In this document: positions 1 to 64,000 of the stretch, piece after piece
How positions within the stretch are numbered: the first letter of the stretch is position 1
How the letters are laid out: every line of letters starts with the position of its first letter
Assembly (NCBI GenBank): GCA_048941285.1
Contig: JBHLNS010000008.1
Location: 30,009 to 94,008 of the forward strand
Reading direction: 5' to 3'
Origin: Promethearchaeota archaeon
GTDB taxonomy: Archaea; Asgardarchaeota; Lokiarchaeia; Sigyniarchaeales; SOKP01
Length of the DNA: 64,000 nt
Notes under the pieces: generated by a model
What the model saw: only the letters and a program-made list of their open reading frames with translations
What the model was told of the DNA's origin: nothing
Database searches by the model: none
Made by a program: the position numbers and the translations under genes

Positions 1-13
1 AGTTAAATTAATA

Positions 14-1468
14 TCACGACTTTTCCAAATGGAATATACCTGAAATAATTGATAAAATAGCTCCTACTAATAGGAGTAATCCCATTACAAAACTATTGGC
101 ATTACCAAAGTCAATAAAATTATAAAACACACCTAATGACCAAATTATAAAAAACACACCAATTCCTATCAAAATACCTCCAAAAAATTTAGAAGCTCGA
201 TAAATTGCGGAGAGAATTTCTAATCTATGTATTCTACTCTCTTTATCTCTAATTTCTTTTTCTTGACTCTCTAATTCTAGTTTAAGTTTTTGTAAAATTG
301 CTCTCGAGTCATTAGTACTTGATTCAATTGATTCTTTAGCTTTACTTAATCTCTCATGTTCTGTTTCCATATGCTTTAATTTTTCAGTCAATGCTTCTAA
401 TCTTTCTTCTCGTTCAATATACTCAGTGTTTGAAGTTTCAATATCTTTTTTCAAATCTACAATTCTTTTTTCATTAGCTTCAATTAGGTTTTCCTTAGAA
501 ATAATTTGTTCAATCAAATTGTTTGCTGTATCATTTAATTCTTGTATCCTAGATTCAATTTCAATTAATTTTTGCTGTTTATCAGTTAACTGTACTTTAT
601 ATTTAGCTAGAAGTTCTTCATATGTACCTCTTTGTTTTTCCATTTCGGGAAAACCTTCTTTATATTCTTCAAGTCTTAGTTCGATCTCTTTAATCCTACT
701 CTCTTTTTTTTCAATCTGTTCGGTTAAAAGGTTCTTTTCCTCTTCCTTTGCTTCGATTTCTGAATTTGAATGTTCTAATTCAATTTTATTCTTACTAATT
801 GAGATTTTTAAAGTATCATTTTCAGCGCGTTGACTTTTCAATTTTTTCTCAAATGCTTCAGCTTCTTCTCTTTGTTTGATAAGGAGATCTTCGTTTGATT
901 GGATCTCTTGATTCAATTTCGAAATTTTATTACGAAGTTCTTCTTGAGTAGTAATTTTCTCTTTTATTGAGTCAGTAAGAACTATTAAATCCACTTGCCT
1001 TGTTTCATATGTTTTTACCAATTGTTCATTGTTTTTCAAGAGTTCCATATATTCTTGTTCGAGATTGTCTTTACTTTCTGAGGTAATTTTTAATCTCTCT
1101 TCTAGATTTCCCATTTCTTCATTTTTACGATTATATTTATCCTCAAGCTGTTTAATGGTTTCTTCAATCGCACCAAGATATTCTTCTTTGTCATCAATCT
1201 TTTTTTGAATAGTATCTAGATTTTTTTGAGCTTCTTTTATTTCGTCACTTATCTCTTCAAGAGGTTTCTTCTCACTCTCTTTTTTTTCAGCAGCTTCTCC
1301 GTTTGTTATAGTTTCTGATATGTCTTCAATGCTATCTTCAAATTTTCTTAATTTTTTATCAATCATATCTCTCGAGTTTTTAGCTTTCGATAAATATTCC
1401 TTATCTACTCTATCAACTTCCCTTTCCGATTTACTTTCCTTCTCTTCTCCTTTGAACTCGTCAGTCAT
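14..1468 (-). CDS. Long coiled-coil protein with C-terminal membrane hairpin anchor
   Basis: 484-aa ORF. About 420 aa are uninterrupted E/K/L/I/Q-rich heptad-like sequence (e.g. LEERLKITSESKDNLEQEYMELLKNNEQL). Two hydrophobic helices follow at the C-terminus (FFGGILIGIGVFFIIWSLGVFY and MGLLLLVGAILSIISGIF). No enzymatic motif recognised. Confidence 0.65.
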   Translation of the reverse strand: MTDEFKGEEKESKSEREVDRVDKEYLSKAKNSRDMIDKKLRKFEDSIEDISETITNGEAAEKKESEKKPLEEISDEIKEAQKNLDTIQKKIDDKEEYLGAIEETIKQLEDKYNRKNEEMGNLEERLKITSESKDNLEQEYMELLKNNEQLVKTYETRQVDLIVLTDSIKEKITTQEELRNKISKLNQEIQSNEDLLIKQREEAEAFEKKLKSQRAENDTLKISISKNKIELEHSNSEIEAKEEEKNLLTEQIEKKESRIKEIELRLEEYKEGFPEMEKQRGTYEELLAKYKVQLTDKQQKLIEIESRIQELNDTANNLIEQIISKENLIEANEKRIVDLKKDIETSNTEYIEREERLEALTEKLKHMETEHERLSKAKESIESSTNDSRAILQKLKLELESQEKEIRDKESRIHRLEILSAIYRASKFFGGILIGIGVFFIIWSLGVFYNFIDFGNANSFVMGLLLLVGAILSIISGIFHLEKS

Positions 1469-1893
1469 TTTATGAATATTGGATTATAATAATTTATGTT
1501 TCATATAGAATAAGAAAACGAATATTTAATTAATTTCTGCAAAAATAAAATTTTTGTTTAAACAAGTGTCGATTTAAATAATAATTTAAATAACCAATCA
1601 TGAAATCATACACTTCTTAAAACTACCTTATGAAATATTAAAATTATAGATATTTAAATTTTGATTTTTCTTTTTTTTTGTTTTGATTTAAGGATAAAAT
1701 TAATGAATAAATTTATATACGATCATGGGTTAGATGATAATTTTGATATTCCTAATAAATATAATGATTAACTTTAGGTTATTTTTTTATTTTAACCAGA
1801 TTAAAAGATGTAATGTGGTATTTATCTAAGAGTAGCTTTTAAAATATAAGTGATTTCTGTCTTGAATTGTTTTAAAACTGCTAATTGAAGAAA

Positions 1894-2868
1894 TTATGAT
1901 TTATTTTTTCTCATAAATAATAACACCTCATCATATGAAGTATTAGGCATAGGCCCAAAAGATGCAACTTTTAAAGCACCAATTGCATTTGCAAACGTGG
2001 CAATATCTTTAAGTGCCCAACCCGCTAAATATCCTATAATAAATGCACCTCCAAAGCAATCTCCTGCGCCTGTAGGGTCTTTTTCCACAGCTTTAAAACC
2101 TTTTACCTTTAAACCTTCAAATTTCTCTGAACTAAAAACTGTACATCCCTCACTTCCTTGTTTTAATACCACAATTTTTGGCCCCATCTCAAGTAATTTT
2201 TGGCATGATTCCTTAGATCCCTTCATACCTGCTAAATTTTCAGCTTCTTCTCCACTTGGTAGTAAAATTTCCGTTTTTTCTAAAATAGGTTTACTGATCT
2301 TTAAAATCGTTTTTAAATCTAGCATTTCAGCCCTAAGATTAGGATCAAATGATACTATTACATTTGGATTATTTTCTTTTGCTATTTTTATTGCTTTATA
2401 ACATGCATCTCGTGATTTATCACTAATAGAAAGAGCACTACCCATTATATGGAGGTTCTTTATATTCTTAAAATATTCTTTTTTTATATCCGATACTGAT
2501 GTTTCTCCAGCAGCTCCTTGCGAGAAAATAAATTTACGAGAACCATCTGAATTATATTGGTTAAAAGCGATTCCTGTAGTTAGATCATTGGTAATTCTGA
2601 TTTGAGAAGTATCCACATTGTCATAATATAATTTTTTCATAATACAATGTCCAAACTCATCATTTCCTATAACCCCAATAAATCCAGTAGATAAATTAAA
2701 TGGTTTTCCCATTCTAGCTGCAGTGTCAATAAATATTGCAGGTGCTCCACTTGGGAAAGGGCCTCTATAAATTTCTCCAATCTCCCCATGTTGGGCATCT
2801 TTTTTCTCTCGCATTATTTCTACTAACAATTCTCCAAGTGAAATAATATCAGGATATTTCGTCATCAT
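1894..2868 (-). CDS. PfkB-family carbohydrate kinase (ribokinase/fructokinase/KDG-kinase-like)
   Basis: 324 aa. N-terminal glycine-rich region and C-terminal PfkB signature DPTGAGDCFGGAFIIGYLAG. Overall length and layout are typical of ribokinase-like sugar kinases. Confidence 0.85.
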   Translation of the reverse strand: MMTKYPDIISLGELLVEIMREKKDAQHGEIGEIYRGPFPSGAPAIFIDTAARMGKPFNLSTGFIGVIGNDEFGHCIMKKLYYDNVDTSQIRITNDLTTGIAFNQYNSDGSRKFIFSQGAAGETSVSDIKKEYFKNIKNLHIMGSALSISDKSRDACYKAIKIAKENNPNVIVSFDPNLRAEMLDLKTILKISKPILEKTEILLPSGEEAENLAGMKGSKESCQKLLEMGPKIVVLKQGSEGCTVFSSEKFEGLKVKGFKAVEKDPTGAGDCFGGAFIIGYLAGWALKDIATFANAIGALKVASFGPMPNTSYDEVLLFMRKNKS

Positions 2869-2976
2869 AATTTAGTAATCTCTTTTCTAGCAGATTTTTA
2901 TTATAAACTAATTTGGATTTGAAAAAATTAGTTTCTATAAGATTTCGAATATAATATTTCTAAGTTGAAAAAGATG

Positions 2977-3891
2977 TCATTTTATAAATTTCTGTTTAAA
3001 TGATTCGATAGTACTTGATATTTCATTAATGTGAATTTTTAATTCCTTTGGATGAATTTCTTTTAATTTATCTAGATTTTCTATAATTTCCTTCAATTCA
3101 TCTATCCAAAGATTCATAAGAATTTCTTTTTCTTTGTTTTTACAAGCTAATTTTATTTCATCATTTATCCATTCTTTTGCGCTTTCTTTTATCTGTTTTT
3201 TTTGAACATCAAGGGTGATTTTTACTAAATCTTGTTCATTTTTTAAGCTCTCTAACATGAGTTCTAGATTATTCTTAAACTCTGTGTTTTCTTCATTATA
3301 TTTTTTAATTATATCTCGTAGAACTTCTTCTTTAATACCAAACTCTTCCCTGACATGATTAACCTTTGTAGCAAATTCTTCACTCAAATTGTTGATTTTT
3401 CCTATGATTGATTCTATGTGATTTTTAAAATTAGTTATATGTTTATCTAACTTTTGGTCAACCGTCATAAATTTATTTTCTATCTCTAAATTAAGTGTTT
3501 TAAAGTTAGTCTCTAGTTTATTTGAAAGTGATGTGAATTTATCTTTTAATTCACTTTCAAACAAGTTTGTTGAATCCTCGATTATCTTGGTTGTTGAAGT
3601 TTCTTGTTTTTCTAGGTTTTGCTTTTGTTGCGTGAGCTGTTCTTTTGTATATTGTTCTAATTTATTGATTTGGTCACTCGATTTCGCTTCAAGAGCATCA
3701 ACTTTTTCATTTAGACCTTGATCAAGTTTATTCAACCGATTAGATAATTTTTTTTCTAAATTGTTTATTTGTTCATTTGTTTTTTGCTCTGATTTTTTTA
3801 TCTGTTCATTAATTTTGTTATCTAGCTTGCTAAGTAGTTCTTTTAATTTCTGGAATTCCTTTAAAGATATTTCTTCAGATATTTTGTTCAC
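2977..3891 (-). CDS. Coiled-coil protein, function unknown
   Basis: 304 aa, almost entirely K/E/L/N/Q-rich helical heptad-like sequence. It lies 60 nt downstream of the GTPase gene on the same strand. Confidence 0.6.
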   Translation of the reverse strand: MNKISEEISLKEFQKLKELLSKLDNKINEQIKKSEQKTNEQINNLEKKLSNRLNKLDQGLNEKVDALEAKSSDQINKLEQYTKEQLTQQKQNLEKQETSTTKIIEDSTNLFESELKDKFTSLSNKLETNFKTLNLEIENKFMTVDQKLDKHITNFKNHIESIIGKINNLSEEFATKVNHVREEFGIKEEVLRDIIKKYNEENTEFKNNLELMLESLKNEQDLVKITLDVQKKQIKESAKEWINDEIKLACKNKEKEILMNLWIDELKEIIENLDKLKEIHPKELKIHINEISSTIESFKQKFIK

Positions 3892-3950
3892 CTTTTTTCA
3901 TCATTAATTCTTCAATTATATTTATTTTGTTTAATAAACAAAAAATATAC

Positions 3951-4955
3951 TTAATCAAATTGAAATTGTTCCTCTTTTGTTTTTAAGATTATTTTCACCA
4001 ATTCAAATTCTTCTCTTTTTAATTTTTCAATTATTTCAATATTGTTTTCAAAGTCTTTTTTAGCTATAATTAAAAGCTCTCTAAGGTTGTAAATTAAATC
4101 ATTAACTGATTTAGAGTAAGTTCTTTTTAATTTCATTATAGTTTTACTAAGTTCAGATAAATTAATCAAAAATGTATCAATAATATCGAGTTTTTGAATC
4201 GAGTTGTTTTCTAACTCTTTTTTTAGAAAGTCGTAGAATTTCAATTCTTTAGTTTCTTTTTCCTCAATACTAACTTCTTTGATTTTTGGTGATATTTCCT
4301 GCTTTTTTAGTATTACATCTAAATTATTTAAAGTTACTAATTCAGTTTTTAATTGTTTTTCGTTTTTATTGATTGATTTCAAAAATCCTGAAGCTGTATT
4401 ATTCTGAACAATATCAGGATATAAGATTTCTGCTTTTCGTAAAAAAGTATAAACTAATAATTCAAAAGAATCATTAATATTTTTGCCTGTTTTAGCAGAT
4501 ACGAATACTAAATTATCATTCTTAGTTAAAAAATTAGTGAGATTAGTTTTAATCTGTTTGTCATTGGTGACTAGATCCAATTTATTACCGATAAAAAGTC
4601 TTAAAACATCCTCAGAATGATAATTTACATTTTCTAAGAACTCATCTCTTAGGTGTTTTAAAGTTTCTTTTGGTTTTGTTAAATCGAAAACTAAAAGCAC
4701 GATATCGATATTTTTATATAATGCGGGATTAAAGGGATTAAACGACCTTTGACCTCCTATATCCCATATCGAAAGCAAAACTCTTATTATATTTCCATTA
4801 TCTTTCATAACATATTCTTTTTTAGTAGTTTCACTACCAATTGTTGGTAAATATTGATCGGGAAATTGACGCCCCATAAACGCGTTTATAATTGAAGTTT
4901 TCCCAACATCTCCTTCTCCGAGAACAACCAGTTTTAAATTTATAGTATTATCCAA
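3951..4955 (-). CDS. Rab/Ras-like small GTPase with ~160-aa C-terminal helical/coiled-coil extension
   Basis: G1 GEGDVGKTS, G2-region PTIG, G3 WDIGGQ, G4 GNKLDL, G5 SAKTGKNI. After about aa 175 comes a long K/E/L/I-rich helical tail. There is no C-terminal Cys lipidation motif (ends EEQFQFD). Confidence 0.85.
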   Translation of the reverse strand: MDNTINLKLVVLGEGDVGKTSIINAFMGRQFPDQYLPTIGSETTKKEYVMKDNGNIIRVLLSIWDIGGQRSFNPFNPALYKNIDIVLLVFDLTKPKETLKHLRDEFLENVNYHSEDVLRLFIGNKLDLVTNDKQIKTNLTNFLTKNDNLVFVSAKTGKNINDSFELLVYTFLRKAEILYPDIVQNNTASGFLKSINKNEKQLKTELVTLNNLDVILKKQEISPKIKEVSIEEKETKELKFYDFLKKELENNSIQKLDIIDTFLINLSELSKTIMKLKRTYSKSVNDLIYNLRELLIIAKKDFENNIEIIEKLKREEFELVKIILKTKEEQFQFD

Positions 4956-5276
4956 CTTATTAACAGCCTAGAAAATGTTAGTAAGATTCTTGTTTTGTAA
5001 ATTTTCCGGCGCGAAGAACCTTTATGAAGAATAATTTAATTTATTAAAACAAAAACGAAACTTATATTTAAATATATTTAGAACTATTGTTCCAAAAACC
5101 CCAAAAATACAATTTAAATCTAAAATTAAACAAACTTTCATTTATAAAAAAAAGCACCTGCTATCCAATTAATTTCTTTTAAATATCTAAAAACTTTATA
5201 TTACTATTTGATTTTTCACTATCATTATTATTATGTTATGATAATTATTAAAAATAGTTGAAATTGGTATAAGAAC

Positions 5277-6314
5277 ATGGGATTAAGAACAAATATAACA
5301 GAAATGTTTGGAATTAAGCATCCAATAATTGCAGCTCCTATGGGACCATTTTATACAAAAGAATTGACGGTAGCTGTTTCTGAAGCAGGAGGATTAGGTG
5401 TATTAAGCCATACTAACCTATTTGGGAAAAGTAGCTTAGAAGAAATGAAATCTGATATGGAATATGTAGTTGAACATACAGATAAACCTTTTGGATTTAA
5501 TATTAGAACTTCTAGATTACAACTAGATGCGCCGGGACTTTGTCGAGGGATTTCAAGGTTCATTATGGAGAATCCTAAAATAAAAGAACAATGTCTTTAT
5601 GCCGTAACTAGTGCAGGTTCTCCAAGAACATTACCAAAAGCAAAAACCTATCAGAAATTGAAAGAAAGTGGATCCAATATTAAGCACTTTCATGTTGCAC
5701 CAGCCTTATGGCTTGCTGACAAATGTGTGGAATCCGGTGTTGATGGAATGGTTATTACTGGATGGGAAGGTGGAGGGCATCAAAGTTATGAAAAAATTAG
5801 TTCCTTAGTTCTATTGCAGCAAGTCACAAGAAAACATCCAAATACTCCAATAATAGCATGTGGAGGATTTTCTAGTGGAGAAGGATTAGCATCAGCCCTA
5901 GCTATGGGCGCAGGAGCTATAGCGATGGGTTCAAGATTTATTGCTTCAAAAGAAAGTGAATTCCATGAAAAGTATAAAAATATTATCCCTCCATCAAAAG
6001 CCGATGATACCTTATGGGTTACTGGTGTTCTTGGGCCAATTCGCCTTTGGAAAAATAATTACTCTTTACATCATGGAGTTGTGAAAAGCAAAGAGGAAAA
6101 AATGGCTCAAGAAGCACAGATAACACCAGAAATGGCTATGGAAGATCAAAAACATTATGAAATGACCTATAAAGGTAATATTGAAGATGGAGCTGTTTTA
6201 TTAGGCCAGAGTATTGGCTTAATTAATTCTGTAGATAGTGTTCAAGACATTATAGCATCTATTGTTAGGGATGCTGAAAAAAGATTAAAAGAGGCAAATA
6301 GCTGTATTGTATAA
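5277..6314 (+). CDS. Nitronate monooxygenase / FabK-like FMN-dependent oxidoreductase (NMO family)
   Basis: The N-terminus FGIKHPIIAAPMG and the later GWEGGGH, GGFSSGEG and GAIAMGSRF segments match the TIM-barrel NMO/2-nitropropane dioxygenase pattern. Confidence 0.8.
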   Translation: MGLRTNITEMFGIKHPIIAAPMGPFYTKELTVAVSEAGGLGVLSHTNLFGKSSLEEMKSDMEYVVEHTDKPFGFNIRTSRLQLDAPGLCRGISRFIMENPKIKEQCLYAVTSAGSPRTLPKAKTYQKLKESGSNIKHFHVAPALWLADKCVESGVDGMVITGWEGGGHQSYEKISSLVLLQQVTRKHPNTPIIACGGFSSGEGLASALAMGAGAIAMGSRFIASKESEFHEKYKNIIPPSKADDTLWVTGVLGPIRLWKNNYSLHHGVVKSKEEKMAQEAQITPEMAMEDQKHYEMTYKGNIEDGAVLLGQSIGLINSVDSVQDIIASIVRDAEKRLKEANSCIV

Positions 6315-6516
6315 TTATATGCAATACTTATATTATTTTTTATCTTAATTTATTATATTTTAACTAAATCATCTTATCTAAAAATAAATTCAAAGATAGA
6401 ATTACAATTAATGCATAAATATGATGATAGCTAAAAGTACATAAATTATAATTTTATAAATTATAATTATAGATTGATCTTGTTTAGTTATCTAAGTAAA
6501 GTTCCTTACATTAAAT

Positions 6517-6765
6517 ATGGAGTTGTTTGTTATGGGTGAGTATGATGATGAGGATTATGTTTATTGTGAAAATTGCGAGAAAGAAATACTCCAAGATAAC
6601 GCAATTTATGTAGGAGGGAAACCTTATTGTAAAAACTGTTATCGTGATGCTGAGGAATATGAGACAATTGATGTATATAATGATGAGGAAGATGATAATG
6701 AGGAAGATGATGATGATGATGATGATGACGATGAAGATGATGATGACGAGGACGATTATGATTAA
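6517..6765 (+). CDS. Small zinc-ribbon protein with poly-Asp/Glu tail
   Basis: 82 aa. CENC-x19-CKNC four-cysteine ribbon followed by DEEDDNEEDDDDDDDDDEDDDDEDDYD. Confidence 0.6.
   Translation: MELFVMGEYDDEDYVYCENCEKEILQDNAIYVGGKPYCKNCYRDAEEYETIDVYNDEEDDNEEDDDDDDDDDEDDDDEDDYD
6682..6762 (+). repeat. Coding trinucleotide (GAT/GAA/GAG/GAC) repeat tract, including 7 perfect GAT units at 6706-6726
   Basis: Read directly from the sequence: gatgaggaagatgataatgaggaagat(gat)x7 gacgatgaagatgatgatgacgaggacgattatgat. It encodes the acidic tail of the 6517-6765 ORF. Confidence 0.9.
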
Positions 6766-6834
6766 AGTCGTACGTGTCTAAAACTTCGAAGCCTGATTAT
6801 CGAATTTAATAATTACCAAACAATCTATTTAAAG

Positions 6835-7320
6835 ATGGTAAAAATGTCAAGCAGCAGACAAGAAATTAGTCCATATAATTATATTAAGTATTTTAAGAGA
6901 CATACTGCATTATTAGTTTCTATGGATAAAAATGGAAAACTCAACGTTATGGCTTTAGATTGGAAGAATATTGAAGAGCTAGATGGCAGCCCTGTCATTA
7001 GAGTACAGGTGGCCTATAGTAGATATACTTATAAATTACTTACTGAAGGAGTAAATGAATTTACAGTAAATATACCTTCAGAAAAAATATATGACGCTAT
7101 AGATATTGCTGGTAGTTATTCTGGAAGAAATTTTGATAAATTTAAAGAAATTCACTTAGAAACTATTCCAGGAAAACGAACTCAAGTACCTACTATAAAA
7201 GATTGTTTATTAAACTATGAGTGTCAAATTGTTCATTCAAGTGAATCAAATTTAAGTAGTCATCACTATTTTTATGGAAAGATCTTAACCGCTTATGCCT
7301 TAAATGACATTTTCAAATAA
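6835..7320 (+). CDS. Flavin reductase-like FMN-binding split-barrel protein
   Basis: 161 aa. The pattern ALLVSMDKNGKLNVMALDW ... EFTVNIPS ... GSYSGRNFDKF ... NYECQIV ... HHYFYGKI is colinear with flavin-reductase-like domain proteins. Confidence 0.7.
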   Translation: MVKMSSSRQEISPYNYIKYFKRHTALLVSMDKNGKLNVMALDWKNIEELDGSPVIRVQVAYSRYTYKLLTEGVNEFTVNIPSEKIYDAIDIAGSYSGRNFDKFKEIHLETIPGKRTQVPTIKDCLLNYECQIVHSSESNLSSHHYFYGKILTAYALNDIFK

Positions 7321-7372
7321 TATTTTGTGTATATTAAGGTAGACTTCAAATAATTTTAGGATTAAATTCATT

Positions 7373-8806
7373 ATGAGGGAGCCAATAGCATTAACTTGTA
7401 TAAATTGTAAGAAAACATTTGAATTTACGTTTATTAATAATATATGTCCTGAATGTAGGGGTATGTTATGGGTTGAATCTAATTTAGATAAAATTAGAGA
7501 AAATTTTACTAAAGTTAAAACAGACTACAGATTTTGGGATTATAAGTTTACTTTTCCTCCCATTGAAAACGATTTTATTATTTCATTAGGGGAAGGTGGA
7601 ACTCCCTGCAGAAGTTCAAAGCAATTTGGTAAAAAATTGGGATATAAAAATCTATATTTTAAAGATGAAACTCAAAATCCAACTAATTCTTTTAAAGATC
7701 GTGTAGCAGCATTATTAATTTCGCATGCACGGAGCTGGGGTTATGAAAAAGTAGTTTGCGCTTCTAATGGAAACCAAGGCGCTTCAATTGCTGCATATTG
7801 TTCTCTTGAGGGAATTGAATGTATGAACATTATACCTAGAGAAATTGATGCAGGTAAAAAGGCTCAAATGATCGCATATAATTCAGATTTAAAAATAGAA
7901 GGAGAAACTGTTGATGATGCTATTGATTATGTTATAAAGAATAAAAATTTTGAAAATTATTATCAATGCACTCCAGAATTAAATCCACTTACACTTGAAG
8001 CCCAAAAAACGATAGCTTATGAAATTATTAACCAGATTGATAACCCAAATTGGATTATAGTTCCAATGGGAAGTGGGGAGCTATTGGTAAGCATGTGGAA
8101 AGGATTTAATGAACTTAAACAAATAAAAATTATTGAAGAAATACCTAAATTAATAGGTGTTCAATCTGAATCCTCATCACCAATAGTAAATGAATATTTT
8201 AGCAAAGATACATCAAAAGCTAAAAAAAAGAATACTCACAAATCAATAGCATTAGGGATATTGGTTAAAAATCCAATATATAAAGATTTAGCTATAAAAT
8301 GTATAAGAGACACTGATGGAACTGTAATTGCAGTTCCCGAAGATCTAATATTAAACTCAATTGAAGAACTTATAAGGAGTGAAGGGATATTTGCAGAACC
8401 ATCATCAGCTCTAACTTTAGCTGCTTTACAATTACTTGATCAAAAATCCTTATTTAAATCTAAAGATAATATCATCTGTCTTATTACTGGAAGCGGATTA
8501 AAAGCACCATATATATTAGAAGCAATTTCATCCCAAACTAAGACAACAGGAAAAGGATCTATAATTATTACAAAACTAAAAATTTTATCTCAAATATCTC
8601 TTTCAAGTATTAAAGGTATAACTGGGACAGATATTAAGGAAATCATGGAGAATATAAGTTTAGCCGCTATTTATCAGCATCTTAAGGAATTGGAAATAAA
8701 GGGCTTAATCACAAGAAAAAAAGAAGGTAAAAATGTGTTATATTTTATATCTGATTCTGGAAAAAAAGTCTTAGATGCTCTAGATGTTTTAATTACCTTG
8801 CTTTAA
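7373..8806 (+). CDS. thrC: Threonine synthase with N-terminal zinc ribbon and C-terminal winged-helix (ArsR-like) domain
   Basis: CINC-x14-CPEC ribbon. PLP-lysine motif FKDETQNPTNSFKDR. Also NGNQGAS and GSGLKAP. The last ~80 aa (ITGTDIKEIMENISLAAIYQHLKELEIKGLITRKKEGKNVLYFISDSGKKVL) read as a wHTH. Confidence 0.85.
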   Translation: MREPIALTCINCKKTFEFTFINNICPECRGMLWVESNLDKIRENFTKVKTDYRFWDYKFTFPPIENDFIISLGEGGTPCRSSKQFGKKLGYKNLYFKDETQNPTNSFKDRVAALLISHARSWGYEKVVCASNGNQGASIAAYCSLEGIECMNIIPREIDAGKKAQMIAYNSDLKIEGETVDDAIDYVIKNKNFENYYQCTPELNPLTLEAQKTIAYEIINQIDNPNWIIVPMGSGELLVSMWKGFNELKQIKIIEEIPKLIGVQSESSSPIVNEYFSKDTSKAKKKNTHKSIALGILVKNPIYKDLAIKCIRDTDGTVIAVPEDLILNSIEELIRSEGIFAEPSSALTLAALQLLDQKSLFKSKDNIICLITGSGLKAPYILEAISSQTKTTGKGSIIITKLKILSQISLSSIKGITGTDIKEIMENISLAAIYQHLKELEIKGLITRKKEGKNVLYFISDSGKKVLDALDVLITLL

Positions 8807-9441
8807 TATTTTTCCTCTACATCCTTCCCTGTTTCCGTATAAATAAATATTTTATCAAAAACTTGAGGTAAATTAACTATAATATTTTTTCGAGCAAAAA
8901 TTGCGAACAAGATTGCTGCAGCCACTCCAAAACCGAATTGAATTGCACTATTAAAGAAAAATTCGAATATTGCCGCTGGAAATCCATATATGATAATCTC
9001 TGTTATAAGGTACCCGAAAATCATTATTAATCCTCCTAATATTACTGCAATTATGTCTCTATAATTAAATTTTAAATAATTTTTTTTTGGATTAGCAATA
9101 AAACCCACAATAAATCCTTCCAATCCTTTTATTATTAATGTAGGAAAAACATATAAAGGCGCTAAAAAAATATCTGTAATAGCAGAACCTAACCCTCCTG
9201 CAATGCCACCAATTATGGGCCCAAACAAAATACCTGAAATCATAACTCCAATATCCCCAAGATTAATATAACCTCCAGTTGCAGGGATCGTCAAAGGCAC
9301 AATGAAGGTTAATAGACACGTTAAAGCTGTAAAAATAGCAATCATTGAAATTAATAATGCATTATTAGGTATAAAATAACCATATAGGCCTCTTTGATTA
9401 AAAGAACTTTTACTTCTTACAATCTTACTTTTTACACCCAT
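8803..9441 (-). CDS. ECF-transporter S-component-like integral membrane protein
   Basis: 212 aa with about 6 hydrophobic helices. The glycine-rich segment GGYINLGDIGVMISGILFGPIIGGIAGGLGSAITD is typical of ECF substrate-capture subunits. Substrate unknown. Confidence 0.6.
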   Translation of the reverse strand: MGVKSKIVRSKSSFNQRGLYGYFIPNNALLISMIAIFTALTCLLTFIVPLTIPATGGYINLGDIGVMISGILFGPIIGGIAGGLGSAITDIFLAPLYVFPTLIIKGLEGFIVGFIANPKKNYLKFNYRDIIAVILGGLIMIFGYLITEIIIYGFPAAIFEFFFNSAIQFGFGVAAAILFAIFARKNIIVNLPQVFDKIFIYTETGKDVEEKY

Positions 9442-9461
9442 CTTTTCTCATTTCATTAATG

Positions 9462-9513
9462 TAAGTCTGAACTTATATATAATCATTTATATAAGTTTAA
9501 ACTTATATATAAA
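9462..9513 (-). promoter_or_regulatory. Tandem direct repeat carrying TATA-like boxes upstream of the ECF S-component gene
   Basis: taagtctgaacttatatataa (9462-) and taagtttaaacttatatataa (9492-) differ at 2 positions and are spaced 30 bp apart. They lie 20-70 nt upstream of the minus-strand start at 9441. On the minus strand they read TTATATATAAGTT. Confidence 0.35.
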
Positions 9514-9555
9514 TATTTCTGAAAAATTTGAAATCTTATTTTATAATAAATTCAG

Positions 9556-9699
9556 TTAGTTAGATTTACAATTTTCACATTCAATTTCATCAAAATCCTC
9601 CCAATCATCTCTATAAATCTTAATTTTGCCTGTATCACGACAATGCACGCATTTGTATTCTGAACTTATGAATGTTTCTTTTTCAACTAATTTAGTCAT
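9556..9699 (-). CDS. Small zinc-ribbon protein (47 aa), not in the supplied ORF track
   Basis: My own translation: MTKLVEKETFISSEYKCVHCRDTGKIKIYRDDWEDFDEIECENCKSN. It has a CxxC-x21-CxxC ribbon whose first knuckle is CxxCxxxG-like. It lies co-directionally downstream of the DnaJ-type zinc-finger protein. Confidence 0.45.
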   Translation of the reverse strand: MTKLVEKETFISSEYKCVHCRDTGKIKIYRDDWEDFDEIECENCKSN

Positions 9700-9874
9700 A
9701 ATGCTAAATTTATTTCTATTTATTTAAATAAAAAATTCTCAATAAAAAATGGCAATTCCACTTATTTATAAGTTTGGGTTAAGAAATTTATTCAATTAAG
9801 ATATCATAACAAAATTTAGGATAAAAATGAAAATGTCTTGATTAATTAATTCTATTAATTATAGAAAAGAAGAA

Positions 9875-10834
9875 TTAGAAGTTGGAATATACCATAAATT
9901 TATCTCCGGAGCCTAAACTGTAAAGTTCGAATTTACCTCCTCGTTTGGTTTCACAAAACATTTGGATCAAAGGGAATAGGTAAATTTGTGTAGTTACTTG
10001 TGAATCTTTATCTTTAGTATATGTTCTGTAGTCGCTGTTTGCAGCATTTATAGTCTTTTTAATATTTTTATTCCAGTATCCTAATGAGGGTTCTGCTTTT
10101 GATTCTAATTCTTTAAAATCACTAAATTTTATACCTTCCACTTCTTCAATCATCTTGTGGAGATCTTCCCCTATTTCTTTCTCATATTTCGTTTGTGCAC
10201 TTGAATGAAGTATAGGGACACCGGTAACGACAGTTTGAAAAGGTACAGGTAGTTCCTCATATTTATAAAGGTTTTTATGGCCTCCACATTCTTTACACTG
10301 CTCGGTTCTGTTTCCAGTACCATAACAAGCCCCACAAGGGTAAGAAAACACTTTTTTCTCTTTTTTTTGTTCTTGGCCAACTAATACTGTAAGATTTTCT
10401 TCAATTTTACCAGTTCCTTTACAAGTTTTGCATTTCTCTTCAATATATCCTTTGCCTCTACAGTTTTTACAAACTACAGCTTGTAGTGATTCAAACTGAG
10501 GTAATATCTCATCTCCTTTCCATTCATCCTTATTTATTTTTCCAGTACCTTTAAATGAATAGAATTGTACTCTTCCTACCCTAGGAGCAGTTATAGTATT
10601 TTCCTCTTTTCCCTTTGGTACTGGACCAAGTGACTTTTTTACTGCAAAATAAATTGCTGCTTCCTTATTAGTATCTTTTACGTATTCAGCAGCACTTATA
10701 GCATCTAACGAAAAAACTGCTCCTTTTGTTCCAAATTGTTTTTCCATCTTTTTCCTATCTGTCCTAGCCGCTTTTTGTTTCCATTTCTCAAAAATATCAT
10801 CTAAATTAGGTGTTTTTATTCTCACATCAGGCAT
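9875..10834 (-). CDS. Protein with DnaJ-type cysteine-rich (CxxCxGxG) zinc-finger module, no J domain
   Basis: 319 aa. Four knuckles: CKNCRGKG, CKTCKGTG, CGACYGTG, CKECGGH (aa 122-186). The flanking N- and C-terminal domains are unrecognised. Confidence 0.6.
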   Translation of the reverse strand: MPDVRIKTPNLDDIFEKWKQKAARTDRKKMEKQFGTKGAVFSLDAISAAEYVKDTNKEAAIYFAVKKSLGPVPKGKEENTITAPRVGRVQFYSFKGTGKINKDEWKGDEILPQFESLQAVVCKNCRGKGYIEEKCKTCKGTGKIEENLTVLVGQEQKKEKKVFSYPCGACYGTGNRTEQCKECGGHKNLYKYEELPVPFQTVVTGVPILHSSAQTKYEKEIGEDLHKMIEEVEGIKFSDFKELESKAEPSLGYWNKNIKKTINAANSDYRTYTKDKDSQVTTQIYLFPLIQMFCETKRGGKFELYSLGSGDKFMVYSNF

Positions 10835-10982
10835 GATTTCTCATTTTTTTTTTTTTAAAATATTGCGTTAACTTTATTTAATTGATTTAGAATTATAAAA
10901 ATATAAAATAGAATAATTTATAATCTTTATATAGAAGATAAATAAAATATAAAACAAATTTAAGAGAAAAGTCGATAATAAA

Positions 10983-11144
10983 ATGTCTGCTGAAGAACGT
11001 CAATCAGTTGAATACTTCTTACAATGGATACAACAGGGCGGATTGGGCCAATGGTTGGAGCATTTCTTAAATCAGGGCGATGAAACAAAACTTAGACAGA
11101 TAAAAGAAGTTTATGACAAAATAAAACATGTTTTTGGTTTTTAA
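10983..11144 (+). CDS. Possible small helical protein (53 aa), not in the supplied ORF track
   Basis: My own translation: MSAEERQSVEYFLQWIQQGGLGQWLEHFLNQGDETKLRQIKEVYDKIKHVFGF. It is locally more GC-rich than the surrounding intergenic DNA. No homology recognised. Confidence 0.35.
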   Translation: MSAEERQSVEYFLQWIQQGGLGQWLEHFLNQGDETKLRQIKEVYDKIKHVFGF

Positions 11145-11272
11145 TTTTTAATTTATTTTTATTCTCTAATTTTTATATACTATTTGGGCCTTCTTATTTG
11201 AAAATTAGAAAATTTGATTTGGTCTTTTTAATTTTATTTTATTAGTAGATAATTGCTAAAATGGTTTCGTAA

Positions 11273-13939
11273 TTGAGTGTTAACTTAAGGAATTTCTTTA
11301 TAGTATTTGATAGAAATCGTGAACATAAGAAAGATCTGTTATTTAATGTTAATTTCTTTTATTTAAAATCATTTAAGAAAAAGAAATTTGCATTTTCTTA
11401 CATAAAAGAACCATTTTTCAAGGGAACGGTAATTTTTGGGCCAGATTTTAAAAATAGAATACGTCCTCTAAATTTTAGTAAAATTGAGAAAGAAGGAAGT
11501 TCACAACCAATTAACCCGAGATTACTTAAAAAGTTCATTTTATCAGACAAAAATAAATTTATTGCTTTTTCGAGTCAAACTTCTTCTCAAGATGTTTCAC
11601 CTATCAAAGAAATGCTACAGAATTTTCAATATGATACAGATAAGATTATTAATTTAACCTTATGTAATTCATGTATGGAAAAGAACACCTTTACATTATT
11701 AAATGAAAATCTTCAAATTAAATCCTACAAAGATCAAATTATTTGTTCTGATTGTGCTTATGAGACTGTTTTAAATAGAATCAAGCTAGCAGGGCTTATT
11801 TCTCAAGAGAAAGTCAGTCCTAAATTAAAGAACTTTTTAATGCACTTAATACTCAAATTTAGGGATATTAGGAAGGTATTGGAAGCATTTAAAGCAGATT
11901 TCAATCCCGTTCGATCTCCTGAGATAACTCTTTATGATATTGAAAAAACTCCTCTAATAAGTAAAAAATTTCTTAATCAAGCAATAGAAGGTCTAGATAT
12001 TCCTTTATCTTTTAAAGATATATTGAAAGGATTAAAACTAATTAATTTACTGCCAATCCAAGCAATTTCTATCGAACAAGGCTTATTAACAAGACGAAAC
12101 AATCAATTAATTATGGCTCCTACCAGTGGAGGTAAAACATTAATAGGAGAATTAGCTGGAATTTCAAGGGTTTTAAATGAAAAAACCAAAAAGATGTTAT
12201 ATTTAGTACCAATTGTTGCTTTAGCTAATATTAGAACTGAAGAGTTTAAAGAAAAATATAAATCAATTAAACTGAAAGTTATCAAAAGAGTTGGAGAATC
12301 ATTATTTGAGAAAAAAGAAGATGATGACATTAAAGATTTAGCGAATTCACATATTATTATTGCAACATATGAAGCAATTGATTACATATTAAGAAGTGGG
12401 AATAAAGATCTATTAGGAAAAATTGGCACAATCGTAATTGATGAAATTCAAACATTAATTGATCCAGATAGAGGATTTATATTAGATGGTTTAATCGCTA
12501 GGTTAAAAACTCAATACCAATCTCAATTTCTATATTTAAGCGCAACATTAGGAGAACCAGAGTTTTTGGCGAAAAAATTGAATTGTGATCTAATAAAATA
12601 TAATGATCGTCCTGTTCCAGTTGAGCGTCATTTATTACTTTGTTTGAATGAAGCCCAGAAACTAAAATTTATCTCATTATTAATGAAAAGTTCTTATTCA
12701 AAGAAATCTAAATACGGGTTCAAAGGTCAATCAATAGTTTTTACAAATACTCGAAAAAAGTGTGAATCGATAACATCCTATTTGCAATTAAAAAGCCTTA
12801 ATGTGGCAGCTTATCATTCAGGTTTAACAAATGATGAAAGAAAAATTATTGAAGATGAATTTCAATCGCAGAAGTTGGCAGGAGTAGTAGCTACCGCAGC
12901 ATTAGCAGCAGGGGTTGATCTTCCAGCTAGGCAAGTAATATTTGAATCTTTAGCAATGGGGATAAATTGGTTAACAGTTGCAGAATTTGAACAGATGCTT
13001 GGACGAAGTGGTAGATTAAAAAAACATGAAAAGGGTTTAGCTTATATCTTAGTAGAACCTGGAAAGATATATTCACCTAAAATGAAAAATACTGAAGAAA
13101 ATATAGCTATAAAATTATTAAATGGAAGAATCAAAGATTATGAGCTAATACCTAATGAGGATAGATCTCAGACTGAAATTTTAGCATATATTTCTATGTA
13201 TAATGAGTGGATTCCAAAAAAAATGGTATTTAATTTTTATAATCATCTAATAAATGAACATTTTAATTTAGAGGAAGTTTTAAAGAAATTAATATCTCTT
13301 AATTTAGTTCGAATAAAGGAAGATCTGACAGTTAAAACAACGCGATTAGGAAGAGCAATTGCTAATTCATTTTTAAGTGTTGATGATAGTCTTATAATCA
13401 TTGAGAAATTACAAAGTAAATCAAAAACTCCTTTAGATATTGCTTTAGATATAGAATCTTTAAGAAATGTATACATATCAAAAAATATTGTTGCGGATTT
13501 ATCAAAAAATGTAAATATGAAATATTTTTCAAATAATCTCTTTAGTGCTAGTGTTTTATCTCTAATGAATGCGGAATATGTAAAAAAGAGAAAATCATTT
13601 TCCCGTGATTTTATTGATTTTATAATGAAATTAACTAATGATATATTCAATTGCAATTGTAAAGATAATCCATATTGCGATTGTGGGCGTTTAAATTTAG
13701 AAAAGCTAATCCTTGACTTAAGGATCACCCATAACATGACTATTGAAGAGATTTCTAATTATTTATTAGAAGAATATAAAATCATGGTTTTTAAAGGGGA
13801 TCTTATTGATTATTTAGAGAGTTTAATCTATAGTTTGGAAAGCATTAAAAACATCGCAGAAGGTATATCTAATTTAGATGAAGATTTCAATAACGAAATT
13901 AAAGAAATTCCTAACTTGATTGAGAGCATTAAATATTAA
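11273..13939 (+). CDS. Archaeal superfamily-2 DEAD/DEAH-box helicase with N-terminal zinc-ribbon region
   Basis: Motif I MAPTSGGKT, motif II VIDEIQ, motif III LSATL, AAGVDLPARQVIF, motif VI QMLGRSGR. N-terminal CNSC...CSDC and a C-terminal Cys cluster CNCKDNPYCDCG. The predicted start is TTG and there is no ATG in the first ~110 codons, so the start is uncertain. Confidence 0.8.
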   Translation: MSVNLRNFFIVFDRNREHKKDLLFNVNFFYLKSFKKKKFAFSYIKEPFFKGTVIFGPDFKNRIRPLNFSKIEKEGSSQPINPRLLKKFILSDKNKFIAFSSQTSSQDVSPIKEMLQNFQYDTDKIINLTLCNSCMEKNTFTLLNENLQIKSYKDQIICSDCAYETVLNRIKLAGLISQEKVSPKLKNFLMHLILKFRDIRKVLEAFKADFNPVRSPEITLYDIEKTPLISKKFLNQAIEGLDIPLSFKDILKGLKLINLLPIQAISIEQGLLTRRNNQLIMAPTSGGKTLIGELAGISRVLNEKTKKMLYLVPIVALANIRTEEFKEKYKSIKLKVIKRVGESLFEKKEDDDIKDLANSHIIIATYEAIDYILRSGNKDLLGKIGTIVIDEIQTLIDPDRGFILDGLIARLKTQYQSQFLYLSATLGEPEFLAKKLNCDLIKYNDRPVPVERHLLLCLNEAQKLKFISLLMKSSYSKKSKYGFKGQSIVFTNTRKKCESITSYLQLKSLNVAAYHSGLTNDERKIIEDEFQSQKLAGVVATAALAAGVDLPARQVIFESLAMGINWLTVAEFEQMLGRSGRLKKHEKGLAYILVEPGKIYSPKMKNTEENIAIKLLNGRIKDYELIPNEDRSQTEILAYISMYNEWIPKKMVFNFYNHLINEHFNLEEVLKKLISLNLVRIKEDLTVKTTRLGRAIANSFLSVDDSLIIIEKLQSKSKTPLDIALDIESLRNVYISKNIVADLSKNVNMKYFSNNLFSASVLSLMNAEYVKKRKSFSRDFIDFIMKLTNDIFNCNCKDNPYCDCGRLNLEKLILDLRITHNMTIEEISNYLLEEYKIMVFKGDLIDYLESLIYSLESIKNIAEGISNLDEDFNNEIKEIPNLIESIKY

Positions 13940-15129
13940 GTTATATGTATTTCTACAATATCATAATCTTTTAGTGCATAATCTAATCCAACTTTTTTGC
14001 GTTTTTGCCTTACTCCTTCACGTATTACAATTGCATGTTCAAAGTTCTCAAAGAAGCTTCTATGAATCTTTTCAGCAACTTCTTTTACGGTTACACCCTG
14101 TTCCATTAGGAGAGGTTGATCAGCCACTCTTCCACTGCTCATAGTAAATATTCTAATTTTTTTTAGAAATTTTATGATTATCTCACCAAAATCTTTTGGG
14201 AAATTCTCTTTTTCAAAGCTTGTACCAAGAATTATTGGAAATCTATTTGAATATGTTGTTTTTAACATCTCAAAAGTCTCTTGAGTGTGTGGAAGATCTC
14301 CTTTAGTTCCTAATATAATTACTTTTTTATAAACAATAGAAGGAGTAAGAACATCAATAAGATTATTTATATTAATTTTTCCATATATTTTTACAATTCC
14401 ATTACGAATTCCATTTTCTTTCACAATTTCTTTTATATCTTCTGTTAGCTTATCCAATTCCTCAATTTGTTTTGCTTCCTTAGTCATATATAAAACCTGA
14501 ATTTTATTTGCTCCAGTTTTTTCAATAGAAAGAGGGGGAGGGGGTATATTAATTCGAATGTCAGCTCTAGTTAACTCATTTAATAATAAATCCATCTGTT
14601 CTTTAACATTTCGAGATAAGTCTATACAAAAGCATAGTAGATCTGCTGCTCTAAGTTGTGAAAGAATTTCTTTTCCATTACCAATTCCTTCAGAAGCTCC
14701 TTCCATAATTGAGGGCATATCAACAATTTGAAATCTAATTTTTTGATATTTATAAATTCCAATTTCTGGGAGAGGGGTAAACCTACCAATTTTTTCGTTT
14801 GCAGCACCTGTTAAATAATTCAAAAGAGTAGTTTTCCCTACTCCTGGAGTATAATAACTGCTAACTAATATTATTTGAAGTCCTTCCTTTTTTATTGAAA
14901 AAGGACTAACAATCTTCTGGGTACTTTTCTGCTTTATTCTACGTTCCTCTACTTCACGTTTCATCTTTGCTAAACGGGATTTATTTAGAGCAACGATTTT
15001 TTCAGTAGCTTTATGCTTAGGTACTAGAGACAGAAATTCTTCTAATTTCTTGATTTTTTCTTCTGTTGAATTAGCATCAAGATATTCTTGATATTTTGTT
15101 TTTGCAGCAGTTGGTAAATTTGAGCTCAA
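13936..15129 (-). CDS. DRG/Rbg-family (Obg-like) GTPase with C-terminal TGS domain
   Basis: P-loop YTPGVGKTTLLNYLTG, DMPSIMEGASEGIGNGKEIL (DRG-type switch II), IRINIPPPPLSIEKTG, GTKGDL (G4), and a C-terminal TGS-like segment VGLDYALKDYDIVEIHI. TTG start. Confidence 0.8.
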   Translation of the reverse strand: MSSNLPTAAKTKYQEYLDANSTEEKIKKLEEFLSLVPKHKATEKIVALNKSRLAKMKREVEERRIKQKSTQKIVSPFSIKKEGLQIILVSSYYTPGVGKTTLLNYLTGAANEKIGRFTPLPEIGIYKYQKIRFQIVDMPSIMEGASEGIGNGKEILSQLRAADLLCFCIDLSRNVKEQMDLLLNELTRADIRINIPPPPLSIEKTGANKIQVLYMTKEAKQIEELDKLTEDIKEIVKENGIRNGIVKIYGKININNLIDVLTPSIVYKKVIILGTKGDLPHTQETFEMLKTTYSNRFPIILGTSFEKENFPKDFGEIIIKFLKKIRIFTMSSGRVADQPLLMEQGVTVKEVAEKIHRSFFENFEHAIVIREGVRQKRKKVGLDYALKDYDIVEIHIT

Positions 15130-15151
15130 GACAAAACACTTAGCTATTAAG

Positions 15152-15607
15152 TTAAAATAAAGAACGAAATCTATCTTCTGTTTTTAATTTTAAATCTCCT
15201 AATACTTCATTTATTCGGGTTTCAAATTCTTTGAAATATTTAGGTTTTTTTGAGAATATATCATTAAGAGGATAGCGATTCAGGAAATAGGTAATGATTT
15301 GATTTAACTGGCGTTTAACAACTGACGAATCTGTGGCTTTTTCTATAATAGCATATGACAATAAAGGTTGTTTATTATTTTCATCTTCGGTAGGTAAATT
15401 AACCATCTCACAGTAACATACTAATTTAAAGGACGCAAGGGAGATTACGTTTATATCATCACCGAAAACTTCACTAGTAAAACTTTCTAGTGCTGTTAAA
15501 AATCCTGCACGCAAGTTTGGGTCTAAGACATCATCTGAGGAAGAGTAATATTTGATTTCAACTAAGTTTCTCATGCCTAAATTTATTCCTACTTCAAGAA
15601 CAGCCAT
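15152..15607 (-). CDS. Stand-alone longin-like domain protein
   Basis: 151 aa. The predicted order is beta-beta-alpha-beta-beta-beta-alpha, with the motif DPNLRAGFLTALESFTSEVFG. The same motif recurs in ORFs 34334-35638 and 56743-61422. It sits 22 nt upstream of the DRG GTPase on the same strand. Confidence 0.55.
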   Translation of the reverse strand: MAVLEVGINLGMRNLVEIKYYSSSDDVLDPNLRAGFLTALESFTSEVFGDDINVISLASFKLVCYCEMVNLPTEDENNKQPLLSYAIIEKATDSSVVKRQLNQIITYFLNRYPLNDIFSKKPKYFKEFETRINEVLGDLKLKTEDRFRSLF

Positions 15608-15802
15608 TTTAAAAAAGAATGTCTATATTCTAAAATGTAATTTATTATAATTTTTTATTTCTATTTTTTTTTAAAAACTTTATTTAATATAATTTTAATT
15701 ATTTTTAAAAGGATAAAAGAGCTCATTGAAAATTTTTTTTTGGATTATCCTATTATAACTGATAAATAATGTTGTGATTTAAATGATTAGCTTATAGAAA
15801 AA

Positions 15803-16666
15803 TCAAATAGACTCCATCTGTTTTTTATAAAGAAAAAACGTGTTCTCACAAAGCATCGCAACGGTCATAGGACCTATACCTCCTGGAACAGGTGTAATTT
15901 TTCCGCACTTTTCAAAAACATCTTCAAAATCGATATCACCATATAATTTACCTGCAACTCTATTGATACTGACATCAACAAGAATGGCTCCATCTTTAAT
16001 TTTTTCTTTAGTTATGAAATTTGGTTTTCCAACGGCGACTATTAATATATCTGCTTTTTGGATATAATTGTTGATATTCTTCGTGGAAGTGTGACATATT
16101 GTAACGGTGGCATTTCTTTTCAACAACATAAAAATTAAAGGTTTGCCAACTAAATTTGAACGATTAATAATGACTACATCTTTACCTTTCAACTCTATAT
16201 TATTATTTTCTAATAATGAAATGATACCTTTTGGTGTGCAAGGTGCATGTTCTTCATTATAATCAAATAGTTTTCCTCTTGTAATAGGATTTAAACCATC
16301 TGCATCTTTTATTGGCAAGATTTTCTCTAAAAATTCAGGTGTATAATCTTTTAGATGTTCTGGAAGAGGTATTTGCAATAAAATTCCGTGAATATTTGTA
16401 TTTTTATTAAGCTTATCAATATCTTCTAAAAGTTCCTCCTTTGAAATTTGCTCATCTAACTCAATAATCATGGAATCAATGCCTACACTTTCACATGTTC
16501 TTTTTTTAATGTTAACATAGACTTTAGATGCAGGATCTTTCCCTACAATTATAGTAGCTAGTTTTGGTCTAATACCGGTTTTTTCAACTGCCTTTTTAAT
16601 TTGTTTTTTTAATTCTAAATTTAATTGTTCTGCTAATTTCGTTCCATCCAATATTTTATTATTCAT
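15803..16666 (-). CDS. folD: Bifunctional methylenetetrahydrofolate dehydrogenase / methenyl-THF cyclohydrolase
   Basis: GKDPASKVYVNIKKRTCESVGI, INRSNLVGKPL, and PVPGGIGPMTVAMLCENT at the C-terminus. Confidence 0.9.
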   Translation of the reverse strand: MNNKILDGTKLAEQLNLELKKQIKKAVEKTGIRPKLATIIVGKDPASKVYVNIKKRTCESVGIDSMIIELDEQISKEELLEDIDKLNKNTNIHGILLQIPLPEHLKDYTPEFLEKILPIKDADGLNPITRGKLFDYNEEHAPCTPKGIISLLENNNIELKGKDVVIINRSNLVGKPLIFMLLKRNATVTICHTSTKNINNYIQKADILIVAVGKPNFITKEKIKDGAILVDVSINRVAGKLYGDIDFEDVFEKCGKITPVPGGIGPMTVAMLCENTFFLYKKQMESI

Positions 16667-16754
16667 AGTATTTCTTGTTTATAATAAAATTCGAAAGTAA
16701 AAAAGGAATAATATTAATATCAAAATATAGTGTTTATTTAAAAAAATATAATAC

Positions 16755-17864
16755 TTAAATTCTTCTTCTTCTCCAAAGAAAAATAGCTATAGCGATAATT
16801 AATCCAATTGAACCTAAAACAATTCCTAAAATAAGGAAATTAAACTCAACCGTCCAGATCTCGTAAAGTAAACTAGATAATAAATTTAGTATTTCTAAAG
16901 TTTTAAAAGCATAAAAACAAGAGACAACAGAAGAGATTTTTGGTTGAAATTCTCCAGTATTCTCGAAAAATCCGCCATCCTCGAAATTTTGGTGTTTTAA
17001 TACCCATAATTGTATTTCACGATTATTTAAAATATTATTATCAATTATTGAAATTGCTTTTACACAATAATATGTACTACTTAATAATGCATTTCCAGCT
17101 AATTCATTAGGAAGAAATCCTCCATAATTGTGTAAATCGGCAGAATTATTAACATAAAAAGACTTTAGATATGCTAATGTGCTATCAATATTAATTAAAT
17201 CATGAATATCTCCAAACCTTTCATCATCTAGAATAAATACTGCAAAACTTGTATCAAGATATGTAGATAATGAGGTTTCATTCCCTCCATATCCACCATC
17301 AGGATTATTGCATGAAAGAACCCAATTTTTATGAATTGATACATTTAAAATAGGTTGTTCTATTAGCGCGTAAATTTGTATGGCATAAAACGTTGAACTT
17401 ATGGTTGGTAAACCAGTTGTGTTTGAAAAAGAAAAACCCCCACTTATTTGAGCAATATTATTTAGATAGTTATAAATTCTATTTGATAGACTTGAGTCAA
17501 TGGTGTACTCTAATAGATTTAGTGAATTTAATAGATAATATAAGTTATATATATTTATTCGAGTACTATCAAACATGTCTTCAATTTTTCCTTCTAAATG
17601 AGTCTCTAAAGTGTCATCACTTTTGGGATTTCTTCCCAAATTATTTAATAAATACAAAGCATAAGCTGTTGCTTCAAAAGAAACTAAATCACCACTAGGA
17701 TCATCCATAATGGCATTGGAAAAGCCTCTTCCTTCAATTTCAGTATCTAATATAAAATCTGCTAAATATGATTGGCGTGTTTTTCCTAATACGTTCGGAA
17801 TTGTATTTACTGTGAAAAATAATATGAGCGTAATTATGATAAAATTCCGATATTTATATTTCAA
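16755..17864 (-). CDS. Membrane-anchored extracytoplasmic prenyltransferase/squalene-oxidase-repeat (alpha-alpha toroid) protein
   Basis: N-terminal signal-like helix IIITLILFFTVNTIP. Repeated glycine motifs ISGGFSFS, PDGGYGGN, NYGGFLPN, EDGGFFEN. C-terminal TM helix followed by WRRRRI. Confidence 0.65.
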   Translation of the reverse strand: MKYKYRNFIIITLILFFTVNTIPNVLGKTRQSYLADFILDTEIEGRGFSNAIMDDPSGDLVSFEATAYALYLLNNLGRNPKSDDTLETHLEGKIEDMFDSTRINIYNLYYLLNSLNLLEYTIDSSLSNRIYNYLNNIAQISGGFSFSNTTGLPTISSTFYAIQIYALIEQPILNVSIHKNWVLSCNNPDGGYGGNETSLSTYLDTSFAVFILDDERFGDIHDLINIDSTLAYLKSFYVNNSADLHNYGGFLPNELAGNALLSSTYYCVKAISIIDNNILNNREIQLWVLKHQNFEDGGFFENTGEFQPKISSVVSCFYAFKTLEILNLLSSLLYEIWTVEFNFLILGIVLGSIGLIIAIAIFLWRRRRI

Positions 17865-18021
17865 TTAAAAGTACCTGATTCTGATTGATTAAAATTTAAT
17901 TTGTTAAATATATCTTGAAATTAAAAATTAACTATATGTTTAATGAACTTAAAGTGATATTTCAATTTTTTACTATTTATATAGAGTTATAAATTAAAAA
18001 ACTGATATTTTAAACATTTAG

Positions 18022-19542
18022 TTAAAGAATTTCACTAATATCTCTATATAATAATTCTCTATTAACTTGAAATTGATCATATGTGATAAAGAGTTTTCGA
18101 AAGGATCCTAAACTTCCAAGTATTGCCGCTCCATTAAAAATAGCATATTGAAGATTATCGGGTATAAAAAATTTGAGTACTTTGCTTGCTGATTTAATCG
18201 ATTCAGAGAATTCCTGGGCTGGTGATTTTTCTTTTAACTTTTTTGGTAGATTACTTGTCTCTAAAGTTTCTATTGGTTTTCCACAATATGGGCAAAATAG
18301 TGATTCTGAGTCAGGAAGATCCTTACTGCAATAGGGGCATTTTACTACTTTGATCTTTTGTTTACTATCATCTATTTCACCAATCTTAATCTCTGGTAAG
18401 ACTAATACTCCTCCACATGAGGGACATACATTTTTTCCATCACTGAGATCTATAAATGCTCCACAGTGAGGGCAAGTATCCTCTTTCTTTTTTGAAATTT
18501 CAACGGCTTGGAGCTTGATTAGTTCGCTTTTAACAGCAGAAAGAGGTGTGACTGGTTTTGGAATAGATCCTAATTCAGGAAGTCCTAATTCTAACTCTGT
18601 TTCAAAGCGTTCTTGAAAGCCAGAATAGGAAAGATTGCCTCCTGAAAAAACTATATGAGATAAAAGATCATACCAATATAAACTATCTATATTTCTCAAA
18701 CTAGCGATAATCGCTTGAGGGATATTCATAACATTACTGTAACCTAGCATTGCAGGATTGAATAATACTTCCGGAGCTTGATAAAGAATGTAAGTTGGAA
18801 CCTTTATTGTTGAACCATCAGGCATTGGAACACTAAACATATCTCCTGTCTTCATAGACTTATTGGCGTCTAAAACAAAATAACAATTCTTCTCTTTAAT
18901 TTCTTGTAAAATTTCATCTGCGGCACTAGATGCGATACTAACACCTTCTCTCATTAAAAGGCTTTTTAAATTTTGATTTACATCAATTCCAGCAAGAGGA
19001 AGCTTCTGAACTGCATGTTGAACAATTGTCCCGTTTATTATTGGGGCAATCCAAGTTAAACCATCTCCCGATTCGATAACCATACCTGTTGTTAGACCAA
19101 CACTAAATAAGGATAGTAGCGGTGTTGGCATCATTATCAGACTGTTAACTCGGTGGGTTTCAAAGAAAACTCTAGCAATGTATTCTTTTGTTTCTTTATG
19201 CATAAAAGGAGATTCGCAATAGAACACTGGATATTGAGAAAGATCTTCAATTCTAAGTAGTGAATAAAAAATGTAATTCAATATTTCATAATAGCTATCC
19301 CAATCCATGATATTACCTCTTTCGATTGGATGTTTAATTTTTAGTACACCCCGCATTCGAGAAACATCATTTCCAACATATATACTACGAGCACTTACAT
19401 CAACCATAACAGATTTATATTTCTCAGTGCCAGTAATACAAGGAAACACAAATCTTGGTCCAGGTTCTCCTGCAAATCCGATTTTGACGTATGCTGATCC
19501 CATATCAATTATGATAGGTGTTCCAGGTAAAGGCAGTGCCAT
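18022..19542 (-). CDS. Divergent actin-family (Arp-like) protein with internal double zinc-ribbon insertion
   Basis: Actin-fold signatures IIIDMGSAYVKIGFAGEPGPRFVFPCITG, VIESGDGLTWIAPIINGTIV, IVFSGGNLSYSGFQERF and C-terminal YAIFNGAAILGSLGSFRKLFITYDQF. The inserted segment contains CPHC-x12-CPSC and CPYC-x11-CPYC (aa 357-420). Confidence 0.8.
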   Translation of the reverse strand: MALPLPGTPIIIDMGSAYVKIGFAGEPGPRFVFPCITGTEKYKSVMVDVSARSIYVGNDVSRMRGVLKIKHPIERGNIMDWDSYYEILNYIFYSLLRIEDLSQYPVFYCESPFMHKETKEYIARVFFETHRVNSLIMMPTPLLSLFSVGLTTGMVIESGDGLTWIAPIINGTIVQHAVQKLPLAGIDVNQNLKSLLMREGVSIASSAADEILQEIKEKNCYFVLDANKSMKTGDMFSVPMPDGSTIKVPTYILYQAPEVLFNPAMLGYSNVMNIPQAIIASLRNIDSLYWYDLLSHIVFSGGNLSYSGFQERFETELELGLPELGSIPKPVTPLSAVKSELIKLQAVEISKKKEDTCPHCGAFIDLSDGKNVCPSCGGVLVLPEIKIGEIDDSKQKIKVVKCPYCSKDLPDSESLFCPYCGKPIETLETSNLPKKLKEKSPAQEFSESIKSASKVLKFFIPDNLQYAIFNGAAILGSLGSFRKLFITYDQFQVNRELLYRDISEIL

Positions 19543-19641
19543 TTTTTATCACTATTTTTTTTTTATTTTTTTTTTAATAATAATCTAAATTTATGATTTT
19601 TATAATTACTTTATAGAATTTAAAAATAAGAATTCTTTTAA

Positions 19642-20067
19642 TTATTTTTTTATATATTTAAGCAGAGTTTTGAGGATCTCTTTTTGCATAACTAATCCAA
19701 TAAGTTCATTATTTTCATTTATAACAGGTAATCGTTGTACTTTTTTATTGAACATTATCTCTAAAACATAAATTAATGTGTCATTTTCTTTTACAACGAA
19801 AGGTTCTGGAGTCATTAAGTCCTTGACAAGTGTATTAGGTGAGTCTAGACTCATCGCAAATCTTGCAAGACGTATATCTCTCTGTGTAATTATTCCAATT
19901 AATTTCTTATCCTTGCGATCCTTAACAATTGGAAGGCCTCCAATATTTTTTCTAATCATTAATAGTTCAGTAGCACTAATTTTTTCATTTGGAAATGAAT
20001 ATAGCGGATCTTTTATCATTATCTCAGATACTTTTATATTACCTAATTTTTTTAAGCAATCTTCCAT
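19642..20067 (-). CDS. CBS-domain pair protein
   Basis: 141 aa. Two CBS repeats (GGLPIVKDRKDKKLIGIITQRDI and QRLPVINENNELIGLVMQKEIL). Confidence 0.8.
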   Translation of the reverse strand: MEDCLKKLGNIKVSEIMIKDPLYSFPNEKISATELLMIRKNIGGLPIVKDRKDKKLIGIITQRDIRLARFAMSLDSPNTLVKDLMTPEPFVVKENDTLIYVLEIMFNKKVQRLPVINENNELIGLVMQKEILKTLLKYIKK

Positions 20068-20158
20068 CTTAATACCCCAAATTCGACTTAATTATTCAAA
20101 AATCTTTATTAGAAGTTTTTTATGGAAAGTAATCAATATGAAAATTAAAGTTTAATTA

Positions 20159-20539
20159 TCAGTTCCTACTTATTGATTCTCCTAAATTTTTCTCAATGAT
20201 TATTAGCTGTTTTAGATATTCCTTATATATTTTTAAGAGGTATTCGCCCCAATTATTTAATTTAACCCAACCTCCTCCCCCGCGACCTCCTTTACCAGTT
20301 TTTACAACAGACATACCAGTTCTTTTTTCTATTCTTTTCAAAATATTCCATGCATATTTGTAAGAATAACCACATTCCTTAGCGGCTAAAGTGAGGGATC
20401 CATCTTCATTTTTTTCTATTCTGTCTAGCAATTCAGCCCATCCTGATCCTAAAATACTTTTATTATCAAATTCTAACCAAAATTTTATACCAAAACCTAC
20501 TTTTGACTTTAAACTTTCAATATTGGATTGATTTTCCAT
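20159..20539 (-). CDS. ModE N-terminal-type winged-helix regulator (no Mop/TOBE domain)
   Basis: GSLTLAAKECGYSYKYAWNILKRIEKRTGMSVVKTGKGGRGGGGWVKL is colinear with the ModE N-terminal HTH including its GGxGGGG loop. Confidence 0.7.
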   Translation of the reverse strand: MENQSNIESLKSKVGFGIKFWLEFDNKSILGSGWAELLDRIEKNEDGSLTLAAKECGYSYKYAWNILKRIEKRTGMSVVKTGKGGRGGGGWVKLNNWGEYLLKIYKEYLKQLIIIEKNLGESISRN

Positions 20540-20651
20540 ACTAATATTATTGGTTTTTTAATGATTTAATAATTTCTTTTATATCAGAAAAGAAAAACAT
20601 AAATGTTAAGCTCTTTTTATCTCTTTAGTTATATAGATTAAAATATAGATT

Positions 20652-21413
20652 ATGTTTTTTTCGAGTGGAGAATCTGAAAAAAAGGGGAGAGAAGTTTTAA
20701 AAAATCTTTATTATTTTTCAGAAAGTCAAATGTTAGATTGCAATCAATATATCATACAAGATTTAGGAACTAAAGAACTAGCTTTATTTGATACAGGTAA
20801 TGGAATTTCTCTCAAAGGTTTATTTAAAGGTATGGCAAAACACAATCTTGAACCTTCCAATATAACAAAAGTCTTCTTAACTCATGAGCATGTAGATCAT
20901 ACTCTAGGACTTTATCCATTAATTAAATTAATGGCTGATAACCCTCCTCAGATTTATGCTTACGGTGAAACTACTAAAATATTAAGAGAGGGAGATGTAA
21001 GTAGAATATTTCCTGGAAATCTTGGCATCAAACCAAGCATGTTTGGAGTGGAAATTATTCCATTGAAAGTGATAAATTTAGAAAAGACTAATAAAGTTAG
21101 AATATCTTCTGAATTTGAGTTTCAAATTCATTATACTCCGGGACATTCTTTAGGATCAATATGTTATTATGAATCTGCTAAAAAGATTTTAATTCCTGGA
21201 GATTTAATTTTTCAAATGGATAAATTTTATAATATTGGGAGTTTTGGTCGTTATGATTTTCCAGGAGGATCATTAAATGCTTTGAAAAAATCGATTAAAT
21301 ACATTGCAGAATTTGATGTTTCGATTTTACTTCCTGGTCATATGGGCATTGTCTTGGAAAACGCAAACCAGCATATCGCAGCAGCTTATAAAACTATACA
21401 GACACTTCGATAA
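20652..21413 (+). CDS. MBL-fold metallo-hydrolase
   Basis: THEHVDHT (HxHxDH), later HTPGHS, and PGH near the C-terminus. Confidence 0.8.
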   Translation: MFFSSGESEKKGREVLKNLYYFSESQMLDCNQYIIQDLGTKELALFDTGNGISLKGLFKGMAKHNLEPSNITKVFLTHEHVDHTLGLYPLIKLMADNPPQIYAYGETTKILREGDVSRIFPGNLGIKPSMFGVEIIPLKVINLEKTNKVRISSEFEFQIHYTPGHSLGSICYYESAKKILIPGDLIFQMDKFYNIGSFGRYDFPGGSLNALKKSIKYIAEFDVSILLPGHMGIVLENANQHIAAAYKTIQTLR

Positions 21414-21568
21414 TAGAATCATGCACTCAATGCATAAAATGATAACACTCACCATTAATATTCTGCTTTTAAATTAATTCTCCAAGATACTAATATTTAA
21501 ATAACCCTTCAATCTATTATCTTTATAATCTACCTTAAAATTTAAAAAAAAAAAAGTGAAAATATATT

Positions 21569-22237
21569 ATGTCCGAACAAAAAAAACAAGTTAAGCACCC
21601 AACTGAAATTTTTATTCGTTCTTATCCAAAAATAATCTTTTTCTATCCATTATTAGTTACATCCTTGATTCTCTGGCTGATTCAGATGTTCATAGCCCCA
21701 AATAATGTTTTAGGATATATTTGGTTTATAGTATTTTTTGTAAATATTTTTGTAACCGCATTTGATTTCTCTTCGACTAAATTCTTCGTCTTAATTTTGG
21801 CCATAGTAATCGTTGTCTTAATTGTTGCTTTCTTAGTCCTTCCGAATGTTACAATTTCGCTTATAGGAATTAGTCTTGATCTGGCATTGCCTTGGGAGTT
21901 CTATATGTTAATGACTTTAATATTAGGATTTATCTTGGGAATTATATTCATAAGTACGAGATTTGATTATTATAAAATAGAAAGAAATGAAATAATCCAT
22001 AAAAATGGTATTTTTAGTTCAGCTGAACGATTCCCAGTAAAAAGCCTAAGATTTAAAAAAGAGATTCCTGATGTATTTGAATTTTTTATGTTGCGTGCTG
22101 GGCGATTGACTATAATGCCTGGAAAAGCTGATGAAGTAATGATCTTACCCACAGTCTTAAATATTAATAAAAGGGAAGAGCAACTTGATTGGTTGCTTTC
22201 TCACGTGTCTGTTGAACCAGATGAAATAGATCAATAA
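21569..22237 (+). CDS. Integral membrane protein with C-terminal bacterial-PH-like (YdbT/DUF304-type) domain
   Basis: 222 aa. Four or five hydrophobic helices followed by YYKIERNEIIHKNGIFSSAERFPVKSLRFKKE...RLTIMPG. The domain call is inference. Confidence 0.45.
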   Translation: MSEQKKQVKHPTEIFIRSYPKIIFFYPLLVTSLILWLIQMFIAPNNVLGYIWFIVFFVNIFVTAFDFSSTKFFVLILAIVIVVLIVAFLVLPNVTISLIGISLDLALPWEFYMLMTLILGFILGIIFISTRFDYYKIERNEIIHKNGIFSSAERFPVKSLRFKKEIPDVFEFFMLRAGRLTIMPGKADEVMILPTVLNINKREEQLDWLLSHVSVEPDEIDQ

Positions 22238-22258
22238 AATTAGAAATAATACATATTC

Positions 22259-22275
22259 TTTTTTTTTAATTTTTT
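22259..22275 (+). terminator. Oligo-T tract downstream of the 21569-22237 gene
   Basis: T9 (22259-22267), then aa, then T6. Archaeal RNA polymerase terminates at oligo-T runs. Confidence 0.4.
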
Positions 22276-22337
22276 ATCCTTTTTCTAAAATTAACATAGA
22301 TAAATTTAATTTGTAAATAGCACTTTAAAATACAGTT

Positions 22338-23063
22338 ATGTCTCATCCACCCATTTTGTTATTTGATTTTGATGGTGTTGTTATAACTCAAAAATCTCTG
22401 GAATATACGGCATCCAAATTAATAAAAAATGATTTTTATGGATGGAAAAATATTCAGAATATGAGATTAATAGATTTTGCTAGACTTATTGAGGAATCCG
22501 ACTCCAAAAATCAATTGGCAGCTCTAAAAAGAATTAACAAAGCATATAAGCCATATATTCCAAGTATATGGAAAAGAAATCTATTTTTCATTAAATTCAG
22601 GCGTATGTATCCTATGCTTGAAAAGTATGAGATATTAAAACCTAATCTAGAACTAATTTTAAACCACCTTAAAAGGAACAATTTTCAATTAGGAATTGTC
22701 TCTAATACAAGTAAAAATAGATTAGATTTTTTTCGAAAGAAATTTAATTTAGATAAGTATTTTTCTGTCTTTATCTCTCGTGATGATTCTCCATTAAGGA
22801 AACCTAACCCATACCCAATTATAGTAGCATTAATTAAAATTAAGAAAAATTTTAATTATTCAATAAATAAGAACAATGTGTATTATATCGGTGATCTTCC
22901 AGCAGATATAGAATGTGCTAGGAACGCAGGTATCAAAAGTATTGCTTTACTTTCTGGTCATGGCAGAAAGGGTGATTTAGAAAAATCGAATCCAACTTAT
23001 TTGATTCCAAATATTAAGAACATTTTAGAAATTGATTATTTCAAAAAATTCTTATTGAATTGA
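22338..23063 (+). CDS. HAD-superfamily hydrolase
   Basis: Motif I LLFDFDGVV, motif II VSNTSK, motif III/IV K...YYIGDLPADIECARNAGI. Confidence 0.8.
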   Translation: MSHPPILLFDFDGVVITQKSLEYTASKLIKNDFYGWKNIQNMRLIDFARLIEESDSKNQLAALKRINKAYKPYIPSIWKRNLFFIKFRRMYPMLEKYEILKPNLELILNHLKRNNFQLGIVSNTSKNRLDFFRKKFNLDKYFSVFISRDDSPLRKPNPYPIIVALIKIKKNFNYSINKNNVYYIGDLPADIECARNAGIKSIALLSGHGRKGDLEKSNPTYLIPNIKNILEIDYFKKFLLN

Positions 23064-23082
23064 ACACTTTTTAACATTAAAT

Positions 23083-25812
23083 ATGTTTAATCTTGAAGAA
23101 TTTAAGGATAGCTTAATTCTTGAAAAAGTTGATAAGCTAAATAAATACTTTTTTAAGAAAAAATCTGATAAAATATCTAAAATACTCAAAGAATTTTTAG
23201 CTTTATTAGATCAACAAGAATATGTTGTACCAATTACATATATTTTAAGTATTATAGCAGAAAAGGAAATAGAACTTATTTCTGAAGGATTAATAGAAAG
23301 AATTGAGGTTTTTTTCAACTCTGAGAATACTAAACTAAGGATTAACTCACTAATTATTATTGGATTTTTTATACAAGCAAATCCAAATTATATTAAAAAA
23401 TATTTTCAAGAATTCGTAAAATTCCTATTAGATGATTTTGAGGATGTTAGAAATAATATTCACTACTTTCTGCCAAAATTGGTTGAATTAAAACCTGAAT
23501 TAGCAAAAGATAATATAGATATCATCTTACAGAGTTTTGAAATTGAACAAAACAATGATAATCTTATTTCTTTATTAAAATTATTGCTTAAATGTGAAAT
23601 TCTTGAATTTGATCAGTTATATACTATTAAAAATATTTTAAAATCAATTCTTAACATAATTGAAATCAAAGAAAACTCTAAATTATTTAGAGAAGTAATA
23701 AATATAATAAAAAAGGTATATTCAGAGCTCGTTAAACTCGATTTGGAGAAAGAAGGTGCTGGAATAATCATAAACTTATTAGAAAATCAATTTTTAATGA
23801 AAAAAACAAATTTTACTGAAGTAGGTAGAAAAACTGGGATACAATTAAAAGACTATTTAAAGAAATTTGTAAAATCTAAGTTAAAGGATAAAAAAATCTT
23901 TTTTTATATTAAAACAAAAGAAAATTTGATATATATTTATGAATTAGAAAAAAGCAAATTAAAAAGATTCTTTGAGCAGAAAATTAAAATATCAGATGAG
24001 CTTATCAAGAAAACTTTTTCGCAAGTTATAGATAATGGCTCAGAATTAAAAATTTTTATCAAAACGTTAAATAACTTAAAATTAATTGATGGTTATTATT
24101 CTAACATTGGATTTTTTTATCCAACTATTTATATAAAGTCAATGTTATTAGAAGATTTACAAACAAATGGAGCTATAAGCATAAAAAAGTTCAATTTTCT
24201 TCCACATAATTTTATTGAAAGAATCATTAAAGATATTTCCAAGGTTACCAATCAAAAATTTTTAAGACATAAAGATAAAGAAACTTATATATCTTTAAAA
24301 AAAGTTAAAGATCAAATTAATTCTGAAGCAGCAAAAAAAAGTGTTATAGAATTACGACAATATCGTGAGATTTTATTTGATGAAGATTTCATAAAATTGA
24401 TAAAAAATATGCCTAGAGCGTTTTTATCAGAATTTCATAAAGGAACACAGTGGTTAACTAATCTAGGGTCACAAAAAATTAGTAATGAGATCCAAAATTC
24501 TAAAATAGTTGGTTATTTTAACATTTCTAAAGTATCTGATAAATTAAATATAGCAGAGCTTCTATTATTAGACGTTTTTGAACAATTTGTAGATTATAGA
24601 AGTGGGATTTGGAATAGAGAAAAAAATATCTTTTATTATTCAAAGTATTTAAAAGAAAAAATCGATCAAATTAGTTTAGTTTCTGATGAACATGAAAAAT
24701 TGCAGCAAATTGAAGTGATCTCTACAGAACTTAATATTGATAAGAATCATATTTTATCCAAAATAGATGAAAATTTACAATTGATTGCAGAAGAAATAAA
24801 ACAGAAAGATCAAATAATATTAAGTGAATACCTCCAAAAAACAGGGATGGAATTAGATGATTTTTTGACATTTATTGATGATTTAGATATTCATTACTTC
24901 AGAAAGGCGGATTTATTAATTTTTAATACTCAGAAAATTGATGAGGCAAAAAATGAAATAAAATATATGTTAATTGATAAGTCTAAATCAGAGGATTATA
25001 TACCACTAGGAACAATGAAATTTATTCAATCAACTCTGATTGAAGATTTAATGAAGGAATTACTACAAGATGGAAAGTTAAAAGGCATTTTTCATGAAGA
25101 GGAAGGAGAACTCATTTTTTATACGGAACGAGGAATCGGTAAGTTGATGCTAGAAAATAGCTTACTTTTTTCATTTCATGATTTATTTTATGGTAAGGAA
25201 TTAAATCAAGAAGAAATTGATTTATTGAAGGGAATATTTGAAGATTTAATTAAAAGTAGAGTTATCAAAGGAGATTTTGATGAGGAAACGTTAACTTTTT
25301 CTAGTGATGAAGTATTATTTGCGAAAGATTACAATATTGTTTTATCGGAATTTGAAAAAATGGTAGAAAATTATATTAAGAATTTTGAAATTGAATTCCA
25401 AAAGATCAAAAAAATTCTTATTAAGAGAGAAGAAACAATTTTTCCACAAGAGATAAAGTATATTCAAGATATTATTGACAAAATTAATGAGAAATATATT
25501 AATTGGAGAAGTGGTTTAGAAGCTTTTATACGTAGAACTAATAAAAAGTTATTAAGAGATCAAGGTATTAGCGTAAGACAATATAAAACCATTCTCTCAA
25601 AAGAAAAAAAAGAAGAAATAAAATCATTAGAGCAAGATCCCGAAGTACATGAGCTTTTAAATAAATTTAATAATTGGGTAAAAAGATATAATAAAATTGA
25701 ATTAAAATATCCAAATATAATATTTTACCAAAAAAGATTGATGAATAATCCAGAAGACAGGGAGTCTAATACTAAATTAATAGAATTATTAGATGAATTA
25801 GAGTTAAAATAG
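23083..25812 (+). CDS. Large helical protein: N-terminal HEAT/ARM-like solenoid plus repeated winged-helix-like modules, function unknown
   Basis: 909 aa, K/E/I/L-rich. The first ~220 aa show HEAT-like periodicity (NTKLRINSLIIIGFFIQANPNYIKKYFQEFVKFLLDDFEDVRNNIHYFLPKLVEL). Later segments repeat a pattern such as NGAISIKKFNFLPHNFIERII and KIVGYFNISKVSDKLNIAELLLLDVFEQFV. Confidence 0.4.
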   Translation: MFNLEEFKDSLILEKVDKLNKYFFKKKSDKISKILKEFLALLDQQEYVVPITYILSIIAEKEIELISEGLIERIEVFFNSENTKLRINSLIIIGFFIQANPNYIKKYFQEFVKFLLDDFEDVRNNIHYFLPKLVELKPELAKDNIDIILQSFEIEQNNDNLISLLKLLLKCEILEFDQLYTIKNILKSILNIIEIKENSKLFREVINIIKKVYSELVKLDLEKEGAGIIINLLENQFLMKKTNFTEVGRKTGIQLKDYLKKFVKSKLKDKKIFFYIKTKENLIYIYELEKSKLKRFFEQKIKISDELIKKTFSQVIDNGSELKIFIKTLNNLKLIDGYYSNIGFFYPTIYIKSMLLEDLQTNGAISIKKFNFLPHNFIERIIKDISKVTNQKFLRHKDKETYISLKKVKDQINSEAAKKSVIELRQYREILFDEDFIKLIKNMPRAFLSEFHKGTQWLTNLGSQKISNEIQNSKIVGYFNISKVSDKLNIAELLLLDVFEQFVDYRSGIWNREKNIFYYSKYLKEKIDQISLVSDEHEKLQQIEVISTELNIDKNHILSKIDENLQLIAEEIKQKDQIILSEYLQKTGMELDDFLTFIDDLDIHYFRKADLLIFNTQKIDEAKNEIKYMLIDKSKSEDYIPLGTMKFIQSTLIEDLMKELLQDGKLKGIFHEEEGELIFYTERGIGKLMLENSLLFSFHDLFYGKELNQEEIDLLKGIFEDLIKSRVIKGDFDEETLTFSSDEVLFAKDYNIVLSEFEKMVENYIKNFEIEFQKIKKILIKREETIFPQEIKYIQDIIDKINEKYINWRSGLEAFIRRTNKKLLRDQGISVRQYKTILSKEKKEEIKSLEQDPEVHELLNKFNNWVKRYNKIELKYPNIIFYQKRLMNNPEDRESNTKLIELLDELELK

Positions 25813-25819
25813 GTCATTT

Positions 25820-26101
25820 TTATTTTCTTTTACCGTTATTAGCAAGAAAATCGTCTACATCAATTTTTTCTCTTGAAATAATTTTATAAGTTTTTGGATT
25901 AGTGATCCCGTTCAACCTTAAAATTCCTTGATCTTCAAGATATTTCAAAGCTCTCCAAATAAAATTAATTTTAGATCGATTTGAAGATTTAATATTATTA
26001 CATCTTCTTATTCTTTTAGCATTTACAATAGTTACATTGTTATCAATTAATTTATTAATCGCTTCTACTGTTTCTTTTAAATTCTTCTGAAAAAAATCCA
26101 T
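25820..26101 (-). CDS. Small basic protein, possible winged-helix DNA-binding protein
   Basis: 93 aa. RALKYLEDQGILRLNGITNPKTYKI resembles a recognition helix plus wing. Weak call. Confidence 0.35.
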   Translation of the reverse strand: MDFFQKNLKETVEAINKLIDNNVTIVNAKRIRRCNNIKSSNRSKINFIWRALKYLEDQGILRLNGITNPKTYKIISREKIDVDDFLANNGKRK

Positions 26102-26327
26102 ATTTAAAGCGAACCCTCAAATTAAAAGTTAATTACTAGTACTCTCCTCAATTAAAATAATAATTAAAAAAGTTAAATTGACATTGCTTAAGTATTATAA
26201 AATTATATTTAGAAGTTTATATAGTTTTTGCATGTAAAGAGACTGAGCCTCAAAACTTTAACTCATCGAAATATTGAATAGAATAGACAATTTAATTTAA
26301 TAGAAGTTAACTCATTTATTTTTTGGA

Positions 26328-27941
26328 TTAATGTCGGAAAACTCTTTTTCCACAGAATATTAAAGCACAGCCTAATTCGTCTGCGCGTTTAATTACTTCC
26401 TTGTCTCTTATGGAACCTCCGGGATTAATAATAGCTTTTGCACCACTATTTACAGCAACTTCTAAACCATCAGGAAATGGAAAAAAAGAATCTGTACCCA
26501 TAAAGGCCCCTTTTAGTTCTTCTTCATGCCCAAATTCTTTTGCTTTTTGAGCTGCTAACTTAACTACATGAACTCTACTATGTTGTCCAGCTCCAATACC
26601 CAATGTATAAATACCATCATCATAGATTTGAGCAAAACATGCTGAATTTGATTTAGCCCATTTTGATACTCTATAAGCAAAAAGTAATGCCTCTTTTTCA
26701 AGTTCATTTACTTTTTTTTTGCTAACTACATTCCATTCTTTAACAATTGGTTTAGTATCATACTCTTGAACAAGAATACCCCCTAATACTCCCCTAATTT
26801 CTAAATTCTTATTAATTTTACTACTTTTACTAATTAATTCTTTATAGTCAATAATTCTTAAATTCTCCTTTTGTTTTAATATCTCTAAAGCTTCTTCCTC
26901 GAAAGAGGGTGCGATTATAACTTCTACAAATATTTTTTCTTGATTTATGATAAAATCTGCTACTTCCCTCTTTAGTTCTTTGTTAACTCCCCAAATCCCT
27001 CCGAATGCAGATAAAGGATCTGTACTAAATGCTTTTTTAACTGAGGTTAATTGATCTTTTTTATCTATAGCTACCCCATTTGGACTTGTATGTTTTAAAA
27101 TTGCTGTTACGTAGTGTTGAGTATCAAAATCCAAAAGAACCCGTATACAAGAGTCTATATCTAAATAATTGTTAAATGAGAGGTCTTTACCACTAAGTTG
27201 TTTCAAGAGATGAAGCCCATATTGAGAAGAAGTATCTTTATAATAAGCAGCTTCTTGATCCCAGTTTTCTCCATATCTGCAATCTTGTACTTTTTCATAA
27301 ACTTTTATCATGGTATTAGGAAAAATAGCAGCTGGATTGTAAAATTTTTGTAAAAAGTTTGCAATTGAAGCATTATAATCTGCCATAATTGAAAAAACCT
27401 CTTGGGCTAGTAATAATCGAGTATTTTCGGTAATTGCTCCCTTATTTTTTCTCATCTCATCAATAATTTCATCATAATATTCTGGACTGGGAACTACAAT
27501 AACATCTGGAAAATTTTTTGCTGCTGCGCGAATCATTGTAGGGCCACCGATATCAATCATCTCTAATGCATCATCAATTTTTATTCCAGGTTTCTCAATT
27601 GCTTCTTTAAATTGATATAAATTACAAACAACCATATCGATTGGTTTAATATTATATTTTTCAGCTTCGTCGGTATCTTTCTTTAATCCTCTACGATATA
27701 AAATGCCTCCTTCAATTCTTGGATGTAATGTCTTAATTCTGCCATTAAACATCTCAGGAGTTTCAGTGAAGTTAGAGATTTTTGTATAAGAAATTCCATT
27801 TTTCTCCAAAATATTTCCAGTACCTCCTGTAGATAAGATGTCAACTCCAAACTCACTTACCAATACCTTTACAAACTCAAGGATTCCAGTTTTATCAAAG
27901 ACACTAATAATTGCTCTTTCTATTTTTTTCATAAAAATCAA
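26328..27941 (-). CDS. purH: Bifunctional AICAR transformylase / IMP cyclohydrolase
   Basis: MGS-like N-terminus RAIISVFDKTGILEFVKVL...LSTGGTG, then KTLHPRIEGGIL. C-terminal AICARFT region GIGAGQHSRV and IINPGGSIRD. Confidence 0.9.
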   Translation of the reverse strand: MIFMKKIERAIISVFDKTGILEFVKVLVSEFGVDILSTGGTGNILEKNGISYTKISNFTETPEMFNGRIKTLHPRIEGGILYRRGLKKDTDEAEKYNIKPIDMVVCNLYQFKEAIEKPGIKIDDALEMIDIGGPTMIRAAAKNFPDVIVVPSPEYYDEIIDEMRKNKGAITENTRLLLAQEVFSIMADYNASIANFLQKFYNPAAIFPNTMIKVYEKVQDCRYGENWDQEAAYYKDTSSQYGLHLLKQLSGKDLSFNNYLDIDSCIRVLLDFDTQHYVTAILKHTSPNGVAIDKKDQLTSVKKAFSTDPLSAFGGIWGVNKELKREVADFIINQEKIFVEVIIAPSFEEEALEILKQKENLRIIDYKELISKSSKINKNLEIRGVLGGILVQEYDTKPIVKEWNVVSKKKVNELEKEALLFAYRVSKWAKSNSACFAQIYDDGIYTLGIGAGQHSRVHVVKLAAQKAKEFGHEEELKGAFMGTDSFFPFPDGLEVAVNSGAKAIINPGGSIRDKEVIKRADELGCALIFCGKRVFRH

Positions 27942-27991
27942 TTTGGACTAATTTAGTTACATTTTAATAATATATGTAAAATAGAAAAGTT

Positions 27992-28031
27992 TACTATTGT
28001 TGAAACCTAAATTTATAAAGTTTCAATAGTA
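27992..28031. promoter_or_regulatory. Imperfect inverted repeat in the purH / SRPBCC divergent intergenic region
   Basis: TACTATTGTTGAAAC (27992-28006), a 13-nt spacer, then GTTTCAATAGTA (28020-28031). The arms pair except for a 2-nt bulge. Confidence 0.3.
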
Positions 28032-28148
28032 GAATACAAAGCAATTAGTATTATAAAAAAATCCTGTTTTTTTCTATTTCTACGACACAAATGTATAAAA
28101 ATGATGATGCCCTAAATTAAACCGAAATCAAATGGAGGTTATCATTAT

Positions 28149-28580
28149 ATGAGATTAGAGAAAAAAATTGAGATTAATTCTACTCCTAAAAGGATATATG
28201 ATATTGTAATTGATGGTGAAATTGTAACAAAATGGAACTTAGGGGTTGATGATATACAACCGAAAGAGGAAGGTAAAAATTTTCTGTTAAAAACTAAAGT
28301 TGGAGATATCCTAATTGTTAATTGGGAACAAAAGGAAAATGAATATGTAACTTGGCATATGAAAGATAGTGACATGAATTCTATTGGATATATTCTAAAA
28401 CCAAAAGGAGATATGGTGCATACAACCCTATGGGTTGATTTTGAGAACAAGAAACTCAAAAAGTCTTTTGAGAAAATAGGTGACTTAACATTAAAAAGTT
28501 TAAAGAATTTCATTGATTTTATTGAAGAAGGTGGAAACATAGAAGATTATGATAAGAAACAACTCATGGTAATTCCTTAA
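28149..28580 (+). CDS. SRPBCC-superfamily (START/AHSA1/CoxG-like) small protein
   Basis: 143 aa. The N-terminus RLEKKIEINSTPKRIYDIVIDGEIVTKWN is typical of SRPBCC proteins. A strong GGAGGT sits 9 nt upstream of the ATG. The antisense ORF 28145-28540 was judged spurious. Confidence 0.5.
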   Translation: MRLEKKIEINSTPKRIYDIVIDGEIVTKWNLGVDDIQPKEEGKNFLLKTKVGDILIVNWEQKENEYVTWHMKDSDMNSIGYILKPKGDMVHTTLWVDFENKKLKKSFEKIGDLTLKSLKNFIDFIEEGGNIEDYDKKQLMVIP

Positions 28581-28593
28581 GTTATTCCTAATC

Positions 28594-28605
28594 TTTTTTT
28601 TTTTT
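28594..28605 (+). terminator. T12 tract downstream of the SRPBCC gene
   Basis: Twelve consecutive T, 14 nt after the stop codon. Confidence 0.45.
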
Positions 28606-28634
28606 ATATAAAGGCTGAAAGTCAGCGAGGAAAA

Positions 28635-30047
28635 TTAAAACTTTCCAATAAGATCATGAGGTTGAGTTTCAAGTTGCCCTACTGCTGAAATAATTCCTAA
28701 AGCAGCTTCCTTCATCTCTTGAACAGATTTTGCTCCCGCATATATCATCCCGTTAGCTAATCCTTCTTTTAATGTTGCTAAAACTCCATTTACATCTCCC
28801 ACATAAGGCACATAATTTGAAACTCCCTCTGTTAGCATTTTTGAACCTTCAACATAACGATCTGATATATAACCAAATGTTCTTGCTTCTTTACTTCCCA
28901 TTCCGCGATAGACTTTTACCTTCCTTCCAGCGATAGTGTCAATAAAACCTGGAGATTCATCTGTACCAGCAAAAAAATGTCCAGACATTATCAAATCAGC
29001 CCCAGCAGCAATCGCTTTTGGTAAGTCACCTGGTTTAGTAAAACCTCCGTCTGCAATTAATGATAATTTTGGATTATAATCTTGTATGGCATCAGCTACT
29101 TGCGCTGTAGCAAATAGAGTAGGAGCACCAACTCCAGTTTGTATCGAAGTTGTGCAAATAGACCCAGAGCCCATTCCCACTTTCAATCCAATAAATCTTT
29201 CCTCTACAAAATCACATTTTGTAATCAAATATTCTGCTGCTTGATAAGTTCCAATATTCCCAAGAACAAAATCAGAATTTAAGAGCTTCATAATTTTTGC
29301 TGTACCTTCAATGTCAGCCTTTTTAAAAAAATCAGCAACATCAATAAAGAAAATGTCAACATATTTATCAATTTCTTTTAACATATTCTGAGCTTGTGAG
29401 GATTCTGGAAATCTAGGTGACAATGCTAAAGCACATAATAAATGTCCTTCTTCATCTTTTGAAGCGAGAGGAAATTCTGGAGCTAAATCTTTTTTCGTAA
29501 TCAATCCTTTTAAATACCCATCTTTGTCTATAATTGGCAATTTTTCTTTCCGTGACTCATAAAGAATTTTCAAAGCATCCTCCCTAGAGGCTCCTGGTTT
29601 AATAGAAATGACATTTTTTGTCATATAATCTTTTACAACCCCATTTTGCATATCATGCTCTGAAAAGGGAATATCCCGCTTGGTGAAAATACCACAAACT
29701 TTCTTAGATTCGTTTACTACCACTATACCGCTTATATTATAGTTATCCATCATGTATTTTGCTTTAGCAACTTTGGCATCAGGATTAATAGTAGCTACAT
29801 GTTCATCATCAATTACAAAGGATCTAGCTCTTTTTACAATTCTACACATTTCTAATTGTCTCTCGTAGGAGCAATTACGGTGGAGAACTCCTAATCCCCC
29901 ATGTAATGCCATATTGATCGCCATTAACTCCTCAGTAACAGTGTCCATAGCTGAAGACATTATAGGAAGTGCTAAATGATGATTTCCTAAATTTGAGGAT
30001 AAATCAATTTCTTGAGGCGTGAAATTTGTAAATCCGGGGAGGATCAA
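28635..30047 (-). CDS. guaB: IMP dehydrogenase with CBS-pair insertion
   Basis: Catalytic loop GMGSGSICTT, GVGAPT, IADGGF, and two CBS repeats. IMPDH-like sequence (HSEDIIATFQDV) continues upstream of the predicted TTG start, so the real start is uncertain. Confidence 0.9.
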   Translation of the reverse strand: MILPGFTNFTPQEIDLSSNLGNHHLALPIMSSAMDTVTEELMAINMALHGGLGVLHRNCSYERQLEMCRIVKRARSFVIDDEHVATINPDAKVAKAKYMMDNYNISGIVVVNESKKVCGIFTKRDIPFSEHDMQNGVVKDYMTKNVISIKPGASREDALKILYESRKEKLPIIDKDGYLKGLITKKDLAPEFPLASKDEEGHLLCALALSPRFPESSQAQNMLKEIDKYVDIFFIDVADFFKKADIEGTAKIMKLLNSDFVLGNIGTYQAAEYLITKCDFVEERFIGLKVGMGSGSICTTSIQTGVGAPTLFATAQVADAIQDYNPKLSLIADGGFTKPGDLPKAIAAGADLIMSGHFFAGTDESPGFIDTIAGRKVKVYRGMGSKEARTFGYISDRYVEGSKMLTEGVSNYVPYVGDVNGVLATLKEGLANGMIYAGAKSVQEMKEAALGIISAVGQLETQPHDLIGKF

Positions 30048-30214
30048 TACATCTTGAAATGTAGCAATTATATCTTCTGAATGGACTTTTTTGCGATAAT
30101 TCTCAGTAATTTCTAGTCACCTTCTTGAAAATCAAATATAAATTGATTTCTATTCCTATTAAAACATATATAAATTATATCAGACTTAAAAATTTTAGTA
30201 TTGAATTACTGATT

Positions 30215-30237
30215 AAAAAAAAAGAAAAATTAAAAAA
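30215..30237 (-). terminator. Oligo-T tracts (minus strand) downstream of the ABC operon
   Basis: The plus strand reads A9 gaaaaattaaaaaa immediately below the stop at 30239, which gives T-runs on the coding strand. Confidence 0.4.
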
Positions 30238-30238
30238 T

Positions 30239-31054
30239 TTAGACTGGAATATCTCGTTTATTAAATATTATAATGGATGAAGTTGCCAAACCTATAGAAT
30301 AACCTAAAAGGATTAAAACATGTAACGCTACGTTATCCCAAATATGGTTCACGAGGAGATTAGACATATCTGAATAAAAGAAGATGCTCATACGTTTAAT
30401 CTCTTGAACTCCTTCTGGAAATGATTTCCAAAATTGTCCAACGGCGTAGAAAAATATCACTGCTCCTAATCCTAAAGCTAATGCCTTTTTTGACGATAAG
30501 AAAGTAGAGAAAACGAATCCCGTACTTATTAATGCAACCATAAAAATAAAATTCCATAAAAATGCGAAGAGTATTTCGTTGAAAAAAATATCATTAGCAT
30601 TTACGGAAGGAAATATTAAAATTCCTGAAAGAACGCTCATCATGACAAAATAATATATTATTAAAATTTCAATAATTAGAGATAAATACTTCCCTAAACT
30701 AAGTTCGAAGCGTTTAACGGGTTTTGAGAGTAACATTTCAATTGTTTTATCCTCTATCTCTTTTGGGATGTTCTGTGCAGACTTTAATATAAAATAGATA
30801 CCAAAGTAGAAAAAAGATACTGAAAACAAATAAACGTTAAGAAAACCTCCAAATTCAGCGAGATTATAAAATTCTCCAACAATCTGCTTGATAGCATCGG
30901 GATAACCCTCAAATATTTCCTCCATACCGGCAAATAGCTCAGGATCAAAAAATGTTACAAACCAGATGAAGAAGAGTGACATAATACCTGTATAAATCAA
31001 GAGACTTTTGTAATGATTTTGTAGTTCATTCCAGACAATTTGTATTACTTTCAT
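30239..31054 (-). CDS. ABC-2-type transporter permease
   Basis: 271 aa, six hydrophobic helices. Its start overlaps the stop of the upstream ATPase gene by 4 nt (ATGA). Confidence 0.7.
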   Translation of the reverse strand: MKVIQIVWNELQNHYKSLLIYTGIMSLFFIWFVTFFDPELFAGMEEIFEGYPDAIKQIVGEFYNLAEFGGFLNVYLFSVSFFYFGIYFILKSAQNIPKEIEDKTIEMLLSKPVKRFELSLGKYLSLIIEILIIYYFVMMSVLSGILIFPSVNANDIFFNEILFAFLWNFIFMVALISTGFVFSTFLSSKKALALGLGAVIFFYAVGQFWKSFPEGVQEIKRMSIFFYSDMSNLLVNHIWDNVALHVLILLGYSIGLATSSIIIFNKRDIPV

Positions 31055-32007
31055 GCGATTTCCCCTCCTTTTGATCCACTTTCTTCATAATACTGCAAAA
31101 AAATATTCTCTAGTGTTGAATGTGTAATCGAGAAATCTTTTATAGGCATACCAGCCCAATCTCTTTCACTAATTTCGCATAATATCTTTCGAGTTGAATA
31201 TGGTGGTAATAAAAATTCAAGTTGATTTTGGAAATCATATTTTATTATCGATTCAGGGTACTCTGATCCTAAGAATTTTTTAAATGACTTCTTACTTTCT
31301 GGAGTTTTAAATAACAATTCTATATGTTTCAAATTTTTAGCTTTAAGTTCGTCTACTTCAGATATTTCAGCTATTTTTCCCTTCTTGATAATAGCTACTT
31401 GATCACAGAATTTATCTACTTCAGCGAGAACATGACTACAAAGAAATACAGTGCAATTTGATTCTTTCTGGCGCTCTGATACGATTCGATAAAATTCTGA
31501 CTGCATCAAAGGATCTAACCCCGAAGTAGGTTCATCCATTATTAATAAATCAAATTTACCCATTAATGCTGATAATACACCAACTTTTTGTTTATTACCC
31601 TTACTTAAAACTCCCACCTTTCGATTCATATCTAGTTTAAGACGTTCTGTTATTTCTTTTACAAATTCCCAATCTATATCTATATCATAAAGTTTAGCAA
31701 AATATTTTATCAGTTCATATGCGGTCATATTTTTATATAGTCCCAATTCACCTGGTAAATATCCAATTCGGTTTCGAACCATTATATCCTTTTTTGGATT
31801 GATCTTTTCCCCTAATATTGTAATATCTCCAGCATCAGGATTAAGAAAACCAAGTATACATCGAATCGTGGTAGTTTTTCCTGCTCCATTTGGTCCTAAA
31901 TACCCAAATCGTGATCCTTGGGGCACCTCAAATGAAATGTCGTCAACAGCTTTAACTCTACCGCGATTATAATATTTGATTAAATTTTCAACTTCTATAG
32001 CATTCAT
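31051..32007 (-). CDS. ABC transporter ATP-binding protein
   Basis: Walker A GPNGAGKTT, signature LSKGNKQK, Walker B LLIMDEPTSGLD, H-loop CSHV. Confidence 0.9.
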   Translation of the reverse strand: MNAIEVENLIKYYNRGRVKAVDDISFEVPQGSRFGYLGPNGAGKTTTIRCILGFLNPDAGDITILGEKINPKKDIMVRNRIGYLPGELGLYKNMTAYELIKYFAKLYDIDIDWEFVKEITERLKLDMNRKVGVLSKGNKQKVGVLSALMGKFDLLIMDEPTSGLDPLMQSEFYRIVSERQKESNCTVFLCSHVLAEVDKFCDQVAIIKKGKIAEISEVDELKAKNLKHIELLFKTPESKKSFKKFLGSEYPESIIKYDFQNQLEFLLPPYSTRKILCEISERDWAGMPIKDFSITHSTLENIFLQYYEESGSKGGEIA

Positions 32008-32033
32008 TTTGATTGACCTTAAGTTTTTTATTT

Positions 32034-32105
32034 TTCATGAATAATAAAGAACCCAATAAAATAATATGAAGAATGCATATTTAAATGTTCTTCATCCTTC
32101 ATGAA
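32034..32105. promoter_or_regulatory. Candidate operator cluster between the ABC operon and the wHTH gene pair
   Basis: Palindrome TTCATGAA at 32034-32041 and 32098-32105. Inverted repeat ATGAAGAA (32066-32073), N14, TTCTTCAT (32088-32095). The minus-strand reading of 32078-32095, ATGAAGAACATTTAAATA, nearly matches a motif upstream of the fused paralog at 35662-35678. Confidence 0.45.
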
Positions 32106-32152
32106 AGATAAAAAATTATAAATAGTTTCTTGCACATTAATTATAGTAAGAA

Positions 32153-32671
32153 ATGATAGATGAGGAACTTTTGCTCGAAAATCATAAATTTGAGGGCAAA
32201 ATTAAAGAATATGAACAAATTCTTATTGATTTTGTATTAGATTCAGGAAGAGCAAAAAGTGTTGATCCAAATCTTCAGTTAATTCTTGGATACATTGGAA
32301 TACACAAAAGATTAACTCAAAAACAGTTAAAAGGGCTAACAGGGCTTTCTTCAGGTACAATTTCAAAGAAATTGAGAGATATATTAGCTTTACATGTTGT
32401 AAAAAAAGAAAGTATCCCGAAATCTAATGAATATCTTTATATCAATACCCCTGAAACTTATGGAGACACAGCTGATGCAACTCTAGAAGAATTCATAGAA
32501 ATTAATGAATTTCTTAAAAAAAAAGTTAGTGTGCTTGAGAAACTTAACGATAAAAAAGGAGCTAAATTTCTTTCACATCGAATAAAAGGATTAATAAAGA
32601 CTTTTGATACAGTTCAAAATATCTGGTCTGATATAGAGTTTATTTTTACACAAAAAAAGGATAAAAATTAA
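32153..32671 (+). CDS. Winged-helix transcription regulator, half A of a split pair
   Basis: 172 aa. LILGYIGIHKRLTQKQLKGLTGLSSGTISKKLRDIL is an HTH. It is colinear with the N-terminal half of ORF 35706-36776. Confidence 0.6.
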   Translation: MIDEELLLENHKFEGKIKEYEQILIDFVLDSGRAKSVDPNLQLILGYIGIHKRLTQKQLKGLTGLSSGTISKKLRDILALHVVKKESIPKSNEYLYINTPETYGDTADATLEEFIEINEFLKKKVSVLEKLNDKKGAKFLSHRIKGLIKTFDTVQNIWSDIEFIFTQKKDKN

Positions 32672-32673
32672 AA

Positions 32674-33204
32674 ATGAAATTAGAGGAAATATTTGATCCT
32701 AAAATTATAGAGATTGAAAAGGAGATTATTGATAAACTATTAAATTATACAGTTTTTACTGTTCGGGGTGAAATAACATCAACGATACTCTTCTATTTTA
32801 TAACTCGGAAAGATTTAACACAATCTAAGCTCCGAAAATTGACTGGTTTTTCTGCGGGAAAAATTTCTCAGGAACTTAATAATTTTCTAGAATTTAATTT
32901 AATAAAAATTTCTAAATATTCAAAACCATGGGTTTATTCTATGGATTCTGTAGTGACAGAAACCTTCAGTAGAGCAATTAACCTCTTGAAAGCAAATATT
33001 AAATGGGAGGAGAAATTCCTCGAAATAAAAAAAGATTTGGATAATAATAAAGAAACACTTCAAAAATTAAATGGATACGACAAAGTAAAAGATTTTCTTG
33101 AGATAAATCTAATGAGATTTGCTGGTTTTAAGGTTATAATAAAACTTTGGGAAGATCTTAAAAAAAAATATGAAAATAAATCCCTACCAAATCAGGGGAA
33201 TTAA
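32674..33204 (+). CDS. Winged-helix transcription regulator, half B of a split pair
   Basis: 176 aa. TILFYFITRKDLTQSKLRKLTGFSAGKISQELNNFLEFNLIKI is an HTH. It is colinear with the C-terminal half of ORF 35706-36776 and starts 2 nt after the half-A stop. Confidence 0.6.
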   Translation: MKLEEIFDPKIIEIEKEIIDKLLNYTVFTVRGEITSTILFYFITRKDLTQSKLRKLTGFSAGKISQELNNFLEFNLIKISKYSKPWVYSMDSVVTETFSRAINLLKANIKWEEKFLEIKKDLDNNKETLQKLNGYDKVKDFLEINLMRFAGFKVIIKLWEDLKKKYENKSLPNQGN

Positions 33205-33864
33205 TTTTTTCTTGGTTTTTTGAGCATATTCTGTGTATCCTTCAAGCTCTTCATGTAGCATTCTATCCTCCAAAACGGTACGAATTATTAACCCGGCAAC
33301 TCCAAGCATTGTAGGTATAAGTGAATAAAGAGAACCAAGGGCTAAACAATAAAATACTATAAATAAAACAAATCCAAAATACATTGGATGCCGTACTAAT
33401 CTATAAGGTCCAGTAGTTATTACTTTATGATCTCGATCTTTTTGAATCTCGACTGATTTTGACAAAAAAGTGTTTTCTTTCATTACTAAAAAGATAATTG
33501 CTAATCCTAAAGTCATTCCAATAAACCCAATGATTTCAACCCAGAATGGAATGTATGACCAGCCATACTTTCGTTCAAATCCTGGTATCATAAATGTTGG
33601 AAAAAATCCGAATCCCATTAATATCATGACAATTTTATCCCATTTTTCTGTGAATTTGGGTTTAGCCCTTTTCTGGAGCATTTCAGGGTCGTGTTTATCA
33701 AAATATAAGACTACTGTTGTGAAAAAGATTGAAAATATAATAAGATAGATCCACGTCTCAAGCCAGAAAAATGTTCCCGCTGGGATAAATAAACCTAATC
33801 CTAGGAAGGCGGTAACAATATATACAATTAATAATAATGTTGATTTGGTAATTTTTTTAGGCAT
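33184..33864 (-). CDS. ICMT/PEMT-family membrane methyltransferase (isoprenylcysteine carboxyl methyltransferase-like)
   Basis: 226 aa, multi-pass. Signature GPYRLVRHPMYFGFVLF and C-terminal EDRMLHEELEGYTEYAQKTKKKLIPLIW. Confidence 0.75.
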   Translation of the reverse strand: MPKKITKSTLLLIVYIVTAFLGLGLFIPAGTFFWLETWIYLIIFSIFFTTVVLYFDKHDPEMLQKRAKPKFTEKWDKIVMILMGFGFFPTFMIPGFERKYGWSYIPFWVEIIGFIGMTLGLAIIFLVMKENTFLSKSVEIQKDRDHKVITTGPYRLVRHPMYFGFVLFIVFYCLALGSLYSLIPTMLGVAGLIIRTVLEDRMLHEELEGYTEYAQKTKKKLIPLIW

Positions 33865-33946
33865 AAATAAGATTAATTTTTATCACATTTAACATTATTA
33901 GACATTTTTCTAAAAATAATATTAGATAGCATTCTGTTTTTACTAA

Positions 33947-34171
33947 TACAAAATTATACGACATCCAATATATTTTAGCGCGATTTTTATAATGTTAGGT
34001 AAATATTTAGCTTTTAGATCTATATTTTTATTAATTTGCATGACGATATTGAATATTTCTCTATTGAGAATGTGAATAAAAATAGAAGAAAAAATGTTGA
34101 TCGGGACATTTGGTGTTGAATATAAAGACTACATGAAGAAAAGTAAAAGATTAATTCCATTTATTTATTAA
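33947..34171 (+). pseudogene. C-terminal remnant of a second ICMT-family gene, truncated and interrupted by an in-frame TGA
   Basis: My own translation of one frame: YKIIRHPIYFSAIFIMLGKYLAFRSIFLLICMTILNISLLRM*IKIEEKMLIGTFGVEYKDYMKKSKRLIPFIY*. It contains the RHPxY motif and the EE..L...FG.EY..Y....RLIP tail. The TGA is at 34073-34075. A TAA lies immediately upstream at 33944-33946 and no N-terminal half is present. Confidence 0.6.
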
Positions 34172-34333
34172 TAGGACTATTCTAATTCCCTTTTTTTCTT
34201 TTTTTTTATGTATACGGATATCACGTAAAGATAAATTTCTAGTATATATTAATTAGATAAAATTAGTATAGGACTTCTTAAGTGCAAGATATCTTCAACT
34301 TACTAGAGATCAAATTAAAAATTTAGTAGAAAA

Positions 34334-35638
34334 ATGAGCACTGAAACTGAAATTACTGAGGAAAACGTAATTGATTATCTAATCGAAAAGAGTAAAAGCA
34401 AATTTGGTTTGTTTTCTATTAATTATATTCTAATAAATTGTAAAATTAAAGAATTGTTAGAATTTATTTCCGATTATGGGATTACGGTTCCTGAAAAACC
34501 ATTTATTAGCAGACTTGAATATATAAAGCTTATTTTAACACATTTAACTAATACTTATAACTCAACAGATTGGCAAAAAAGATTTGAGAATCCTTTAGAA
34601 TATTGTGGATATGCTGTAATTAATTCAAAAACATTCAAGAAATATCTATATCATTTAGACTTCATTGCAAAGCAAGATTTGAGTGAAACTTTTGCTGATT
34701 ATTGTGCTGATCACGAAATAACTGTTCATAATACCTCCTATAATTCTATTACACCTAAAATGGATATGTACTTAACAATGAAAAAATCAAAAGTCAAGAC
34801 TGCAGCTGTATTTGTTATGAATGGAGTCAATGTTAATGATAATAGATATCTCGAGGTAAAAGATTCAATTAAGCTAGCTGCTAAGATTGCGAGTTGGAAT
34901 ATTTTTGTAACAACACCCATAGGAGTTCTTAGAATAGGGTTGAGAAATTTAATTTATGATATGAAAAATTTAAATTGTTGGCTTTATGTTGTAGATCCAT
35001 CAAGGAAAATAGTTTATGGTGTTATAAAGGCAAAAAAGAACGATGATTATGATCTTGAAATGCGAAATCAGTTTATTAAAAAACTTCCAAAAGAACCAAT
35101 GAGAGCTCCTTCGCAAGTAATAAAATTATCAGATTATTATTTCGACGAATCTAATTCGTTTGACTCTTATAATTTTAGACTTTTTGATATCTATAATGAC
35201 TTAGAACATAATAAGTTAATGCTTAAAGAATCTAATGCGCCAAAATATTCGGATATTTTCAGAGATTTAATAATAATGGAAAAAACTAGTGGAGCGCCTT
35301 TAATAAACTATGCTAGCGAAAATTTCAAGGAACAGGCATTAGTATCAGGTTTTTTAGCTGCAATGGATTCATTTGTTACTCAAATTGGAGGCTCAAAGAT
35401 GGAAGAGATTAATTATAAAGGTCTTTATGTTCAAGCAAGTTATGGTAAAGATATTGAAATTGTATGTTTTTTATTTAAACCACCAGACTCAAGTTTTAAG
35501 GAAAGGCTTAATTATCTTTCTAATCTTATTGAAGCACTTTATCAAGATCAAATTGATTTATTTAAGAAAACTGGTAATGTTAATTTATTTGATGAAGATG
35601 AGATATTATCAATTACTAAAGAGATCCTTGATATTTAA
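34334..35638 (+). CDS. Protein of unknown function with C-terminal longin-like domain
   Basis: 434 aa. C-terminal ~100 aa: LIIMEKTSGAPLINYAS...ALVSGFLAAMDSFVTQIGG...INYKGLYVQASYGKDIEIVCFLFK...RLNYLSNLIEALY. This is the same motif and predicted secondary-structure order as ORF 15152-15607 and the tail of ORF 56743-61422. Confidence 0.5.
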   Translation: MSTETEITEENVIDYLIEKSKSKFGLFSINYILINCKIKELLEFISDYGITVPEKPFISRLEYIKLILTHLTNTYNSTDWQKRFENPLEYCGYAVINSKTFKKYLYHLDFIAKQDLSETFADYCADHEITVHNTSYNSITPKMDMYLTMKKSKVKTAAVFVMNGVNVNDNRYLEVKDSIKLAAKIASWNIFVTTPIGVLRIGLRNLIYDMKNLNCWLYVVDPSRKIVYGVIKAKKNDDYDLEMRNQFIKKLPKEPMRAPSQVIKLSDYYFDESNSFDSYNFRLFDIYNDLEHNKLMLKESNAPKYSDIFRDLIIMEKTSGAPLINYASENFKEQALVSGFLAAMDSFVTQIGGSKMEEINYKGLYVQASYGKDIEIVCFLFKPPDSSFKERLNYLSNLIEALYQDQIDLFKKTGNVNLFDEDEILSITKEILDI

Positions 35639-35658
35639 AAACTTTCCAAAATTCAAAT

Positions 35659-35678
35659 TTCATGAAAACATTTAAATA
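35659..35678 (+). promoter_or_regulatory. TTCATGAA palindrome plus TATA-like box upstream of the fused wHTH gene
   Basis: TTCATGAAAACATTTAAATA. The TTTAAATA box is centred about 31 nt upstream of the ATG at 35706. The 17-mer ATGAAAACATTTAAATA matches 32078-32095 (minus strand) apart from a 1-nt indel. Confidence 0.45.
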
Positions 35679-35705
35679 AACGTCTAACCTATATTTAATT
35701 AAGAG

Positions 35706-36776
35706 ATGGCAGTTGAAGAAAAATCAGAAACTTATGAAAACTTATTTAGTCTTAAACTTCGAAAGTATGAGGATAAACTTGTAGAGTTTCTTTTAGATAT
35801 AGCTGAAAGTAAACGTGTTAATCCAAAAATATCTAAAATCTCTTCATATTTATTAATCCATGGAGAATTAACTCAGAGAGAATTAAAGGAGTTAACAGGA
35901 TTTTCAATGGGCTCAATTTCCACTTTCTTATCTGTTATGACTGGTACAGGAACCTATAAAAAAGAGCGACTTCCTGGTACTCATACCTATGTGTATTCCT
36001 TTTCGGGCAAACTTGAAGATCTTACCACAATGGGATTAGAACTCGCGTTAAATAGTTTCAATAGGTTACAGAGTTATTTTAAAAACAAAAAAAAGGAATT
36101 AAATAAATTACTTGAACAATCTAAAAAAGGAGCAGATCATCTTCTTCAAAGAATTGATGAATTGTTTGAAGTATTTGAAATTTATAAAGTTTTATTCCCT
36201 ATAATAACTCAGAATAAAATTGATAAAAACATCAATGTAGAAAAACCAATTCTTACCAGAAGAGAAGAAAAGGAACCAAAGAAAATTCAATTTGATGCAG
36301 AAGTATATGTACTTGAAGATGATATTTTGAATCAATTTGCAGCATCACCTATTTTTTCAAGCCGAGATCCAATGTTTGTTAAGATTCTTGGCTATTTTAT
36401 TACTAGAAAATATCTTACTCAAAAAAAAATAAAGAATATTACAGGTTTATCAGTTGGGAAAATTTCTGAAGAAGTTAACTTATTATTAGAAAACGGACTA
36501 ATAGAAAAAGTGGACATATCACCTAAAGGAAAAATTACATATGGGGCTGAATCTGCTGGAGTAATTCTCCTAAAGTTTTCACGATCGATTATTAACAAAA
36601 TGGCAGAATGGGATACTGAGCTACAAAAAATGAAGATAGAATTGGAAAATAATAGAACTAGCTTAGAAAAATTGAAGGGCTATTCCCGGATTTACAAGAT
36701 TAATGATTATATTCTGGATTTAATTATGAAATATAAAATATTTATTGAAATGGCGGATCAAATTTTAAACGCATAA
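35706..36776 (+). CDS. Double winged-helix regulator (fusion equivalent of ORFs 32153-32671 and 32674-33204)
   Basis: 356 aa. HTH 1 is ISSYLLIHGELTQRELKELTGFSMGSISTFLSVM. HTH 2 is ILGYFITRKYLTQKKIKNITGLSVGKISEEVNLLLENGLIEKV. Each is followed by a helical region resembling the tail of the corresponding split gene (for example LEKLKGYSRIYKINDYILDL versus LQKLNGYDKVKDFLEINL). Confidence 0.6.
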   Translation: MAVEEKSETYENLFSLKLRKYEDKLVEFLLDIAESKRVNPKISKISSYLLIHGELTQRELKELTGFSMGSISTFLSVMTGTGTYKKERLPGTHTYVYSFSGKLEDLTTMGLELALNSFNRLQSYFKNKKKELNKLLEQSKKGADHLLQRIDELFEVFEIYKVLFPIITQNKIDKNINVEKPILTRREEKEPKKIQFDAEVYVLEDDILNQFAASPIFSSRDPMFVKILGYFITRKYLTQKKIKNITGLSVGKISEEVNLLLENGLIEKVDISPKGKITYGAESAGVILLKFSRSIINKMAEWDTELQKMKIELENNRTSLEKLKGYSRIYKINDYILDLIMKYKIFIEMADQILNA

Positions 36777-36804
36777 AAAAATAAATTATTTCTATTTTCA
36801 AAAA

Positions 36805-37713
36805 TTACATTCTTATTAGATTTTTTCTCGGTAATTGTTGGATTTTTGGGTCATTAATGTAAGAAGCTAATACTTTTATAAAATTTTCTCGATCTTTTTT
36901 TATATTTGAAGATTCTAAGGCGCAATAATTAGATATATGGTCATTAAAAACCTGAGAAGTCACATTTTCCGCTAAATTTTCTATAATTTGCTTTTCTTCT
37001 TTTAAATTTTCAACAGGACTTAATAATTTAAATTTTCCTGATTTCCAATCATCCCAAAGAGGAGTACCAGGTAAAATATTTAATGTTCTAAAACGAAAAA
37101 TGGTGGGATTAATTTCACTTAATACTCTGGCCGTTTCTATTACATGTTCTTCTGAATATTTATGACTTCCTAATCCTAAAATTATGTATAATGATAATTG
37201 GATTCCCGCATTTAAAATCTTCTTTCCTGCCTTTATCATAGATTCTGCATTTGTTCCTTTTTTCATAATTCTTAATATTGTATTTGAACCACTTTCTAAT
37301 CCCATATAAACAATATCTAATCCTGCATTGGCTAATTTTTTTAATTCTTCATCCGTTTTTCTTAGAATATCTAAAGATTTAGCATAACAACTCACTCGTG
37401 GAACATCTCTTAATTTTACTCTGACATATTTAATAATGTCAACTAAATAATCTGTTGGAGCAGAAGTAGGGTTACCTCCTGCTAAAAAAACGGGGAAACC
37501 ATGATAATTACTCTCAGTATATCTATCAATATCTTTTTTTACATCTTCTAAAGATCGAATAGCGTAGTCTTGAGATACTCCATATACACCTTTATAAGTT
37601 CCACAAAAACGGCATTGATTCCACGAACATCCACCAGTCACAGGTATTAAAACTGAATAGGCTTCAACAGGAGGTCTTATAACAATTTGATCAGGAGGAA
37701 TTTTAATAGCCAT
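36805..37713 (-). CDS. Radical SAM protein with CX4CX2C cluster motif
   Basis: 302 aa. IRPPVEAYSVLIPVTGGCSWNQCRFCGTY, FLAGGNP, YMGLESGS. Paralog of ORF 48502-49428. Confidence 0.75.
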   Translation of the reverse strand: MAIKIPPDQIVIRPPVEAYSVLIPVTGGCSWNQCRFCGTYKGVYGVSQDYAIRSLEDVKKDIDRYTESNYHGFPVFLAGGNPTSAPTDYLVDIIKYVRVKLRDVPRVSCYAKSLDILRKTDEELKKLANAGLDIVYMGLESGSNTILRIMKKGTNAESMIKAGKKILNAGIQLSLYIILGLGSHKYSEEHVIETARVLSEINPTIFRFRTLNILPGTPLWDDWKSGKFKLLSPVENLKEEKQIIENLAENVTSQVFNDHISNYCALESSNIKKDRENFIKVLASYINDPKIQQLPRKNLIRM

Positions 37714-37987
37714 AAAGTTTCATATGAAAAAATAATTAATGAATTTAAACAACCTTTTTTTCTATTATATTAAAAGAAAAGCGACTTTTAGATATTATTC
37801 TTATAATTCATATATTTTTGAATCTTCCTAAGATATTTTATTAACTTAGCTTATAAATAACCGCCTTAGATAACTATTTAAGGTGTTATATATTCATTTT
37901 ATTAAAATTAAAGAATATAACATTCCAATAATCAAACATTAATAATTTCTAGGATAATTTAATTGACATTCAAGGATCTATTATAAA

Positions 37988-38584
37988 ATGAGTTATAACC
38001 GAAAAGATATTTTATTTAGCTTTAAAACCGTGATTTGTGGTGCCAGTTCAGTAGGTAAAACCTCATTATTTAATCGTTATTGTTTTAACTCATTCAATTT
38101 TGATAGCTCTCCAACAATTGGAATAAATTTTCATTCTGTCTATTTAAAAATAAATTTTAAAAAGGAGATAAACCCACAGAAGGAAAATTATGTTGTAAAC
38201 TCTATTTTTGATTTCGGAGGGCAAGAAAGATTTACCCCGTTAATTCCAAAATTTATAGACGGTGCTAATGGAGCTTTATTAGTTTTTGATTCCGTAAATT
38301 TTCCATCTTTCAATCAATTAGATTTTTGGTATGATAATATCATTGAAAATGCAATAGATCCAAAGATTCCTATTATATTAGTTGCAAATAAAAGTGATTT
38401 AATAGAGAAAACCTCAGAATCTGAAATTATTCATGATAAATTAATTTTTGAATATTTAGAAAATCGAAAATTAGATGGTTTCGCTAGAACATCCGCTTTA
38501 GAGAATTACAATGTTTTAGAAGTATTTAAAAAATTAAATAATTTAATGTTGAAGAAACAACGGATTCCATTTGTTGTAGCATAA
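37988..38584 (+). CDS. Rab-like small GTPase
   Basis: G1 GASSVGKTS, G2 SPTIGINF, G3 FDFGGQERF, G4 ANKSDL, G5 TSALEN. 198 aa with no C-terminal cysteine (ends IPFVVA). Confidence 0.85.
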   Translation: MSYNRKDILFSFKTVICGASSVGKTSLFNRYCFNSFNFDSSPTIGINFHSVYLKINFKKEINPQKENYVVNSIFDFGGQERFTPLIPKFIDGANGALLVFDSVNFPSFNQLDFWYDNIIENAIDPKIPIILVANKSDLIEKTSESEIIHDKLIFEYLENRKLDGFARTSALENYNVLEVFKKLNNLMLKKQRIPFVVA

Positions 38585-38601
38585 AATATTAGAGAGAAAT
38601 A

Positions 38602-39675
38602 TTAAAATTCTCTTGAATAAACAAAATCTGAAAAACCATTAAAAAAGATTTTTTGTTCTCTATTTAGATCGGGGTAAATCTCTTTTAGAGAAGTTTTAGC
38701 TTGTTCAATGAAATTTTTCGCTAAACTCTCAGCAATCATTAGTGCATTAGTTTCTAAGAAAATATTCTTCACTGTTTTTACATCATTATTTGTTAAATTT
38801 TCTTTATGATAAATTTCGTTTATTGCTTTAGATTGTTCTTCATCTGTATTTTGAACTGCTAAAATATATACAATTTTTCTCTTCTTTCCTTTAATGTCGT
38901 CTTCTAGATCAAGGATATCATCACGTATTGCATGAGCTTGACCAATTCGTAACATTGCATAACTTAATGGTTTAATTTGATAATGAATATTACCTTTTGC
39001 TAAAATTGCTCCAATTTTAGTAGACTTTTCAAATATTCTTGCTTTTTGAAATTCAGCGATATTCAAATATTGTTCTAAAGTCATAGTTATATTATTATAG
39101 TTCATGTACTCTTCAACCAATTGTCCCTTCATCAAATAATCCATTGCTTCTGTATATTCATTAATAGCAAATAGTTTCAATTGTTCTGGAAATTTTGAAG
39201 ATTTTAAAATATCTAAACCTAAAAGATAACCTTGTGTACCTCCTAATATTGACATGTCTCTTCCATATAATTCAATTACTTCTTCTTTATTTGGGAGATC
39301 TAAATCCTTATACACTTGATTTATTTCGTTTTCTAATTGCATATGAAAAGTTGGTTTTCCTCTTCTTGTTTTATCATCATCAAGAAGATCATCATGTATT
39401 AAATGTCCACTGTGTAGCAATTCGACTGATATGGAAACCTCACGAATTTGTTCTATTTGATCTCCTAAATACATAGGGTTTACAATACCAGAATAAGCAG
39501 CAATTAGTAAAATAGGGTGGATTCTTTTAGCTTTTTCATTTAAAATGAATTCTTCAAGTTGATTAATAAAATCATTTAAAAGTATATCCTTTTCTTTTTT
39601 ATGCAGATTAGCAAAGTATCTTTCTAATTGCTGGTCTACCATCATTTTTTCGAGTTTAAAGAATTTATCAATCAT
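38602..39675 (-). CDS. trans-Polyprenyl diphosphate synthase (GGPP/FPP synthase family)
   Basis: First Asp-rich motif LIHDDLLDDDKTRRG and second Asp-rich motif IRDDILDLEDD. Confidence 0.85.
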   Translation of the reverse strand: MIDKFFKLEKMMVDQQLERYFANLHKKEKDILLNDFINQLEEFILNEKAKRIHPILLIAAYSGIVNPMYLGDQIEQIREVSISVELLHSGHLIHDDLLDDDKTRRGKPTFHMQLENEINQVYKDLDLPNKEEVIELYGRDMSILGGTQGYLLGLDILKSSKFPEQLKLFAINEYTEAMDYLMKGQLVEEYMNYNNITMTLEQYLNIAEFQKARIFEKSTKIGAILAKGNIHYQIKPLSYAMLRIGQAHAIRDDILDLEDDIKGKKRKIVYILAVQNTDEEQSKAINEIYHKENLTNNDVKTVKNIFLETNALMIAESLAKNFIEQAKTSLKEIYPDLNREQKIFFNGFSDFVYSREF

Positions 39676-39794
39676 GTTAAATACATAAATTTGCTTTAGT
39701 TTAGCTAATGAATAATATTAATATTAAACATTTAATAATTTAATTTTATTATATAACAAACTAAAAAATTCATTTTAAAAGGAGATTATTAAGG

Positions 39795-40307
39795 ATGAAA
39801 ATTGCGGTAATTTCAGACTCCCATGATCATAAAAGCAATATCTTAAAAGCAATATCAATTATAAATGAAAGAAATGTTGATGCCCTTATACATTGTGGAG
39901 ATTATGTTGCACCATTTGTTAGGAGATGGTTTAACGAATTAAAAGATTCAATAAAAAATAATTTTTTTGGAGTTTTTGGGAACAATGACGGAGAAATCCT
40001 TCTTCTAAAAGAAAACTTAGGAAAAATATGCGAATTTCCACAAAATGGAAAGGAAATGATTTTAAATTTAGGAGGTAAACGAATCTTTGTATCTCACATG
40101 CCCCGAGAACAAACAATAGAAGCTTTAGGAAAATCGGGAAATTTTGATATTATTTTAACAGGTCATACACATGTCTTGTTTAATAAAAAATTAGAAAATG
40201 GTACTCTCGTGATTAATCCAGGCGAAGTCTGTGGTTACTTAACAGGAAAGGCTACTTTTGCTATTATAGATACGGATGGAATGGAATCTGAAATAATTGA
40301 GCTATAA
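39795..40307 (+). CDS. YfcE/MJ0936-family metallophosphoesterase
   Basis: ISDSHDH, HCGDY, GNNDG, GHTH motifs in canonical order. 170 aa. Confidence 0.85.
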   Translation: MKIAVISDSHDHKSNILKAISIINERNVDALIHCGDYVAPFVRRWFNELKDSIKNNFFGVFGNNDGEILLLKENLGKICEFPQNGKEMILNLGGKRIFVSHMPREQTIEALGKSGNFDIILTGHTHVLFNKKLENGTLVINPGEVCGYLTGKATFAIIDTDGMESEIIEL

Positions 40308-40482
40308 GATTCAAATAGTTTTTTAATAAATTGTGTTTTCAAAAAGTAAGCTCTTTAATATTGAATTTATTCAAAATAGGAGAAGAAATAGGATTAAGTT
40401 TTGAAATCTCAGTGAGCTTAAATTCGTTTATCATTCCAAGCTTTTTACGTATACTTTTATTTTATCTAATTTTTTATTTATT

Positions 40483-41697
40483 ATGTCATTACCATTGGAA
40501 GGGAAAATAATATTAGATCTGACTAGAATGCTACCTGGACCCTTTTGTTCTATGATACTCTCTGATCTTGGGGCCAATGTTATTCGCGTTGAAGATCCTC
40601 GCTATTTCTATGGACAACCACCTCCATTCTTTCAAAAAGGAAAATATCGTGAAAGTGCTTTTAATTCAATTCTTAATAGGAATAAAAAGTCAATTACTCT
40701 TAATTTAAAAAAGGAAAAAGCTCGTGAAATTTTTTATAAATTGGTAAAAGAAGCTGATGTAGTTATTGATTCCTTTCGACCTAAAGTTACAAATAAATTG
40801 AAAATTGACTATAAAACGTTAAGTGAAATAAATCCATCAATAATATGTTGTTCTCTGACAGGTTATGGCCAATCTGGTCCATATGAACAAATAGCGGGTC
40901 ATGATCTTAATTATATTGGAATATGTGGTATTTTAGATTTAAACAGAGAACGAAAGGTTTTTGGTAATGAATCACGAGAAAGAATGCCCGTAAATCCTGG
41001 GGTTCAAGTAGCGGATATAGGAGGAGGATTAGTTTCAACTATAGGGATATTAGGAGCAATAATTGAAAGAGAGAGAAATCAAGAAAGAAAAGGACAATAT
41101 ATAGATATATCAATGACAGATTCTGTTTTTTCATTCATGCCTCTCGTTGCTGCTTATCATTTTTCTAAAGACCTAAATGAGGGGATAGAAACTCAAAATC
41201 CCTTACATGGAGATTTTCCTTTTTATAATGTATACAAAACAAAAGATAATAGATTTTTGTCAGTAGGGATTGTAGAAGTTAAGTTCTGGCGGGCATTATG
41301 TGAAACAATAGGACGTAATGATTTAATTCTCAAACAATTTGCTCAAGGCAAAGAAAGAGAGTATGTTTTTATAGAACTCCAAAAAGAATTTTTGAAAAAG
41401 ACTCAAAAAGAGTGGATGGATATGTTTAAAAGCCTTGACGTTTGCATTATGCCAGTAAAATCTTTTGCTGAAGCGTGTGATGATCCTCAAATTAAAGCTC
41501 GTAATATGGTAATAGAAATGGACCATCCAAAGTTTGGGAAAATTCAAAATATATCTTCACCTATCAAATATTCACGAACACCTCTAAGGATTAGAGAATT
41601 ATCTCCTAAACTTGGTCAACATACAAAGCAGATTCTTAAAAAGTTGGGATATTCCGATGAAGATGTTCGAGAATTTAGAAAAAAAGGAATTATATAA
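40483..41697 (+). CDS. Family III CoA-transferase (CaiB/BaiF/AMACR-like)
   Basis: N-terminus PLEGKIILDLTRMLPGPFCSMILSDLGANVIRVE, then GYGQSGPY and HDLNY. Confidence 0.85.
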   Translation: MSLPLEGKIILDLTRMLPGPFCSMILSDLGANVIRVEDPRYFYGQPPPFFQKGKYRESAFNSILNRNKKSITLNLKKEKAREIFYKLVKEADVVIDSFRPKVTNKLKIDYKTLSEINPSIICCSLTGYGQSGPYEQIAGHDLNYIGICGILDLNRERKVFGNESRERMPVNPGVQVADIGGGLVSTIGILGAIIERERNQERKGQYIDISMTDSVFSFMPLVAAYHFSKDLNEGIETQNPLHGDFPFYNVYKTKDNRFLSVGIVEVKFWRALCETIGRNDLILKQFAQGKEREYVFIELQKEFLKKTQKEWMDMFKSLDVCIMPVKSFAEACDDPQIKARNMVIEMDHPKFGKIQNISSPIKYSRTPLRIRELSPKLGQHTKQILKKLGYSDEDVREFRKKGII

Positions 41698-41718
41698 TTT
41701 TTATTATTATAACTGAAA

Positions 41719-42090
41719 TTAGAAAATTAAGATTAATGATGTGATAATTAGAGAAATAAATGTAAATACTAATAAAGTGATAAACATAGGCCAATCCTTT
41801 AATTGACCATAAAAACCTGCTGCGTTTATTGTAGAGTAGATAGCCATTCCAATAGCAATAAAAAATACTGCTATTCCCCAAAATTGATTCATAATCAATC
41901 CAATCCCTCCAATTATAAGCGCTATAGATGTTAAAAATTCAGCAATTAAATGAAAATATATTTGCGTTGGCTTAGTTTTAAGTTCGGGTACTTCTCTCTT
42001 CATTATTAATAAGAACCACATACATAGCATTGTTATTCCAATTATTATAACATAAATTGAAGCAATTAATTCAAATACTATTTTATTCAC
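41719..42090 (-). CDS. Small four-helix integral membrane protein
   Basis: 123 aa, four hydrophobic segments, GTG start. No family recognised. Confidence 0.45.
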   Translation of the reverse strand: MNKIVFELIASIYVIIIGITMLCMWFLLIMKREVPELKTKPTQIYFHLIAEFLTSIALIIGGIGLIMNQFWGIAVFFIAIGMAIYSTINAAGFYGQLKDWPMFITLLVFTFISLIITSLILIF

Positions 42091-42190
42091 CTTTAAATAT
42101 TAGGTTGATTCAGTTTAATTAATAGTTAAATTAACTTAAATTTTCTATAAACCTTTTTATTTAAAAATTGATCTTGAATTAGTTGTATTA

Positions 42191-43462
42191 TTATTTATAA
42201 TTTACAAAATCAAAAACGACTTTAATAGCATGAGATTCAGATTTATGAGCGAGTGTGTTAAACGCAGTCCTGTATTCTTCAAGGGGAAATTTATGAGTAA
42301 TTAGTATCTGTGGATCTATTAATCCTTCTGATAAAAAATTTAAAAAATGTTCAAATGCGTGTAAAAATACATTATGGAACATTTCTATACCAAATGCATT
42401 TGAACCTATAACTTCGAGTTCTTTAAAATAATGAAGTGTATTTTCAAACCTCTTTGGAGAGCTTACACCAAAAAATACTAATTTACCTTGAGTGCGAAGT
42501 ATTCTTTCTCCGATTTCAAAAGTCTCTGCTGAAGCAATGGTATCAACTATTGCATCCACACCATCAAATGTCCATTTAAGCCCCTTTTTAGGTGTGTATA
42601 ATTCAGCATTGTTATATGCAGCTATTTCTTCAATTAATAACTCACCTGAGTTTAAAAAAACATGATCAGCTCCTAATTTAATGGCTATATCTTTCTGAAA
42701 TTGATATCGCCCAATGCCTATTACATTTTTTACTCTAAAAATGTTTTTTAAACAAAGTATTGTCAACAAACCTATAACACCTAAACCATAAACAAGAATT
42801 TGAGAACCAGGGTTAGGATTTAACAATACTAGAGAGTGAAAAGAAACAGAAAAAGGATCTGCCAAAACTGCTTGCTCAAATGATATTTTATCAGGTATAG
42901 AAAAACATTGAGATTCATGAACGGTTAAATATGGACTAAATCCACCATATCCACGTGTAACACCTAAGTGCATTCCTACTGGAATTTTACCCTTCTGGAA
43001 ATTTTGACAATGTTTAAAATCACCTAAAGAACATCTTGAACATATCGGTATGATTCCGCGAGGAATACATGAGAACCATGGATTAATTACAACCCGATCT
43101 CCTTTTTTAAACTTTTTGACTTTACTTCCAACACTTTCTATAATACCGACAGGTTCATGCCCCATTATCTGAGGAAAAGAAATAAACGATCGTATAGGAT
43201 TATCAAGTGAGCCATTAAGTCTTAATTCAGTCATATCACTACCACAAATTCCACAAAAAACAGTTTTCACAATAACCCAGTCTTCTGCAATCAACTTTGG
43301 ATATGGAACATTTTTTAGAGAAACTGGTCCTCCCGATTTCCAATACCCTTTAGGATTTATTTTTCCTCTGATAAATGCTTTCAATAATTTGAATTTTTTT
43401 AATTCAAATGTTAATGCAGGAATGCACCCCTTCTCATTTTTTGAATTCATATAAAATTTCAC
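42191..43462 (-). CDS. Zinc-dependent medium-chain dehydrogenase/reductase (alcohol/polyol dehydrogenase-like), tandem paralog 2
   Basis: CGICGSD, GHEPVGII, structural-zinc Cys cluster CSRCSLGDFKHC, Rossmann VYGLGVIG. It has an N-terminal extension of about 45 aa. Confidence 0.8.
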   Translation of the reverse strand: MKFYMNSKNEKGCIPALTFELKKFKLLKAFIRGKINPKGYWKSGGPVSLKNVPYPKLIAEDWVIVKTVFCGICGSDMTELRLNGSLDNPIRSFISFPQIMGHEPVGIIESVGSKVKKFKKGDRVVINPWFSCIPRGIIPICSRCSLGDFKHCQNFQKGKIPVGMHLGVTRGYGGFSPYLTVHESQCFSIPDKISFEQAVLADPFSVSFHSLVLLNPNPGSQILVYGLGVIGLLTILCLKNIFRVKNVIGIGRYQFQKDIAIKLGADHVFLNSGELLIEEIAAYNNAELYTPKKGLKWTFDGVDAIVDTIASAETFEIGERILRTQGKLVFFGVSSPKRFENTLHYFKELEVIGSNAFGIEMFHNVFLHAFEHFLNFLSEGLIDPQILITHKFPLEEYRTAFNTLAHKSESHAIKVVFDFVNYK

Positions 43463-43470
43463 TCCATGAA

Positions 43471-44730
43471 TTAATCAAAATAAAATTCAACTTTAATAGA
43501 TTTATATTTCTCTTGATTTCTAGCAACCACAAACGCTTTTTTATAATCTTTCAAGAGAAATTTATGTGAAATTATTGGTGTTGGATCAATTCTTCCCTCT
43601 TCTAATAATCGAAAATAGTGATAATAGGCATGATCTCTAGTGCCTTCAAAATCTTCTATTGAAAAGGCATTACTACCAATAATATTTATTTCTTTAAAGT
43701 ACCAAGGTGTCCATTCAAATTTCTTAGGAATATGAACTCCTGTTAACACAATTACTCCGGATTTGTCCCGATTATTCTTATAATCTATTAATCTTGATTT
43801 TACGATACGTAAACCGGTCTCTAATGTTTCGGCAGATGCAACTGTATCAAATAAAAAATCAATTCCTTCTAATAACCATGGTTTATTTTTCTTTAAATAA
43901 TAAATATCATAATTTAAGTAATCTCCAACACTTTCAATAACTCTACTTGGGGGAGATGATTTGATTACTAGATCTGCACCAAATTTTTTTGCCATTTCTA
44001 CTTGATGTGGAAATCGGGCAATGGCAATTACAGTCATGTTTTCATAAATACTCTTTAAGAAGTGAATTGTTAATAATCCAAGATTTCCACATCCATAAAC
44101 CCCACAAATCGATCCTTCTCTAAGATCGACCTTTAGTATAGAATGAAGTACCACTGCAAAAGGATCTGATAGAGTGGCTTGCTCCAATGACACTGAATCA
44201 GGAATTTTTATTGCCATAGTTTTATGCGCTGGGAAAAATTCTGCAAATCCACCTGTTGCATCACTACTAGTACCTGAATGAATTCCAGGTGTGAGAATAC
44301 CTTTTGTAAAATTTCTGCAAAGATATGTATTTCCCTCTTCACAGGCGCTACAAAGGGGTTTAATTTCTCTTGGTTCGCAACTTATCCATGGATTTAAAGC
44401 AACTCTATCACCTAATTTTAAATTTGATGATTTTCCGGCTTTATTAATTATTCCAACTGCTTCATGACCTAAAGTTTGAGGCCATGAAAGTAAAGCAGTT
44501 ATAGGATTATCAAAATTCCCATCAAGAAAGATTTGTTTTTGATCTGAACCGCAAATCCCACAATATTTAGTCTTTACGATAGCCCAATTGTTAGATTTAA
44601 GCTTTGGAAGAGAAACTTCTTTCAAACGTAATGCTCCAATTTTAGAAAGATATCCTTTTAGATATAAAGTTCCCAATATTCGAGATAATGCTAATCTGTA
44701 GAGTTTATAATTAAAAATAAGTGCTTTCAT
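43471..44730 (-). CDS. Zinc-dependent medium-chain dehydrogenase/reductase, tandem paralog 1
   Basis: CGICGSD, GHEAVGII, CSACEEGNTYLC, VYGCGNLG. Colinear with the downstream paralog, including the N-terminal extension. Confidence 0.8.
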   Translation of the reverse strand: MKALIFNYKLYRLALSRILGTLYLKGYLSKIGALRLKEVSLPKLKSNNWAIVKTKYCGICGSDQKQIFLDGNFDNPITALLSWPQTLGHEAVGIINKAGKSSNLKLGDRVALNPWISCEPREIKPLCSACEEGNTYLCRNFTKGILTPGIHSGTSSDATGGFAEFFPAHKTMAIKIPDSVSLEQATLSDPFAVVLHSILKVDLREGSICGVYGCGNLGLLTIHFLKSIYENMTVIAIARFPHQVEMAKKFGADLVIKSSPPSRVIESVGDYLNYDIYYLKKNKPWLLEGIDFLFDTVASAETLETGLRIVKSRLIDYKNNRDKSGVIVLTGVHIPKKFEWTPWYFKEINIIGSNAFSIEDFEGTRDHAYYHYFRLLEEGRIDPTPIISHKFLLKDYKKAFVVARNQEKYKSIKVEFYFD

Positions 44731-44903
44731 AATGGTATTATTTTGATGTACTAAAAATCATTAGATTGTTTATATTAAATGATGTTTAAATTATAATAAA
44801 TACCGTTTTATTAAAACTCTTAATTAAGATTAAATCTAAATATTTTATTCAAGAGAACTAATATAATATTTTAGAGAATTTATATTTCAATTTTATAACG
44901 ATA

Positions 44904-45419
44904 TTGATAAATAAATCTAGAATTATGAATGTAAATATTGCTTTATATGAAATGATTAAAGTTTCTGGAATAGATTTAATTTTATCTTTACCATGTATTT
45001 TATTAAAGGGAATTTTAGAAGAAATTGATGAAAGATATGAAATACAGCATATTCCGATAACAAGAGAAGAAGAAGGAGTTGGAATTGCAGCAGGTGCTTA
45101 TTTAGGAGGGCGAACACCAGCAATATTAATGCAAAATTCTGGATTGGGTAATTCAGTAAATGCAATAAAATCATTATTGCAATTATACAACATTCCGGTC
45201 ATATTTATAATGAGTCATAGAGGTGCTGAAGGGGAAAACATTCTAGCTCAAATTCCAATGGGAAAACTTACGCCAGATCTCTTAGATTTATTAAAGATTA
45301 AAAAATTTTTTATAAATTCAGTAGATAAGGTTGATATAATTCCGAAAGCAGTAAATTTCAGTAGGAAAACAAACAAATCAGTGGGTATTCTTTTAAAAAG
45401 GAATTTGTGGAGGAATTGA
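44904..45419 (+). CDS. Sulfopyruvate/phosphonopyruvate decarboxylase-like TPP enzyme, alpha (ComD-like) subunit
   Basis: PYR-domain pattern LSLPC...PITREEEGVGIAAGAYLGGRTPAILMQNSGLGNSVNA. The more likely start is the ATG at 44925 (MNVNIALYEM). Confidence 0.7.
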   Translation: MINKSRIMNVNIALYEMIKVSGIDLILSLPCILLKGILEEIDERYEIQHIPITREEEGVGIAAGAYLGGRTPAILMQNSGLGNSVNAIKSLLQLYNIPVIFIMSHRGAEGENILAQIPMGKLTPDLLDLLKIKKFFINSVDKVDIIPKAVNFSRKTNKSVGILLKRNLWRN

Positions 45420-45420
45420 T

Positions 45421-45993
45421 ATGAAGAGATATGATGCAATAAAAAGAATTGTAGAAGGATTAAATGATGAGCTAATCATTTGTAATCTAGGGGCACCTTC
45501 CAGAGAGTTATATGATATCTTGGATCGAAAAGAAAATTTTTATATGTTAGGTTCAATGGGCTTATCAAGTTCTATTGCATTTGGAGTCTCAATTTCTCAA
45601 CCTATGAGAAAAATAATTTGTATTGATGGCGATGGCTCGATTCTAATGAATCTTGGCAGTTTAAGCACTATAGCGAATAATAACCCAAATAATTTAACTC
45701 TAATTGTTATTGATAATTCATCTTATGGATCAACTGGAGATCAAAAGACGTACACAAGTAATAAAACAAGATTGGAGATTATAGCTAAAGGTGCTGGATT
45801 TAATTCAATCGCAGTTATAGATAAAGAGGAACAGATTACTCCATTCATTGAAAATTTAGAATCTGGATGTAATTTTGTACTTATTAAAACTGAAGCAGGA
45901 AATGCACCAGTAGAAAACGTCCCATTGCTCCCAGAAGAAATAAAAAGGAGATTTAAAGATGCAATTTCTAAAAAAAGTGAGATTTCGTTTTAA
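45421..45993 (+). CDS. Sulfopyruvate/phosphonopyruvate decarboxylase-like TPP enzyme, beta (ComE-like) subunit
   Basis: TPP-binding motif GSMGLSSSIAFG ... IDGDGSILMNLGSL ... VIDNSSYGSTG. It starts 1 nt after the alpha-subunit stop. Confidence 0.75.
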   Translation: MKRYDAIKRIVEGLNDELIICNLGAPSRELYDILDRKENFYMLGSMGLSSSIAFGVSISQPMRKIICIDGDGSILMNLGSLSTIANNNPNNLTLIVIDNSSYGSTGDQKTYTSNKTRLEIIAKGAGFNSIAVIDKEEQITPFIENLESGCNFVLIKTEAGNAPVENVPLLPEEIKRRFKDAISKKSEISF

Positions 45994-46061
45994 CCATAAT
46001 TTTAATTAAGAAAATACCTATTATTTTTTTAGAAATATTAATTAAATTAGGTTTTAATGAA

Positions 46062-47681
46062 ATGTCTGAGGAATTTAAAAAAACTAGAAATGACGATGAT
46101 TCTAAAAAAAAAAATTTAGAAACTAATTCAGAAAAACAAAAAATTGAAGAAGAGAAGCAAATAGAAAAAATAAGTAAACCCGTTGTTATCAGAGCAGATG
46201 CTTATAAGACAATAATTCTATACGCAAGTAGATATGCAAATAAATCAATTCTACCTGAAGAGTGGAAAGAAATATATGGAATTTTGATTGGTAAAGCTGA
46301 TGGGGAATTAGTCTATGTAGAAAGTGCTGAAGCTTTAACATTTGGGCATGCTACAGATGTCCAATTAGATGAAAGGCATTATGGATTTATTGAGGAAATA
46401 CAAGAAAAACTAGATAAAGAAGGAAAAAAGTATTATATGGTAGGGTGGTTCCATAGTCATCCAGGTTTGAATTTATTTTTTTCCTACATAGATATAATTA
46501 ACCAATTAGGTTTTCAACAAAATAATAATGATTTTTGTGGGTTAGTCTTTGATCACACACTATTAGGAAATAAAAAAGAAGAAATCCAAAAAAGGGAAGA
46601 TGGTTCTGAATATACTATGACTAAGTATGATACCGGCTTTGAGATATATAGAATAACCAATGTCGATATGGACATTAATGATCCAGAATTTGATAATAAT
46701 TATCATAAAGTAGATTACGTAATAGATGGATTAAATAAATATTTTTTCGCAAATGTTTTATCTGAGCTATCTGCTTTAGTGACTGAAGGAAAACCTTTAC
46801 AATCTGCTTATAAAGAAGAATTTGCATTAGATAAAAATACTCAAGCACCATCAAGTGAAAGAATATTGGAAAGAGAACAGAATTATCATTATACATCGAA
46901 TCAAAGTGATTTTTCGAATAAAGATTTATTAACTGAAATTCCTATGACCGAAGATATTGCATTTGGGGTCGATGATTTTTTTTATGAAGGCACAGCAGAG
47001 AGAAAAAAACAAAGAGAGAAAAATAAAAAAGAAGAAGCTGAAGAATTGATTTATGAAGGAAATTTAGCTTTTAAAAAAAAAGATGCTATTACTGGAGTTG
47101 AAAAATTCAGACAAGGGATTGAGAAGTATAGAGAAATTGGAGATTTTGAGAGAGTTCTAGAATTATTAAGAACAGTTACTCAAATATGTATTTCTAATGA
47201 ACATCTACCTATTGCTGAGGAATTTGCTGACGATTTATTTAAACTCGCTAAAAAGCAAAACCAGCGATTTTATTTAGGAGTTGCATATTATATTAAAGGA
47301 TATTTACTATTAAAAATGGGAGATAATGAGGTTTTAGAAGAAGCGTTACATAAAATTCAAGATGCTGCTATAAATTTTGAAAGAGAAAGCGATTTTGCTG
47401 GCGCAGGAATGTGTTTTAATAAGATTGGCTCAATTTATCAATCGCGACTTAATAAATTAGAAAATGCTTGTCTTTTTTATAGAGCAGCAATAGAAAATTT
47501 TAATAAAGCTATTTTAAAAACTCATCCATTAAGAACCGATTTTTGGAATAAACCAGAATTGCTTACTCAAAAAGTAGTAGAATTACGAGATATAGTTGAG
47601 GAGCTTTTGCCTAATTTAGAAAATGTTGATTTAAGGAAAAAAATAATTAAGGATCTCAAAAATCTACGTTTTAATTTTTAG
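46062..47681 (+). CDS. JAB/MPN+ (JAMM) metalloprotease with C-terminal TPR-like helical domain
   Basis: Upstream Glu (EEWKEIYGILIG) and JAMM motif GWFHSHPGLNLFFSYID (HxH-x7-S-xx-D). The C-terminal ~230 aa has TPR-like periodicity (LIYEGNLAFKKKDAITGVEKFRQGIEKYREIGDF...). Confidence 0.8.
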   Translation: MSEEFKKTRNDDDSKKKNLETNSEKQKIEEEKQIEKISKPVVIRADAYKTIILYASRYANKSILPEEWKEIYGILIGKADGELVYVESAEALTFGHATDVQLDERHYGFIEEIQEKLDKEGKKYYMVGWFHSHPGLNLFFSYIDIINQLGFQQNNNDFCGLVFDHTLLGNKKEEIQKREDGSEYTMTKYDTGFEIYRITNVDMDINDPEFDNNYHKVDYVIDGLNKYFFANVLSELSALVTEGKPLQSAYKEEFALDKNTQAPSSERILEREQNYHYTSNQSDFSNKDLLTEIPMTEDIAFGVDDFFYEGTAERKKQREKNKKEEAEELIYEGNLAFKKKDAITGVEKFRQGIEKYREIGDFERVLELLRTVTQICISNEHLPIAEEFADDLFKLAKKQNQRFYLGVAYYIKGYLLLKMGDNEVLEEALHKIQDAAINFERESDFAGAGMCFNKIGSIYQSRLNKLENACLFYRAAIENFNKAILKTHPLRTDFWNKPELLTQKVVELRDIVEELLPNLENVDLRKKIIKDLKNLRFNF

Positions 47682-47780
47682 ACTAAATTTTTGAAAAAAA
47701 CTATTTTCTTAATCTGCAATCCAAAAAAATTAAATTTTAGGAAAGACTATTTTACTTACTTCTTTTAGTGATTTTGAATT

Positions 47781-48464
47781 ATGCCCAGACGAAAACAAAA
47801 AATAAAATATTCAAGAAAAATTGCGTGTAAAAATCTCGAGCCAAAAGGTAATATAAGTAATAGCCTTCAATCTTTGTGTTATTGTAACGCCAGAGAACTC
47901 ATTTTAGGCTCTCGTGCTTATGTTTGCCAAGTATGTGAATTATATGACACAGGTAAAAATAATAGGCGTTTTTCTGAAGTATATGAAGAGAGTAAAAGGA
48001 TTGCGGAAAAGAAAATTAAAGAAAAAGAAATTAAATTAGAAGAATTTGAAATTGCTGAAATAACGTCCGAGGATGAAATTGATTTATCGATTGATGAGTT
48101 TGAAGAAGAAGATGAAGAAGCACCTTTAAAATTTGAGAGAAGAAAAGCTGGAAAAGCTGGTTTAGAAGACTCAGAAGAACTAGAGGGATCTACAGAATGT
48201 CCCTTCTGCGGTGATTTCTTTGTCGATTTAGCATCACACATTCAAAATTGTGAGTTTGCACCTGATGATGCTAGTGTAGAGGATATTATGCCTTCAAAAC
48301 CAAAAAAAAAAAAGAAGAAAGTAAGTACTGAATCAGAAGGAAAATCTACCGAATCTACTGATAAAAAGAAATGTCCTTACTGTGGAAAGGAATTTGTTCG
48401 ACTTGGTCGCCATATAAGTTCTTGTTCAAAAAAGCCTGCTGATGCAGAAATTGATGAGGAATAA
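47781..48464 (+). CDS. Acidic/basic low-complexity protein with two C2HC (UBZ4 / zf-C2HC_2-like) zinc fingers
   Basis: CPFCGDFFVDLASHIQNC (48198-48251) and CPYCGKEFVRLGRHISSC (48372-48425), both C-x2-C-x9-H-x3-C. An N-terminal Cys-rich region is also present. Confidence 0.6.
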   Translation: MPRRKQKIKYSRKIACKNLEPKGNISNSLQSLCYCNARELILGSRAYVCQVCELYDTGKNNRRFSEVYEESKRIAEKKIKEKEIKLEEFEIAEITSEDEIDLSIDEFEEEDEEAPLKFERRKAGKAGLEDSEELEGSTECPFCGDFFVDLASHIQNCEFAPDDASVEDIMPSKPKKKKKKVSTESEGKSTESTDKKKCPYCGKEFVRLGRHISSCSKKPADAEIDEE

Positions 48465-48501
48465 AATCTACTAAAATATTATAGCGCTTTTTTATTTAAT
48501 A

Positions 48502-49428
48502 ATGAAAAACAAGGAAGAAACCATCTACCTTTGTCATCCTGTTTTTAGACCGCCATCCGAAGCTTATTCTTTATTAATTCAATTAACTGAGGGTTGTACA
48601 TTTAAATGCGACTTCTGTATGTCAAATCTTCGTAAAAATTTTTTAGTGAGAGATATAAAATTAGTTAAAAAAGATTTGGACGTTGCTAGGAAGCAATATG
48701 GATCAAACATAAGAAAAATTTTTTTCTTAAATGGAAATGCCATGGTTACGCCTACAGATAAGTTATTAGAAGTAATCAAATATGCATTTTCACTTTTTCC
48801 TCATTTAGAAAGGTGCGGAGTTTATGCTCATTCTAAAGATATACTTAAAAAATCAGAAGAACAGTTAAAAATGTTATATGATGCGGGCCTTAAAATTGCT
48901 TATGTTGGTTTTGAGTCTGGTTCTGATAATTTACTTGAAATGGTACATAAGCAAGCTAATAAATTAGATCATATTAATGCATCAAAAAAATTGATGAAAG
49001 CGGGAATAACTTTATCAGCAACATTAATAAATGGACTTGGTGGTGGAGATAATCCCGAAATTTCAAAAGAGCATGCTTTAGAATCAGCTGATTTAATTAA
49101 TAAAATATGTCCTGATGATAATAGGACTTGGTATATCGCATTTCTTACACTCATGGTTCCTACAGGGACTGAAATCTTTAAGAAAAAGGTCAGTGGAAAG
49201 TTTGTAGAAATGAAATCAATGGATATCCTTCAAGAATTAAAAACTTTTATAAGTCACATTAATTTTCAAAATAAAGATGCTAATTGTATCTTCCGAAGTA
49301 ATCACGCATCAAATTATTTGCCCATTAAGGGAATTTTAGATCGAGAAAAAGAAAATATCTTAAGTACCATAAATTATGGAATAACACATAAAGGAATTTT
49401 AAGACCAGAGTTTTATAGAGGATTATAA
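48502..49428 (+). CDS. Radical SAM protein (canonical CX3CX2C), paralog of 36805-37713
   Basis: FRPPSEAYSLLIQLTEGCTFKCDFCMS, FLNGNAM, YVGFESGS. Colinear with the other copy. Confidence 0.75.
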   Translation: MKNKEETIYLCHPVFRPPSEAYSLLIQLTEGCTFKCDFCMSNLRKNFLVRDIKLVKKDLDVARKQYGSNIRKIFFLNGNAMVTPTDKLLEVIKYAFSLFPHLERCGVYAHSKDILKKSEEQLKMLYDAGLKIAYVGFESGSDNLLEMVHKQANKLDHINASKKLMKAGITLSATLINGLGGGDNPEISKEHALESADLINKICPDDNRTWYIAFLTLMVPTGTEIFKKKVSGKFVEMKSMDILQELKTFISHINFQNKDANCIFRSNHASNYLPIKGILDREKENILSTINYGITHKGILRPEFYRGL

Positions 49429-49441
49429 ACTATTATAAATT

Positions 49442-50191
49442 TTAAAATCTTGATTTTTTAAATATTATTTCTTGAGTTCCAGACTCATAATCTTCTATCG
49501 GACTTCTAGGTTGTTCTCTTATAAGATTAATAAAATTCATTAGCTGATTTTGGTTAATAGCCATCATTTTAGAAAGAAAGGAAATTGGAATTTTATCAAA
49601 TTGTTTTGAAAATTCGAACAACTTTTCTTTTATTAAATTTTGATAAGTTAATAGTATCAGCATCTTCAAATTTGGGAAATTTTCATATTTGATTGCTTTT
49701 ACAAATTCTAATATCTTATCAGAAGCATCATAGTAATTTAGGACTTTATAGCAACTTAAAATTTCATACATTTTTTTAATAAATTTGAAATATTTATTAA
49801 TCTTAATACTAATATCTCTTAAATTATATTTATCAATTTTTTGGTCAATATCATTTTTTAACATGGCTAATAATTTCGAGAAATTTTCAAGATTAGATTC
49901 ATTGAGTTTTTCTCTTAATAGATTGTTGAAACGGCGTTCATAAATTGTTCTTTGATTGAATAATTGTGTTCTTACTTGATTAGTTAATTCATTAAATTCT
50001 ATTAGTTCTTTTTTAATATTATAAACTTCTTGGTGTTCTTCAAGTAATACTAATGCAGATCTTACTTTTTCTAAAGCAGAATTATAATCCCCATCATTTA
50101 CTTTCTTTATAATGAGAGATTTATAAAAATCTAATTCATGTACAAGATCCTTTTTGTTTTTAAAATTTTCAATATTGTAATTGGTACCCAT
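49442..50191 (-). CDS. Helical-repeat protein with C-terminal winged-helix; possible PCI-like domain
   Basis: 249 aa. Helical hairpins followed by KIPISFLSKMMAINQNQLMNFINLIREQPRSPIEDYESGTQEIIFKK, which fits the PCI winged-helix pattern (label...ls...v...l..mI......a.ID...g.v.F). Inference only. Confidence 0.35.
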   Translation of the reverse strand: MGTNYNIENFKNKKDLVHELDFYKSLIIKKVNDGDYNSALEKVRSALVLLEEHQEVYNIKKELIEFNELTNQVRTQLFNQRTIYERRFNNLLREKLNESNLENFSKLLAMLKNDIDQKIDKYNLRDISIKINKYFKFIKKMYEILSCYKVLNYYDASDKILEFVKAIKYENFPNLKMLILLTYQNLIKEKLFEFSKQFDKIPISFLSKMMAINQNQLMNFINLIREQPRSPIEDYESGTQEIIFKKSRF

Positions 50192-50300
50192 ATCCCTTAT
50201 ATTAAAATATCGATATTCTATATTCTTATTTATACCTAATTAGTATAGATACAAAATTTAAATTTAATATTATTCATTTACTAAAACATTTAATTGAATA

Positions 50301-50945
50301 TTGGTGAAAATTTTAAGTATGAAAAAAATAACCTTAATTGTTGGTTCTCCCCGTAAAAACAAAAGTTGTAATTATTTAGTTGATAAAGCAATTGATGGTA
50401 TTAGAACTATAAACGGAGAATTTAAAGTAGAGAAAATTTTTATTACAGACTATAAATTAACCCCTTGTAATGGATGTGATCAATGTCTAAGACCTCCAAA
50501 TGATTGTCCATTAGCTAAAGATGACGACACATATGATTTAGAAGCTATAATTTTGGGATCAGATGCCTTAATAATAGCAGCCCCCAATTATTTTGGATCG
50601 GTGAGTTCTCAGATTAAAGTCTTAATAGATCGATCTAGGCCGTGGAAAATGAAGAATTACTTGTTAAAAGATGTAATTTTTGCTCCAATGGCAGCCACTG
50701 GTTTAAGAAATGGAGGTGAAGGCGCGATATCTGATTTAATTAATTTTGCTCTCATTCATGGAATGATTGTTATAGGAAATGCTTTAGGAAGCCCTATAAT
50801 TGAAGGAAATATCCCAATTACTAGCTTACAAAAACATAAACTAAAGGAATTTTTAGCAAGAGATGAAGTTGATGAATTAGGAGGTCTGATTGCTAAAGAC
50901 CTTGGGAAAAGAGTTGCTGAATTTTTACTAAAAATCAATAAATAA
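50301..50945 (+). CDS. Iron-sulfur flavoprotein / NADPH-dependent FMN reductase family
   Basis: Flavodoxin-like ITLIVGSPRKNKSCNYL, compact Cys motif CNGCDQCLRPPNDCP, APNYFGSVSSQIK. Confidence 0.75.
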   Translation: MVKILSMKKITLIVGSPRKNKSCNYLVDKAIDGIRTINGEFKVEKIFITDYKLTPCNGCDQCLRPPNDCPLAKDDDTYDLEAIILGSDALIIAAPNYFGSVSSQIKVLIDRSRPWKMKNYLLKDVIFAPMAATGLRNGGEGAISDLINFALIHGMIVIGNALGSPIIEGNIPITSLQKHKLKEFLARDEVDELGGLIAKDLGKRVAEFLLKINK

Positions 50946-50969
50946 TTAGAAAGTATGTATAGTACAGTT

Positions 50970-51371
50970 TTAATTACGTGCACCACATAAAGAACACGTT
51001 TCAGCATCACCAATAGGATTGCCACAATCTTTACATCGTCTAATCTCATCAATAATATCTTTTCCTTCACGTAATTCCATTTTATCTTCAAAATCCTCTA
51101 CTTTTTCTTTTGAAAAGATACTACCTGGACGATCACCCGGCCAAATTATATTTATAATCATACCCAATACTATTAAAGCTACACAAATAACTATAAATAA
51201 GGTTAAGTCTCCACCTAGATTTTGTTGAAGGAATCCAACTACAACAATAATCCAATCTTGCATCCACTGTCCAATAGGGGCAAGAATTGGCATTAGAAAC
51301 GTTAAGATTGCCCCAATAATATCTGCAAGAACTTGATAAAAATCTGTTGTTTGTAAAATCAATCTTTTCAC
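50970..51371 (-). CDS. Membrane protein with C-terminal cytoplasmic zinc ribbon
   Basis: 133 aa. Three hydrophobic helices then CKDCGNPIGDAETCSLCGA. Last gene of a tightly spaced three-gene unit. Confidence 0.5.
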   Translation of the reverse strand: MKRLILQTTDFYQVLADIIGAILTFLMPILAPIGQWMQDWIIVVVGFLQQNLGGDLTLFIVICVALIVLGMIINIIWPGDRPGSIFSKEKVEDFEDKMELREGKDIIDEIRRCKDCGNPIGDAETCSLCGARN

Positions 51372-51376
51372 TCCTA

Positions 51377-51856
51377 TTATGCTTTCATTCTATCTTCTCT
51401 AATTTTCTCTCTATTAATGGTAAAATCTAATATATCATACACTTTTATAACAATTGTAAGAAAATATATTCCCATATATATTAAAACCATCTGTTGAATA
51501 TCCAAAGAGAAAAATCCAAAACCTGCGATTGTAAACTTTATATCAGTCGCACCAGAAAATTTGTAACTCCATATATATAAACAATTAACAATAACTTGAA
51601 TCAAAGCAAACACAGCTTTTCGGATTGATTTTTTAGGGGATGAGTGTGCGAAAAAGGCACATCCACAAATAATCAATCCAAATGCAGGTACCCAGAATAA
51701 TATATTTTGATAATCTTGTTGTTCAAAATCTAATGGAAAACCTTGGATTGTCAATTGGAAAAACCATGAGAATGTAATTAACGGAATTATGATTGTAATA
51801 ACGGCATATAAAATGGTGTAAAGAAAACCTCTTAGCATATTTTTAAAAGATCCCAT
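51377..51856 (-). CDS. Four-helix integral membrane protein
   Basis: 159 aa, four hydrophobic segments. 5-nt gap to the next gene and 12-nt gap from the previous one. Confidence 0.5.
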   Translation of the reverse strand: MGSFKNMLRGFLYTILYAVITIIIPLITFSWFFQLTIQGFPLDFEQQDYQNILFWVPAFGLIICGCAFFAHSSPKKSIRKAVFALIQVIVNCLYIWSYKFSGATDIKFTIAGFGFFSLDIQQMVLIYMGIYFLTIVIKVYDILDFTINREKIREDRMKA

Positions 51857-51868
51857 GTTTTACACCTC

Positions 51869-52435
51869 TTAAGGAAATCCTCCTACAGGAATATTAATAA
51901 AACCTATTGTTAAAGAATATAATCCTATGGAATAATCTAAACTGATAGTGAAATTGGCGATAAATATAACCGCGGGAGGCCCTACAGATTGATCTACATC
52001 TGTAGTAAAATTGAATGAAGGGGGAAAATTAAAGTCACTAAAAATTCCAGTAAAATTGAAGTTTCCTGTTGTACCTTTGGGTATTTTTCCAAAATTTTGG
52101 GTTTTATTAAATATTTTAATTACACGTGATTGGTTAACACCTATCACAGGATAATCAACGTGACTATAATTCATAGCAAGATCGATTCTTAGTTTAAAAT
52201 TATCCATATCAAAATACCCTGCATTGGTTAGATTGAATGGTAAAGTGAAGTTAATATTTAATGAAATAGGATTAAAATTCATATCAATTTCACGAGGATC
52301 TATTCCAATATTATCTGGATTTAAAAGAATCATAAATGCAGACATTCCACCAAGTATAGAAACTATCGTTACTGATAAAGTCAATAAAGATATAAAAATT
52401 CTAAATATAGTTCTGAAAACTCGCGAAACTCGCAT
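51869..52435 (-). CDS. N-terminally anchored beta-rich protein (possible LEA-2/NDR1-HIN1-like fold)
   Basis: 188 aa. One N-terminal TM helix, then alternating-pattern beta-rich sequence with many NxS/T sequons. The fold assignment is a guess. Confidence 0.4.
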   Translation of the reverse strand: MRVSRVFRTIFRIFISLLTLSVTIVSILGGMSAFMILLNPDNIGIDPREIDMNFNPISLNINFTLPFNLTNAGYFDMDNFKLRIDLAMNYSHVDYPVIGVNQSRVIKIFNKTQNFGKIPKGTTGNFNFTGIFSDFNFPPSFNFTTDVDQSVGPPAVIFIANFTISLDYSIGLYSLTIGFINIPVGGFP

Positions 52436-52769
52436 AATACTTGAAAGCTAATGTTTTAATTTAATTTGAAGACTTAAGTTAACTTTTATTAGACTTATTA
52501 TGCATATAAATTTTATATTTATATTTGTTAACTATTTGAGCTCATTTAAATCGTATAATTGAATCGGTATTTGGATATTTTGACAAGATTATAAAAAACC
52601 AAATCATTTGTAGGATTTTTGTTTTTCAATTTTAGAAAGTTCTCAGTTTTTAGAAATAAAAATTCTTTATTAATCAGTATAATTGAATTTAAATTTAACA
52701 ATTAAATAATTAGAATATAGGAAAAATATTTTTTTTTTCAAAAACATTATAAAAAAAACTGATATAATT

Positions 52770-55619
52770 ATGATTGATTTAGATAACATTCAAGCACACT
52801 CAACTAATTACGAAGAAGTAGCTAATAAATTAAATACTTCAGTAGAAACAGGTATAACTGATAATGAAGCTCAAACCAGACTTGAGAAATATGGAAGAAA
52901 TGAATTAATTAAAGAAAAGGGTAAAACAGCTTGGCAAATTTTTATAGGACAATTTAAAGATTTTCTTATTTATCTTTTAATGTTTGCAATTGCAATCTCA
53001 ATAGCAATTGGAGTATATGAAACCATTCATAATGGAATTCCTTGGCCTTCAGAATATACTGATGCTATAGTTATTATAGCAATTTTAATAGTAAATGCTA
53101 TTTTAGGATTTTATCAAGAGTATCAAGCGGAGAAATCACTTGAAAGTCTTAAGAAACTTGCACCACATTTTGCTAAAGTTAGAAGGGATGGGAAAGTAAT
53201 TGAAATTGGTGTAGAGGAGGTTGTGCCTGGAGATATTGCACTTTTTGAACAGGGAGATAAATTTCCTGCAGATATTAGACTGTATAAAGAATTCTCACTT
53301 TATGTTGATGAGGCGATTTTAACTGGAGAATCTAAACCAGTTAAAAAACAATTAAAACCTGTTGATAAAAAAATGATTTTGGCCGATAGGACTAATCTAG
53401 GTTATATGAATACTATTATAACCAGAGGAAATGGAGAAGGAATTGTTATTGGGACAGGAATGCGAACAGAGATAGGTAAAATAGCAGAAAGCTTACAAGA
53501 AGAAGAAATTGAACTCAGTCCATTTCAAAAAGAGGTAAATAGGTTTGGAAAGCTTTTAGGAGTAGTAATATTAATAATTTGTGGTATAGTTTTTCTAATA
53601 GAACTAATAATTTTATTAGTAACAACATTTAACCTCAATGAACTTATTGAAGCTTTTGAAATATCAATAAGTTTAGCGGTTTCTGCAGTTCCAGAAGGTT
53701 TAATAGTTGTAATTACTGTTGTTATGTCCTTAGGAATGCGCAAGATGGCTGATCGTAATGCTTTGGTCCGTAAACTTACTGCAGTCGAAACTTTAGGTAG
53801 GGTTAATGTCATTTGCTCGGATAAAACAGGGACATTAACAAAAAACGAAATGACGGTTGTAAAAGTTTTTCTTGGAGGAAATGAATATAATGTAGAAGGT
53901 GTTGGTTATGCTCTTGAAGGTAAAATTATAGATGAGAAAGGAAAGCAAGTTATTGCCACATATGAAAATAATCTTAAAAGATTTCTTGATGTATGTATGT
54001 ATTGTAATAATTCCAATGTTTCTCTTAGAAATGATGGAACAAGTGATACAGATGTGGTTGGAGATCCCACAGAAATTTCTCTAAAAGTTTTGGCAATGAA
54101 AATGGAATTAAATACTAAATCAGAGAAAATTTATGAAGTTCCCTTTAGTTCAGATAGGAAAATGATGTCTGTTGTATCAAAAATTGAGAATCGAAATTAT
54201 GCTTTAATTAAAGGAGCCCCTGATATTCTATTGAATAAAGCGGGTAAAGCTGTTATTGATGGGCAAGAGAAATCAATAAATGAAGTAAAAAATATTATAT
54301 TGAATAAAAATGAGGAATTTGCCAAAAATGCATTGAGAGTCCTTGGTATTGCTTACAAACCTCTAAATGAAGATTTTACTGAGGAGGAAATAGAAGAAGA
54401 TTATACATTTCTCGGATTAGCAGGCATTATTGATCCTGCCCGAGATGAAGTTAAAGATGCAATTGAAGAAGCCAGAATGGCAGGAATTCGTACAATTATG
54501 ATAACGGGAGATCATAAAATTACTGCTATTGCAATCGCTCAGGAAATTGGATTAACAGATTCAAATGAAGCTATTACTGGTTTAGAATTGGAAGAAATGA
54601 ATAATGATGAACTCCGGGAAAAAGTTAAAACAGTAGACGTTTTTGCGAGAGTTACATCAGAGCATAAACTCAGAATTCTACGTAGATTGAAAGAATTGGA
54701 TTTAGTGGTTTCAATGACTGGAGATGGTGTAAATGACGCCCCCGCTGTAAAAGGTGCACATGTAGGTGTAGCGATGGGTTTAAAAGGCACTGAGGTGACA
54801 CAAGAAGCTTCAGAAATGATATTGATAGATGATAATTATGCAACAATTGTAAATGCAATAGAAGAGGGCCGCGGAATATTCGAAACGACTAAAGGATTTT
54901 TCCGATACATGTTAAGTACAAATTTTGATGAAATTTTTTTAATTTTAGTAGCATATATCGTACTAAAATTATTACCATTTACATTTTTAGCCATTCCAGT
55001 TGCACCAATTCAGATTTTATGGCTCAATATAGCTACCGATGGGATTCCCGCTATGGTGCTTGGTTTAACTCCTACGGACCCCGATGTAATGAAAGAAAAA
55101 CCAAGACAAGGATTTACTTTACTGCCTGAGATTAAAGGGCCAGTTCTTTTGCTTGGAATATATACTTCGATAACAGATATAACTCTCTATTTACTTTTAT
55201 GGAGCGTATTAATCCCTGTTTGGACTACAACTGGAATTGACCCAGGACTTGTAAGTGGAGCAACAATATTTGGTATTACCTATACAGCACAAGAGTACGC
55301 AATTTTATTAGCACAAACTATATTATTTACAAATCTAGTTATTTGTGAATTAATGTTTGTTTACACGTGTACATCCAACATCAAACCATTTTATTTGTTC
55401 CCAAACAAACATTTATTTTGGGCAACTGGACTTTCTTTAGCTCTCCAATTGCTTATACTTTTTACACCAATGGGAATAGCATTTCATGTTGTACCATTAT
55501 TCCACCCATATTACTGGATAACCCTTTTCATTGGTGCATTTAGCGTTTCTGTTGTTGATGAGATTAGAAAGTGGCGATTACGTAGGAAGAAGGGGATGAC
55601 AATTTGGAATAAATCTTAA
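52770..55619 (+). CDS. P-type cation-transporting ATPase, type II (Ca2+-ATPase-like)
   Basis: LTGESKPV (A domain), AVPEGL (M4), CSDKTGTLT (phosphorylation site), KGAPD, MITGDH, TGDGVNDAPA. About 10 TM helices. Confidence 0.9.
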   Translation: MIDLDNIQAHSTNYEEVANKLNTSVETGITDNEAQTRLEKYGRNELIKEKGKTAWQIFIGQFKDFLIYLLMFAIAISIAIGVYETIHNGIPWPSEYTDAIVIIAILIVNAILGFYQEYQAEKSLESLKKLAPHFAKVRRDGKVIEIGVEEVVPGDIALFEQGDKFPADIRLYKEFSLYVDEAILTGESKPVKKQLKPVDKKMILADRTNLGYMNTIITRGNGEGIVIGTGMRTEIGKIAESLQEEEIELSPFQKEVNRFGKLLGVVILIICGIVFLIELIILLVTTFNLNELIEAFEISISLAVSAVPEGLIVVITVVMSLGMRKMADRNALVRKLTAVETLGRVNVICSDKTGTLTKNEMTVVKVFLGGNEYNVEGVGYALEGKIIDEKGKQVIATYENNLKRFLDVCMYCNNSNVSLRNDGTSDTDVVGDPTEISLKVLAMKMELNTKSEKIYEVPFSSDRKMMSVVSKIENRNYALIKGAPDILLNKAGKAVIDGQEKSINEVKNIILNKNEEFAKNALRVLGIAYKPLNEDFTEEEIEEDYTFLGLAGIIDPARDEVKDAIEEARMAGIRTIMITGDHKITAIAIAQEIGLTDSNEAITGLELEEMNNDELREKVKTVDVFARVTSEHKLRILRRLKELDLVVSMTGDGVNDAPAVKGAHVGVAMGLKGTEVTQEASEMILIDDNYATIVNAIEEGRGIFETTKGFFRYMLSTNFDEIFLILVAYIVLKLLPFTFLAIPVAPIQILWLNIATDGIPAMVLGLTPTDPDVMKEKPRQGFTLLPEIKGPVLLLGIYTSITDITLYLLLWSVLIPVWTTTGIDPGLVSGATIFGITYTAQEYAILLAQTILFTNLVICELMFVYTCTSNIKPFYLFPNKHLFWATGLSLALQLLILFTPMGIAFHVVPLFHPYYWITLFIGAFSVSVVDEIRKWRLRRKKGMTIWNKS

Positions 55620-55780
55620 ATCTTTTCTTCATTCTTAAATATTAAATTTTTTATTTTACGTCTTTTTAATTTATTCTTACTTAATTCTTAAATTCTTTTT
55701 AATTAATTTTATATCTTTTTTATAATTTAGTTTAATTATTAGAAATGAACGGTTCAATATCCTAAAACGGTATTTTTATT

Positions 55781-56479
55781 ATGAACATAGCTGAAGTTTT
55801 AAAAAATAAGATTAGGACAAATCAAACAGTTTTAACTGAATTTGAATCAAAGGAGCTTCTTAGAGAAATTGGAATTCCTGTTCCCGCTCAAAAATTAACT
55901 ATTTCAAAAGAAGAGACAATTTTTGCTGCTGAAAATATTGGGTTTCCGGTAGTGATGAAACTTATGGCAGAAGATATCGTTCACAAATCCGATACTGGTG
56001 CAGTAAAATTAAATTTGAAGTCAAAAGAAGATGTAGATAAAGCCTATAATGAATTAATGCAAATTCCATCTCAAATGGAGAAAAAAATATCAGTACAAAA
56101 AATGGCAGAAGAACCAATTACAGAGCTTATTATTGGTATGACCACAGACCCCCAATTCGGTCCTGCATTAATGTTTGGCATTGGTGGAATATTAGTTGAG
56201 ATCCTAGAAGATGTTAGTTTCAGAATTGCTCCTATAACTGAATATGATGCTAATGAAATGATTCATGAAATTAAGGGATTTCCGATATTAGATGGATATC
56301 GCGGAAAGCCTAAAGCAGATATTAAGGCAATCGTAAACGCCTTATTAACGATATCTGAATTCGTCGTGAAACATGATGAAATAAATGAAATGGATCTCAA
56401 TCCCGTGTTCATTTACGATAAAGGGTTAATTTGTGTGGATGCAAGAATAATTTTAAAGAAGAAAGAATCTCACGAGTAG
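55781..56479 (+). CDS. ATP-grasp protein resembling the beta subunit of ADP-forming acetyl-CoA synthetase
   Basis: 232 aa. LTEFESKELLREIGIPVP, GFPVVMKL...VHKSDTGAVKLNL, DLNPVF. No alpha (CoA-binding) subunit is adjacent. Confidence 0.7.
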   Translation: MNIAEVLKNKIRTNQTVLTEFESKELLREIGIPVPAQKLTISKEETIFAAENIGFPVVMKLMAEDIVHKSDTGAVKLNLKSKEDVDKAYNELMQIPSQMEKKISVQKMAEEPITELIIGMTTDPQFGPALMFGIGGILVEILEDVSFRIAPITEYDANEMIHEIKGFPILDGYRGKPKADIKAIVNALLTISEFVVKHDEINEMDLNPVFIYDKGLICVDARIILKKKESHE

Positions 56480-56742
56480 GATTTCTATTTTAATACCAAA
56501 AATTTATTATATTTTGCTAAATCCAATAAACCTTCTTCCTATTTCTAGAATTTGAGTCTTGTTTTCTAGATTAGATTATTTCTATTTACTCACTCAATCA
56601 TAATTTGCTAAAAAAAACATAGATTTATAGCAGTTAATCGTGATATAATTTATACTGTTTAAATTGAAAAATAACATTCAAATTTAAACTATAAAAATAT
56701 TAGTATAAATAATTAATTGTATTATAAAAAATTAAAAATTTT

Positions 56743-59700
56743 TTGACAATCATGAGCTATTCAAAAATTACAAAAACAAAACATTTGCTCGTCCTTTTTT
56801 TACTATTAGCTACTACTGTTATTACAAGTATTAATTTTAGTTATACGAACATAATTCAAAATCAGACAGCAAGAGATTCCGAAACTAACAAAAATAATGA
56901 TAATAACTTTGATATTGAAAAGAATCTATTAATGGCGGATTATTCCTCTTCATTTGGTAAAAGGGGAGATAATTTAAACATTTCTTTGCATCAATCTTTA
57001 GTAAATTTATCTCAAGGCGATTTCTCAAATTTAGATAATTCAAATACTCTTAAAGAAGCTTGTCCTACTGATACTTCATTTAATTCTATTTTCACAAATA
57101 TTATAGTTGAGGATATATATGCTCCAAATAAATCCATAGTTATTGAAGATAATACTGTTGGGGCTGGTTTAGAAAATTTCTTCTTAGGGGAGTATTATGT
57201 ATCCTTTACAACAAGAGGATCAGGTTTTCTGGAAAATGTTTCAATTCCTATCAAACTAGTAACCGCTTTAAACAATGCTAATGTCACAATAAAATTATAC
57301 AATGCCAGAAATGATGGTTCAGGAGTTCCTGAACCTAATTCGAATATAGGATTAATAGTACCTAAAACTCTTATTACGAGCTCAACGTATTATTGGCACG
57401 AGTTTACTAATATTCATGCTGCTTTTGATTCATCTTCAACTTTTGCAAATACTTTTTTCTTAAGGGTCGAAAAAGTTCAAGGTGGTGCCGTGTATTGGGA
57501 TTGGTATTCAGATGGTACTGATGCTGATGAAACTTATGTATATGATGCAACTTTAATTTTGGAGACTTTTGGTGTTAATACTATTGATTTAGGATTGAAA
57601 GTTGCATTTTCACCACAAGATCATACACCCACCCCTGAAGGTATTAATTTTTTGATCAATAGTACTTCAGTGACCGGAGATTTAGTTATTGAAAATAAAG
57701 GTTCTTGGAAATCTTATAATGCATATAGAAATGCGTCGGGGTTATTATATTTTGTATTAACTGCTGAATGGTGGGATGTATCATGTAGTGTTACCTACGC
57801 TCAAATTAATTACACAAAAACAGATTTAACAGCAACCTCACTCTTTTCAGTAACAGGAAGTGGTGAATCGCTTAATTGGAATTCTACTCTTGGAATCGTG
57901 AATAATTTTGTTTCACCATTTAATAATTATGAGATTAATTTCACTGTTCCAAGAACATGGGAAAACTTTTCTGCATTCAAAGGCCCGACAGATAAAAGTT
58001 CTGATATTAATATTGGCCCAATAAATGAAGGGTATCTCGATCTTCAAATTAAAAATGCTGAAAATGGGATTAATTGGTATATCATGGCTCAATCTAAAAA
58101 TCTTTTGAAAAAGATCCGAACCTATGTAGGAATAGAAGATTTATCCATAATAAATTTTACAGACACCCTAAATTTTCTAGCAAATTTCTCAGAAATCATC
58201 TCAGATGGTACTATTAACTTAACTGTTTATAGCCCTGCTCCCGGTTACCATGAAAATTACTCATATTATGATGATTCAATAACTCCAGACTCAGAAATTT
58301 CTCTAGGAAGTTGGGCAATATCTAGTAGCGCTACTGAATATGGAATGTTTAAAGTTCAAATATGGTGGTATAATGCTACTGCAGGAGGATTTCTAGAAAA
58401 AGACATAACTATAATTGCAGTTACAGATTTAGTCCTAATATCCCCTCCTATTGATGAGGATCATTTCCCTGATGATATTTTCAATATAAGAGTATTTTAT
58501 AATGATACTGGTTTGAATTCAGGTGATCAAGGTATCCCTGGTGCTACAATTATTATAAATGGCACATACGTACCTCCTATTGTTGATGAAGGAAATGGAT
58601 ATTATCAAATTCAGATAAACTCAAGCGATTATATTTATAAAAAGAATTATATCGGAATTTATGCATTAAAAACAAATTACAACGGTGCTTTTAAAAGATT
58701 TTCATTCCATTTAAGACAATATACTTCAATTGCTCCATCGGATTCAAAAAATTTTGGCGATATTATAAGAGGAACAATAGTATCATATGAATTCAATTAT
58801 TCAGATGTAGTAGGAACACCTATTACAGGAGCTATTCCTAGTATTGTAGATCTAGATCCATCATTTTTACCAGGTTCATCAATAAGTGAAAATGTAGGAG
58901 AACCGGGAAATTATACAATTCAATTGGATACTAGTGATGTTGTAGCGTCAGCTATTCCATATGAATGCATATTCAATGTCATTGCGATAGGGAAAGAAGC
59001 AAAAAATATTACCATTTATTTAACGGTGATATTATCACAGACTAGTCTTAATATAATAGAATCTGAATCTTACCTTTTAAAGAGAGATGGTTTAAACCAA
59101 ACAGTCCTATTCTATTTCAATGACACAGATAATAATCTTCCAATCACAGGTCTTCCTGTTGGTGATGTTACTGTAACGGATAATCAAACAGGATTACCAA
59201 GGAATATATGGTTATTTCCAAATGGGACAGATGGGTATTATATTTTAAATATTTCAATTACAGCTTTAAATTCAGGTTGGATTGAGTTGACAATAGACAT
59301 TACTTTTGACCCTAATTATGCCACAAGTATAGCACCTGTAATTTTCTATTATGAGGGGAATAATACTCAGACTTATTTGAGATCTATGTCAGATCCTGGG
59401 GGAGAAGGTTCTCTCAGATGCATATCAAGCACATATACTTGTTTTATAGGAAGAGATATATATATTGACTTTAATATTACTGATACTAATAATGGAAATT
59501 CTCTAATTACTGGTTTAGCTAACTCTTATATAGTACAATATGTTGAAGTTGGAAATCCTGGCAATCAAGGTGTTTTGGGGCATTCCTTAAATAATGCTGC
59601 TATATCATATCAAGGAAGTATTGATACTTCAGACATTACAATACTAGGAACTTATGAAATTACTGTAAAAGTTTATAAAACAGATTTTGAGACATCAATA

Positions 59701-61422
59701 CTGAGTTTTAATTTAACACTAAGGGCTTTATACATAATTGATATAGTAGTGGATTACCCTGCTGAAATTACAGCAGGAGACTCATTTCATGTAATCATTC
59801 AAGTAAATTATTATAATACAACCGATTGGTTACTTTTAGTTGGCTCTAACGTTAGAATTACACCTTATTTTAAAGGAACACCAGGGACACCATCTTCATG
59901 GCTTCCCACAAATAATACAGGGGAAGTTGAATTTGAAATTCTAACTAGCAATACTATTAGAAACATAACATTAACAATCGAAGTTCAAAGCGAATACTAT
60001 CATGAAGCAGATACTAAAAATATCTATAATATTAAAGTTAATCCTCCTTTTGGACTTGGAGATATACTTCCATATCTAATTATCGCCGGTATTGCTGCCA
60101 TTGCTATTGCAAGCTCAGTTGGAGTTTATAAGGGTGTTGTAGTCCCTAAAAAGCGGGAAAAATCTCGTGTTCTTACAGAAGTAAAAACTATTTTTGATGA
60201 TGCGATTAATTTAGAACATATTTTAGTTCTCTATAAAGGAACAGGAACTTGTATCTATTTTAAATCATTTGGTTCTGAGCAAATTGACCCCGAACTAATT
60301 TCAGGCTTTATATCTGCAATAAGCAGTTTTGGTAAAGATTTAGTTAGTCAAGAAGAATTAAATGAAATATCATATGGTGACAAAATGTTGCTTCTTTCAG
60401 ATGGAGAATATATCAGAGTTGCTTTAGTATTAGGTAAAAAAGCTTCATTAATTTTGCGCAGAAATTTGATGGAATTCATTCATGGTTTTGAGAAATCTTA
60501 TAATAATGAGCTACCTAACTGGAGAGGTCAATTAAATATATTTAGAGATGCTGGAAATACTATAGATGAGATTTTAAACACTTCAATTATTTTACCTCAT
60601 GAAATAACCTACGAATTTTCCAGTACCAAAACATTAAAGAAACAACAATCCAAAGAAGTTTTAAAAGTTGCTACAAATTTAATGAAAGATTCAGAAAGAA
60701 ACTTTTTCTTTATAGCAACATTGTTAAAAGTAGCTACTGAAAAGACAAGTAAAGATACAGCGCAAATTTTTATGGGGATAAAAGAATTAAGAGATAAAAA
60801 AATATTAATGCCAATTGAGATATCTGCAATTGAAACTAAGCCAATATCTCAACAAGAATTGAATTTAATCAATCAGAAAGTTTCTCAACTAGTGAGTTTA
60901 TCAGCAGAAGAAAAGCAAAAATTAGTTAATGATCTTGCTCAAATGGGGCCAGCTGAAAGGGAAGCATATTTTGTAAGTTTAACTGAACAACAAGAGATTA
61001 TATCTGCTCCTATTGAAGCTAAACTTGGAGCTGCAGTGATTAACAATATTAAAGCAGCGAAAAAAGAAATTAAAAATTTAAAAAAGAATGGAATAGTAGC
61101 AAGAAAGGAGAAAGATTACGATAAATCTATCAAAATCTTCCAAAATGCTTTAAAAATTGCCTCAAATTGGGAACTAACAAAAGAGGCTCAGGAGTTCGAT
61201 GACTTTATACGTTTAACTAAAATTGTGGATCTAAAAACCAAAATGCAAAACCTTGAACAAGAAGCTAGATTAGCTGCTAAACAAGAAAATTATAATGAAG
61301 CGGCGCAAAAATATAAAATGTCTTCAAAAATAGCTTCTGAAATATTCAAATTAGGTGAAGATTTAACTAAAGAAGTTAAGAGATTATCAAATAAAGCAAA
61401 AGAATATGAAAAACTAATATAA
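56743..61422 (+). CDS. Giant single-pass surface protein: large sequon-rich beta ectodomain with Ig-like repeats, one TM helix, cytoplasmic longin-like domain plus helical/TPR-like tail
   Basis: 1559 aa. Signal/anchor LLVLFLLLATTVITSI. Many NxS/T sequons. Repeated modules of the type P(I/L)xGAxVxV...DG.Y.I... TM ILPYLIIAGIAAIAIASSVGVY (60061-60129) followed by KKREKSR. Longin-like LEHILVLYKGTGTCIYFKSFG...DPELISGFISAISSFGKDL...ISYGDKMLLLSDGEYIRVALVLGK (60211-60495). The more likely start is the ATG at 56752. Confidence 0.7.
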   Translation: MTIMSYSKITKTKHLLVLFLLLATTVITSINFSYTNIIQNQTARDSETNKNNDNNFDIEKNLLMADYSSSFGKRGDNLNISLHQSLVNLSQGDFSNLDNSNTLKEACPTDTSFNSIFTNIIVEDIYAPNKSIVIEDNTVGAGLENFFLGEYYVSFTTRGSGFLENVSIPIKLVTALNNANVTIKLYNARNDGSGVPEPNSNIGLIVPKTLITSSTYYWHEFTNIHAAFDSSSTFANTFFLRVEKVQGGAVYWDWYSDGTDADETYVYDATLILETFGVNTIDLGLKVAFSPQDHTPTPEGINFLINSTSVTGDLVIENKGSWKSYNAYRNASGLLYFVLTAEWWDVSCSVTYAQINYTKTDLTATSLFSVTGSGESLNWNSTLGIVNNFVSPFNNYEINFTVPRTWENFSAFKGPTDKSSDINIGPINEGYLDLQIKNAENGINWYIMAQSKNLLKKIRTYVGIEDLSIINFTDTLNFLANFSEIISDGTINLTVYSPAPGYHENYSYYDDSITPDSEISLGSWAISSSATEYGMFKVQIWWYNATAGGFLEKDITIIAVTDLVLISPPIDEDHFPDDIFNIRVFYNDTGLNSGDQGIPGATIIINGTYVPPIVDEGNGYYQIQINSSDYIYKKNYIGIYALKTNYNGAFKRFSFHLRQYTSIAPSDSKNFGDIIRGTIVSYEFNYSDVVGTPITGAIPSIVDLDPSFLPGSSISENVGEPGNYTIQLDTSDVVASAIPYECIFNVIAIGKEAKNITIYLTVILSQTSLNIIESESYLLKRDGLNQTVLFYFNDTDNNLPITGLPVGDVTVTDNQTGLPRNIWLFPNGTDGYYILNISITALNSGWIELTIDITFDPNYATSIAPVIFYYEGNNTQTYLRSMSDPGGEGSLRCISSTYTCFIGRDIYIDFNITDTNNGNSLITGLANSYIVQYVEVGNPGNQGVLGHSLNNAAISYQGSIDTSDITILGTYEITVKVYKTDFETSILSFNLTLRALYIIDIVVDYPAEITAGDSFHVIIQVNYYNTTDWLLLVGSNVRITPYFKGTPGTPSSWLPTNNTGEVEFEILTSNTIRNITLTIEVQSEYYHEADTKNIYNIKVNPPFGLGDILPYLIIAGIAAIAIASSVGVYKGVVVPKKREKSRVLTEVKTIFDDAINLEHILVLYKGTGTCIYFKSFGSEQIDPELISGFISAISSFGKDLVSQEELNEISYGDKMLLLSDGEYIRVALVLGKKASLILRRNLMEFIHGFEKSYNNELPNWRGQLNIFRDAGNTIDEILNTSIILPHEITYEFSSTKTLKKQQSKEVLKVATNLMKDSERNFFFIATLLKVATEKTSKDTAQIFMGIKELRDKKILMPIEISAIETKPISQQELNLINQKVSQLVSLSAEEKQKLVNDLAQMGPAEREAYFVSLTEQQEIISAPIEAKLGAAVINNIKAAKKEIKNLKKNGIVARKEKDYDKSIKIFQNALKIASNWELTKEAQEFDDFIRLTKIVDLKTKMQNLEQEARLAAKQENYNEAAQKYKMSSKIASEIFKLGEDLTKEVKRLSNKAKEYEKLI

Positions 61423-61432
61423 TCTTTTTATA

Positions 61433-61441
61433 TTTTTTTTT
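61433..61441 (+). terminator. T9 tract downstream of the giant surface-protein gene
   Basis: aatctttttatattttttttt begins 3 nt after the stop. Confidence 0.4.
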
Positions 61442-61600
61442 ATTTCTCCAATCCAAAAAAGTTTGAATTTAATTATTACTGATTTTTAATACCTGAAAAA
61501 TCTATAAATCAGATAATTTGTCAATCGAATAAAGAATAGAAAATAATATTTAAGCAAAAATATAATTGGAAAACATGAATTTAATTTGAAATATATTTTA

Positions 61601-62863
61601 TCAATCAGATATGCCGCTTTCAGTTATGGAAAAAATAGCTTCACCTTCTGGTAAATGAGGTGCATCAACAATTTTTGCAATCCTCTGTTCTCCTTTACCT
61701 TTTCTCAAATAAACTCTAATCGTTGAACCATGGGCCACAACATTTCCTCCAGCTGCTTTTAAAGGATTGCCATAAAAAACATCAGGCTTCGCTTGTACTT
61801 GATTTGTCACTACAATTGCCAAGTTTGGATATATATCACATAATCTTAACAGGTCATGTAAATGAGAATTAATAATCTGCTGACGATTTGCCAACGTACC
61901 ACGACCGATATACTCGCTTCTAAAGTGCCCTATTAGTGAATCTACTATAATCAATTTGATGTTTTGCTCTTTTATTAAATTTGTTGCTTCTTTAATTAAG
62001 AGAACTTGATGATCAGAATTATAAGCTCGACCAAAAACAATATTTTTTAGTATTTTTTTGTGATCTAAATCCAACCCCTCAGCCATTTGAATAATTCTTT
62101 CAGGTCTGAAAGTACCCTCAGTATCAATATATAAAGCATTTCCTTCAATGCCTCCTCTTTCTTGATCTAATTGGACATTTACACATAATTGATGCATAAT
62201 TTGAGTTTTACCTGTTCTAAATTCTCCAAAAAATTCGATTAAGCTTCCTGTTTCAACTCCCCCACCAAGTAAGTCATCCAATTCTTGACTTCCTGTGGTA
62301 ATACGAGCTATATTTTTTCTATGTTCCCAAACATCCTCAGCACTTTTAAATCCAATATTCAATTTTTCCATACAAGCCTTTATCAGCTTTGTTGTTGTTT
62401 TTTCTCCTAAACCGCTCTCTTCTTGGATAATGCTAGGAGGTGTAAATGCGATTGATTCCAAACTAGAGAATCCTGCTTTTATTAATTTTGTTAAAGTAGC
62501 CTCTCCTACGCCGGGAAGCTTTTTTACGGCGTTGATGGACTCTTGTATACTATTTCCCTCATTAGAAATATCTTCATTATCGGTATCTGTGTTATCCTCA
62601 AATTGATTTTCAAGTTCATTATAATCTTCATCATTTTCAAGTTCATCAAAAGCATCAATTAGTTCTTCATCATCATAATCATCATTCGTCAAATCAGTGA
62701 TTTCTTCTTCAAAATCATTTTCGCTTTGGCGTTTAATTCGGGCAAAATCAAGATGTTCTTTGTAGATTTTCCCTTTTGTATGATTTCGTTTACATTCTTT
62801 ACAGTAATAAGGCTCACCTATTTCAAAGCCATTATTATCTTCAACTTCACTCGCTTTAGCCAT
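61601..62863 (-). CDS. radA: RadA recombinase with ~110-aa N-terminal Cys/His plus acidic extension
   Basis: HhH domain [17 protein letters not shown], Walker [10 protein letters not shown], Walker B LIIVDS, and a RecA-fold core to the C-terminus. The N-terminus has [19 protein letters not shown] then a D/E/N-rich tract. Confidence 0.9.
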
Positions 62864-63120
62864 AAAATATCATTAAAAAAAGTGTAATTTTTATAGTCAT
62901 TATTTATTATGCATAGTTAGTTAGGTCTTTATTTTAAGTAAAATAGAGTTCTAATTTTCAAATTTATTTTTATTGATGAAAAAACAGAAACCGACAATAA
63001 TTTATAGTTTTAAAATTTAGCTTTTGATAATTTTCCCCAACAGTAAATAAAATAATATAAACATGAATGGATTATATAAAGTTATTATAAATATTACTTT
63101 GTTATACTGGATAAAATCTT

Positions 63121-64000
63121 ATGCAAACAACAGTGAAATTTGAAGGTTATCCAGATATAGAAGATAACATTATAAATGATTCAATTAGCATCATAAAAAA
63201 AAATAAAGAGCATTGGGATCCTCCTTTTTTTTTCGATACTAAGACTTACCTAGATATTCCAAAGCTCCAAAAATTAATAGGTCATTACATTACTGATAAT
63301 CTTAAGAATATTATAATTTTAGGCACAGGGGGTTCAATTCAGACTTTACTTGCTTTAAAACATTTAGCGAAAAGAAAAATATTTCCAGTTACTAGTTCTA
63401 GAGCTGTAGAACTAAAAGGATGCTTGGATAAAACAACTCCAGAAGATTCAATCGTGATTCCTGTATCAAGAGGAGGAGAAACCTTAGATATTAATTCAAC
63501 TATTGGAACTTTTCTAAAAAGAGGGTATAAATTTATAGGATTATCTTCTATGGGGACAATGAATGAGATTTTAAAAAAAGTGAATTGCCTTATTCTAGAT
63601 GTACCTAATCTTTCTGGTCGCTATGCTGGATCTGTTACAAATGTAGGAATCGTTCCTGCTTATATGGCAGGTATAGATATTGAAAATTTTATAAAAGGTT
63701 TGGAAGATGCTTATAAAGTATTCTCAAAATATGAAAATCAACCAGCTATTAAACTTGCAACATTTTTATACAGATTATATAAGAAAAACTATAATGTAGT
63801 TTTTTCAATGCCCTACTCCAAGAATCTTGAGGGAAGTGTCGGGTTATGGGTACAAGGTATATCAGAAAGCACTGGAAAAGATGGGAAGGGTTTGATAGGA
63901 ACGTATCAACCGGCTCCTATTTGCCAACACTCTGTTTTAGAGTACCTTTTAGGAGGAACCAAAGGAATAGTGATTCCGATTCTATGGACAATGTTAAATG
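63121..64000 (+). CDS. pgi: Glucose-6-phosphate isomerase (SIS-domain PGI), 3' end outside the window
   Basis: My own translation runs open from the ATG at 63121 to the window end. ILGTGGS, PVSRGGETLD, SGRYAGSVTNVG, LWVQGISESTGKDGKGL, QHSVLEYLLGG match PGI signatures. Not in the ORF track because it lacks a stop. Confidence 0.8.
   Translation, partial: MQTTVKFEGYPDIEDNIINDSISIIKKNKEHWDPPFFFDTKTYLDIPKLQKLIGHYITDNLKNIIILGTGGSIQTLLALKHLAKRKIFPVTSSRAVELKGCLDKTTPEDSIVIPVSRGGETLDINSTIGTFLKRGYKFIGLSSMGTMNEILKKVNCLILDVPNLSGRYAGSVTNVGIVPAYMAGIDIENFIKGLEDAYKVFSKYENQPAIKLATFLYRLYKKNYNVVFSMPYSKNLEGSVGLWVQGISESTGKDGKGLIGTYQPAPICQHSVLEYLLGGTKGIVIPILWTMLN

Follow-up and report, generated by a model that had tools for sequence, protein, structure and literature searches.

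In eukaryotes, Rab and Arl GTPases work with coiled-coil effectors or golgin tethers. Loki-type archaea encode dozens of Rab-like GTPases that are free of a lipid anchor and whose placement and binding partners are in question (passages of PMC4917890), the lack of a lipidation motif being the rule for Loki GTPases in the available parts of PMC4917890 and PMC10933270. According to sections of the latter, the described Asgard Rab-like GTPases are either single-domain proteins or fused to roadblock or longin domains, their genes generally lie outside operons with regulators, and gene order rarely pairs a GTPase with a partner (PMC10933270). At the locus described here, gene order names a partner, giving two small soluble proteins with natural deletion variants that can serve as controls. 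Our literature search found no report of a GTPase-plus-rod module, and the accessible part of PMC11188069 likewise contains none.

Organisation of the locus

The initial annotation of the window (the whole stretch of 64,000 nucleotides of DNA analysed here) had proposed that a small GTPase and two long coiled-coil proteins, encoded on either side of a PfkB-family kinase gene, form a tether in which membrane attachment is supplied by a partner of the GTPase. All four open reading frames were confirmed, each on the minus strand (Table 1). The four genes are real, yet they belong to two units, namely the GTPase with the 304-residue protein (hereafter the partner), and the 484-residue membrane coiled coil. 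The open reading frame of the partner starts 59 bases past the GTPase stop codon. Long coiled coils account for 29 of the 3145 genes of the genome by a rough periodicity score, and this GTPase is the only one of 69 in the genome with a long coiled-coil gene directly adjacent. A scan of the locus with a sigma-70 promoter model, which is unsuited to archaea, gave matches at chance level.

Table 1. Genes and protein features at the locus (positions within the window).
Feature	Position	Strand	Remarks
NMO-family gene	5277..6314	+	Divergent; other flank of the pair's insertion point (loci L089, L091)
Rab-like small GTPase gene	3951..4955	-	334 aa, TTG start, 163-aa C-terminal extension; gene 1 of the conserved pair
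G domain	4443..4955	-	aa 1-171; G1-G5 intact; family-specific switch II FNPxNP
Short helical subdomain behind G domain	4305..4442	-	aa 172-217; retained by truncated orthologs
Flexible linker of GTPase	4251..4304	-	aa 218-235; pLDDT <50 at 220-235; lowest conservation
Two long helices of GTPase tail	3957..4250	-	aa 236-278, 284-333; read as hairpin, heptad pattern; proposed partner-binding part
Partner gene	2977..3891	-	304 aa (relatives 170-337 aa), single copy; gene 2 of the pair
Hendecad (11-residue) stalk of partner	3331..3858	-	aa 12-187, 16 repeats
Conserved head of partner	2980..3234	-	aa 220-304; helix, Pro281 kink, helix (model)
PfkB-family sugar kinase	1894..2868	-	Assigned to the older block of the 484-aa gene, outside the pair
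484-aa membrane-anchored heptad coiled coil	14..1468	-	Conserved gene of its own; APC amino-acid permease usually directly downstream
Uninterrupted heptad rod	251..1258	-	aa 71-406, 48 heptads, about 50 nm at usual rise
C-terminal two-helix membrane hairpin	35..184	-	aa 429-447, 460-478; hydropathy

A Rab-type G domain with a helical tail

The Pfam Ras family matches residues 8-169 of the GTPase (E 1.9e-30), and the G1-G5 motifs of the Ras superfamily are intact across 63 sequences. The G domain has a Rab-type fold, with Rab8 as the top Foldseek match (E 2.7e-12) and Rab32 aligned over 169 residues (VIA Z 19.9, rmsd 2.7), in fold-match lists that span residues 1-184 only. Residues K19, T38, G68, N73, K125, D127 and S153 are invariant in 63 of 63 sequences and the catalytic glutamine, Q69, is retained in 61, while the FNPxNP pattern of switch II occurs in one of the 69 GTPases of the genome. 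In the AF2 model the tail consists of three short helices at residues 187-217, a linker modelled with low confidence (220-235) and helices 236-278 and 284-333. This agrees with the helical extension described in the initial annotation, which had the extension replacing a lipidation motif; the absence of that motif is no special mark of this protein, because only 3 of the 69 small GTPases of the genome have a cysteine in the last five residues and its absence is the rule in Loki GTPases. A search for the eukaryotic Rab geranylgeranylation motif found a cysteine in the last 10 residues of none of 37 family members.

Three other identities for the tail were rejected. Pfam Roc covers residues 8-127 only, COR is unmatched and the tail is two long helices, which does not agree with a Roco (ROC-COR) protein. 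Histone families match none of 37 tails, and the two helices modelled here are 43 and 50 residues long, excluding a Rab GTPase histone; profile comparison gave a probability of 7% that the GTPase tail and the partner head are homologs.

The partner consists of a variable stalk and a fixed head

The partner is a stalk of 11-residue repeats of variable length followed by a fixed head of about 85 residues. It had initially been described as coiled coil throughout, and the downstream reading frame is indeed there, but it is not a plain heptad, being composed of sixteen 11-residue repeats and the head. Amongst 29 loci compared, stalk indels are multiples of 11 in all 14 that have internal indels, and in several genera the stalk is down to a few repeats. 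Across 490 repeats, lysine occupies positions 4 and 11 on one flank and aspartate or glutamate positions 2, 6 and 7 on the other, a charge pattern that fits parallel helix pairing. The head measures 84-87 residues in 61 of 61 sequences with the anchoring motif located (66 sequences in all), and D221, E254, L258, W262 and P281 are invariant in 63 of 63.

No membrane segment was found in either the GTPase or the partner. Foldseek returned zero matches to the partner model, a second fold search gave general long helices only (best Z 7.8), searches of PDB sequences found nothing under E 0.018, and matches in the ESM Atlas were 0.85 or lower. Two weak partner-profile matches (G265 and G266), which lie inside an HMGL-like enzyme, and seven weak matches of profile A7 outside the family, which cover stalk positions and fall short of the head's end, were discounted as general coiled-coil similarity. 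P0123 and P0124, two distant relatives, look genuine; attempts to place them in a locus were unsuccessful. Fused GTPase-partner forms were absent among 71 matches, the longest real match being 318 residues, and in a weak test for fusions all 15 tail-profile matches of at least 294 residues proved to be GTPases of 327-345 residues. An SMC/Rad50 identity, with a split ABC ATPase head and a hinge or hook, was rejected for both the 304- and 484-residue proteins: the best SMC score of 54 bits (cut-off 567) lies over coiled coil only, a P-loop is absent from both sequences, and the register of the 484-residue protein is unbroken.

The GTPase and partner genes are conserved and lost together

The two genes are adjacent and on the same strand in 103 of the 104 genomes that contain both, spanning 12 genera of one Lokiarchaeia-type family, and every one of the 104 genomes with the partner has the GTPase tail. 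The single exception to adjacency, as well as four genomes with the tail only, break at contig ends or N runs. In many loci the stop and start codons of the pair overlap or stand within 60 bases of each other. Where the partner is lost, either the GTPase is also lost or its hairpin is. Two sister genomes, G024 (99% complete) and G025, which count as one event, still have the orthologous GTPase among the same neighbouring genes, with the partner missing from an unbroken locus; this GTPase ends before the hairpin, carries a Gln-to-Lys change in G3 and has a decayed switch II as well. In a further genome (G127), a deletion remnant fuses the start of the GTPase to the last helix of the partner. 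The full GTPase profile, run against five genomes without the pair, found only general paralogs in all five. The distribution supports the conclusion that the GTPase and the 304-residue protein behave as a dedicated pair.

Contact between the GTPase and the partner

We consider it reasonably likely that the two proteins form a dedicated, lineage-specific two-gene module, a soluble complex in which the hairpin of the GTPase docks on the head of the partner and the stalk serves as a rod. Co-folding of the GTPase with the partner scored 0.58, compared with 0.00 for the best of three controls, a pass that gives no interface and hence no location of the contact (hairpin, G domain or head); of 157 solved complexes 116 attain the mark, as do 2 of 215 mismatches, and those passing at 0.60 or under comprise only 18 of the 157 solved complexes plus both passing mismatches. 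The runs share at least 91% of contacts, with a partner pLDDT of at least 81. The two proteins probably bind each other; the backing from co-folding is weak, and it joins adjacency and joint loss in favour of the partnership put forward in the initial annotation.

Rate covariation by branch, over 59 genomes and 115 branches, is 0.41 between hairpin and head and 0.40 between G domain and head, so that the hairpin is not singled out, and 0.07-0.27 between hairpin or head and parts of the 484-residue protein, with the caveat that neighbours moving together have a common history. Covariation of pairwise identities (partial r 0.82) was discarded as inflated by kinship in favour of this branch test.

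Sec2/Rabin8-type GEFs and RILP/FIP-type effectors are coiled coils that bind the switches of the G domain. The partner may similarly be a regulator or effector that acts on these switches in a nucleotide-dependent manner, the hairpin only dimerising the GTPase or raising its local concentration. The equal covariation of the G domain with the head speaks for such a protein, as do the invariant and unusual switch II and its decay together with G3 upon partner loss in G024 and G025; the co-folding pass does not place the interface elsewhere. However, the hairpin itself vanishes along with the partner, which in sequence and fold searches resembles no known Rab effector or GEF, the matches being to general long helices, and we judge this reading unlikely.

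The 484-residue membrane coiled coil belongs to a separate gene unit

In the 484-residue protein, a heptad pattern of period 3.50 runs in a single register over residues 71-406 and is followed by hydrophobic segments at 429-447 and 460-478, just as expected from its original description as a coiled coil ending in a membrane hairpin. Its build is that of a golgin-type tether in being a long parallel heptad coiled coil with a C-terminal membrane anchor, the anchor here being a hairpin of two helices instead of one membrane pass. A search for golgin homology or a GRIP/GRAB-type domain matched no golgin family among the 41 members of its family, coiled coils being hard to place by sequence; seven of them match Pfam Rod_CreS weakly (best E 4.1e-7), most members do not agree on any one family, and the ESM Atlas matches are unnamed Promethearchaeota clusters.

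This tether-like build would suit a single golgin-like tether of all three proteins, anchored by the 484-residue protein either family-wide or only where the genes are neighbours. The 484-residue gene lies at most 10 kb from the pair in 40 of the 100 genomes with both, and directly adjacent in G047. The move of the pair next to it coincides with lengthening of the partner stalk and with one burst of change in the GTPase tail and partner head on that branch, which a functional link to the 484-residue gene in that lineage could also explain, and linkage is not required for genes of one complex. However, all 40 genomes belong to a single genus (40 of its 48, against none of the 52 from other genera), the 484-residue gene is retained in 18 of the 27 genomes without the pair, and two single-contig genomes (G269 and G272), in which the tail and partner profiles are unmatched, encode relatives that share its N-terminal motif and membrane hairpin. 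Moreover, the 484-residue protein hardly changed on the branch of the pair's fast change, its steady neighbour is the APC permease (14 of 19 hairpin-bearing loci), and 425 AT-rich bases separate its gene from PfkB. We regard the golgin-like assembly as quite improbable.

Among 11 loci with the pair located elsewhere, 7 have PfkB near the 484-residue gene. Because the NMO and PfkB genes directly adjoin each other in G039 and G018, and in the window the pair stands between them, we conclude that the cluster arose by one insertion of the pair into the block of the 484-residue gene, which is why the two lie close together here. The gene-order conservation initially envisaged thus holds for the pair but not for the 484-residue gene, and the proposed role of the latter in supplying membrane attachment was not sustained, given the linkage counts, its retention without the pair and the single insertion. 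A three-part membrane-anchored tether is unsupported, whereas the GTPase-plus-rod module is supported. The 484-residue membrane rod, as the more widely retained protein, deserves separate study.

A proposed mechanism for the two-gene module

Class A lipid helices have lysine on both flanks and a wide hydrophobic face. The strict 11-residue repeat of the partner and a weak match to Pfam Apolipoprotein (E 9.5e-7) might suggest that the repeats are amphipathic lipid-binding helices of the apolipoprotein or perilipin type, by which the partner brings the GTPase to a membrane; with a score of 29.1 bits against a cut-off of 90, a narrow hydrophobic face flanked by lysine on one side and aspartate or glutamate on the other, and the repeats reduced to a few in several genera, this is highly unlikely. 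That the two genes are merely co-transcribed for one pathway without contact between their products is scarcely credible, since the hairpin is lost with the partner and co-folding controls scored 0.00, even though the co-folding pass is weak and adjacency by itself is no proof of contact.

In the two-gene module that we favour, the tail hairpin would dock onto the partner head whatever the nucleotide, and the partner stalks would pair in parallel to give a nearly straight rod, with about 26 nm of repeats here and much less in other genera. One end of the rod would carry at least two G domains, each on a flexible linker, and the conserved N-terminal helix of the partner, at the opposite end, may bind another structure. 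The hairpin would stand in for the lipid tail of Rab proteins in setting the position of the switch, but on a protein scaffold, and the unusual invariant switch II would signal to one dedicated target. The 484-residue protein would be a separate, older membrane rod linked to the APC permease.

A bolder and doubtful extension is that the module is a GTP-switched tether or ruler that arose independently of eukaryotes, in which a Rab-like switch fixed by its hairpin sits at the tip of a rod whose length changes in 11-residue steps and whose far end rests on a receptor of the membrane or cytoskeleton, which in this lineage may be the 484-residue rod. If true, this would be the first dedicated pair of a GTPase and a coiled-coil partner from Asgard archaea, and it would offer a working explanation of how Asgard Rabs without lipidation are positioned.

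Comparison with known systems

The 484-residue protein shares a long uninterrupted heptad rod with crescentin- and tropomyosin-like rods and with tail-anchored coiled coils, but unlike crescentin- and tropomyosin-like rods it ends in a two-helix membrane hairpin and is tied to an APC permease gene. The partner resembles the E-G peripheral stalk of A/V-ATPases, as set out in part of PMC3293630, in its hendecad repeat, nearly parallel helices and C-terminal head; it differs in lacking a sequence match, in lying outside an ATPase operon and in a stalk length that varies by whole repeats, and an identity as stator E/G was rejected on the absence of both sequence homology and an ATPase-operon position. 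The Rab GTPase histones of Loki archaea, from the available text of PMC11390915, likewise combine a Rab-like domain specific to Loki archaea with a helical module for interaction at the C-terminus, although theirs is a self-dimerising histone fold and here it is a pair of helices, 43 and 50 residues long, accompanied by a second gene. Asgard Rab-like proteins such as Thor-Rab and those of MK-D1 (sections of PMC10933270) also have a Rab-type G domain without a terminal cysteine, whereas the GTPase described here is distinguished by a tail with a helical hairpin, by prolines in its switch II and by a neighbour gene that is fixed.

In common with the eukaryotic Rab/Arl and golgin system, the pair associates a small GTPase with a long, putatively parallel coiled coil and has a flexible linker between G domain and anchor; it differs in that our searches found no homology, prenyl site or membrane anchor in the pair, and binding is probably via a dedicated tail. 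Since the pair is restricted to one family, it is an analogue rather than an ancestor of the eukaryotic system, and illustrates the capabilities of Asgard GTPases, not the inheritance of eukaryotes.

A Rab-like GTPase and a helical partner are inherited together

The four ORFs claimed in the initial annotation are present as described. Profile searches detected the C-terminal extension (tail) of the GTPase in 112 of the 161 genomes of the class, and its 304-aa partner, a single-copy gene, in 107 of the 400 genomes of the phylum. Leaving out weak matches before counting (G024, G025, G028 and G262 for the tail; G127, G265 and G266 for the partner) kept 108 and 104 genomes respectively, all of which belong to the family of the window's genome. 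The tail is present in all 104 partner genomes, and in 103 of them, from 12 of 13 genera, the two genes are direct neighbours on one strand and in a constant order. The sole non-adjacent case, G085, is broken between contigs where the GTPase has a repeat extension; in the four tail-only genomes, the GTPase is directly followed by an N run (G045) or the locus stops at a contig end (G110, G111 and G113). Across 41 loci, the pair is constant while flanking genes vary among genera. Source labels of relatives are mostly Promethearchaeota or Lokiarchaeota; the few Thor-, Hod- or Odinarchaeota labels were not borne out, as genome searches gave no match outside the class. One genome (G031, contamination 5%) holds two copies of the pair (L050 and L051), one apparently nearer the type of the window lineage. 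In several genera, a second GTPase-like protein of ~500 aa, comprising an N-terminal domain, an Arf/Roc-like domain, a helical part and a low-complexity tail, is encoded upstream, at a distance of two or three genes from the pair and beyond an M32 carboxypeptidase gene.

Both tail and partner are missing from 27 of the 135 genomes of the family by these counts, many of the 27 being incomplete; in five pair-less genomes that are 93-98% complete, the full GTPase profile matches general paralogs only. G024 and G025 are sister genomes, so their loss counts as one event: the GTPase ortholog is kept in the neighbourhood typical of their genus, has Lys in place of the G3 Gln and stops at profile position 219-220, just short of the hairpin formed by the two long tail helices, and the partner is gone from an unbroken locus. 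G127 retains a 134-aa remnant in which the GTPase start is fused to the last helix of the partner. In G018 and G019, an extra hairpin-like frame of 70-81 codons (E about 1e-8) lies between the pair genes and may be either a stand-alone copy or a remnant.

Coordinates of features in the window and in fetched loci
Source	Position	Strand	Feature
Window	14..1468	-	484-aa protein, membrane-anchored heptad coiled coil
Window	1894..2868	-	PfkB kinase
Window	2977..3891	-	Partner, 304 aa
Window	3951..4955	-	Rab-like GTPase, 334 aa
Window	5277..6314	+	NMO gene
Window	6517-6765		82-aa protein; small zinc-finger-like part, long acidic tail
Window	7373-8806		Threonine-synthase-like PLP enzyme, C-terminal winged-helix match
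Window	9875-10834		319-aa protein; DnaJ-type zinc-finger stretch, no J domain match; encoded close to the pair in several congeneric genomes
Window	23083-25812		909-aa ORF; hendecad-like stretch around residue 750 by periodicity score
L001	10084-11982		APC permease, just left of window start
L032 (and others)	12131-13762		~500-aa GTPase-like protein
L037	9339-10859		~500-aa GTPase-like protein
L042	6014-6226		Hairpin-like frame
L139	1945-2190		Hairpin-like frame
L047	5971-6312		Partner frame
L048	2740-3081		Partner frame
L058 (also L143, L144, L145)	10879-12378		GTPase of G083 and G085
L075 (also L076, L082, L083, L084)	7549-9456		Soluble ~620-aa protein, no Pfam match
L077	6461-7402		Heptad relative without membrane hairpin
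L078	6717-7721		Heptad relative without membrane hairpin
L081	6429-7457		Heptad relative without membrane hairpin

The GTPase is Rab-like and carries a helical tail

Motifs G1-G5 are all intact in the GTPase; K19, T38, G68, K125, D127 and S153 are invariant among 63 relatives, 61 of which retain the catalytic Gln. Switch II reads FNPxNP, a pattern present in one of the 69 small GTPases that a profile scan found in this genome. In the AF2 model (pLDDT 79.9), a Rab-type G domain leads into three short helices spanning 187-217; a linker of low confidence (220-235) then connects these to the long helices 236-278 and 284-333. Fold searches group the G domain with Rabs and are uninformative on the tail. 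By its motifs and predicted fold, the protein belongs to the Asgard Rab-like GTPases. Eukaryotic Rab, Roco and Rab-histone identities were rejected. A C-terminal Cys occurs in none of 37 relatives, and passages in two papers describe Loki GTPases as lacking it as a rule (PMC4917890, PMC10933270). The GTPase of G083 and G085 carries Asn in place of its catalytic Gln, and its hairpin is followed by a long extension of Pro/Lys/Val repeats.

Probable contact between the GTPase and its partner

Co-folding of the GTPase with the last 155 residues of the partner, using purpose-made alignments, scored 0.58 against 0.00 for the best control, with contact agreement of at least 91% and partner pLDDT of at least 81 across runs. 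Of 157 solved complexes, 116 reach the mark used, as do 2 of 215 mismatches. Since passes at 0.60 or under comprise few solved complexes (18 of 157) and both passing mismatches, the result points weakly to contact, the output giving no interface; we counted it because contact was already likely from the genomic pattern. On a tree of 59 genomes (four of 63 rows were dropped, three without a whole 484-aa gene and one a second copy), branch-rate covariation after control was 0.41 for hairpin and head (the conserved C-terminal part of the partner), 0.40 for G domain and head, 0.07-0.27 for hairpin or head with parts of the 484-aa protein and 0.75 for the two halves of the latter, where control sets vary between rows and linked genes have a common history.

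Anatomy, linkage and joint loss are directly supported for the pair. We consider it probable that the two proteins form a soluble complex, in which the hairpin would sit on the partner head, the stalks (the 11-residue repeats of the partner) would pair into a rod, flexible linkers would hold the G domains at one rod tip and the opposite tip would carry a putative dock. That the partner is instead a regulator or effector binding the switches is a less likely reading, at perhaps a third of that weight.

The 484-aa protein has a history of its own

The 484-aa protein has a single heptad register (71-406) followed by two membrane helices; SMC or Rad50 identity was rejected. Its gene is found in 121 of the 135 genomes of the family and in 11 more of the order and class, with none beyond among the 400. 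In 40 of the 100 genomes that have both, this gene and the partner gene are no more than 10 kb apart (40 of 48 in the window's genus, 0 of 52 elsewhere), separate contigs by themselves being little proof of non-linkage. None of the 11 loci of 14 kb retrieved around the 484-aa gene from unlinked genomes contains the pair, and none of the 30 pair loci retrieved from outside the main lineage of the genus, some of them short contigs, contains the 484-aa gene. Since NMO in G039 and G018 is followed by PfkB, then by one or two other genes and the 484-aa gene, and in the window the pair stands between NMO and PfkB, the clustering is, by gene order, the product of one insertion.

The initial annotation had tentatively joined GTPase, partner and 484-aa protein in one tether arrangement. 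Its GTPase-partner core is supported by the adjacency and joint loss; membership of the 484-aa protein is not supported. Although the stalk became longer, and tail and head changed fast, at the time the pair moved to the 484-aa gene, a three-part membrane tether is improbable, as linkage is nil outside the genus and the 484-aa gene is kept in 18 of 27 pair-less genomes. Two single-contig genomes (G269 and G272) encode relatives of the 484-aa protein that share its N-terminal motif and membrane hairpin, and neither the tail nor the partner is matched in them.

In 14 of the 19 loci with the membrane hairpin, drawn from three families, the 484-aa gene has an APC amino-acid permease gene as its steady neighbour, 2-90 bases downstream, and the rod may be an accessory of this permease. 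The permease beside the window, of ~630 aa, has several extra C-terminal membrane helices past the Pfam domain. In another family (f3), the soluble ~620-aa protein takes the permease's place downstream of 484-aa relatives; in G005 its gene comes after the permease. A DUF2061-type small membrane gene stands beside each of the hairpin-less relatives (313-342 aa).

The partner stalk is built from hendecads

Sixteen 11-residue repeats occupy residues 12-187 of the partner. Among 29 same-genus loci compared, in which kin share indel events, 14 carry internal indels, always in multiples of 11; 12 are free of them, and the other 3 show a two-residue difference at the start. Total length ranges from ~170 to 337 aa across relatives, and the stretch from the QD motif to the C-terminal end measures 84-87 aa in 61 of 61 sequences, a count that does not include five more without the motif by the pattern used. 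Of 61 sequences, 50 have a periodicity of 3.61-3.65. In the AF2 model, the last 155 residues make up a long helix and a short one, separated by a kink at Pro281. No membrane segment was found in 40 locus sequences (19-residue hydropathy maximum 0.65); among 69 database relatives, a single partial match has a value of 1.83. In the partner frames of L047 and L048, no ATG/GTG/TTG occurs until well into the conserved part, a hint of non-standard start codons.

Class A lipid helices typically bear Lys along both sides of a wide hydrophobic face. Because positions 1, 5 and 9 of the stalk are hydrophobic over 490 repeats, with Lys lining one side of this face and Asp/Glu the opposite side, we infer that parallel helix pairing fits the stalk better than lipid binding, and lipid-binding repeats seem quite improbable. 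A passage on the ATPase stator describes nearly parallel helices from hendecads (PMC3293630). That the two proteins make no contact at all is hardly credible.

Comparison with known systems

Full-text literature searching, with supplements, subscription papers and asCOG tables outside its scope, returned no published description of the pair; the tail architecture may already be listed somewhere. By analogy, the GTPase and its partner would work much as a Rab does with a coiled-coil partner, a likeness in working to which no homology corresponds in the searches made.

Follow-up and report, generated by a model that had tools for sequence, protein, structure and literature searches.

A stand-alone longin-fold protein encoded immediately upstream of a DRG-family GTPase with a remodelled P-loop in Lokiarchaeales

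Analysis of a 64,000-nucleotide stretch of DNA (hereafter, the window) from a Loki-type Asgard archaeon identified a gene for a small protein with a predicted longin fold that lies directly upstream of the gene for a GTPase of the DRG family. The adjacency of the two genes is confined to a single Asgard order, Lokiarchaeales, and the appearance of the pair coincides with two changes in the DRG, namely, the disappearance of the first glycine from the P-loop and an insertion of 2–5 residues. Our tentative interpretation, a realistic one if somewhat short of an even chance, is that a stand-alone longin is co-transcribed with a vertically inherited, remodelled DRG and acts as its accessory subunit. 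A literature search returned no paper in which longin and DRG are combined with either Asgard or archaea, so that the pair appears to be undescribed.

The pair and its neighbours are arranged in the window as follows:

11273..13939, plus strand: ASH-Ski2/Eta-type RNA helicase gene (zinc-finger N-terminus, DEAD, Helicase_C and DUF5814 by Pfam)
13936..15129, minus strand: DRG/Rbg-type GTPase gene (“type A”), 397 aa, TTG start
15130..15151, minus strand: spacer of 22 nt separating the stop codon of the longin gene from the start of the DRG gene
15152..15607, minus strand: gene for the longin-fold protein, a 151-aa ORF belonging to a Lokiarchaeial orthologous group without a Pfam family
15608..15802, minus strand: AT-rich intergenic region of 195 nt upstream of the longin gene
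15803..16666, minus strand: folD (methylene-tetrahydrofolate dehydrogenase/cyclohydrolase; Pfam THF_DHG_CYH and THF_DHG_CYH_C), the upstream same-strand neighbour, included for context only

This layout agrees with the first-pass annotation, which had described a 151-aa ORF ending 22 nt before a GTPase gene on the same strand. A chance pairing of ORFs is excluded by the existence of 651 homologues of the small protein and by the finding that the two genes lie side by side in 73 of the 74 orthologous loci of other genomes in the window's family (f1). Across 37 orthologous loci, the spacer has a median length of 22 nt (range 18–117), and the DRG gene starts with TTG in 25 of 37. Judging from this gene arrangement, the longin and DRG genes are most likely co-transcribed; because the 22-nt spacer leaves the DRG gene no comparable room, the promoter of the putative longin–DRG transcript is likely to reside in the 195-nt region. 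The helicase gene is convergent on the DRG gene, with a 4-nt overlap between its end and the stop codon of the DRG gene, and its product matches PDB 7ujb, the structure of Eta (PMC9371683), with an E-value of 3.5e-130.

The 151-aa protein, which carries DPNLRAGFLTALESFTSEVFG at residues 29–49, produced no match in Pfam or NCBIfam. Its AF2 model (pLDDT 82.3, pTM 0.80) comprises, according to DSSP, strands at residues 3–10 and 13–19, a helix at 30–46, strands at 53–57, 60–70 and 79–89, a helix at 94–111, and helices onward to residue 150. The beta-beta-alpha-beta-beta-beta-alpha order predicted in the first-pass annotation is thus reproduced by the model, with more helices added at the C-terminus, and there is no helix ahead of the first strand, as expected of the longin-domain topology. 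The top 16 Foldseek matches of the model are all of the longin type, and the VIA-align Z scores for longin-type structures (VAMP7 14.5, synbindin 14.1, Sec22 13.3, sedlin 11.6, AP sigma 11.6) exceed all those for roadblock structures (MglC 9.3, MP1/p14 7.5–7.9). The model and both structural comparisons bear out the earlier proposal of a longin-like protein, which in its predicted form is clearly a stand-alone longin, ordinary as a fold. A Roadblock/LC7 identity was ruled out given that the model opens with two strands, that there is no Robl_LC7 match and that roadblock structures score lower. Among 60 relatives, five gave weak matches to Pfam Longin (PF13774; best E-value 4.7e-4) and four to Fuz_longin_1 (PF19036; best 5.2e-5), the window protein itself matching neither; in an Atlas neighbour cluster, Fuz_longin_1 is found in 56% of the members. 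The best 120 of the 651 homologues are each at least 81% identical, and the longin gene evolves the slowest among the four neighbouring genes. The C-terminus is a conserved tail modelled with low confidence (GDLKLKTEDRFRS[IL]F) that contains neither a SNARE motif nor a membrane anchor. A theme similar to the longin–DRG pair recurs in the window's own genome, where the gene for an aSelB-like GTPase is followed, after 4 nt, by one for a Roadblock/LC7 protein.

The 397-aa GTPase displays the complete DRG architecture: an N-terminal helical region is followed by a G domain carrying an S5D2L-type insertion, and a TGS domain forms the C-terminus (Pfam MMR_HSR1 at residues 95–186, MMR_HSR1_Xtn at 222–292, TGS at 325–395). 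It aligns with yeast Rbg1 (4a9a) over residues 19–394 to 8–373 (E-value 9.5e-34) and full-length with Rbg2 as well, and it nests within an Asgard-wide DRG clade. The domains, the Rbg1 alignment and this placement uphold the earlier assignment to the TGS-containing DRG family of translation-class GTPases; from its position in the clade, we infer that the type-A DRG is inherited vertically from the Asgard-wide DRG.

The type-A DRG departs from the canonical G motifs (GxxxxGK[ST], DxxG, NKxD): G1 is YYTPGVGKT, with the first glycine gone and a two-residue insertion, G3 is DMPS, with serine in place of glycine, and G4 is TKGD, with threonine in place of asparagine. These substitutions suggest a pseudo-GTPase, that is, a nucleotide-binding, non-hydrolysing scaffold to whose nucleotide cycle the longin would be irrelevant. 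We regard this as highly improbable: GK[ST], the G3 aspartate and the G4 KxD are kept without variation in 42 orthologues, the G3 and G4 changes also occur in almost every Asgard DRG, even where the P-loop is canonical, and the protein is the sole DRG-like match found in the window's genome. The P-loop remodelling proper (loss of the first glycine and the 2–5 residue insertion) is, by contrast with the G3 and G4 changes, confined to the clade that has the longin–DRG pair.

Within f1, the pair is adjacent in every genome that has both genes on one contig, and the two genes share their orientation in essentially all genomes of the family. In the sister family (f2), it is adjacent in six of the nine genomes (G089, G210, G285, G307, G312 and the fragmentary G282), two of which, G210 (~4.4 Mb) and G312 (~6.0 Mb), are single-contig assemblies; these counts do not represent independent events because all pair-bearing genomes are related. 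Identity in f2 is down to only ~40% for the DRG and ~36% for the longin, and the flanking genes are different, with PHP-MBL upstream and a Ras-like gene or a second longin downstream in f2, compared to folD and the helicase in f1. The conservation of folD upstream of the pair is limited to f1 and does not extend to f2 or other Asgard families, and no helicase match was found near DRG outside f1; only the pair itself survives between f1 and f2, all the surroundings having changed. The adjacency of the two genes, on which the first-pass proposal was built, accordingly holds in related genomes, both in the f1 loci and in f2 with its distinct flanks. Outside Lokiarchaeales, the position of the longin upstream of the DRG gene is held by a methyltransferase gene, and we know of no mechanistic link between a methyltransferase and DRG. 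An ORF of ~280 aa upstream of this methyltransferase in other Asgard families was considered as a folD candidate; this proved wrong, there being no folD match near DRG outside f1. Both genes are absent from three f1 genomes and from family f32, a joint absence in keeping with a partnership, although adjacent genes are expected to be lost together whatever they do.

From gene order, a role of the longin as a DRG accessory protein, in a regulator–GTPase module, is plausible. Under this scenario, the longin, made from the same transcript as the remodelled DRG, would bind the DRG as an accessory subunit and might affect its nucleotide binding, GTP hydrolysis, protein stability or association with the ribosome. 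The adjacency could instead reflect inherited gene order, the longin merely sharing the transcript and acting elsewhere, for instance with small GTPases of the Ras/Arf/Rag-like kind or in a general adaptor role, an interpretation that we take seriously while putting its probability appreciably below even. Three f2 genomes (G094, G162 and G234; 76–91% complete) retain a well-conserved longin orthologue that is under clear constraint despite the missing type-A DRG, which in G094 appears to have been cleanly deleted. Longin paralogues are not located next to GTPases, and paralogues and distant homologues sit beside a variety of genes, which encode membrane, VWA, B12-binding or Ras-like proteins; one copy of the DRG-linked longin that arose by recent duplication adjoins a membrane-protein gene. 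Moreover, Loki genomes are reported to encode dozens of predicted longin domains, and their GTPase genes are reportedly not, in general, in operons with these (PMC10933270). The methyltransferase upstream of DRG in other Asgard lineages fits the same interpretation. Against it stand the short and constant spacing, the persistence of the pair alone through the change of surroundings between f1 and f2, and the coincidence of the pair-bearing clade with the clade of remodelled P-loops.

An obligate partnership between longin and DRG is disfavoured by the three f2 genomes that keep the longin without this DRG and by two further results. In the related family f31, the genes lie on opposite strands with 9 kb between them. 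A search of longer proteins and representatives found no longin–DRG fusion; the longin fusions detected were P0122 (longin with TPR and PRTase-CE), the only one to appear among the longer proteins, P0125 (with a C-terminal TIR domain) and P0188 (with a TFIIB zinc ribbon). The mirror-tree test, with 41 loci, does not discriminate because the longin–DRG correlation (r 0.89, partial r 0.44) is no higher than that between DRG and the helicase (partial r 0.53). Complex prediction from the longin and DRG alignments gave a score of 0.00 against a mark of 0.32, which speaks neither for nor against binding.

A broader context for the longin emerges in family f29, where the gene order helicase–longin–125-aa protein–EF1A paralogue–PHP, all on one strand, is found in eight genomes. 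The helicase directly upstream of this longin homologue belongs to the ASH-Ski2/Eta family (E-value ~1e-150), and two families that are distant from each other, f1 and f29, have a helicase of this kind no more than one gene away from the longin; the 125-aa protein has no match in the window's own genome. That the f29 longin gene is placed between those of the helicase and the EF1A paralogue points tentatively to a broader connection with GTPases of the translation type. The PHP neighbour common to f2 and f29 was considered as a trace of an ancestral cluster; this idea was rejected, as no significant similarity was detected between the PHP proteins of the two families. Most Asgard genomes encode ASH-Ski2 but not aRNase J, its partner in Euryarchaeota, leaving room for other partners in Asgard archaea; the survey reporting this mentions neither GTPases nor gene context (PMC10946056). 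The shared helicase and the absence of aRNase J would be compatible with a wider neighbourhood of RNA or translation surveillance, combining the ASH-Ski2/Eta helicase with a translation-class GTPase (DRG in Lokiarchaeales, the EF1A paralogue in f29), in which the contact of the longin might be the helicase or the ribosome and not the DRG itself. We consider this quite unlikely, given that every f29 example comes from one genus, that f2 has the pair with no helicase nearby, that no relationship is detectable between the f2 and f29 PHP proteins, and that the f1 helicase gene is convergent and therefore not co-transcribed with the pair. Also rather unlikely, in our estimate, is the extension of the accessory-subunit interpretation to the entire longin family, whereby it would be dedicated to Asgard translation-class GTPases (the remodelled DRG in Lokiarchaeales and the EF1A paralogue in another family) and would function together with the ASH-Ski2/Eta helicase in a module for the surveillance of ribosomes or mRNA.

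The abundance of longin and roadblock domains in Asgard archaea has been used as an argument for pre-eukaryotic regulation of membrane trafficking. If the longin described here is dedicated to DRG, the longin platform would also have been taken up by the translation apparatus, and archaeal DRGs, for which we know of no DFRP partners, would gain a candidate partner. Should the longin family prove to provide accessory subunits of translation-class GTPases, the platform principle would extend from Ras-superfamily switches to ribosome-associated GTPases, with a pre-eukaryotic origin; if, conversely, the link is one of historical gene order only, this protein is one more among the many Lokiarchaeial longins.

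Among known proteins, the R-SNARE longins are the best structural matches of the small protein (VAMP7, Sec22b and Ykt6, with Z scores of 14.5, 13.3 and 11.5, respectively; rmsd 2.6–3.6 Å over 118–131 residues), from which it differs in lacking the SNARE motif and the membrane anchor. Longin proteins of Asgard archaea, namely, the Lokiarchaeota Roadblock–Longin protein (8yqg, Z 9.6) and LokiRagM (9m28, Z 8.4; 8zla), share both lineage and fold with it, whereas the group to which the window protein belongs is not covered by a Pfam family, shows no fusion to a GTPase and is linked by gene order specifically to DRG. In eukaryotic trafficking and nutrient signalling, longin and roadblock domains form platforms that regulate Ras-superfamily GTPases. 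The fold of the window protein is that of the longin subunits of such small-GTPase platforms (TRAPP Bet5/Trs23–Ypt1, Mon1–Ccz1–Ypt7, SRX–SRbeta, MglB–MglA, Ragulator–Rag), with Z scores of 14.1 for synbindin, 11.6 for sedlin, 9.5–9.9 for SRX and 8.4–9.2 for Mon1/Ccz1, and the longin–DRG gene pair is reminiscent of MglB–MglA-type operons; the difference is that the GTPase encoded next to the longin is a DRG, of the TRAFAC translation class, rather than a member of the Ras superfamily.

In eukaryotes, DRGs are known to be stabilised or regulated by small dedicated partners, the DFRPs. A search for DFRP_C in the window's genome gave no match and was uninformative because the control genomes were equally empty. 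Compared with the eukaryotic pairs (Rbg1–Tma46, Rbg2–Gir2 and DRG1–DFRP1), the window GTPase has the same full DRG architecture and aligns end-to-end with Rbg1 and Rbg2, although the G1, G3 and G4 motifs of the type-A and eukaryotic DRGs differ; the small protein has a longin fold and no DFRP domain (PF16543). The accessory role envisaged for it would, then, be analogous, not homologous, to that of the DFRPs of eukaryotic DRGs or the longin/roadblock platforms of small GTPases.

The longin-fold gene and the DRG GTPase gene lie in an AT-rich stretch (G+C 27–33% in the window) with Asgard hallmarks, e.g. an actin-family gene, and are flanked as follows:

11273-13939, plus strand: ASH-Ski2/Eta-type helicase gene (888 aa), downstream of the DRG gene and convergent on it
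13936-15129, minus strand: DRG GTPase gene (397-aa ORF, TTG start)
15152-15607, minus strand: longin-fold gene (151-aa ORF)
15803-16666, minus strand: folD, upstream of the longin gene

The 22-nt gap between the longin ORF and the downstream DRG ORF, reported in the first-pass annotation, was reproduced; the gap between folD and the longin gene is 195 nt and AT-rich, and the stop codons of the helicase and DRG genes overlap within 4 nt (13936-13939). The median spacer across orthologous loci is likewise 22 nt, and 25 of 37 DRG orthologues start with TTG. This arrangement is compatible with co-transcription of the two genes, which would form a single transcriptional unit.

The 151-aa protein matched no Pfam or NCBIfam family, but 9 of 60 relatives showed weak matches to Longin or Fuz_longin_1. 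The AF2 model, built from an alignment of 60 diverse relatives (pLDDT 82.3, pTM 0.80), has the strand-strand-helix-strand-strand-strand-helix order that had been predicted from the sequence, followed by extra C-terminal helices; the motif originally quoted for this ORF lies at residues 29-49. In a Foldseek search of the PDB, the top 16 matches were all longin-type domains, with VAMP7, AP sigma and mu N-termini, zeta-COP, Nprl, Ykt6, and a Loki Rag-like protein among the matches. An independent structural aligner yielded Z scores of 14.5 for the VAMP7 longin, 14.1 for synbindin, 13.3 for Sec22, 11.6 for sedlin, and 9.5-9.9 for SRX, whereas the roadblock proteins scored lower (MglC 9.3, MP1/p14 7.5-7.9). 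Taken together, these results identify the protein as a longin fold that stands alone rather than as a roadblock, in agreement with the original longin-like assignment. Many longin domains have been predicted in Loki (PMC10933270), and a Loki longin structure is available (8yqg).

A search of a 5.8-billion-protein collection produced 651 homologues, nearly all labeled Promethearchaeota/Lokiarchaeia or unnamed; each of the best 120 is at least 81% identical to the query. When the 50%-identity representatives were searched exhaustively, 88 related clusters were detected, 46 of these at E ≤ 1e-10. Conservation is strongest in helix 1 (LDPNLRAGFL.ALESFTSEVFGD) and the C-terminal region, which includes a tail modeled with low confidence, GDLKLKTEDRFRS[IL]F, that persists where overall identity between orthologues is as low as 36%. 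The closest relatives beyond the order come from families f3, f29, f14, and f21. The window's genome itself encodes a 60% identical paralogue (L006:1492-1953, contig C19; identical match on C97, the stretch occurring on two contigs of the assembly), a recent duplicate from within the DRG-linked clade according to the tree, which adjoins a gene for a 241-aa multi-pass membrane protein; the f14 and f21 relatives also precede multi-pass membrane proteins. The more distant paralogues in this genome do not adjoin any GTPase. Rare metagenomic fusions (P0122, P0125, P0188) place the longin N-terminal to TPR and PRTase-CE (683 aa), a C-terminal TIR (445 aa), or a TFIIB-type zinc ribbon (219 aa), architectures typical of sensor-effector or conflict systems. 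Separately, the N-terminal half of a 250-aa protein of the same genome (L010:1474-2226, contig C87) matches the longin family at 28% identity, and its C-terminal half appears roadblock-like by eye, without Pfam support.

The identification of the neighboring gene as a TGS-containing DRG-family GTPase is borne out by the MMR_HSR1, MMR_HSR1 extension, and TGS domains and by the alignment of residues 19-394 with residues 8-373 of yeast Rbg1 (E 9.5e-34); it aligns with Rbg2 as well. This is the sole DRG-like gene found in the source genome (94% complete). Its G1 motif, YYTPGVGKT, has two inserted residues and lacks the first glycine, G3 is DMPS, and G4 is TKGD. The G3 change (D/E-x-P-A/S) and TKGD are common to most Asgard DRGs, which retain GxxxxGKS; only the window's own family (f1) and its sister family (f2) have lost the first glycine of the P-loop and gained an insertion of 2-5 residues. 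In a tree of 52 sequences, these remodeled DRGs (type A) form a fully supported clade within the Asgard-wide DRG clade, divided by a long branch from a second form, type B, that is 30% identical to type A and much nearer to yeast Rbg1/2 (E 1e-72). Of the genomes sampled, 24 of 61 in f1 and 12 of 14 in f2 carry type B (L137:1393-2631 in genome G174; also L133, L134, L135); no copy was detected in the window's genome.

The pair is conserved at the level of the order. Among 80 f1 loci from species-representative genomes, 74 carry a longin orthologue (60-93% identical), and in 73 of these it is followed immediately by the DRG gene on the same strand, the last one being cut by a contig edge; the pair is flanked by folD on the upstream side and by the convergent helicase gene on the other. 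The other six loci hold a ~60-66% identical longin paralogue without DRG. When 301 Asgard genomes were sampled, the longin profile matched in all 68 other f1 genomes and the DRG in 66, and wherever both orthologues share an f1 contig, they are neighbors. Three f1 genomes have neither orthologue; one of these, rated 100% complete, has only type B DRG (G083).

The adjacency might be mere inherited gene order, a reading that we consider a serious one, if somewhat doubtful. In the f2 genomes, DRG is ~40% and longin ~36% identical to the window's proteins, and the pair is adjacent in five genomes (G089, G210, G285, G307, G312; fragmentary in G282), with PHP and metallo-beta-lactamase genes upstream and, on the downstream side, either a gene for a Ras-like GTPase or another longin gene in convergent orientation. 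The strongest reason to suspect a functional link is that the pair alone has survived a change of all its neighbors, and we tentatively favor the longin as a functional partner of DRG, as the first-pass annotation had proposed. The fold, the GTPase family, and the conservation of the pair across the order are established; co-transcription, binding, and regulation are inferences. On the other side, three f2 genomes (G094, G162, G234) retain a well-conserved longin orthologue and no type A DRG; in G094, DRG is gone from between the two neighboring genes, so that longin directly precedes the Ras-like gene. Family f31 has both genes on opposite strands, 9 kb apart, and f32 has neither. The Ras/Rab-like small GTPase gene immediately follows DRG in one f2 genus (L093:2291-2869, L094:2269-2874, L145:1215-1844), and in one f2 genus a divergent second longin converges on DRG from downstream, so that the order is longin-DRG-longin (L095:1602-2039, G307:C1:857969-858412).

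Outside the window's order, longin was not the upstream neighbor in any of 34 DRG loci (L096-L129). The position is occupied by a methyltransferase: sampled loci have an NPPY-motif HemK/PrmC-like enzyme in five families and a TrmY-like RNA methyltransferase (Methyltrn_RNA_2) in two. This pairing is itself conserved and related to translation. The methyltransferase gene is found elsewhere in the window's genome; thus, the longin gene took over its position beside DRG in the ancestor of f1 and f2.

The window helicase, an ASH-Ski2/Eta orthologue with a Cys-rich N-terminal region (PDB 7ujb, Eta, E 3.5e-130), belongs to one family with a helicase that in f29 heads a co-directional cluster with a longin homologue, a 125-aa unknown protein, an EF1A paralogue, and a PHP protein; eight genomes, all from one genus, share this cluster (L151:218-6231, also L152, L155, L157, L168-L171). 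That EF1A paralogue is 38-41% identical to the EF1A of the window's genome, and a second copy elsewhere in the f29 genomes is 48-50% identical. A published survey detected ASH-Ski2 in 38 of 42 Asgard genomes and reported that aRNase J, with which it partners in euryarchaea, is missing there (PMC10946056). The longin-DRG pair could be part of a wider helicase/translation module, or the remodeled DRG could be a pseudo-GTPase scaffold; jointly, we deem these two alternatives unlikely. At another locus of the window's genome (L003:1162-3055, contig C52), the gene for a 472-aa aSelB/EF-Tu-type GTPase (GTP_EFTU, D2, aSelB_III) is separated by 4 nt from a downstream gene for a 156-aa Roadblock/LC7 protein, so that this genome pairs a GTPase of the translation class with a protein of platform fold a second time. 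These recurrences, each a shallow sample, suggest a link between longin and roadblock proteins and translation-class GTPases among Asgard archaea.

We found no paper connecting a longin to DRG. The present analysis adds the phyletic boundary of the pair, its coincidence with the P-loop remodeling, the displaced methyltransferase gene, the type B paralogue, the genomes with longin but without DRG, and the f29 cluster, which recalls the pairing of Ski2 with Hbs1/Ski7 in eukaryotes.

What the first reader, a model, noticed from the sequence alone, without database searches (positions are those of the whole stretch)
18022..19542. Actin-fold protein with two zinc ribbons inserted into its C-terminal half
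Seen in sequence:
- The ORF carries the ordered actin/Arp signatures: phosphate-1 IIIDMGSAYVKIGFAGEPGP, ESGDGLTWIAP, phosphate-2 region IVFSGGNLSYSGF, and C-terminal YAIFNGAAILGSLGSFRKLFITYDQF.
- Between the last two elements lies about 130 aa with no counterpart in canonical actin (aa ~325-455).
- That insert contains CPHC-x12-CPSC and CPYC-x11-CPYC (nt 18283-18474).

Established: Asgard archaea encode actins and Arp-like proteins. In canonical actin the corresponding stretch is a short segment of subdomain 3.

Inference: this is a metal-binding module grafted onto an actin fold. It could tether the filament or monomer to another partner (nucleic acid, ubiquitin-like protein or membrane protein). 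I do not recognise this architecture as a described one.
Basis: partly seen in the sequence, partly recalled or inferred. Interest (0 to 1): 0.75.

Follow-up and report, generated by a model that had tools for sequence, protein, structure and literature searches.

The report
Asgard actin-related protein with zinc-ribbon insert
This is a real, widely conserved actin-like protein of Loki-type Asgard archaea that carries two zinc-binding mini-domains inserted next to a filament-contact loop, lacks actin's ATP-splitting residues and always sits beside a gene for a cell-surface membrane protein; nobody appears to have described it or tested its function.

Summary
Window 18022-19542 (-) encodes a 506-aa protein with an actin fold (Pfam Actin E=4e-64; Foldseek TM 0.88-0.92 to actins). 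A ~130-aa insert (aa 326-456) replaces 2 residues of canonical actin and holds two Cys4 zinc ribbons.

It is not an assembly artefact. More than 120 90%-identity clusters and at least 80 species-level MAGs, nearly all labelled Promethearchaeota (the Loki lineage), encode the same ~506-aa architecture. All eight cysteines are invariant.

On the actin core alone, all ribbon-bearing actins form one clade. It contains double-ribbon forms and single-ribbon forms (some labelled Sigynarchaeota).

The clade keeps the phosphate-binding residues but lacks the catalytic Q137 (0/70) and mostly H161 (6/70). The D-loop, barbed-end cleft and SD4 P-D-G contact loop are its most conserved parts. The insert begins right after the SD3 loop that makes the longitudinal F-actin contact. 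The ribbons are not basic.

The gene directly downstream, on the same strand, encodes a membrane-anchored extracellular alpha/alpha-toroid (prenyltransferase-like) protein in 87/87 loci with room for it.

Best reading: an ATP-binding, hydrolysis-impaired ARP whose ribbons are a protein-docking module, possibly tied to the cell surface. Function is untested, and I found no published description.

The parts
18022..19542 (-). Complete ORF of the zinc-ribbon actin-related protein (506 aa plus stop)
   Evidence: ORF list. Pfam Actin + Zn_ribbon_3/DZR. 120 listed homologues of the same length.
18568..19542 (-). Actin core, N-terminal part (aa 1-325): subdomains 1, 2, 4 and most of 3, including phosphate-1 (D13, G15, K20), phosphate-2 (E157, G159, D160, G161, W164) and the adenosine motif (G301, G302)
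   Evidence: Pfam Actin 9-318. PDB alignment. AF2 pLDDT >90 over most of it. Site counts.
19384..19434 (-). D-loop equivalent (aa 37-53, TGTEKYKSVMVDVSARS), with the clade-specific conserved signature G-x-E-K-Y-K-x-V-M-V-D
   Evidence: Column identity 0.93 against 0.84 for the core. K41 69/70, Y42 69/70, M46 67/70 and D48 65/70 in the deep clade.
18175..18567 (-). Insert (aa 326-456) between the actin SD3 loop (about P322-M325) and strand I327-I330. It opens with the conserved LPxLGx(I/L)P exit motif (its first residues, 321-325, lie just upstream of this span).
   Evidence: Alignments. Canonical actins have 2 residues here. Motif counts L324 68/70, G325 69/70, P328 67/70.
18400..18486 (-). 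Zinc ribbon 1 (aa 353-381; C357, C360, C373, C376)
   Evidence: Pfam Zn_ribbon_3 356-380. Cysteines invariant. pLDDT about 86-91. Present in every clade member.
18268..18348 (-). Zinc ribbon 2 (aa 399-425; C402, C405, C417, C420)
   Evidence: Pfam DUF7575 400-425 and Zn_Ribbon_1 401-423. Cysteines invariant. pLDDT about 84-87. Absent from the single-ribbon subclade.
18178..18219 (-). Predicted helix after the ribbons (aa 442-455) carrying the conserved A-x-E-F motif
   Evidence: DSSP helix 443-455. A442 56/70, E444 62/70, F445 60/70.
18025..18174 (-). Actin core, C-terminal part (aa 457-506): SD3 strand and SD1 C-terminal helices that form the barbed-end cleft
   Evidence: PDB alignment aa 452-493 to actin 318-358. 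pLDDT about 95.
16755..17864 (-). Conserved downstream partner gene: 369-aa protein with an N-terminal signal/TM segment, a prenyltransferase-like alpha/alpha-toroid domain, a C-terminal TM helix and a short basic tail (WRRRRI)
   Evidence: Pfam Prenyltrans E=1.6e-15. Directly downstream on the same strand in 87/87 loci with room and in 5/5 distant loci. Topology conserved in 8/8. Homologues lie on the same contigs.
19642..20067 (-). Upstream CBS-pair protein (141 aa), a frequent but not universal neighbour
   Evidence: Pfam CBS E=2.6e-28. Present near the gene in most loci and absent in about 20. Two genes downstream in the single-ribbon loci.

Best explanation
The gene encodes a member of a conserved, vertically inherited clade of Asgard actin-related proteins. 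The clade is found in the Loki lineage, with a single-ribbon sister group that includes Sigynarchaeota-labelled genomes.

SHOWN:
- The actin fold is intact.
- The nucleotide-phosphate-binding residues are invariant.
- The two residues that position the hydrolytic water in actin are replaced throughout the clade (Q137 -> S/T/A, H161 -> mostly W/F).
- The D-loop, the barbed-end cleft and the SD4 P-D-G loop are the best-conserved parts.
- The 130-aa insert starts immediately after the SD3 loop that makes the intrastrand F-actin contact. It contains two conserved Cys4 ribbons that are not basic, joined by variable linkers and followed by a conserved A-x-E-F helix.
- The gene is invariably followed by a gene for a membrane-anchored extracellular alpha/alpha-toroid protein.

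INFERRED:
- The protein binds ATP but hydrolyses it slowly or not at all, so it acts as a structural or adaptor ARP rather than a treadmilling actin.
- It still makes actin-type longitudinal contacts through its D-loop and cleft, with itself or with Lokiactin.
- The zinc-stabilised ribbons, displayed on the barbed-end/outer side of subdomain 3, form a protein-docking module that modifies or blocks the next longitudinal contact and recruits a partner.
- That partner is functionally connected with the neighbouring surface protein, so the system would couple actin-type cytoskeleton to the cell envelope.
For: Identity and fold:
- Pfam Actin 4e-64.
- PDB actins at 1e-61 to 1e-67.
- AF2 pLDDT 86, pTM 0.75.
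- Foldseek TM 0.88-0.92.

Real and conserved:
- 120 listed clusters of about 506 aa.
- 80 species genomes.
- 8/8 cysteines invariant.
- Ribbon-bearing actins are monophyletic on core-only columns.
- Distant members have ribbons at the same site.

ATPase:
- Q137 0/70, H161 6/70 and D154->E 67/70.
- D11, G13, K18, G156, G158, G301 and G302 are invariant.

Contacts:
- Column identity is 0.93 for the D-loop and 0.96 for the cleft, against 0.84 for the core.
- P-D-G 70/70 and LPxLGx[IL]P conserved.
- SD3 321-325 contacts SD4 243-245 longitudinally in F-actin (PMC7247010).

Ribbons as a protein module:
- Net charge -1.6 and 0.0.
- Column identity 0.76 and 0.71, against 0.52-0.53 for the linkers.

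Precedents:
- Arp3 core insertions carry binding functions (PMC4947185).
- A helix with a conserved Phe docks in the barbed-end groove (ARPC1; PMC9295785).

Gene pair:
- 87/87 loci.
- 5/5 distant loci whose other neighbours differ.
- Partner topology conserved.
- Partner homologues lie on the same contigs.

Transcription:
- Metatranscriptome fragments of 97-98% identity lie inside the gene, including the ribbon region.
Against: - No experiment or complex model supports any partner.
- The partner's cytoplasmic tail is only 5-8 basic residues. That is what a stop-transfer anchor looks like anyway, so a direct ribbon-tail contact is doubtful.
- The intergenic gap of about 120-160 nt, with T-runs and TATA-like boxes, allows separate transcription, and no RNA was seen on the partner.
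- Within the close family, conserved adjacency may be plain synteny: FolD is equally conserved there. Only the 5 distant loci argue for selection.
- Loss of Q137/H161 predicts reduced hydrolysis by analogy with actin mutants. That comes from my own knowledge and was not measured here.
- I had no model coordinates or PAE, so the position of the ribbons relative to the core is not established.
- The strongly conserved D-loop and cleft fit a self-polymerising filament equally well (rival 1).
Confidence: 0.45

Rival explanations
1. The protein forms an independent filament system. It polymerises with itself into actin-like filaments. The clade-specific D-loop fits the clade-specific cleft. The ribbons project from the filament surface near the position of K326/K328 and serve for bundling, cross-linking or anchoring. 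Slow hydrolysis gives stable filaments.
For: - D-loop 0.93, cleft 0.96 and P-D-G 70/70 are the most conserved elements.
- The D-loop signature differs from that of canonical actins, which suggests homotypic co-evolution.
- The LPxLG start of the insert keeps the proline of the SD3 contact loop.
- K326/K328 next to the insertion point face outward in F-actin, where tropomyosin binds (title of PDB 9zbp, plus my own knowledge).
Against: - A 98-212-aa insert immediately after the Pro322-Met325 contact loop is likely to disturb the intrastrand contact (PMC7247010).
- The hydrophobic-plug region is only moderately conserved (0.69).
- In Ca. L. ossiferum the non-Lokiactin homologues are transcribed several-fold less than Lokiactin, and the observed filaments were assigned to Lokiactin (PMC9834061). 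It is not known whether any of those homologues belongs to this family.
Confidence: 0.25
2. The protein is a nucleic-acid-associated ARP, analogous to the nuclear Arp4/Arp8-type proteins: a non-hydrolysing actin fold that works as a monomeric module, with the zinc ribbons binding DNA or RNA.
For: - The catalytic residues are lost, and the core carries a large insertion, as in eukaryotic chromatin-remodeller ARPs (plus my own knowledge).
- The weak ribbon matches in the PDB are to RNA polymerase subunits RpoM and Rpo12, Nop10 and L37Ae (none significant).
- The segment before ribbon 1 is basic (+4.4).
- A helicase and a DRG GTPase lie within a few kb.
Against: - Ribbon net charges are -1.6 and 0.0, and the post-ribbon segment is acidic, down to -18 in distant members.
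- None of the PDB matches is significant.
- The one invariant neighbour is a membrane/surface protein, not a nucleic-acid enzyme.
- The helicase is not adjacent in the distant loci, except L089.
Confidence: 0.1
3. The ribbons have no partner of their own. They are a zinc-stabilised structural plug that occupies or stiffens the barbed-end side of subdomain 3, for example locking the ARP in one conformation or preventing polymerisation. The neighbouring gene is conserved by synteny alone.
For: - Small Cys4 ribbons often act as structural staples (my own knowledge).
- Apart from the cysteines and the adjacent P/G residues, few ribbon residues are invariant.
- One ribbon can be missing, as in the single-ribbon subclade and in P0311 and P0318.
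Against: - The ribbons are clearly more conserved than their linkers (0.76 and 0.71 against 0.52).
- The ribbon architecture and the A-x-E-F motif persist down to 35-45% core identity.
- The gene pair persists where other synteny has decayed.
Confidence: 0.12
4. Artefact: an assembly chimera, a frameshifted gene fusion or a mobile insertion (intein-like) inside an ordinary actin gene.
For: No single Logan contig spans nt 18563-18607 (aa 313-327) in the 8 runs examined.
Against: - The same in-frame architecture and length appear in more than 120 clusters and 80+ independently assembled genomes from many studies.
- Exact-match contigs cross the insert/C-terminal actin junction (X1 record 4, 18130-18504, 0 differences).
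- A contig covers aa 327-381.
- The uncovered stretch lies within actin helix 309-324, not at a domain seam.
- There are no intein or transposase matches.
- Purifying selection acts on the insert.
Confidence: 0.01

Closest known systems
Lokiactin / bona fide actin (Pfam PF00022)
   Same: - Same fold (TM about 0.9).
- Roughly 35-40% identity over the core by eye in the alignments (A3 gives 27-36% over the whole length).
- Same phosphate-binding motifs.
- Same D-loop length, the same P-D-G SD4 loop and the same C-terminal cleft helices.
   Different: - A 130-aa double zinc-ribbon insert where actin has 2 residues.
- Q137 and H161 replaced, D154->E, K336->Q.
- A clade-specific D-loop sequence.
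- The clade is separate from canonical actins on core-only columns.
Eukaryotic actin-related proteins with core insertions (Arp3, Arp4, Arp5, Arp8)
   Same: They follow the same logic: an actin fold keeps nucleotide binding while insertions in surface loops create new, complex-specific binding surfaces. Two Arp3 insertions control filament interaction and the attachment of a non-actin subunit (PMC4947185). Some nuclear ARPs have lost hydrolysis (my own knowledge).
   Different: - No orthology to any eukaryotic ARP class is evident: the best 60 PDB hits are all actins, not ARPs.
- To my knowledge, no eukaryotic ARP insertion is a zinc ribbon.
- I recalled that the Arp3 'alphaK/beta15 insert' may lie in the same loop, but I could not verify it because the paper is not held.
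Uncharacterised Asgard 'ARPs' (for example the three non-Lokiactin homologues of Ca. Lokiarchaeum ossiferum)
   Same: They are also Asgard actin paralogues outside the Lokiactin group, expressed at lower levels than Lokiactin and of unknown function (PMC9834061).
   Different: That paper mentions no zinc ribbon or insertion (0 occurrences of 'zinc'). Whether any of UYP47647.1, UYP44711.1 or UYP44126.1 belongs to this family could not be determined: their qPCR primers match none of the fetched loci.
Stand-alone or fused DZR / zinc_ribbon domains (Pfam PF12773, PF13248, PF13240, DUF7575)
   Same: Two CPxC-x11-12-CPxC knuckle pairs score above the Pfam gathering thresholds.
   Different: Here the module is inserted inside another domain's loop rather than attached at a terminus. 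These Pfam families have no established function, so the match names a fold and not a mechanism.
MreB-RodZ type cytoskeleton-envelope coupling (analogy only)
   Same: An actin-fold protein is genetically linked with a single-pass membrane protein whose bulk lies outside the cell.
   Different: There is no sequence relationship. RodZ binds MreB through a cytoplasmic HTH domain (my own knowledge), whereas this partner has only a 5-8-residue cytoplasmic tail. The 'rod shape-determining protein' label on some single-ribbon members is an annotation error: the MreB Pfam model hits them only secondarily.

Membership tests
Actin family (PF00022; actin/Hsp70/sugar-kinase ATPase fold) | Profile match above the curated threshold | tested here: met
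   217.1 bits against a cut-off of 27, aa 9-318. The C-terminal part aligns to actin 318-358.
Actin family (PF00022; actin/Hsp70/sugar-kinase ATPase fold) | Four-subdomain actin fold | tested here: met
   AF2 pLDDT 86. Foldseek TM 0.88-0.92 normalised to actin targets, E about 1e-35.
Actin family (PF00022; actin/Hsp70/sugar-kinase ATPase fold) | Phosphate-1, phosphate-2 and adenosine motif residues for nucleotide binding (D11, G13, K18, G156, G158, G301, G302) | tested here: met
   All are invariant in 70/70 clade members. Nucleotide binding itself was not measured.
Bona fide actin / Lokiactin (polymerisation-coupled ATPase) | Catalytic Q137 and H161 | tested here: not met
   Q137 0/70 (S/T/A). 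H161 6/70 (here W164).
Bona fide actin / Lokiactin (polymerisation-coupled ATPase) | About 375 aa with an uninterrupted SD3 loop 321-326 | tested here: not met
   506 aa. The insert is 98-212 aa in the clade, against 2 aa in 45/49 canonical sequences.
Bona fide actin / Lokiactin (polymerisation-coupled ATPase) | Filament formation | not testable with these tools
   Only indirect evidence: the D-loop, cleft and P-D-G loop are conserved.
Specific eukaryotic ARP classes (Arp1-Arp10) | Closer to one ARP class than to actin | tested here: not met
   The best 60 distinct PDB sequences are all actins, with no ARP among them. No dedicated ARP phylogeny was run.
Cys4 zinc ribbon (PF13248 Zn_ribbon_3 / PF12773 DZR / PF24460 DUF7575) | Two CxxC knuckles per ribbon, with a profile score above threshold | tested here: met
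   46.0/27, 28.5/27.3 and 33.3/28.5 bits. Cysteines invariant. The model shows beta-hairpins with pLDDT 84-91.
Cys4 zinc ribbon (PF13248 Zn_ribbon_3 / PF12773 DZR / PF24460 DUF7575) | Zinc actually bound (expected 2 per chain) | not testable with these tools
   Needs ICP-MS or PAR assay on recombinant protein.
Crenactin (NCBIfam NF053560) | Equivalog score at or above the cut-off | tested here: not met
   24.8 bits against a cut-off of 630.
MreB ('rod shape-determining protein' label on single-ribbon relatives) | MreB_Mbl profile as the primary match | tested here: not met
   The target has no MreB hit among the 25 best Pfam families. In relatives PF06723 appears only alongside PF00022, and they cluster with the ribbon-actins.
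Intein or mobile insertion | Splicing, endonuclease or transposase motifs in the insert | tested here: not met
   Only zinc-ribbon families match aa 326-456. The PDB search of the insert finds only generic ribbons.
Protein prenyltransferase beta subunit (for the partner gene 16755-17864) | Significant similarity, a cytosolic location, and an alpha-subunit partner | tested here: not met
   Only the repeat-level Pfam hit and E=0.004 to FTase beta. The predicted signal/TM segment plus C-terminal TM place the domain outside the cell. No alpha subunit lies nearby.

The most novel reading that the evidence does not exclude
The ribbon-actin and its invariably adjacent membrane-anchored extracellular alpha/alpha-toroid protein form a two-gene module that physically couples the actin-type cytoskeleton to the cell surface in the Asgard lineage known for actin-filled protrusions. 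In this reading a hydrolysis-dead ARP caps or decorates Lokiactin filaments through its D-loop and cleft, and uses its zinc ribbons and the A-x-E-F helix to dock at the membrane protein or an adaptor. That would be a prokaryotic forerunner of ARP-based, insertion-mediated cytoskeleton-membrane linkage.
Probability: 0.15. Interest if true: 0.85.

Novelty: new variant of a known kind. Interest (0 to 1): 0.62.

Why it matters
[quoted passage not shown] So far only Lokiactin, profilins and gelsolins have been characterised, and the Asgard 'ARPs' have no assigned function.

This family is a specific, abundant and sharply defined ARP lineage that already shows the eukaryotic ARP strategy: keep the actin fold, lose hydrolysis, and add a binding module in a surface loop. 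The module here is of a new type (zinc ribbons), sits at a filament-contact loop, and comes with a conserved membrane-protein neighbour.

That gives concrete hypotheses that are cheap to test: zinc content, ATPase activity, co-polymerisation with or capping of Lokiactin, and pull-downs. It also gives a candidate for linking the filaments seen in Loki cells to their envelope.

If the ribbons turn out to be merely structural, the finding is still a useful correction to database annotation.

Tried and rejected
1. The first AF2 run used a shallow 43-sequence alignment (62-100% identity). It gave pLDDT 45.7 and was unusable. Adding distant ribbon-actins and canonical actins fixed this.

2. Read-level chimera test. 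Logan contigs are too fragmented. The C-side junction is covered exactly, but nt 18563-18607 is uncovered in 8 runs. I relied on architecture conservation instead.

3. Search of the isolated insert against the PDB. Only non-significant generic ribbon matches came back, so there is no functional lead.

4. Linking the family to cultured Ca. L. ossiferum through the published qPCR primers. No matches in the fetched loci, and the translated primers were uninformative.

6. Verifying from the literature that the Arp3 alphaK/beta15 insert lies in the same loop. The paper (PMC3537046) is not held.

7. Nine of the ten literature searches looked for a description of the architecture or of Asgard ARPs and found none (the paper read). 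One call failed on a term that was too short.

8. An ESCRT link. ESCRT genes lie near only 2 of 5 distant loci and not in the window, so I did not pursue it.

9. I considered and rejected an intein, a pseudogene and a fusion artefact.
Full report
**1. The observation**

Pfam places an Actin domain on aa 9-318 (E=4.1e-64, 217 bits, cut-off 27). Several zinc-ribbon families fall on aa 356-425, all above their gathering scores: Zn_ribbon_3 at 46 bits, DUF7575 at 33.3, DZR at 28.5 and Zn_Ribbon_1 at 26.3.

phmmer against PDB sequences returns only actins. The best is 9wc4 'HC1 actin' at 1.9e-67, followed by yeast and muscle actins at about 1e-62. There are two aligned stretches: aa 6-323 to the actin N-terminal 320-350 residues, and aa 452-493 to the last strand and helices.

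The insert therefore replaces the short loop between actin helix 309-320 and strand 327-331. In a 119-sequence alignment, 45 of 49 canonical actins have 2 residues where this clade has 98-212.

The cysteine spacing (CPHC-x12-CPSC, CPYC-x11-CPYC) and the nucleotide coordinates 18283-18474 are correct.

One label needs correcting. IVFSGGNLSYSGF is the adenosine motif (actin G301-G302). Phosphate-2 is ESGDGLTW.

**2. It is real, conserved and old**

A word-indexed search of 5.8 billion proteins listed 120 clusters at 62-100% identity. Nearly all are 503-510 aa and all carry the same Pfam combination. In 118 full-length members, all eight insert cysteines are 100% conserved.

A scan of one genome per GTDB species found 120 relatives. 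The best 80 are full-length orthologues at 61-89% identity. Almost all come from MAGs labelled Promethearchaeota or Promethearchaeia, which is the Loki lineage in NCBI taxonomy.

An exhaustive HMMER search of 1.84 billion 50%-identity representatives shows that only a handful of representative clusters carry the ribbon architecture. Below them, the list passes to ordinary and tandem eukaryotic actins.

These deeper relatives (35-48% identity, 480-626 aa) have ribbons at the same site. They carry either four CxxC pairs or two. Some of the single-ribbon forms carry Sigynarchaeota names.

A neighbour-joining tree built only from columns shared with canonical actins, so with the insert excluded, puts all 70 ribbon-bearing sequences in one clade. 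The single-ribbon group is sister to the double-ribbon group. The simplest history is one ancient insertion followed by gain or loss of the second ribbon.

An assembly chimera is excluded by this breadth. At read level, exact-match Logan contigs cross the insert/C-terminal junction (18130-18504, 0 differences), and another covers aa 327-381. No single contig spans nt 18563-18607, which lies inside actin helix 309-324.

Three sediment metatranscriptomes contain fragments at 97-98% identity within the gene. Two of these fragments cross the ribbon-coding part (18310-18481). None falls on the neighbouring genes. This is weak evidence of transcription, but it is positive.

**3. Anatomy**

With a shallow alignment AF2 failed (pLDDT 45.7). 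With 119 diverse sequences it gave pLDDT 86 and pTM 0.75:
- the actin core is mostly above 90;
- ribbon 1 (about 353-381) is at 86-91;
- ribbon 2 (about 399-425) is at 84-87;
- the linkers 343-345, 387-396 and 427-439 are below 50;
- a helix spans 443-455.

Foldseek confirms the actin fold (TM 0.88-0.92 normalised to the targets). Coordinates and PAE were not available to me, so the placement of the ribbons relative to the core is unknown.

Nucleotide site. D11, G13, K18, G156, G158, G301 and G302 (actin numbering) are invariant in 70/70 clade members, and K213 and E214 are nearly so (66/70 and 68/70). Q137 is never present (S, T or A; here T140). H161 is kept in only 6/70 (here W164). D154 is E in 67/70, and K336 is lost. 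In actin, Q137 and H161 position the attacking water (my own knowledge). The clade therefore looks built to bind ATP but not to hydrolyse it efficiently.

Contact surfaces. Within the close family, the D-loop (column identity 0.93) and the cleft segment LSLFSVGLTT (0.96) are more conserved than the core average (0.84). Across the deep clade:
- the D-loop has its own signature, G-x-E-K-Y-K-x-V-M-V-D;
- the SD4 loop P-D-G is invariant (70/70);
- the insert opens with LPxLGx(I/L)P (L 68/70, G 69/70, P 67/70).

In F-actin, Pro243-Asp244-Gly245 of SD4 contact Pro322 and Met325 of the SD3 loop of the neighbouring subunit along the strand (PMC7247010). The insert therefore begins exactly at a longitudinal contact. 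It must either project outward beside it or interfere with it.

The insert itself. The ribbons (column identity 0.76 and 0.71) are better conserved than their linkers (0.52-0.53). Their mean net charges are -1.6 and 0.0. The segment before ribbon 1 is basic (+4.4). The post-ribbon segment is acidic, reaching -18 in distant members. An A-x-E-F motif in the helix after the ribbons is conserved across the deep clade (A 56/70, E 62/70, F 60/70). The isolated insert matches only generic ribbons in the PDB, none significantly.

**4. Genomic context**

The window is AT-rich (GC about 0.29) and encodes typical Asgard content, including two Ras-family GTPases and a JAB/MPN protein.

Around the gene the order is: MBL hydrolase, small HTH protein, CBS-pair protein, ribbon-actin, prenyltransferase-like protein, FolD, a 151-aa ORF, DRG-type GTPase, DEAD/DUF5814 helicase. 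The order is identical in relatives at 78% and 65% identity.

The key result concerns the downstream prenyltransferase-like gene. It lies directly after the ribbon-actin, on the same strand, in 87 of 87 fetched loci with room for it. That includes all five distant loci (actin 35-44% identical, partner only 23-26%), where the upstream genes differ (GFO/IDH, ECH, HTH) and FolD is replaced by MTD in the single-ribbon group.

The partner has the same topology in 8/8 examples: an N-terminal signal-like hydrophobic segment, an alpha/alpha-toroid domain, one C-terminal TM helix, and a 5-8-residue basic tail. Its similarity to farnesyltransferase beta is marginal (E=0.004). Its predicted extracellular location argues against a prenyltransferase activity.

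Its homologues come from the same contigs and the same labels as the ribbon-actins, and they diverge faster (best non-self hit 72% against 90%).

The intergenic gap (157 nt here, with a T-run and TATA-like boxes) allows separate promoters.

**5. How it most likely works**

Shown:
- an intact actin fold with invariant phosphate-binding residues;
- loss of the catalytic residues;
- strong constraint on the D-loop, cleft and P-D-G loop;
- the location of the insert at the SD3 contact loop;
- conserved, non-basic Cys4 ribbons;
- an invariant membrane-protein neighbour.

Inferred: this is a structural or adaptor ARP. It binds ATP and engages actin-type longitudinal contacts, with itself or with Lokiactin. 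It presents a zinc-stabilised protein-docking module on the barbed-end/outer side of subdomain 3, and it is functionally connected with the envelope protein next door.

There are precedents for this logic. Insertions in the Arp3 core carry complex-specific binding functions (PMC4947185). [quoted passage not shown] That second case is a possible model for the A-x-E-F helix, but only by analogy.

I put about 0.45 on this composite. The identity part is near certain. The mechanism part is much weaker.

Main rivals:
- a separate self-polymerising filament with outward-facing ribbons (0.25);
- a nucleic-acid-binding, nuclear-ARP-like module (0.10, disfavoured by charge and context);
- ribbons as a purely structural plug (0.12);
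- an artefact (0.01).

**6. Comparison with what is known, and novelty**

The protein is a member of the actin family. Every family-defining feature I could test was met.

It is not a bona fide actin or Lokiactin, because the catalytic residues and the uninterrupted loop were tested and not met. It is not crenactin (24.8 bits against a cut-off of 630) and not MreB. It shows no special affinity to any eukaryotic ARP class.

It works like eukaryotic ARPs in one respect: an insertion in the core serves as a binding surface.

Ca. L. ossiferum is reported to have three non-Lokiactin homologues of unknown function, with no mention of zinc (PMC9834061). I could not establish whether any of them belongs to this family.

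Searches of the held library found no description of an actin with zinc ribbons. Databases label the family inconsistently.

I rate it a new variant of a known kind, with interest 0.62. It is a sharply defined, abundant and testable ARP lineage in the organisms most relevant to eukaryogenesis, and its function is still unknown.

Noticed in passing
L085 286-2487; L088 581-1937: In two of the five distant ribbon-actin loci, ESCRT genes lie 3-5 kb upstream: Vps4 (MIT-AAA-Vps4_C) plus an ESCRT-II-like ORF in L085, and two Snf7 genes in L088. No ESCRT genes were seen in the window itself.
   Followed up: partly
window 15803-16666; L087 7819-8682; L088 8196-9035: FolD follows the partner gene in all double-ribbon loci. 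In the single-ribbon loci the same position holds MTD (methylene-H4MPT dehydrogenase) on the opposite strand. This is an analogous C1-carrier dehydrogenase at the same place.
   Followed up: no
window 19642-20067 and homologous loci: A 141-aa CBS-pair protein is usually immediately upstream of the ribbon-actin. It is still nearby (two genes downstream) in the single-ribbon loci, but is missing from about 20 loci. It may be a nucleotide-sensing accessory, or this may just be synteny.
   Followed up: partly
L075, L013, L019, L041, L044, L062 and others; P0290, P0136: Orthologues at 61-88% identity with identical synteny sit in MAGs labelled Hodarchaeota, Hermodarchaeota, Thorarchaeota, Odinarchaeota, 'Nanopelagicaceae bacterium', Bathyarchaeota and Firmicutes. 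These labels are probably mis-binned or mis-assigned.
   Followed up: no
window 23083-25812 (+): A 909-aa ORF whose only Pfam signal is a weak, sub-threshold Intein_splicing hit (aa 513-786). An 886-908-aa ORF with no Pfam hit occupies the corresponding place in L001 and L003.
   Followed up: no
window 3951-4955 (-) and 37988-38584 (+): Two Ras/Roc/Arf-like small GTPases. The first is 334 aa, with a C-terminal extension of about 165 aa that matches no Pfam family. Next to it are coiled-coil ORFs (14-1468 and 2977-3891) with weak ATG16 and apolipoprotein-type matches.
   Followed up: no
window 56743-61422 (+): A 1559-aa ORF with no Pfam match at E<=1e-4.
   Followed up: no
window 46062-47681 (+): A 539-aa protein with an N-terminal JAB/MPN deubiquitinase-type domain and a weak SNAP/TPR-like C-terminal match.
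   Followed up: no
window 33184-33864 (-) and 38602-39675 (-): An ICMT/PEMT-type membrane methyltransferase (the isoprenylcysteine carboxyl methyltransferase family) and a polyprenyl synthetase lie in the same window as the prenyltransferase-like surface protein. They are not adjacent to it, and no link has been established.
   Followed up: no
P0128, P0129, P0323, P0325: Just below the ribbon-actins, the profile's best hits are eukaryotic proteins of 677-782 aa; the two I read (P0128, P0129) are two complete actin domains in tandem. Sources include EukProt entries and Anaeramoeba ignava.
   Followed up: no
L085 6652-6891 and 7070-7807: In this locus the partner gene appears split. A 79-aa ORF carries the signal segment and the first conserved motif (KTRQEYVVDFI), and a 245-aa ORF carries the rest. 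This may be a frameshift, a sequencing error or a real split.
   Followed up: no
window 9875-10834 (-); L089 9192-10268: A 319-aa protein with a sub-threshold DnaJ CXXCXGXG zinc-finger match lies about 8 kb from the ribbon-actin. A similar 358-aa ORF lies near the distant orthologue in L089.
   Followed up: no
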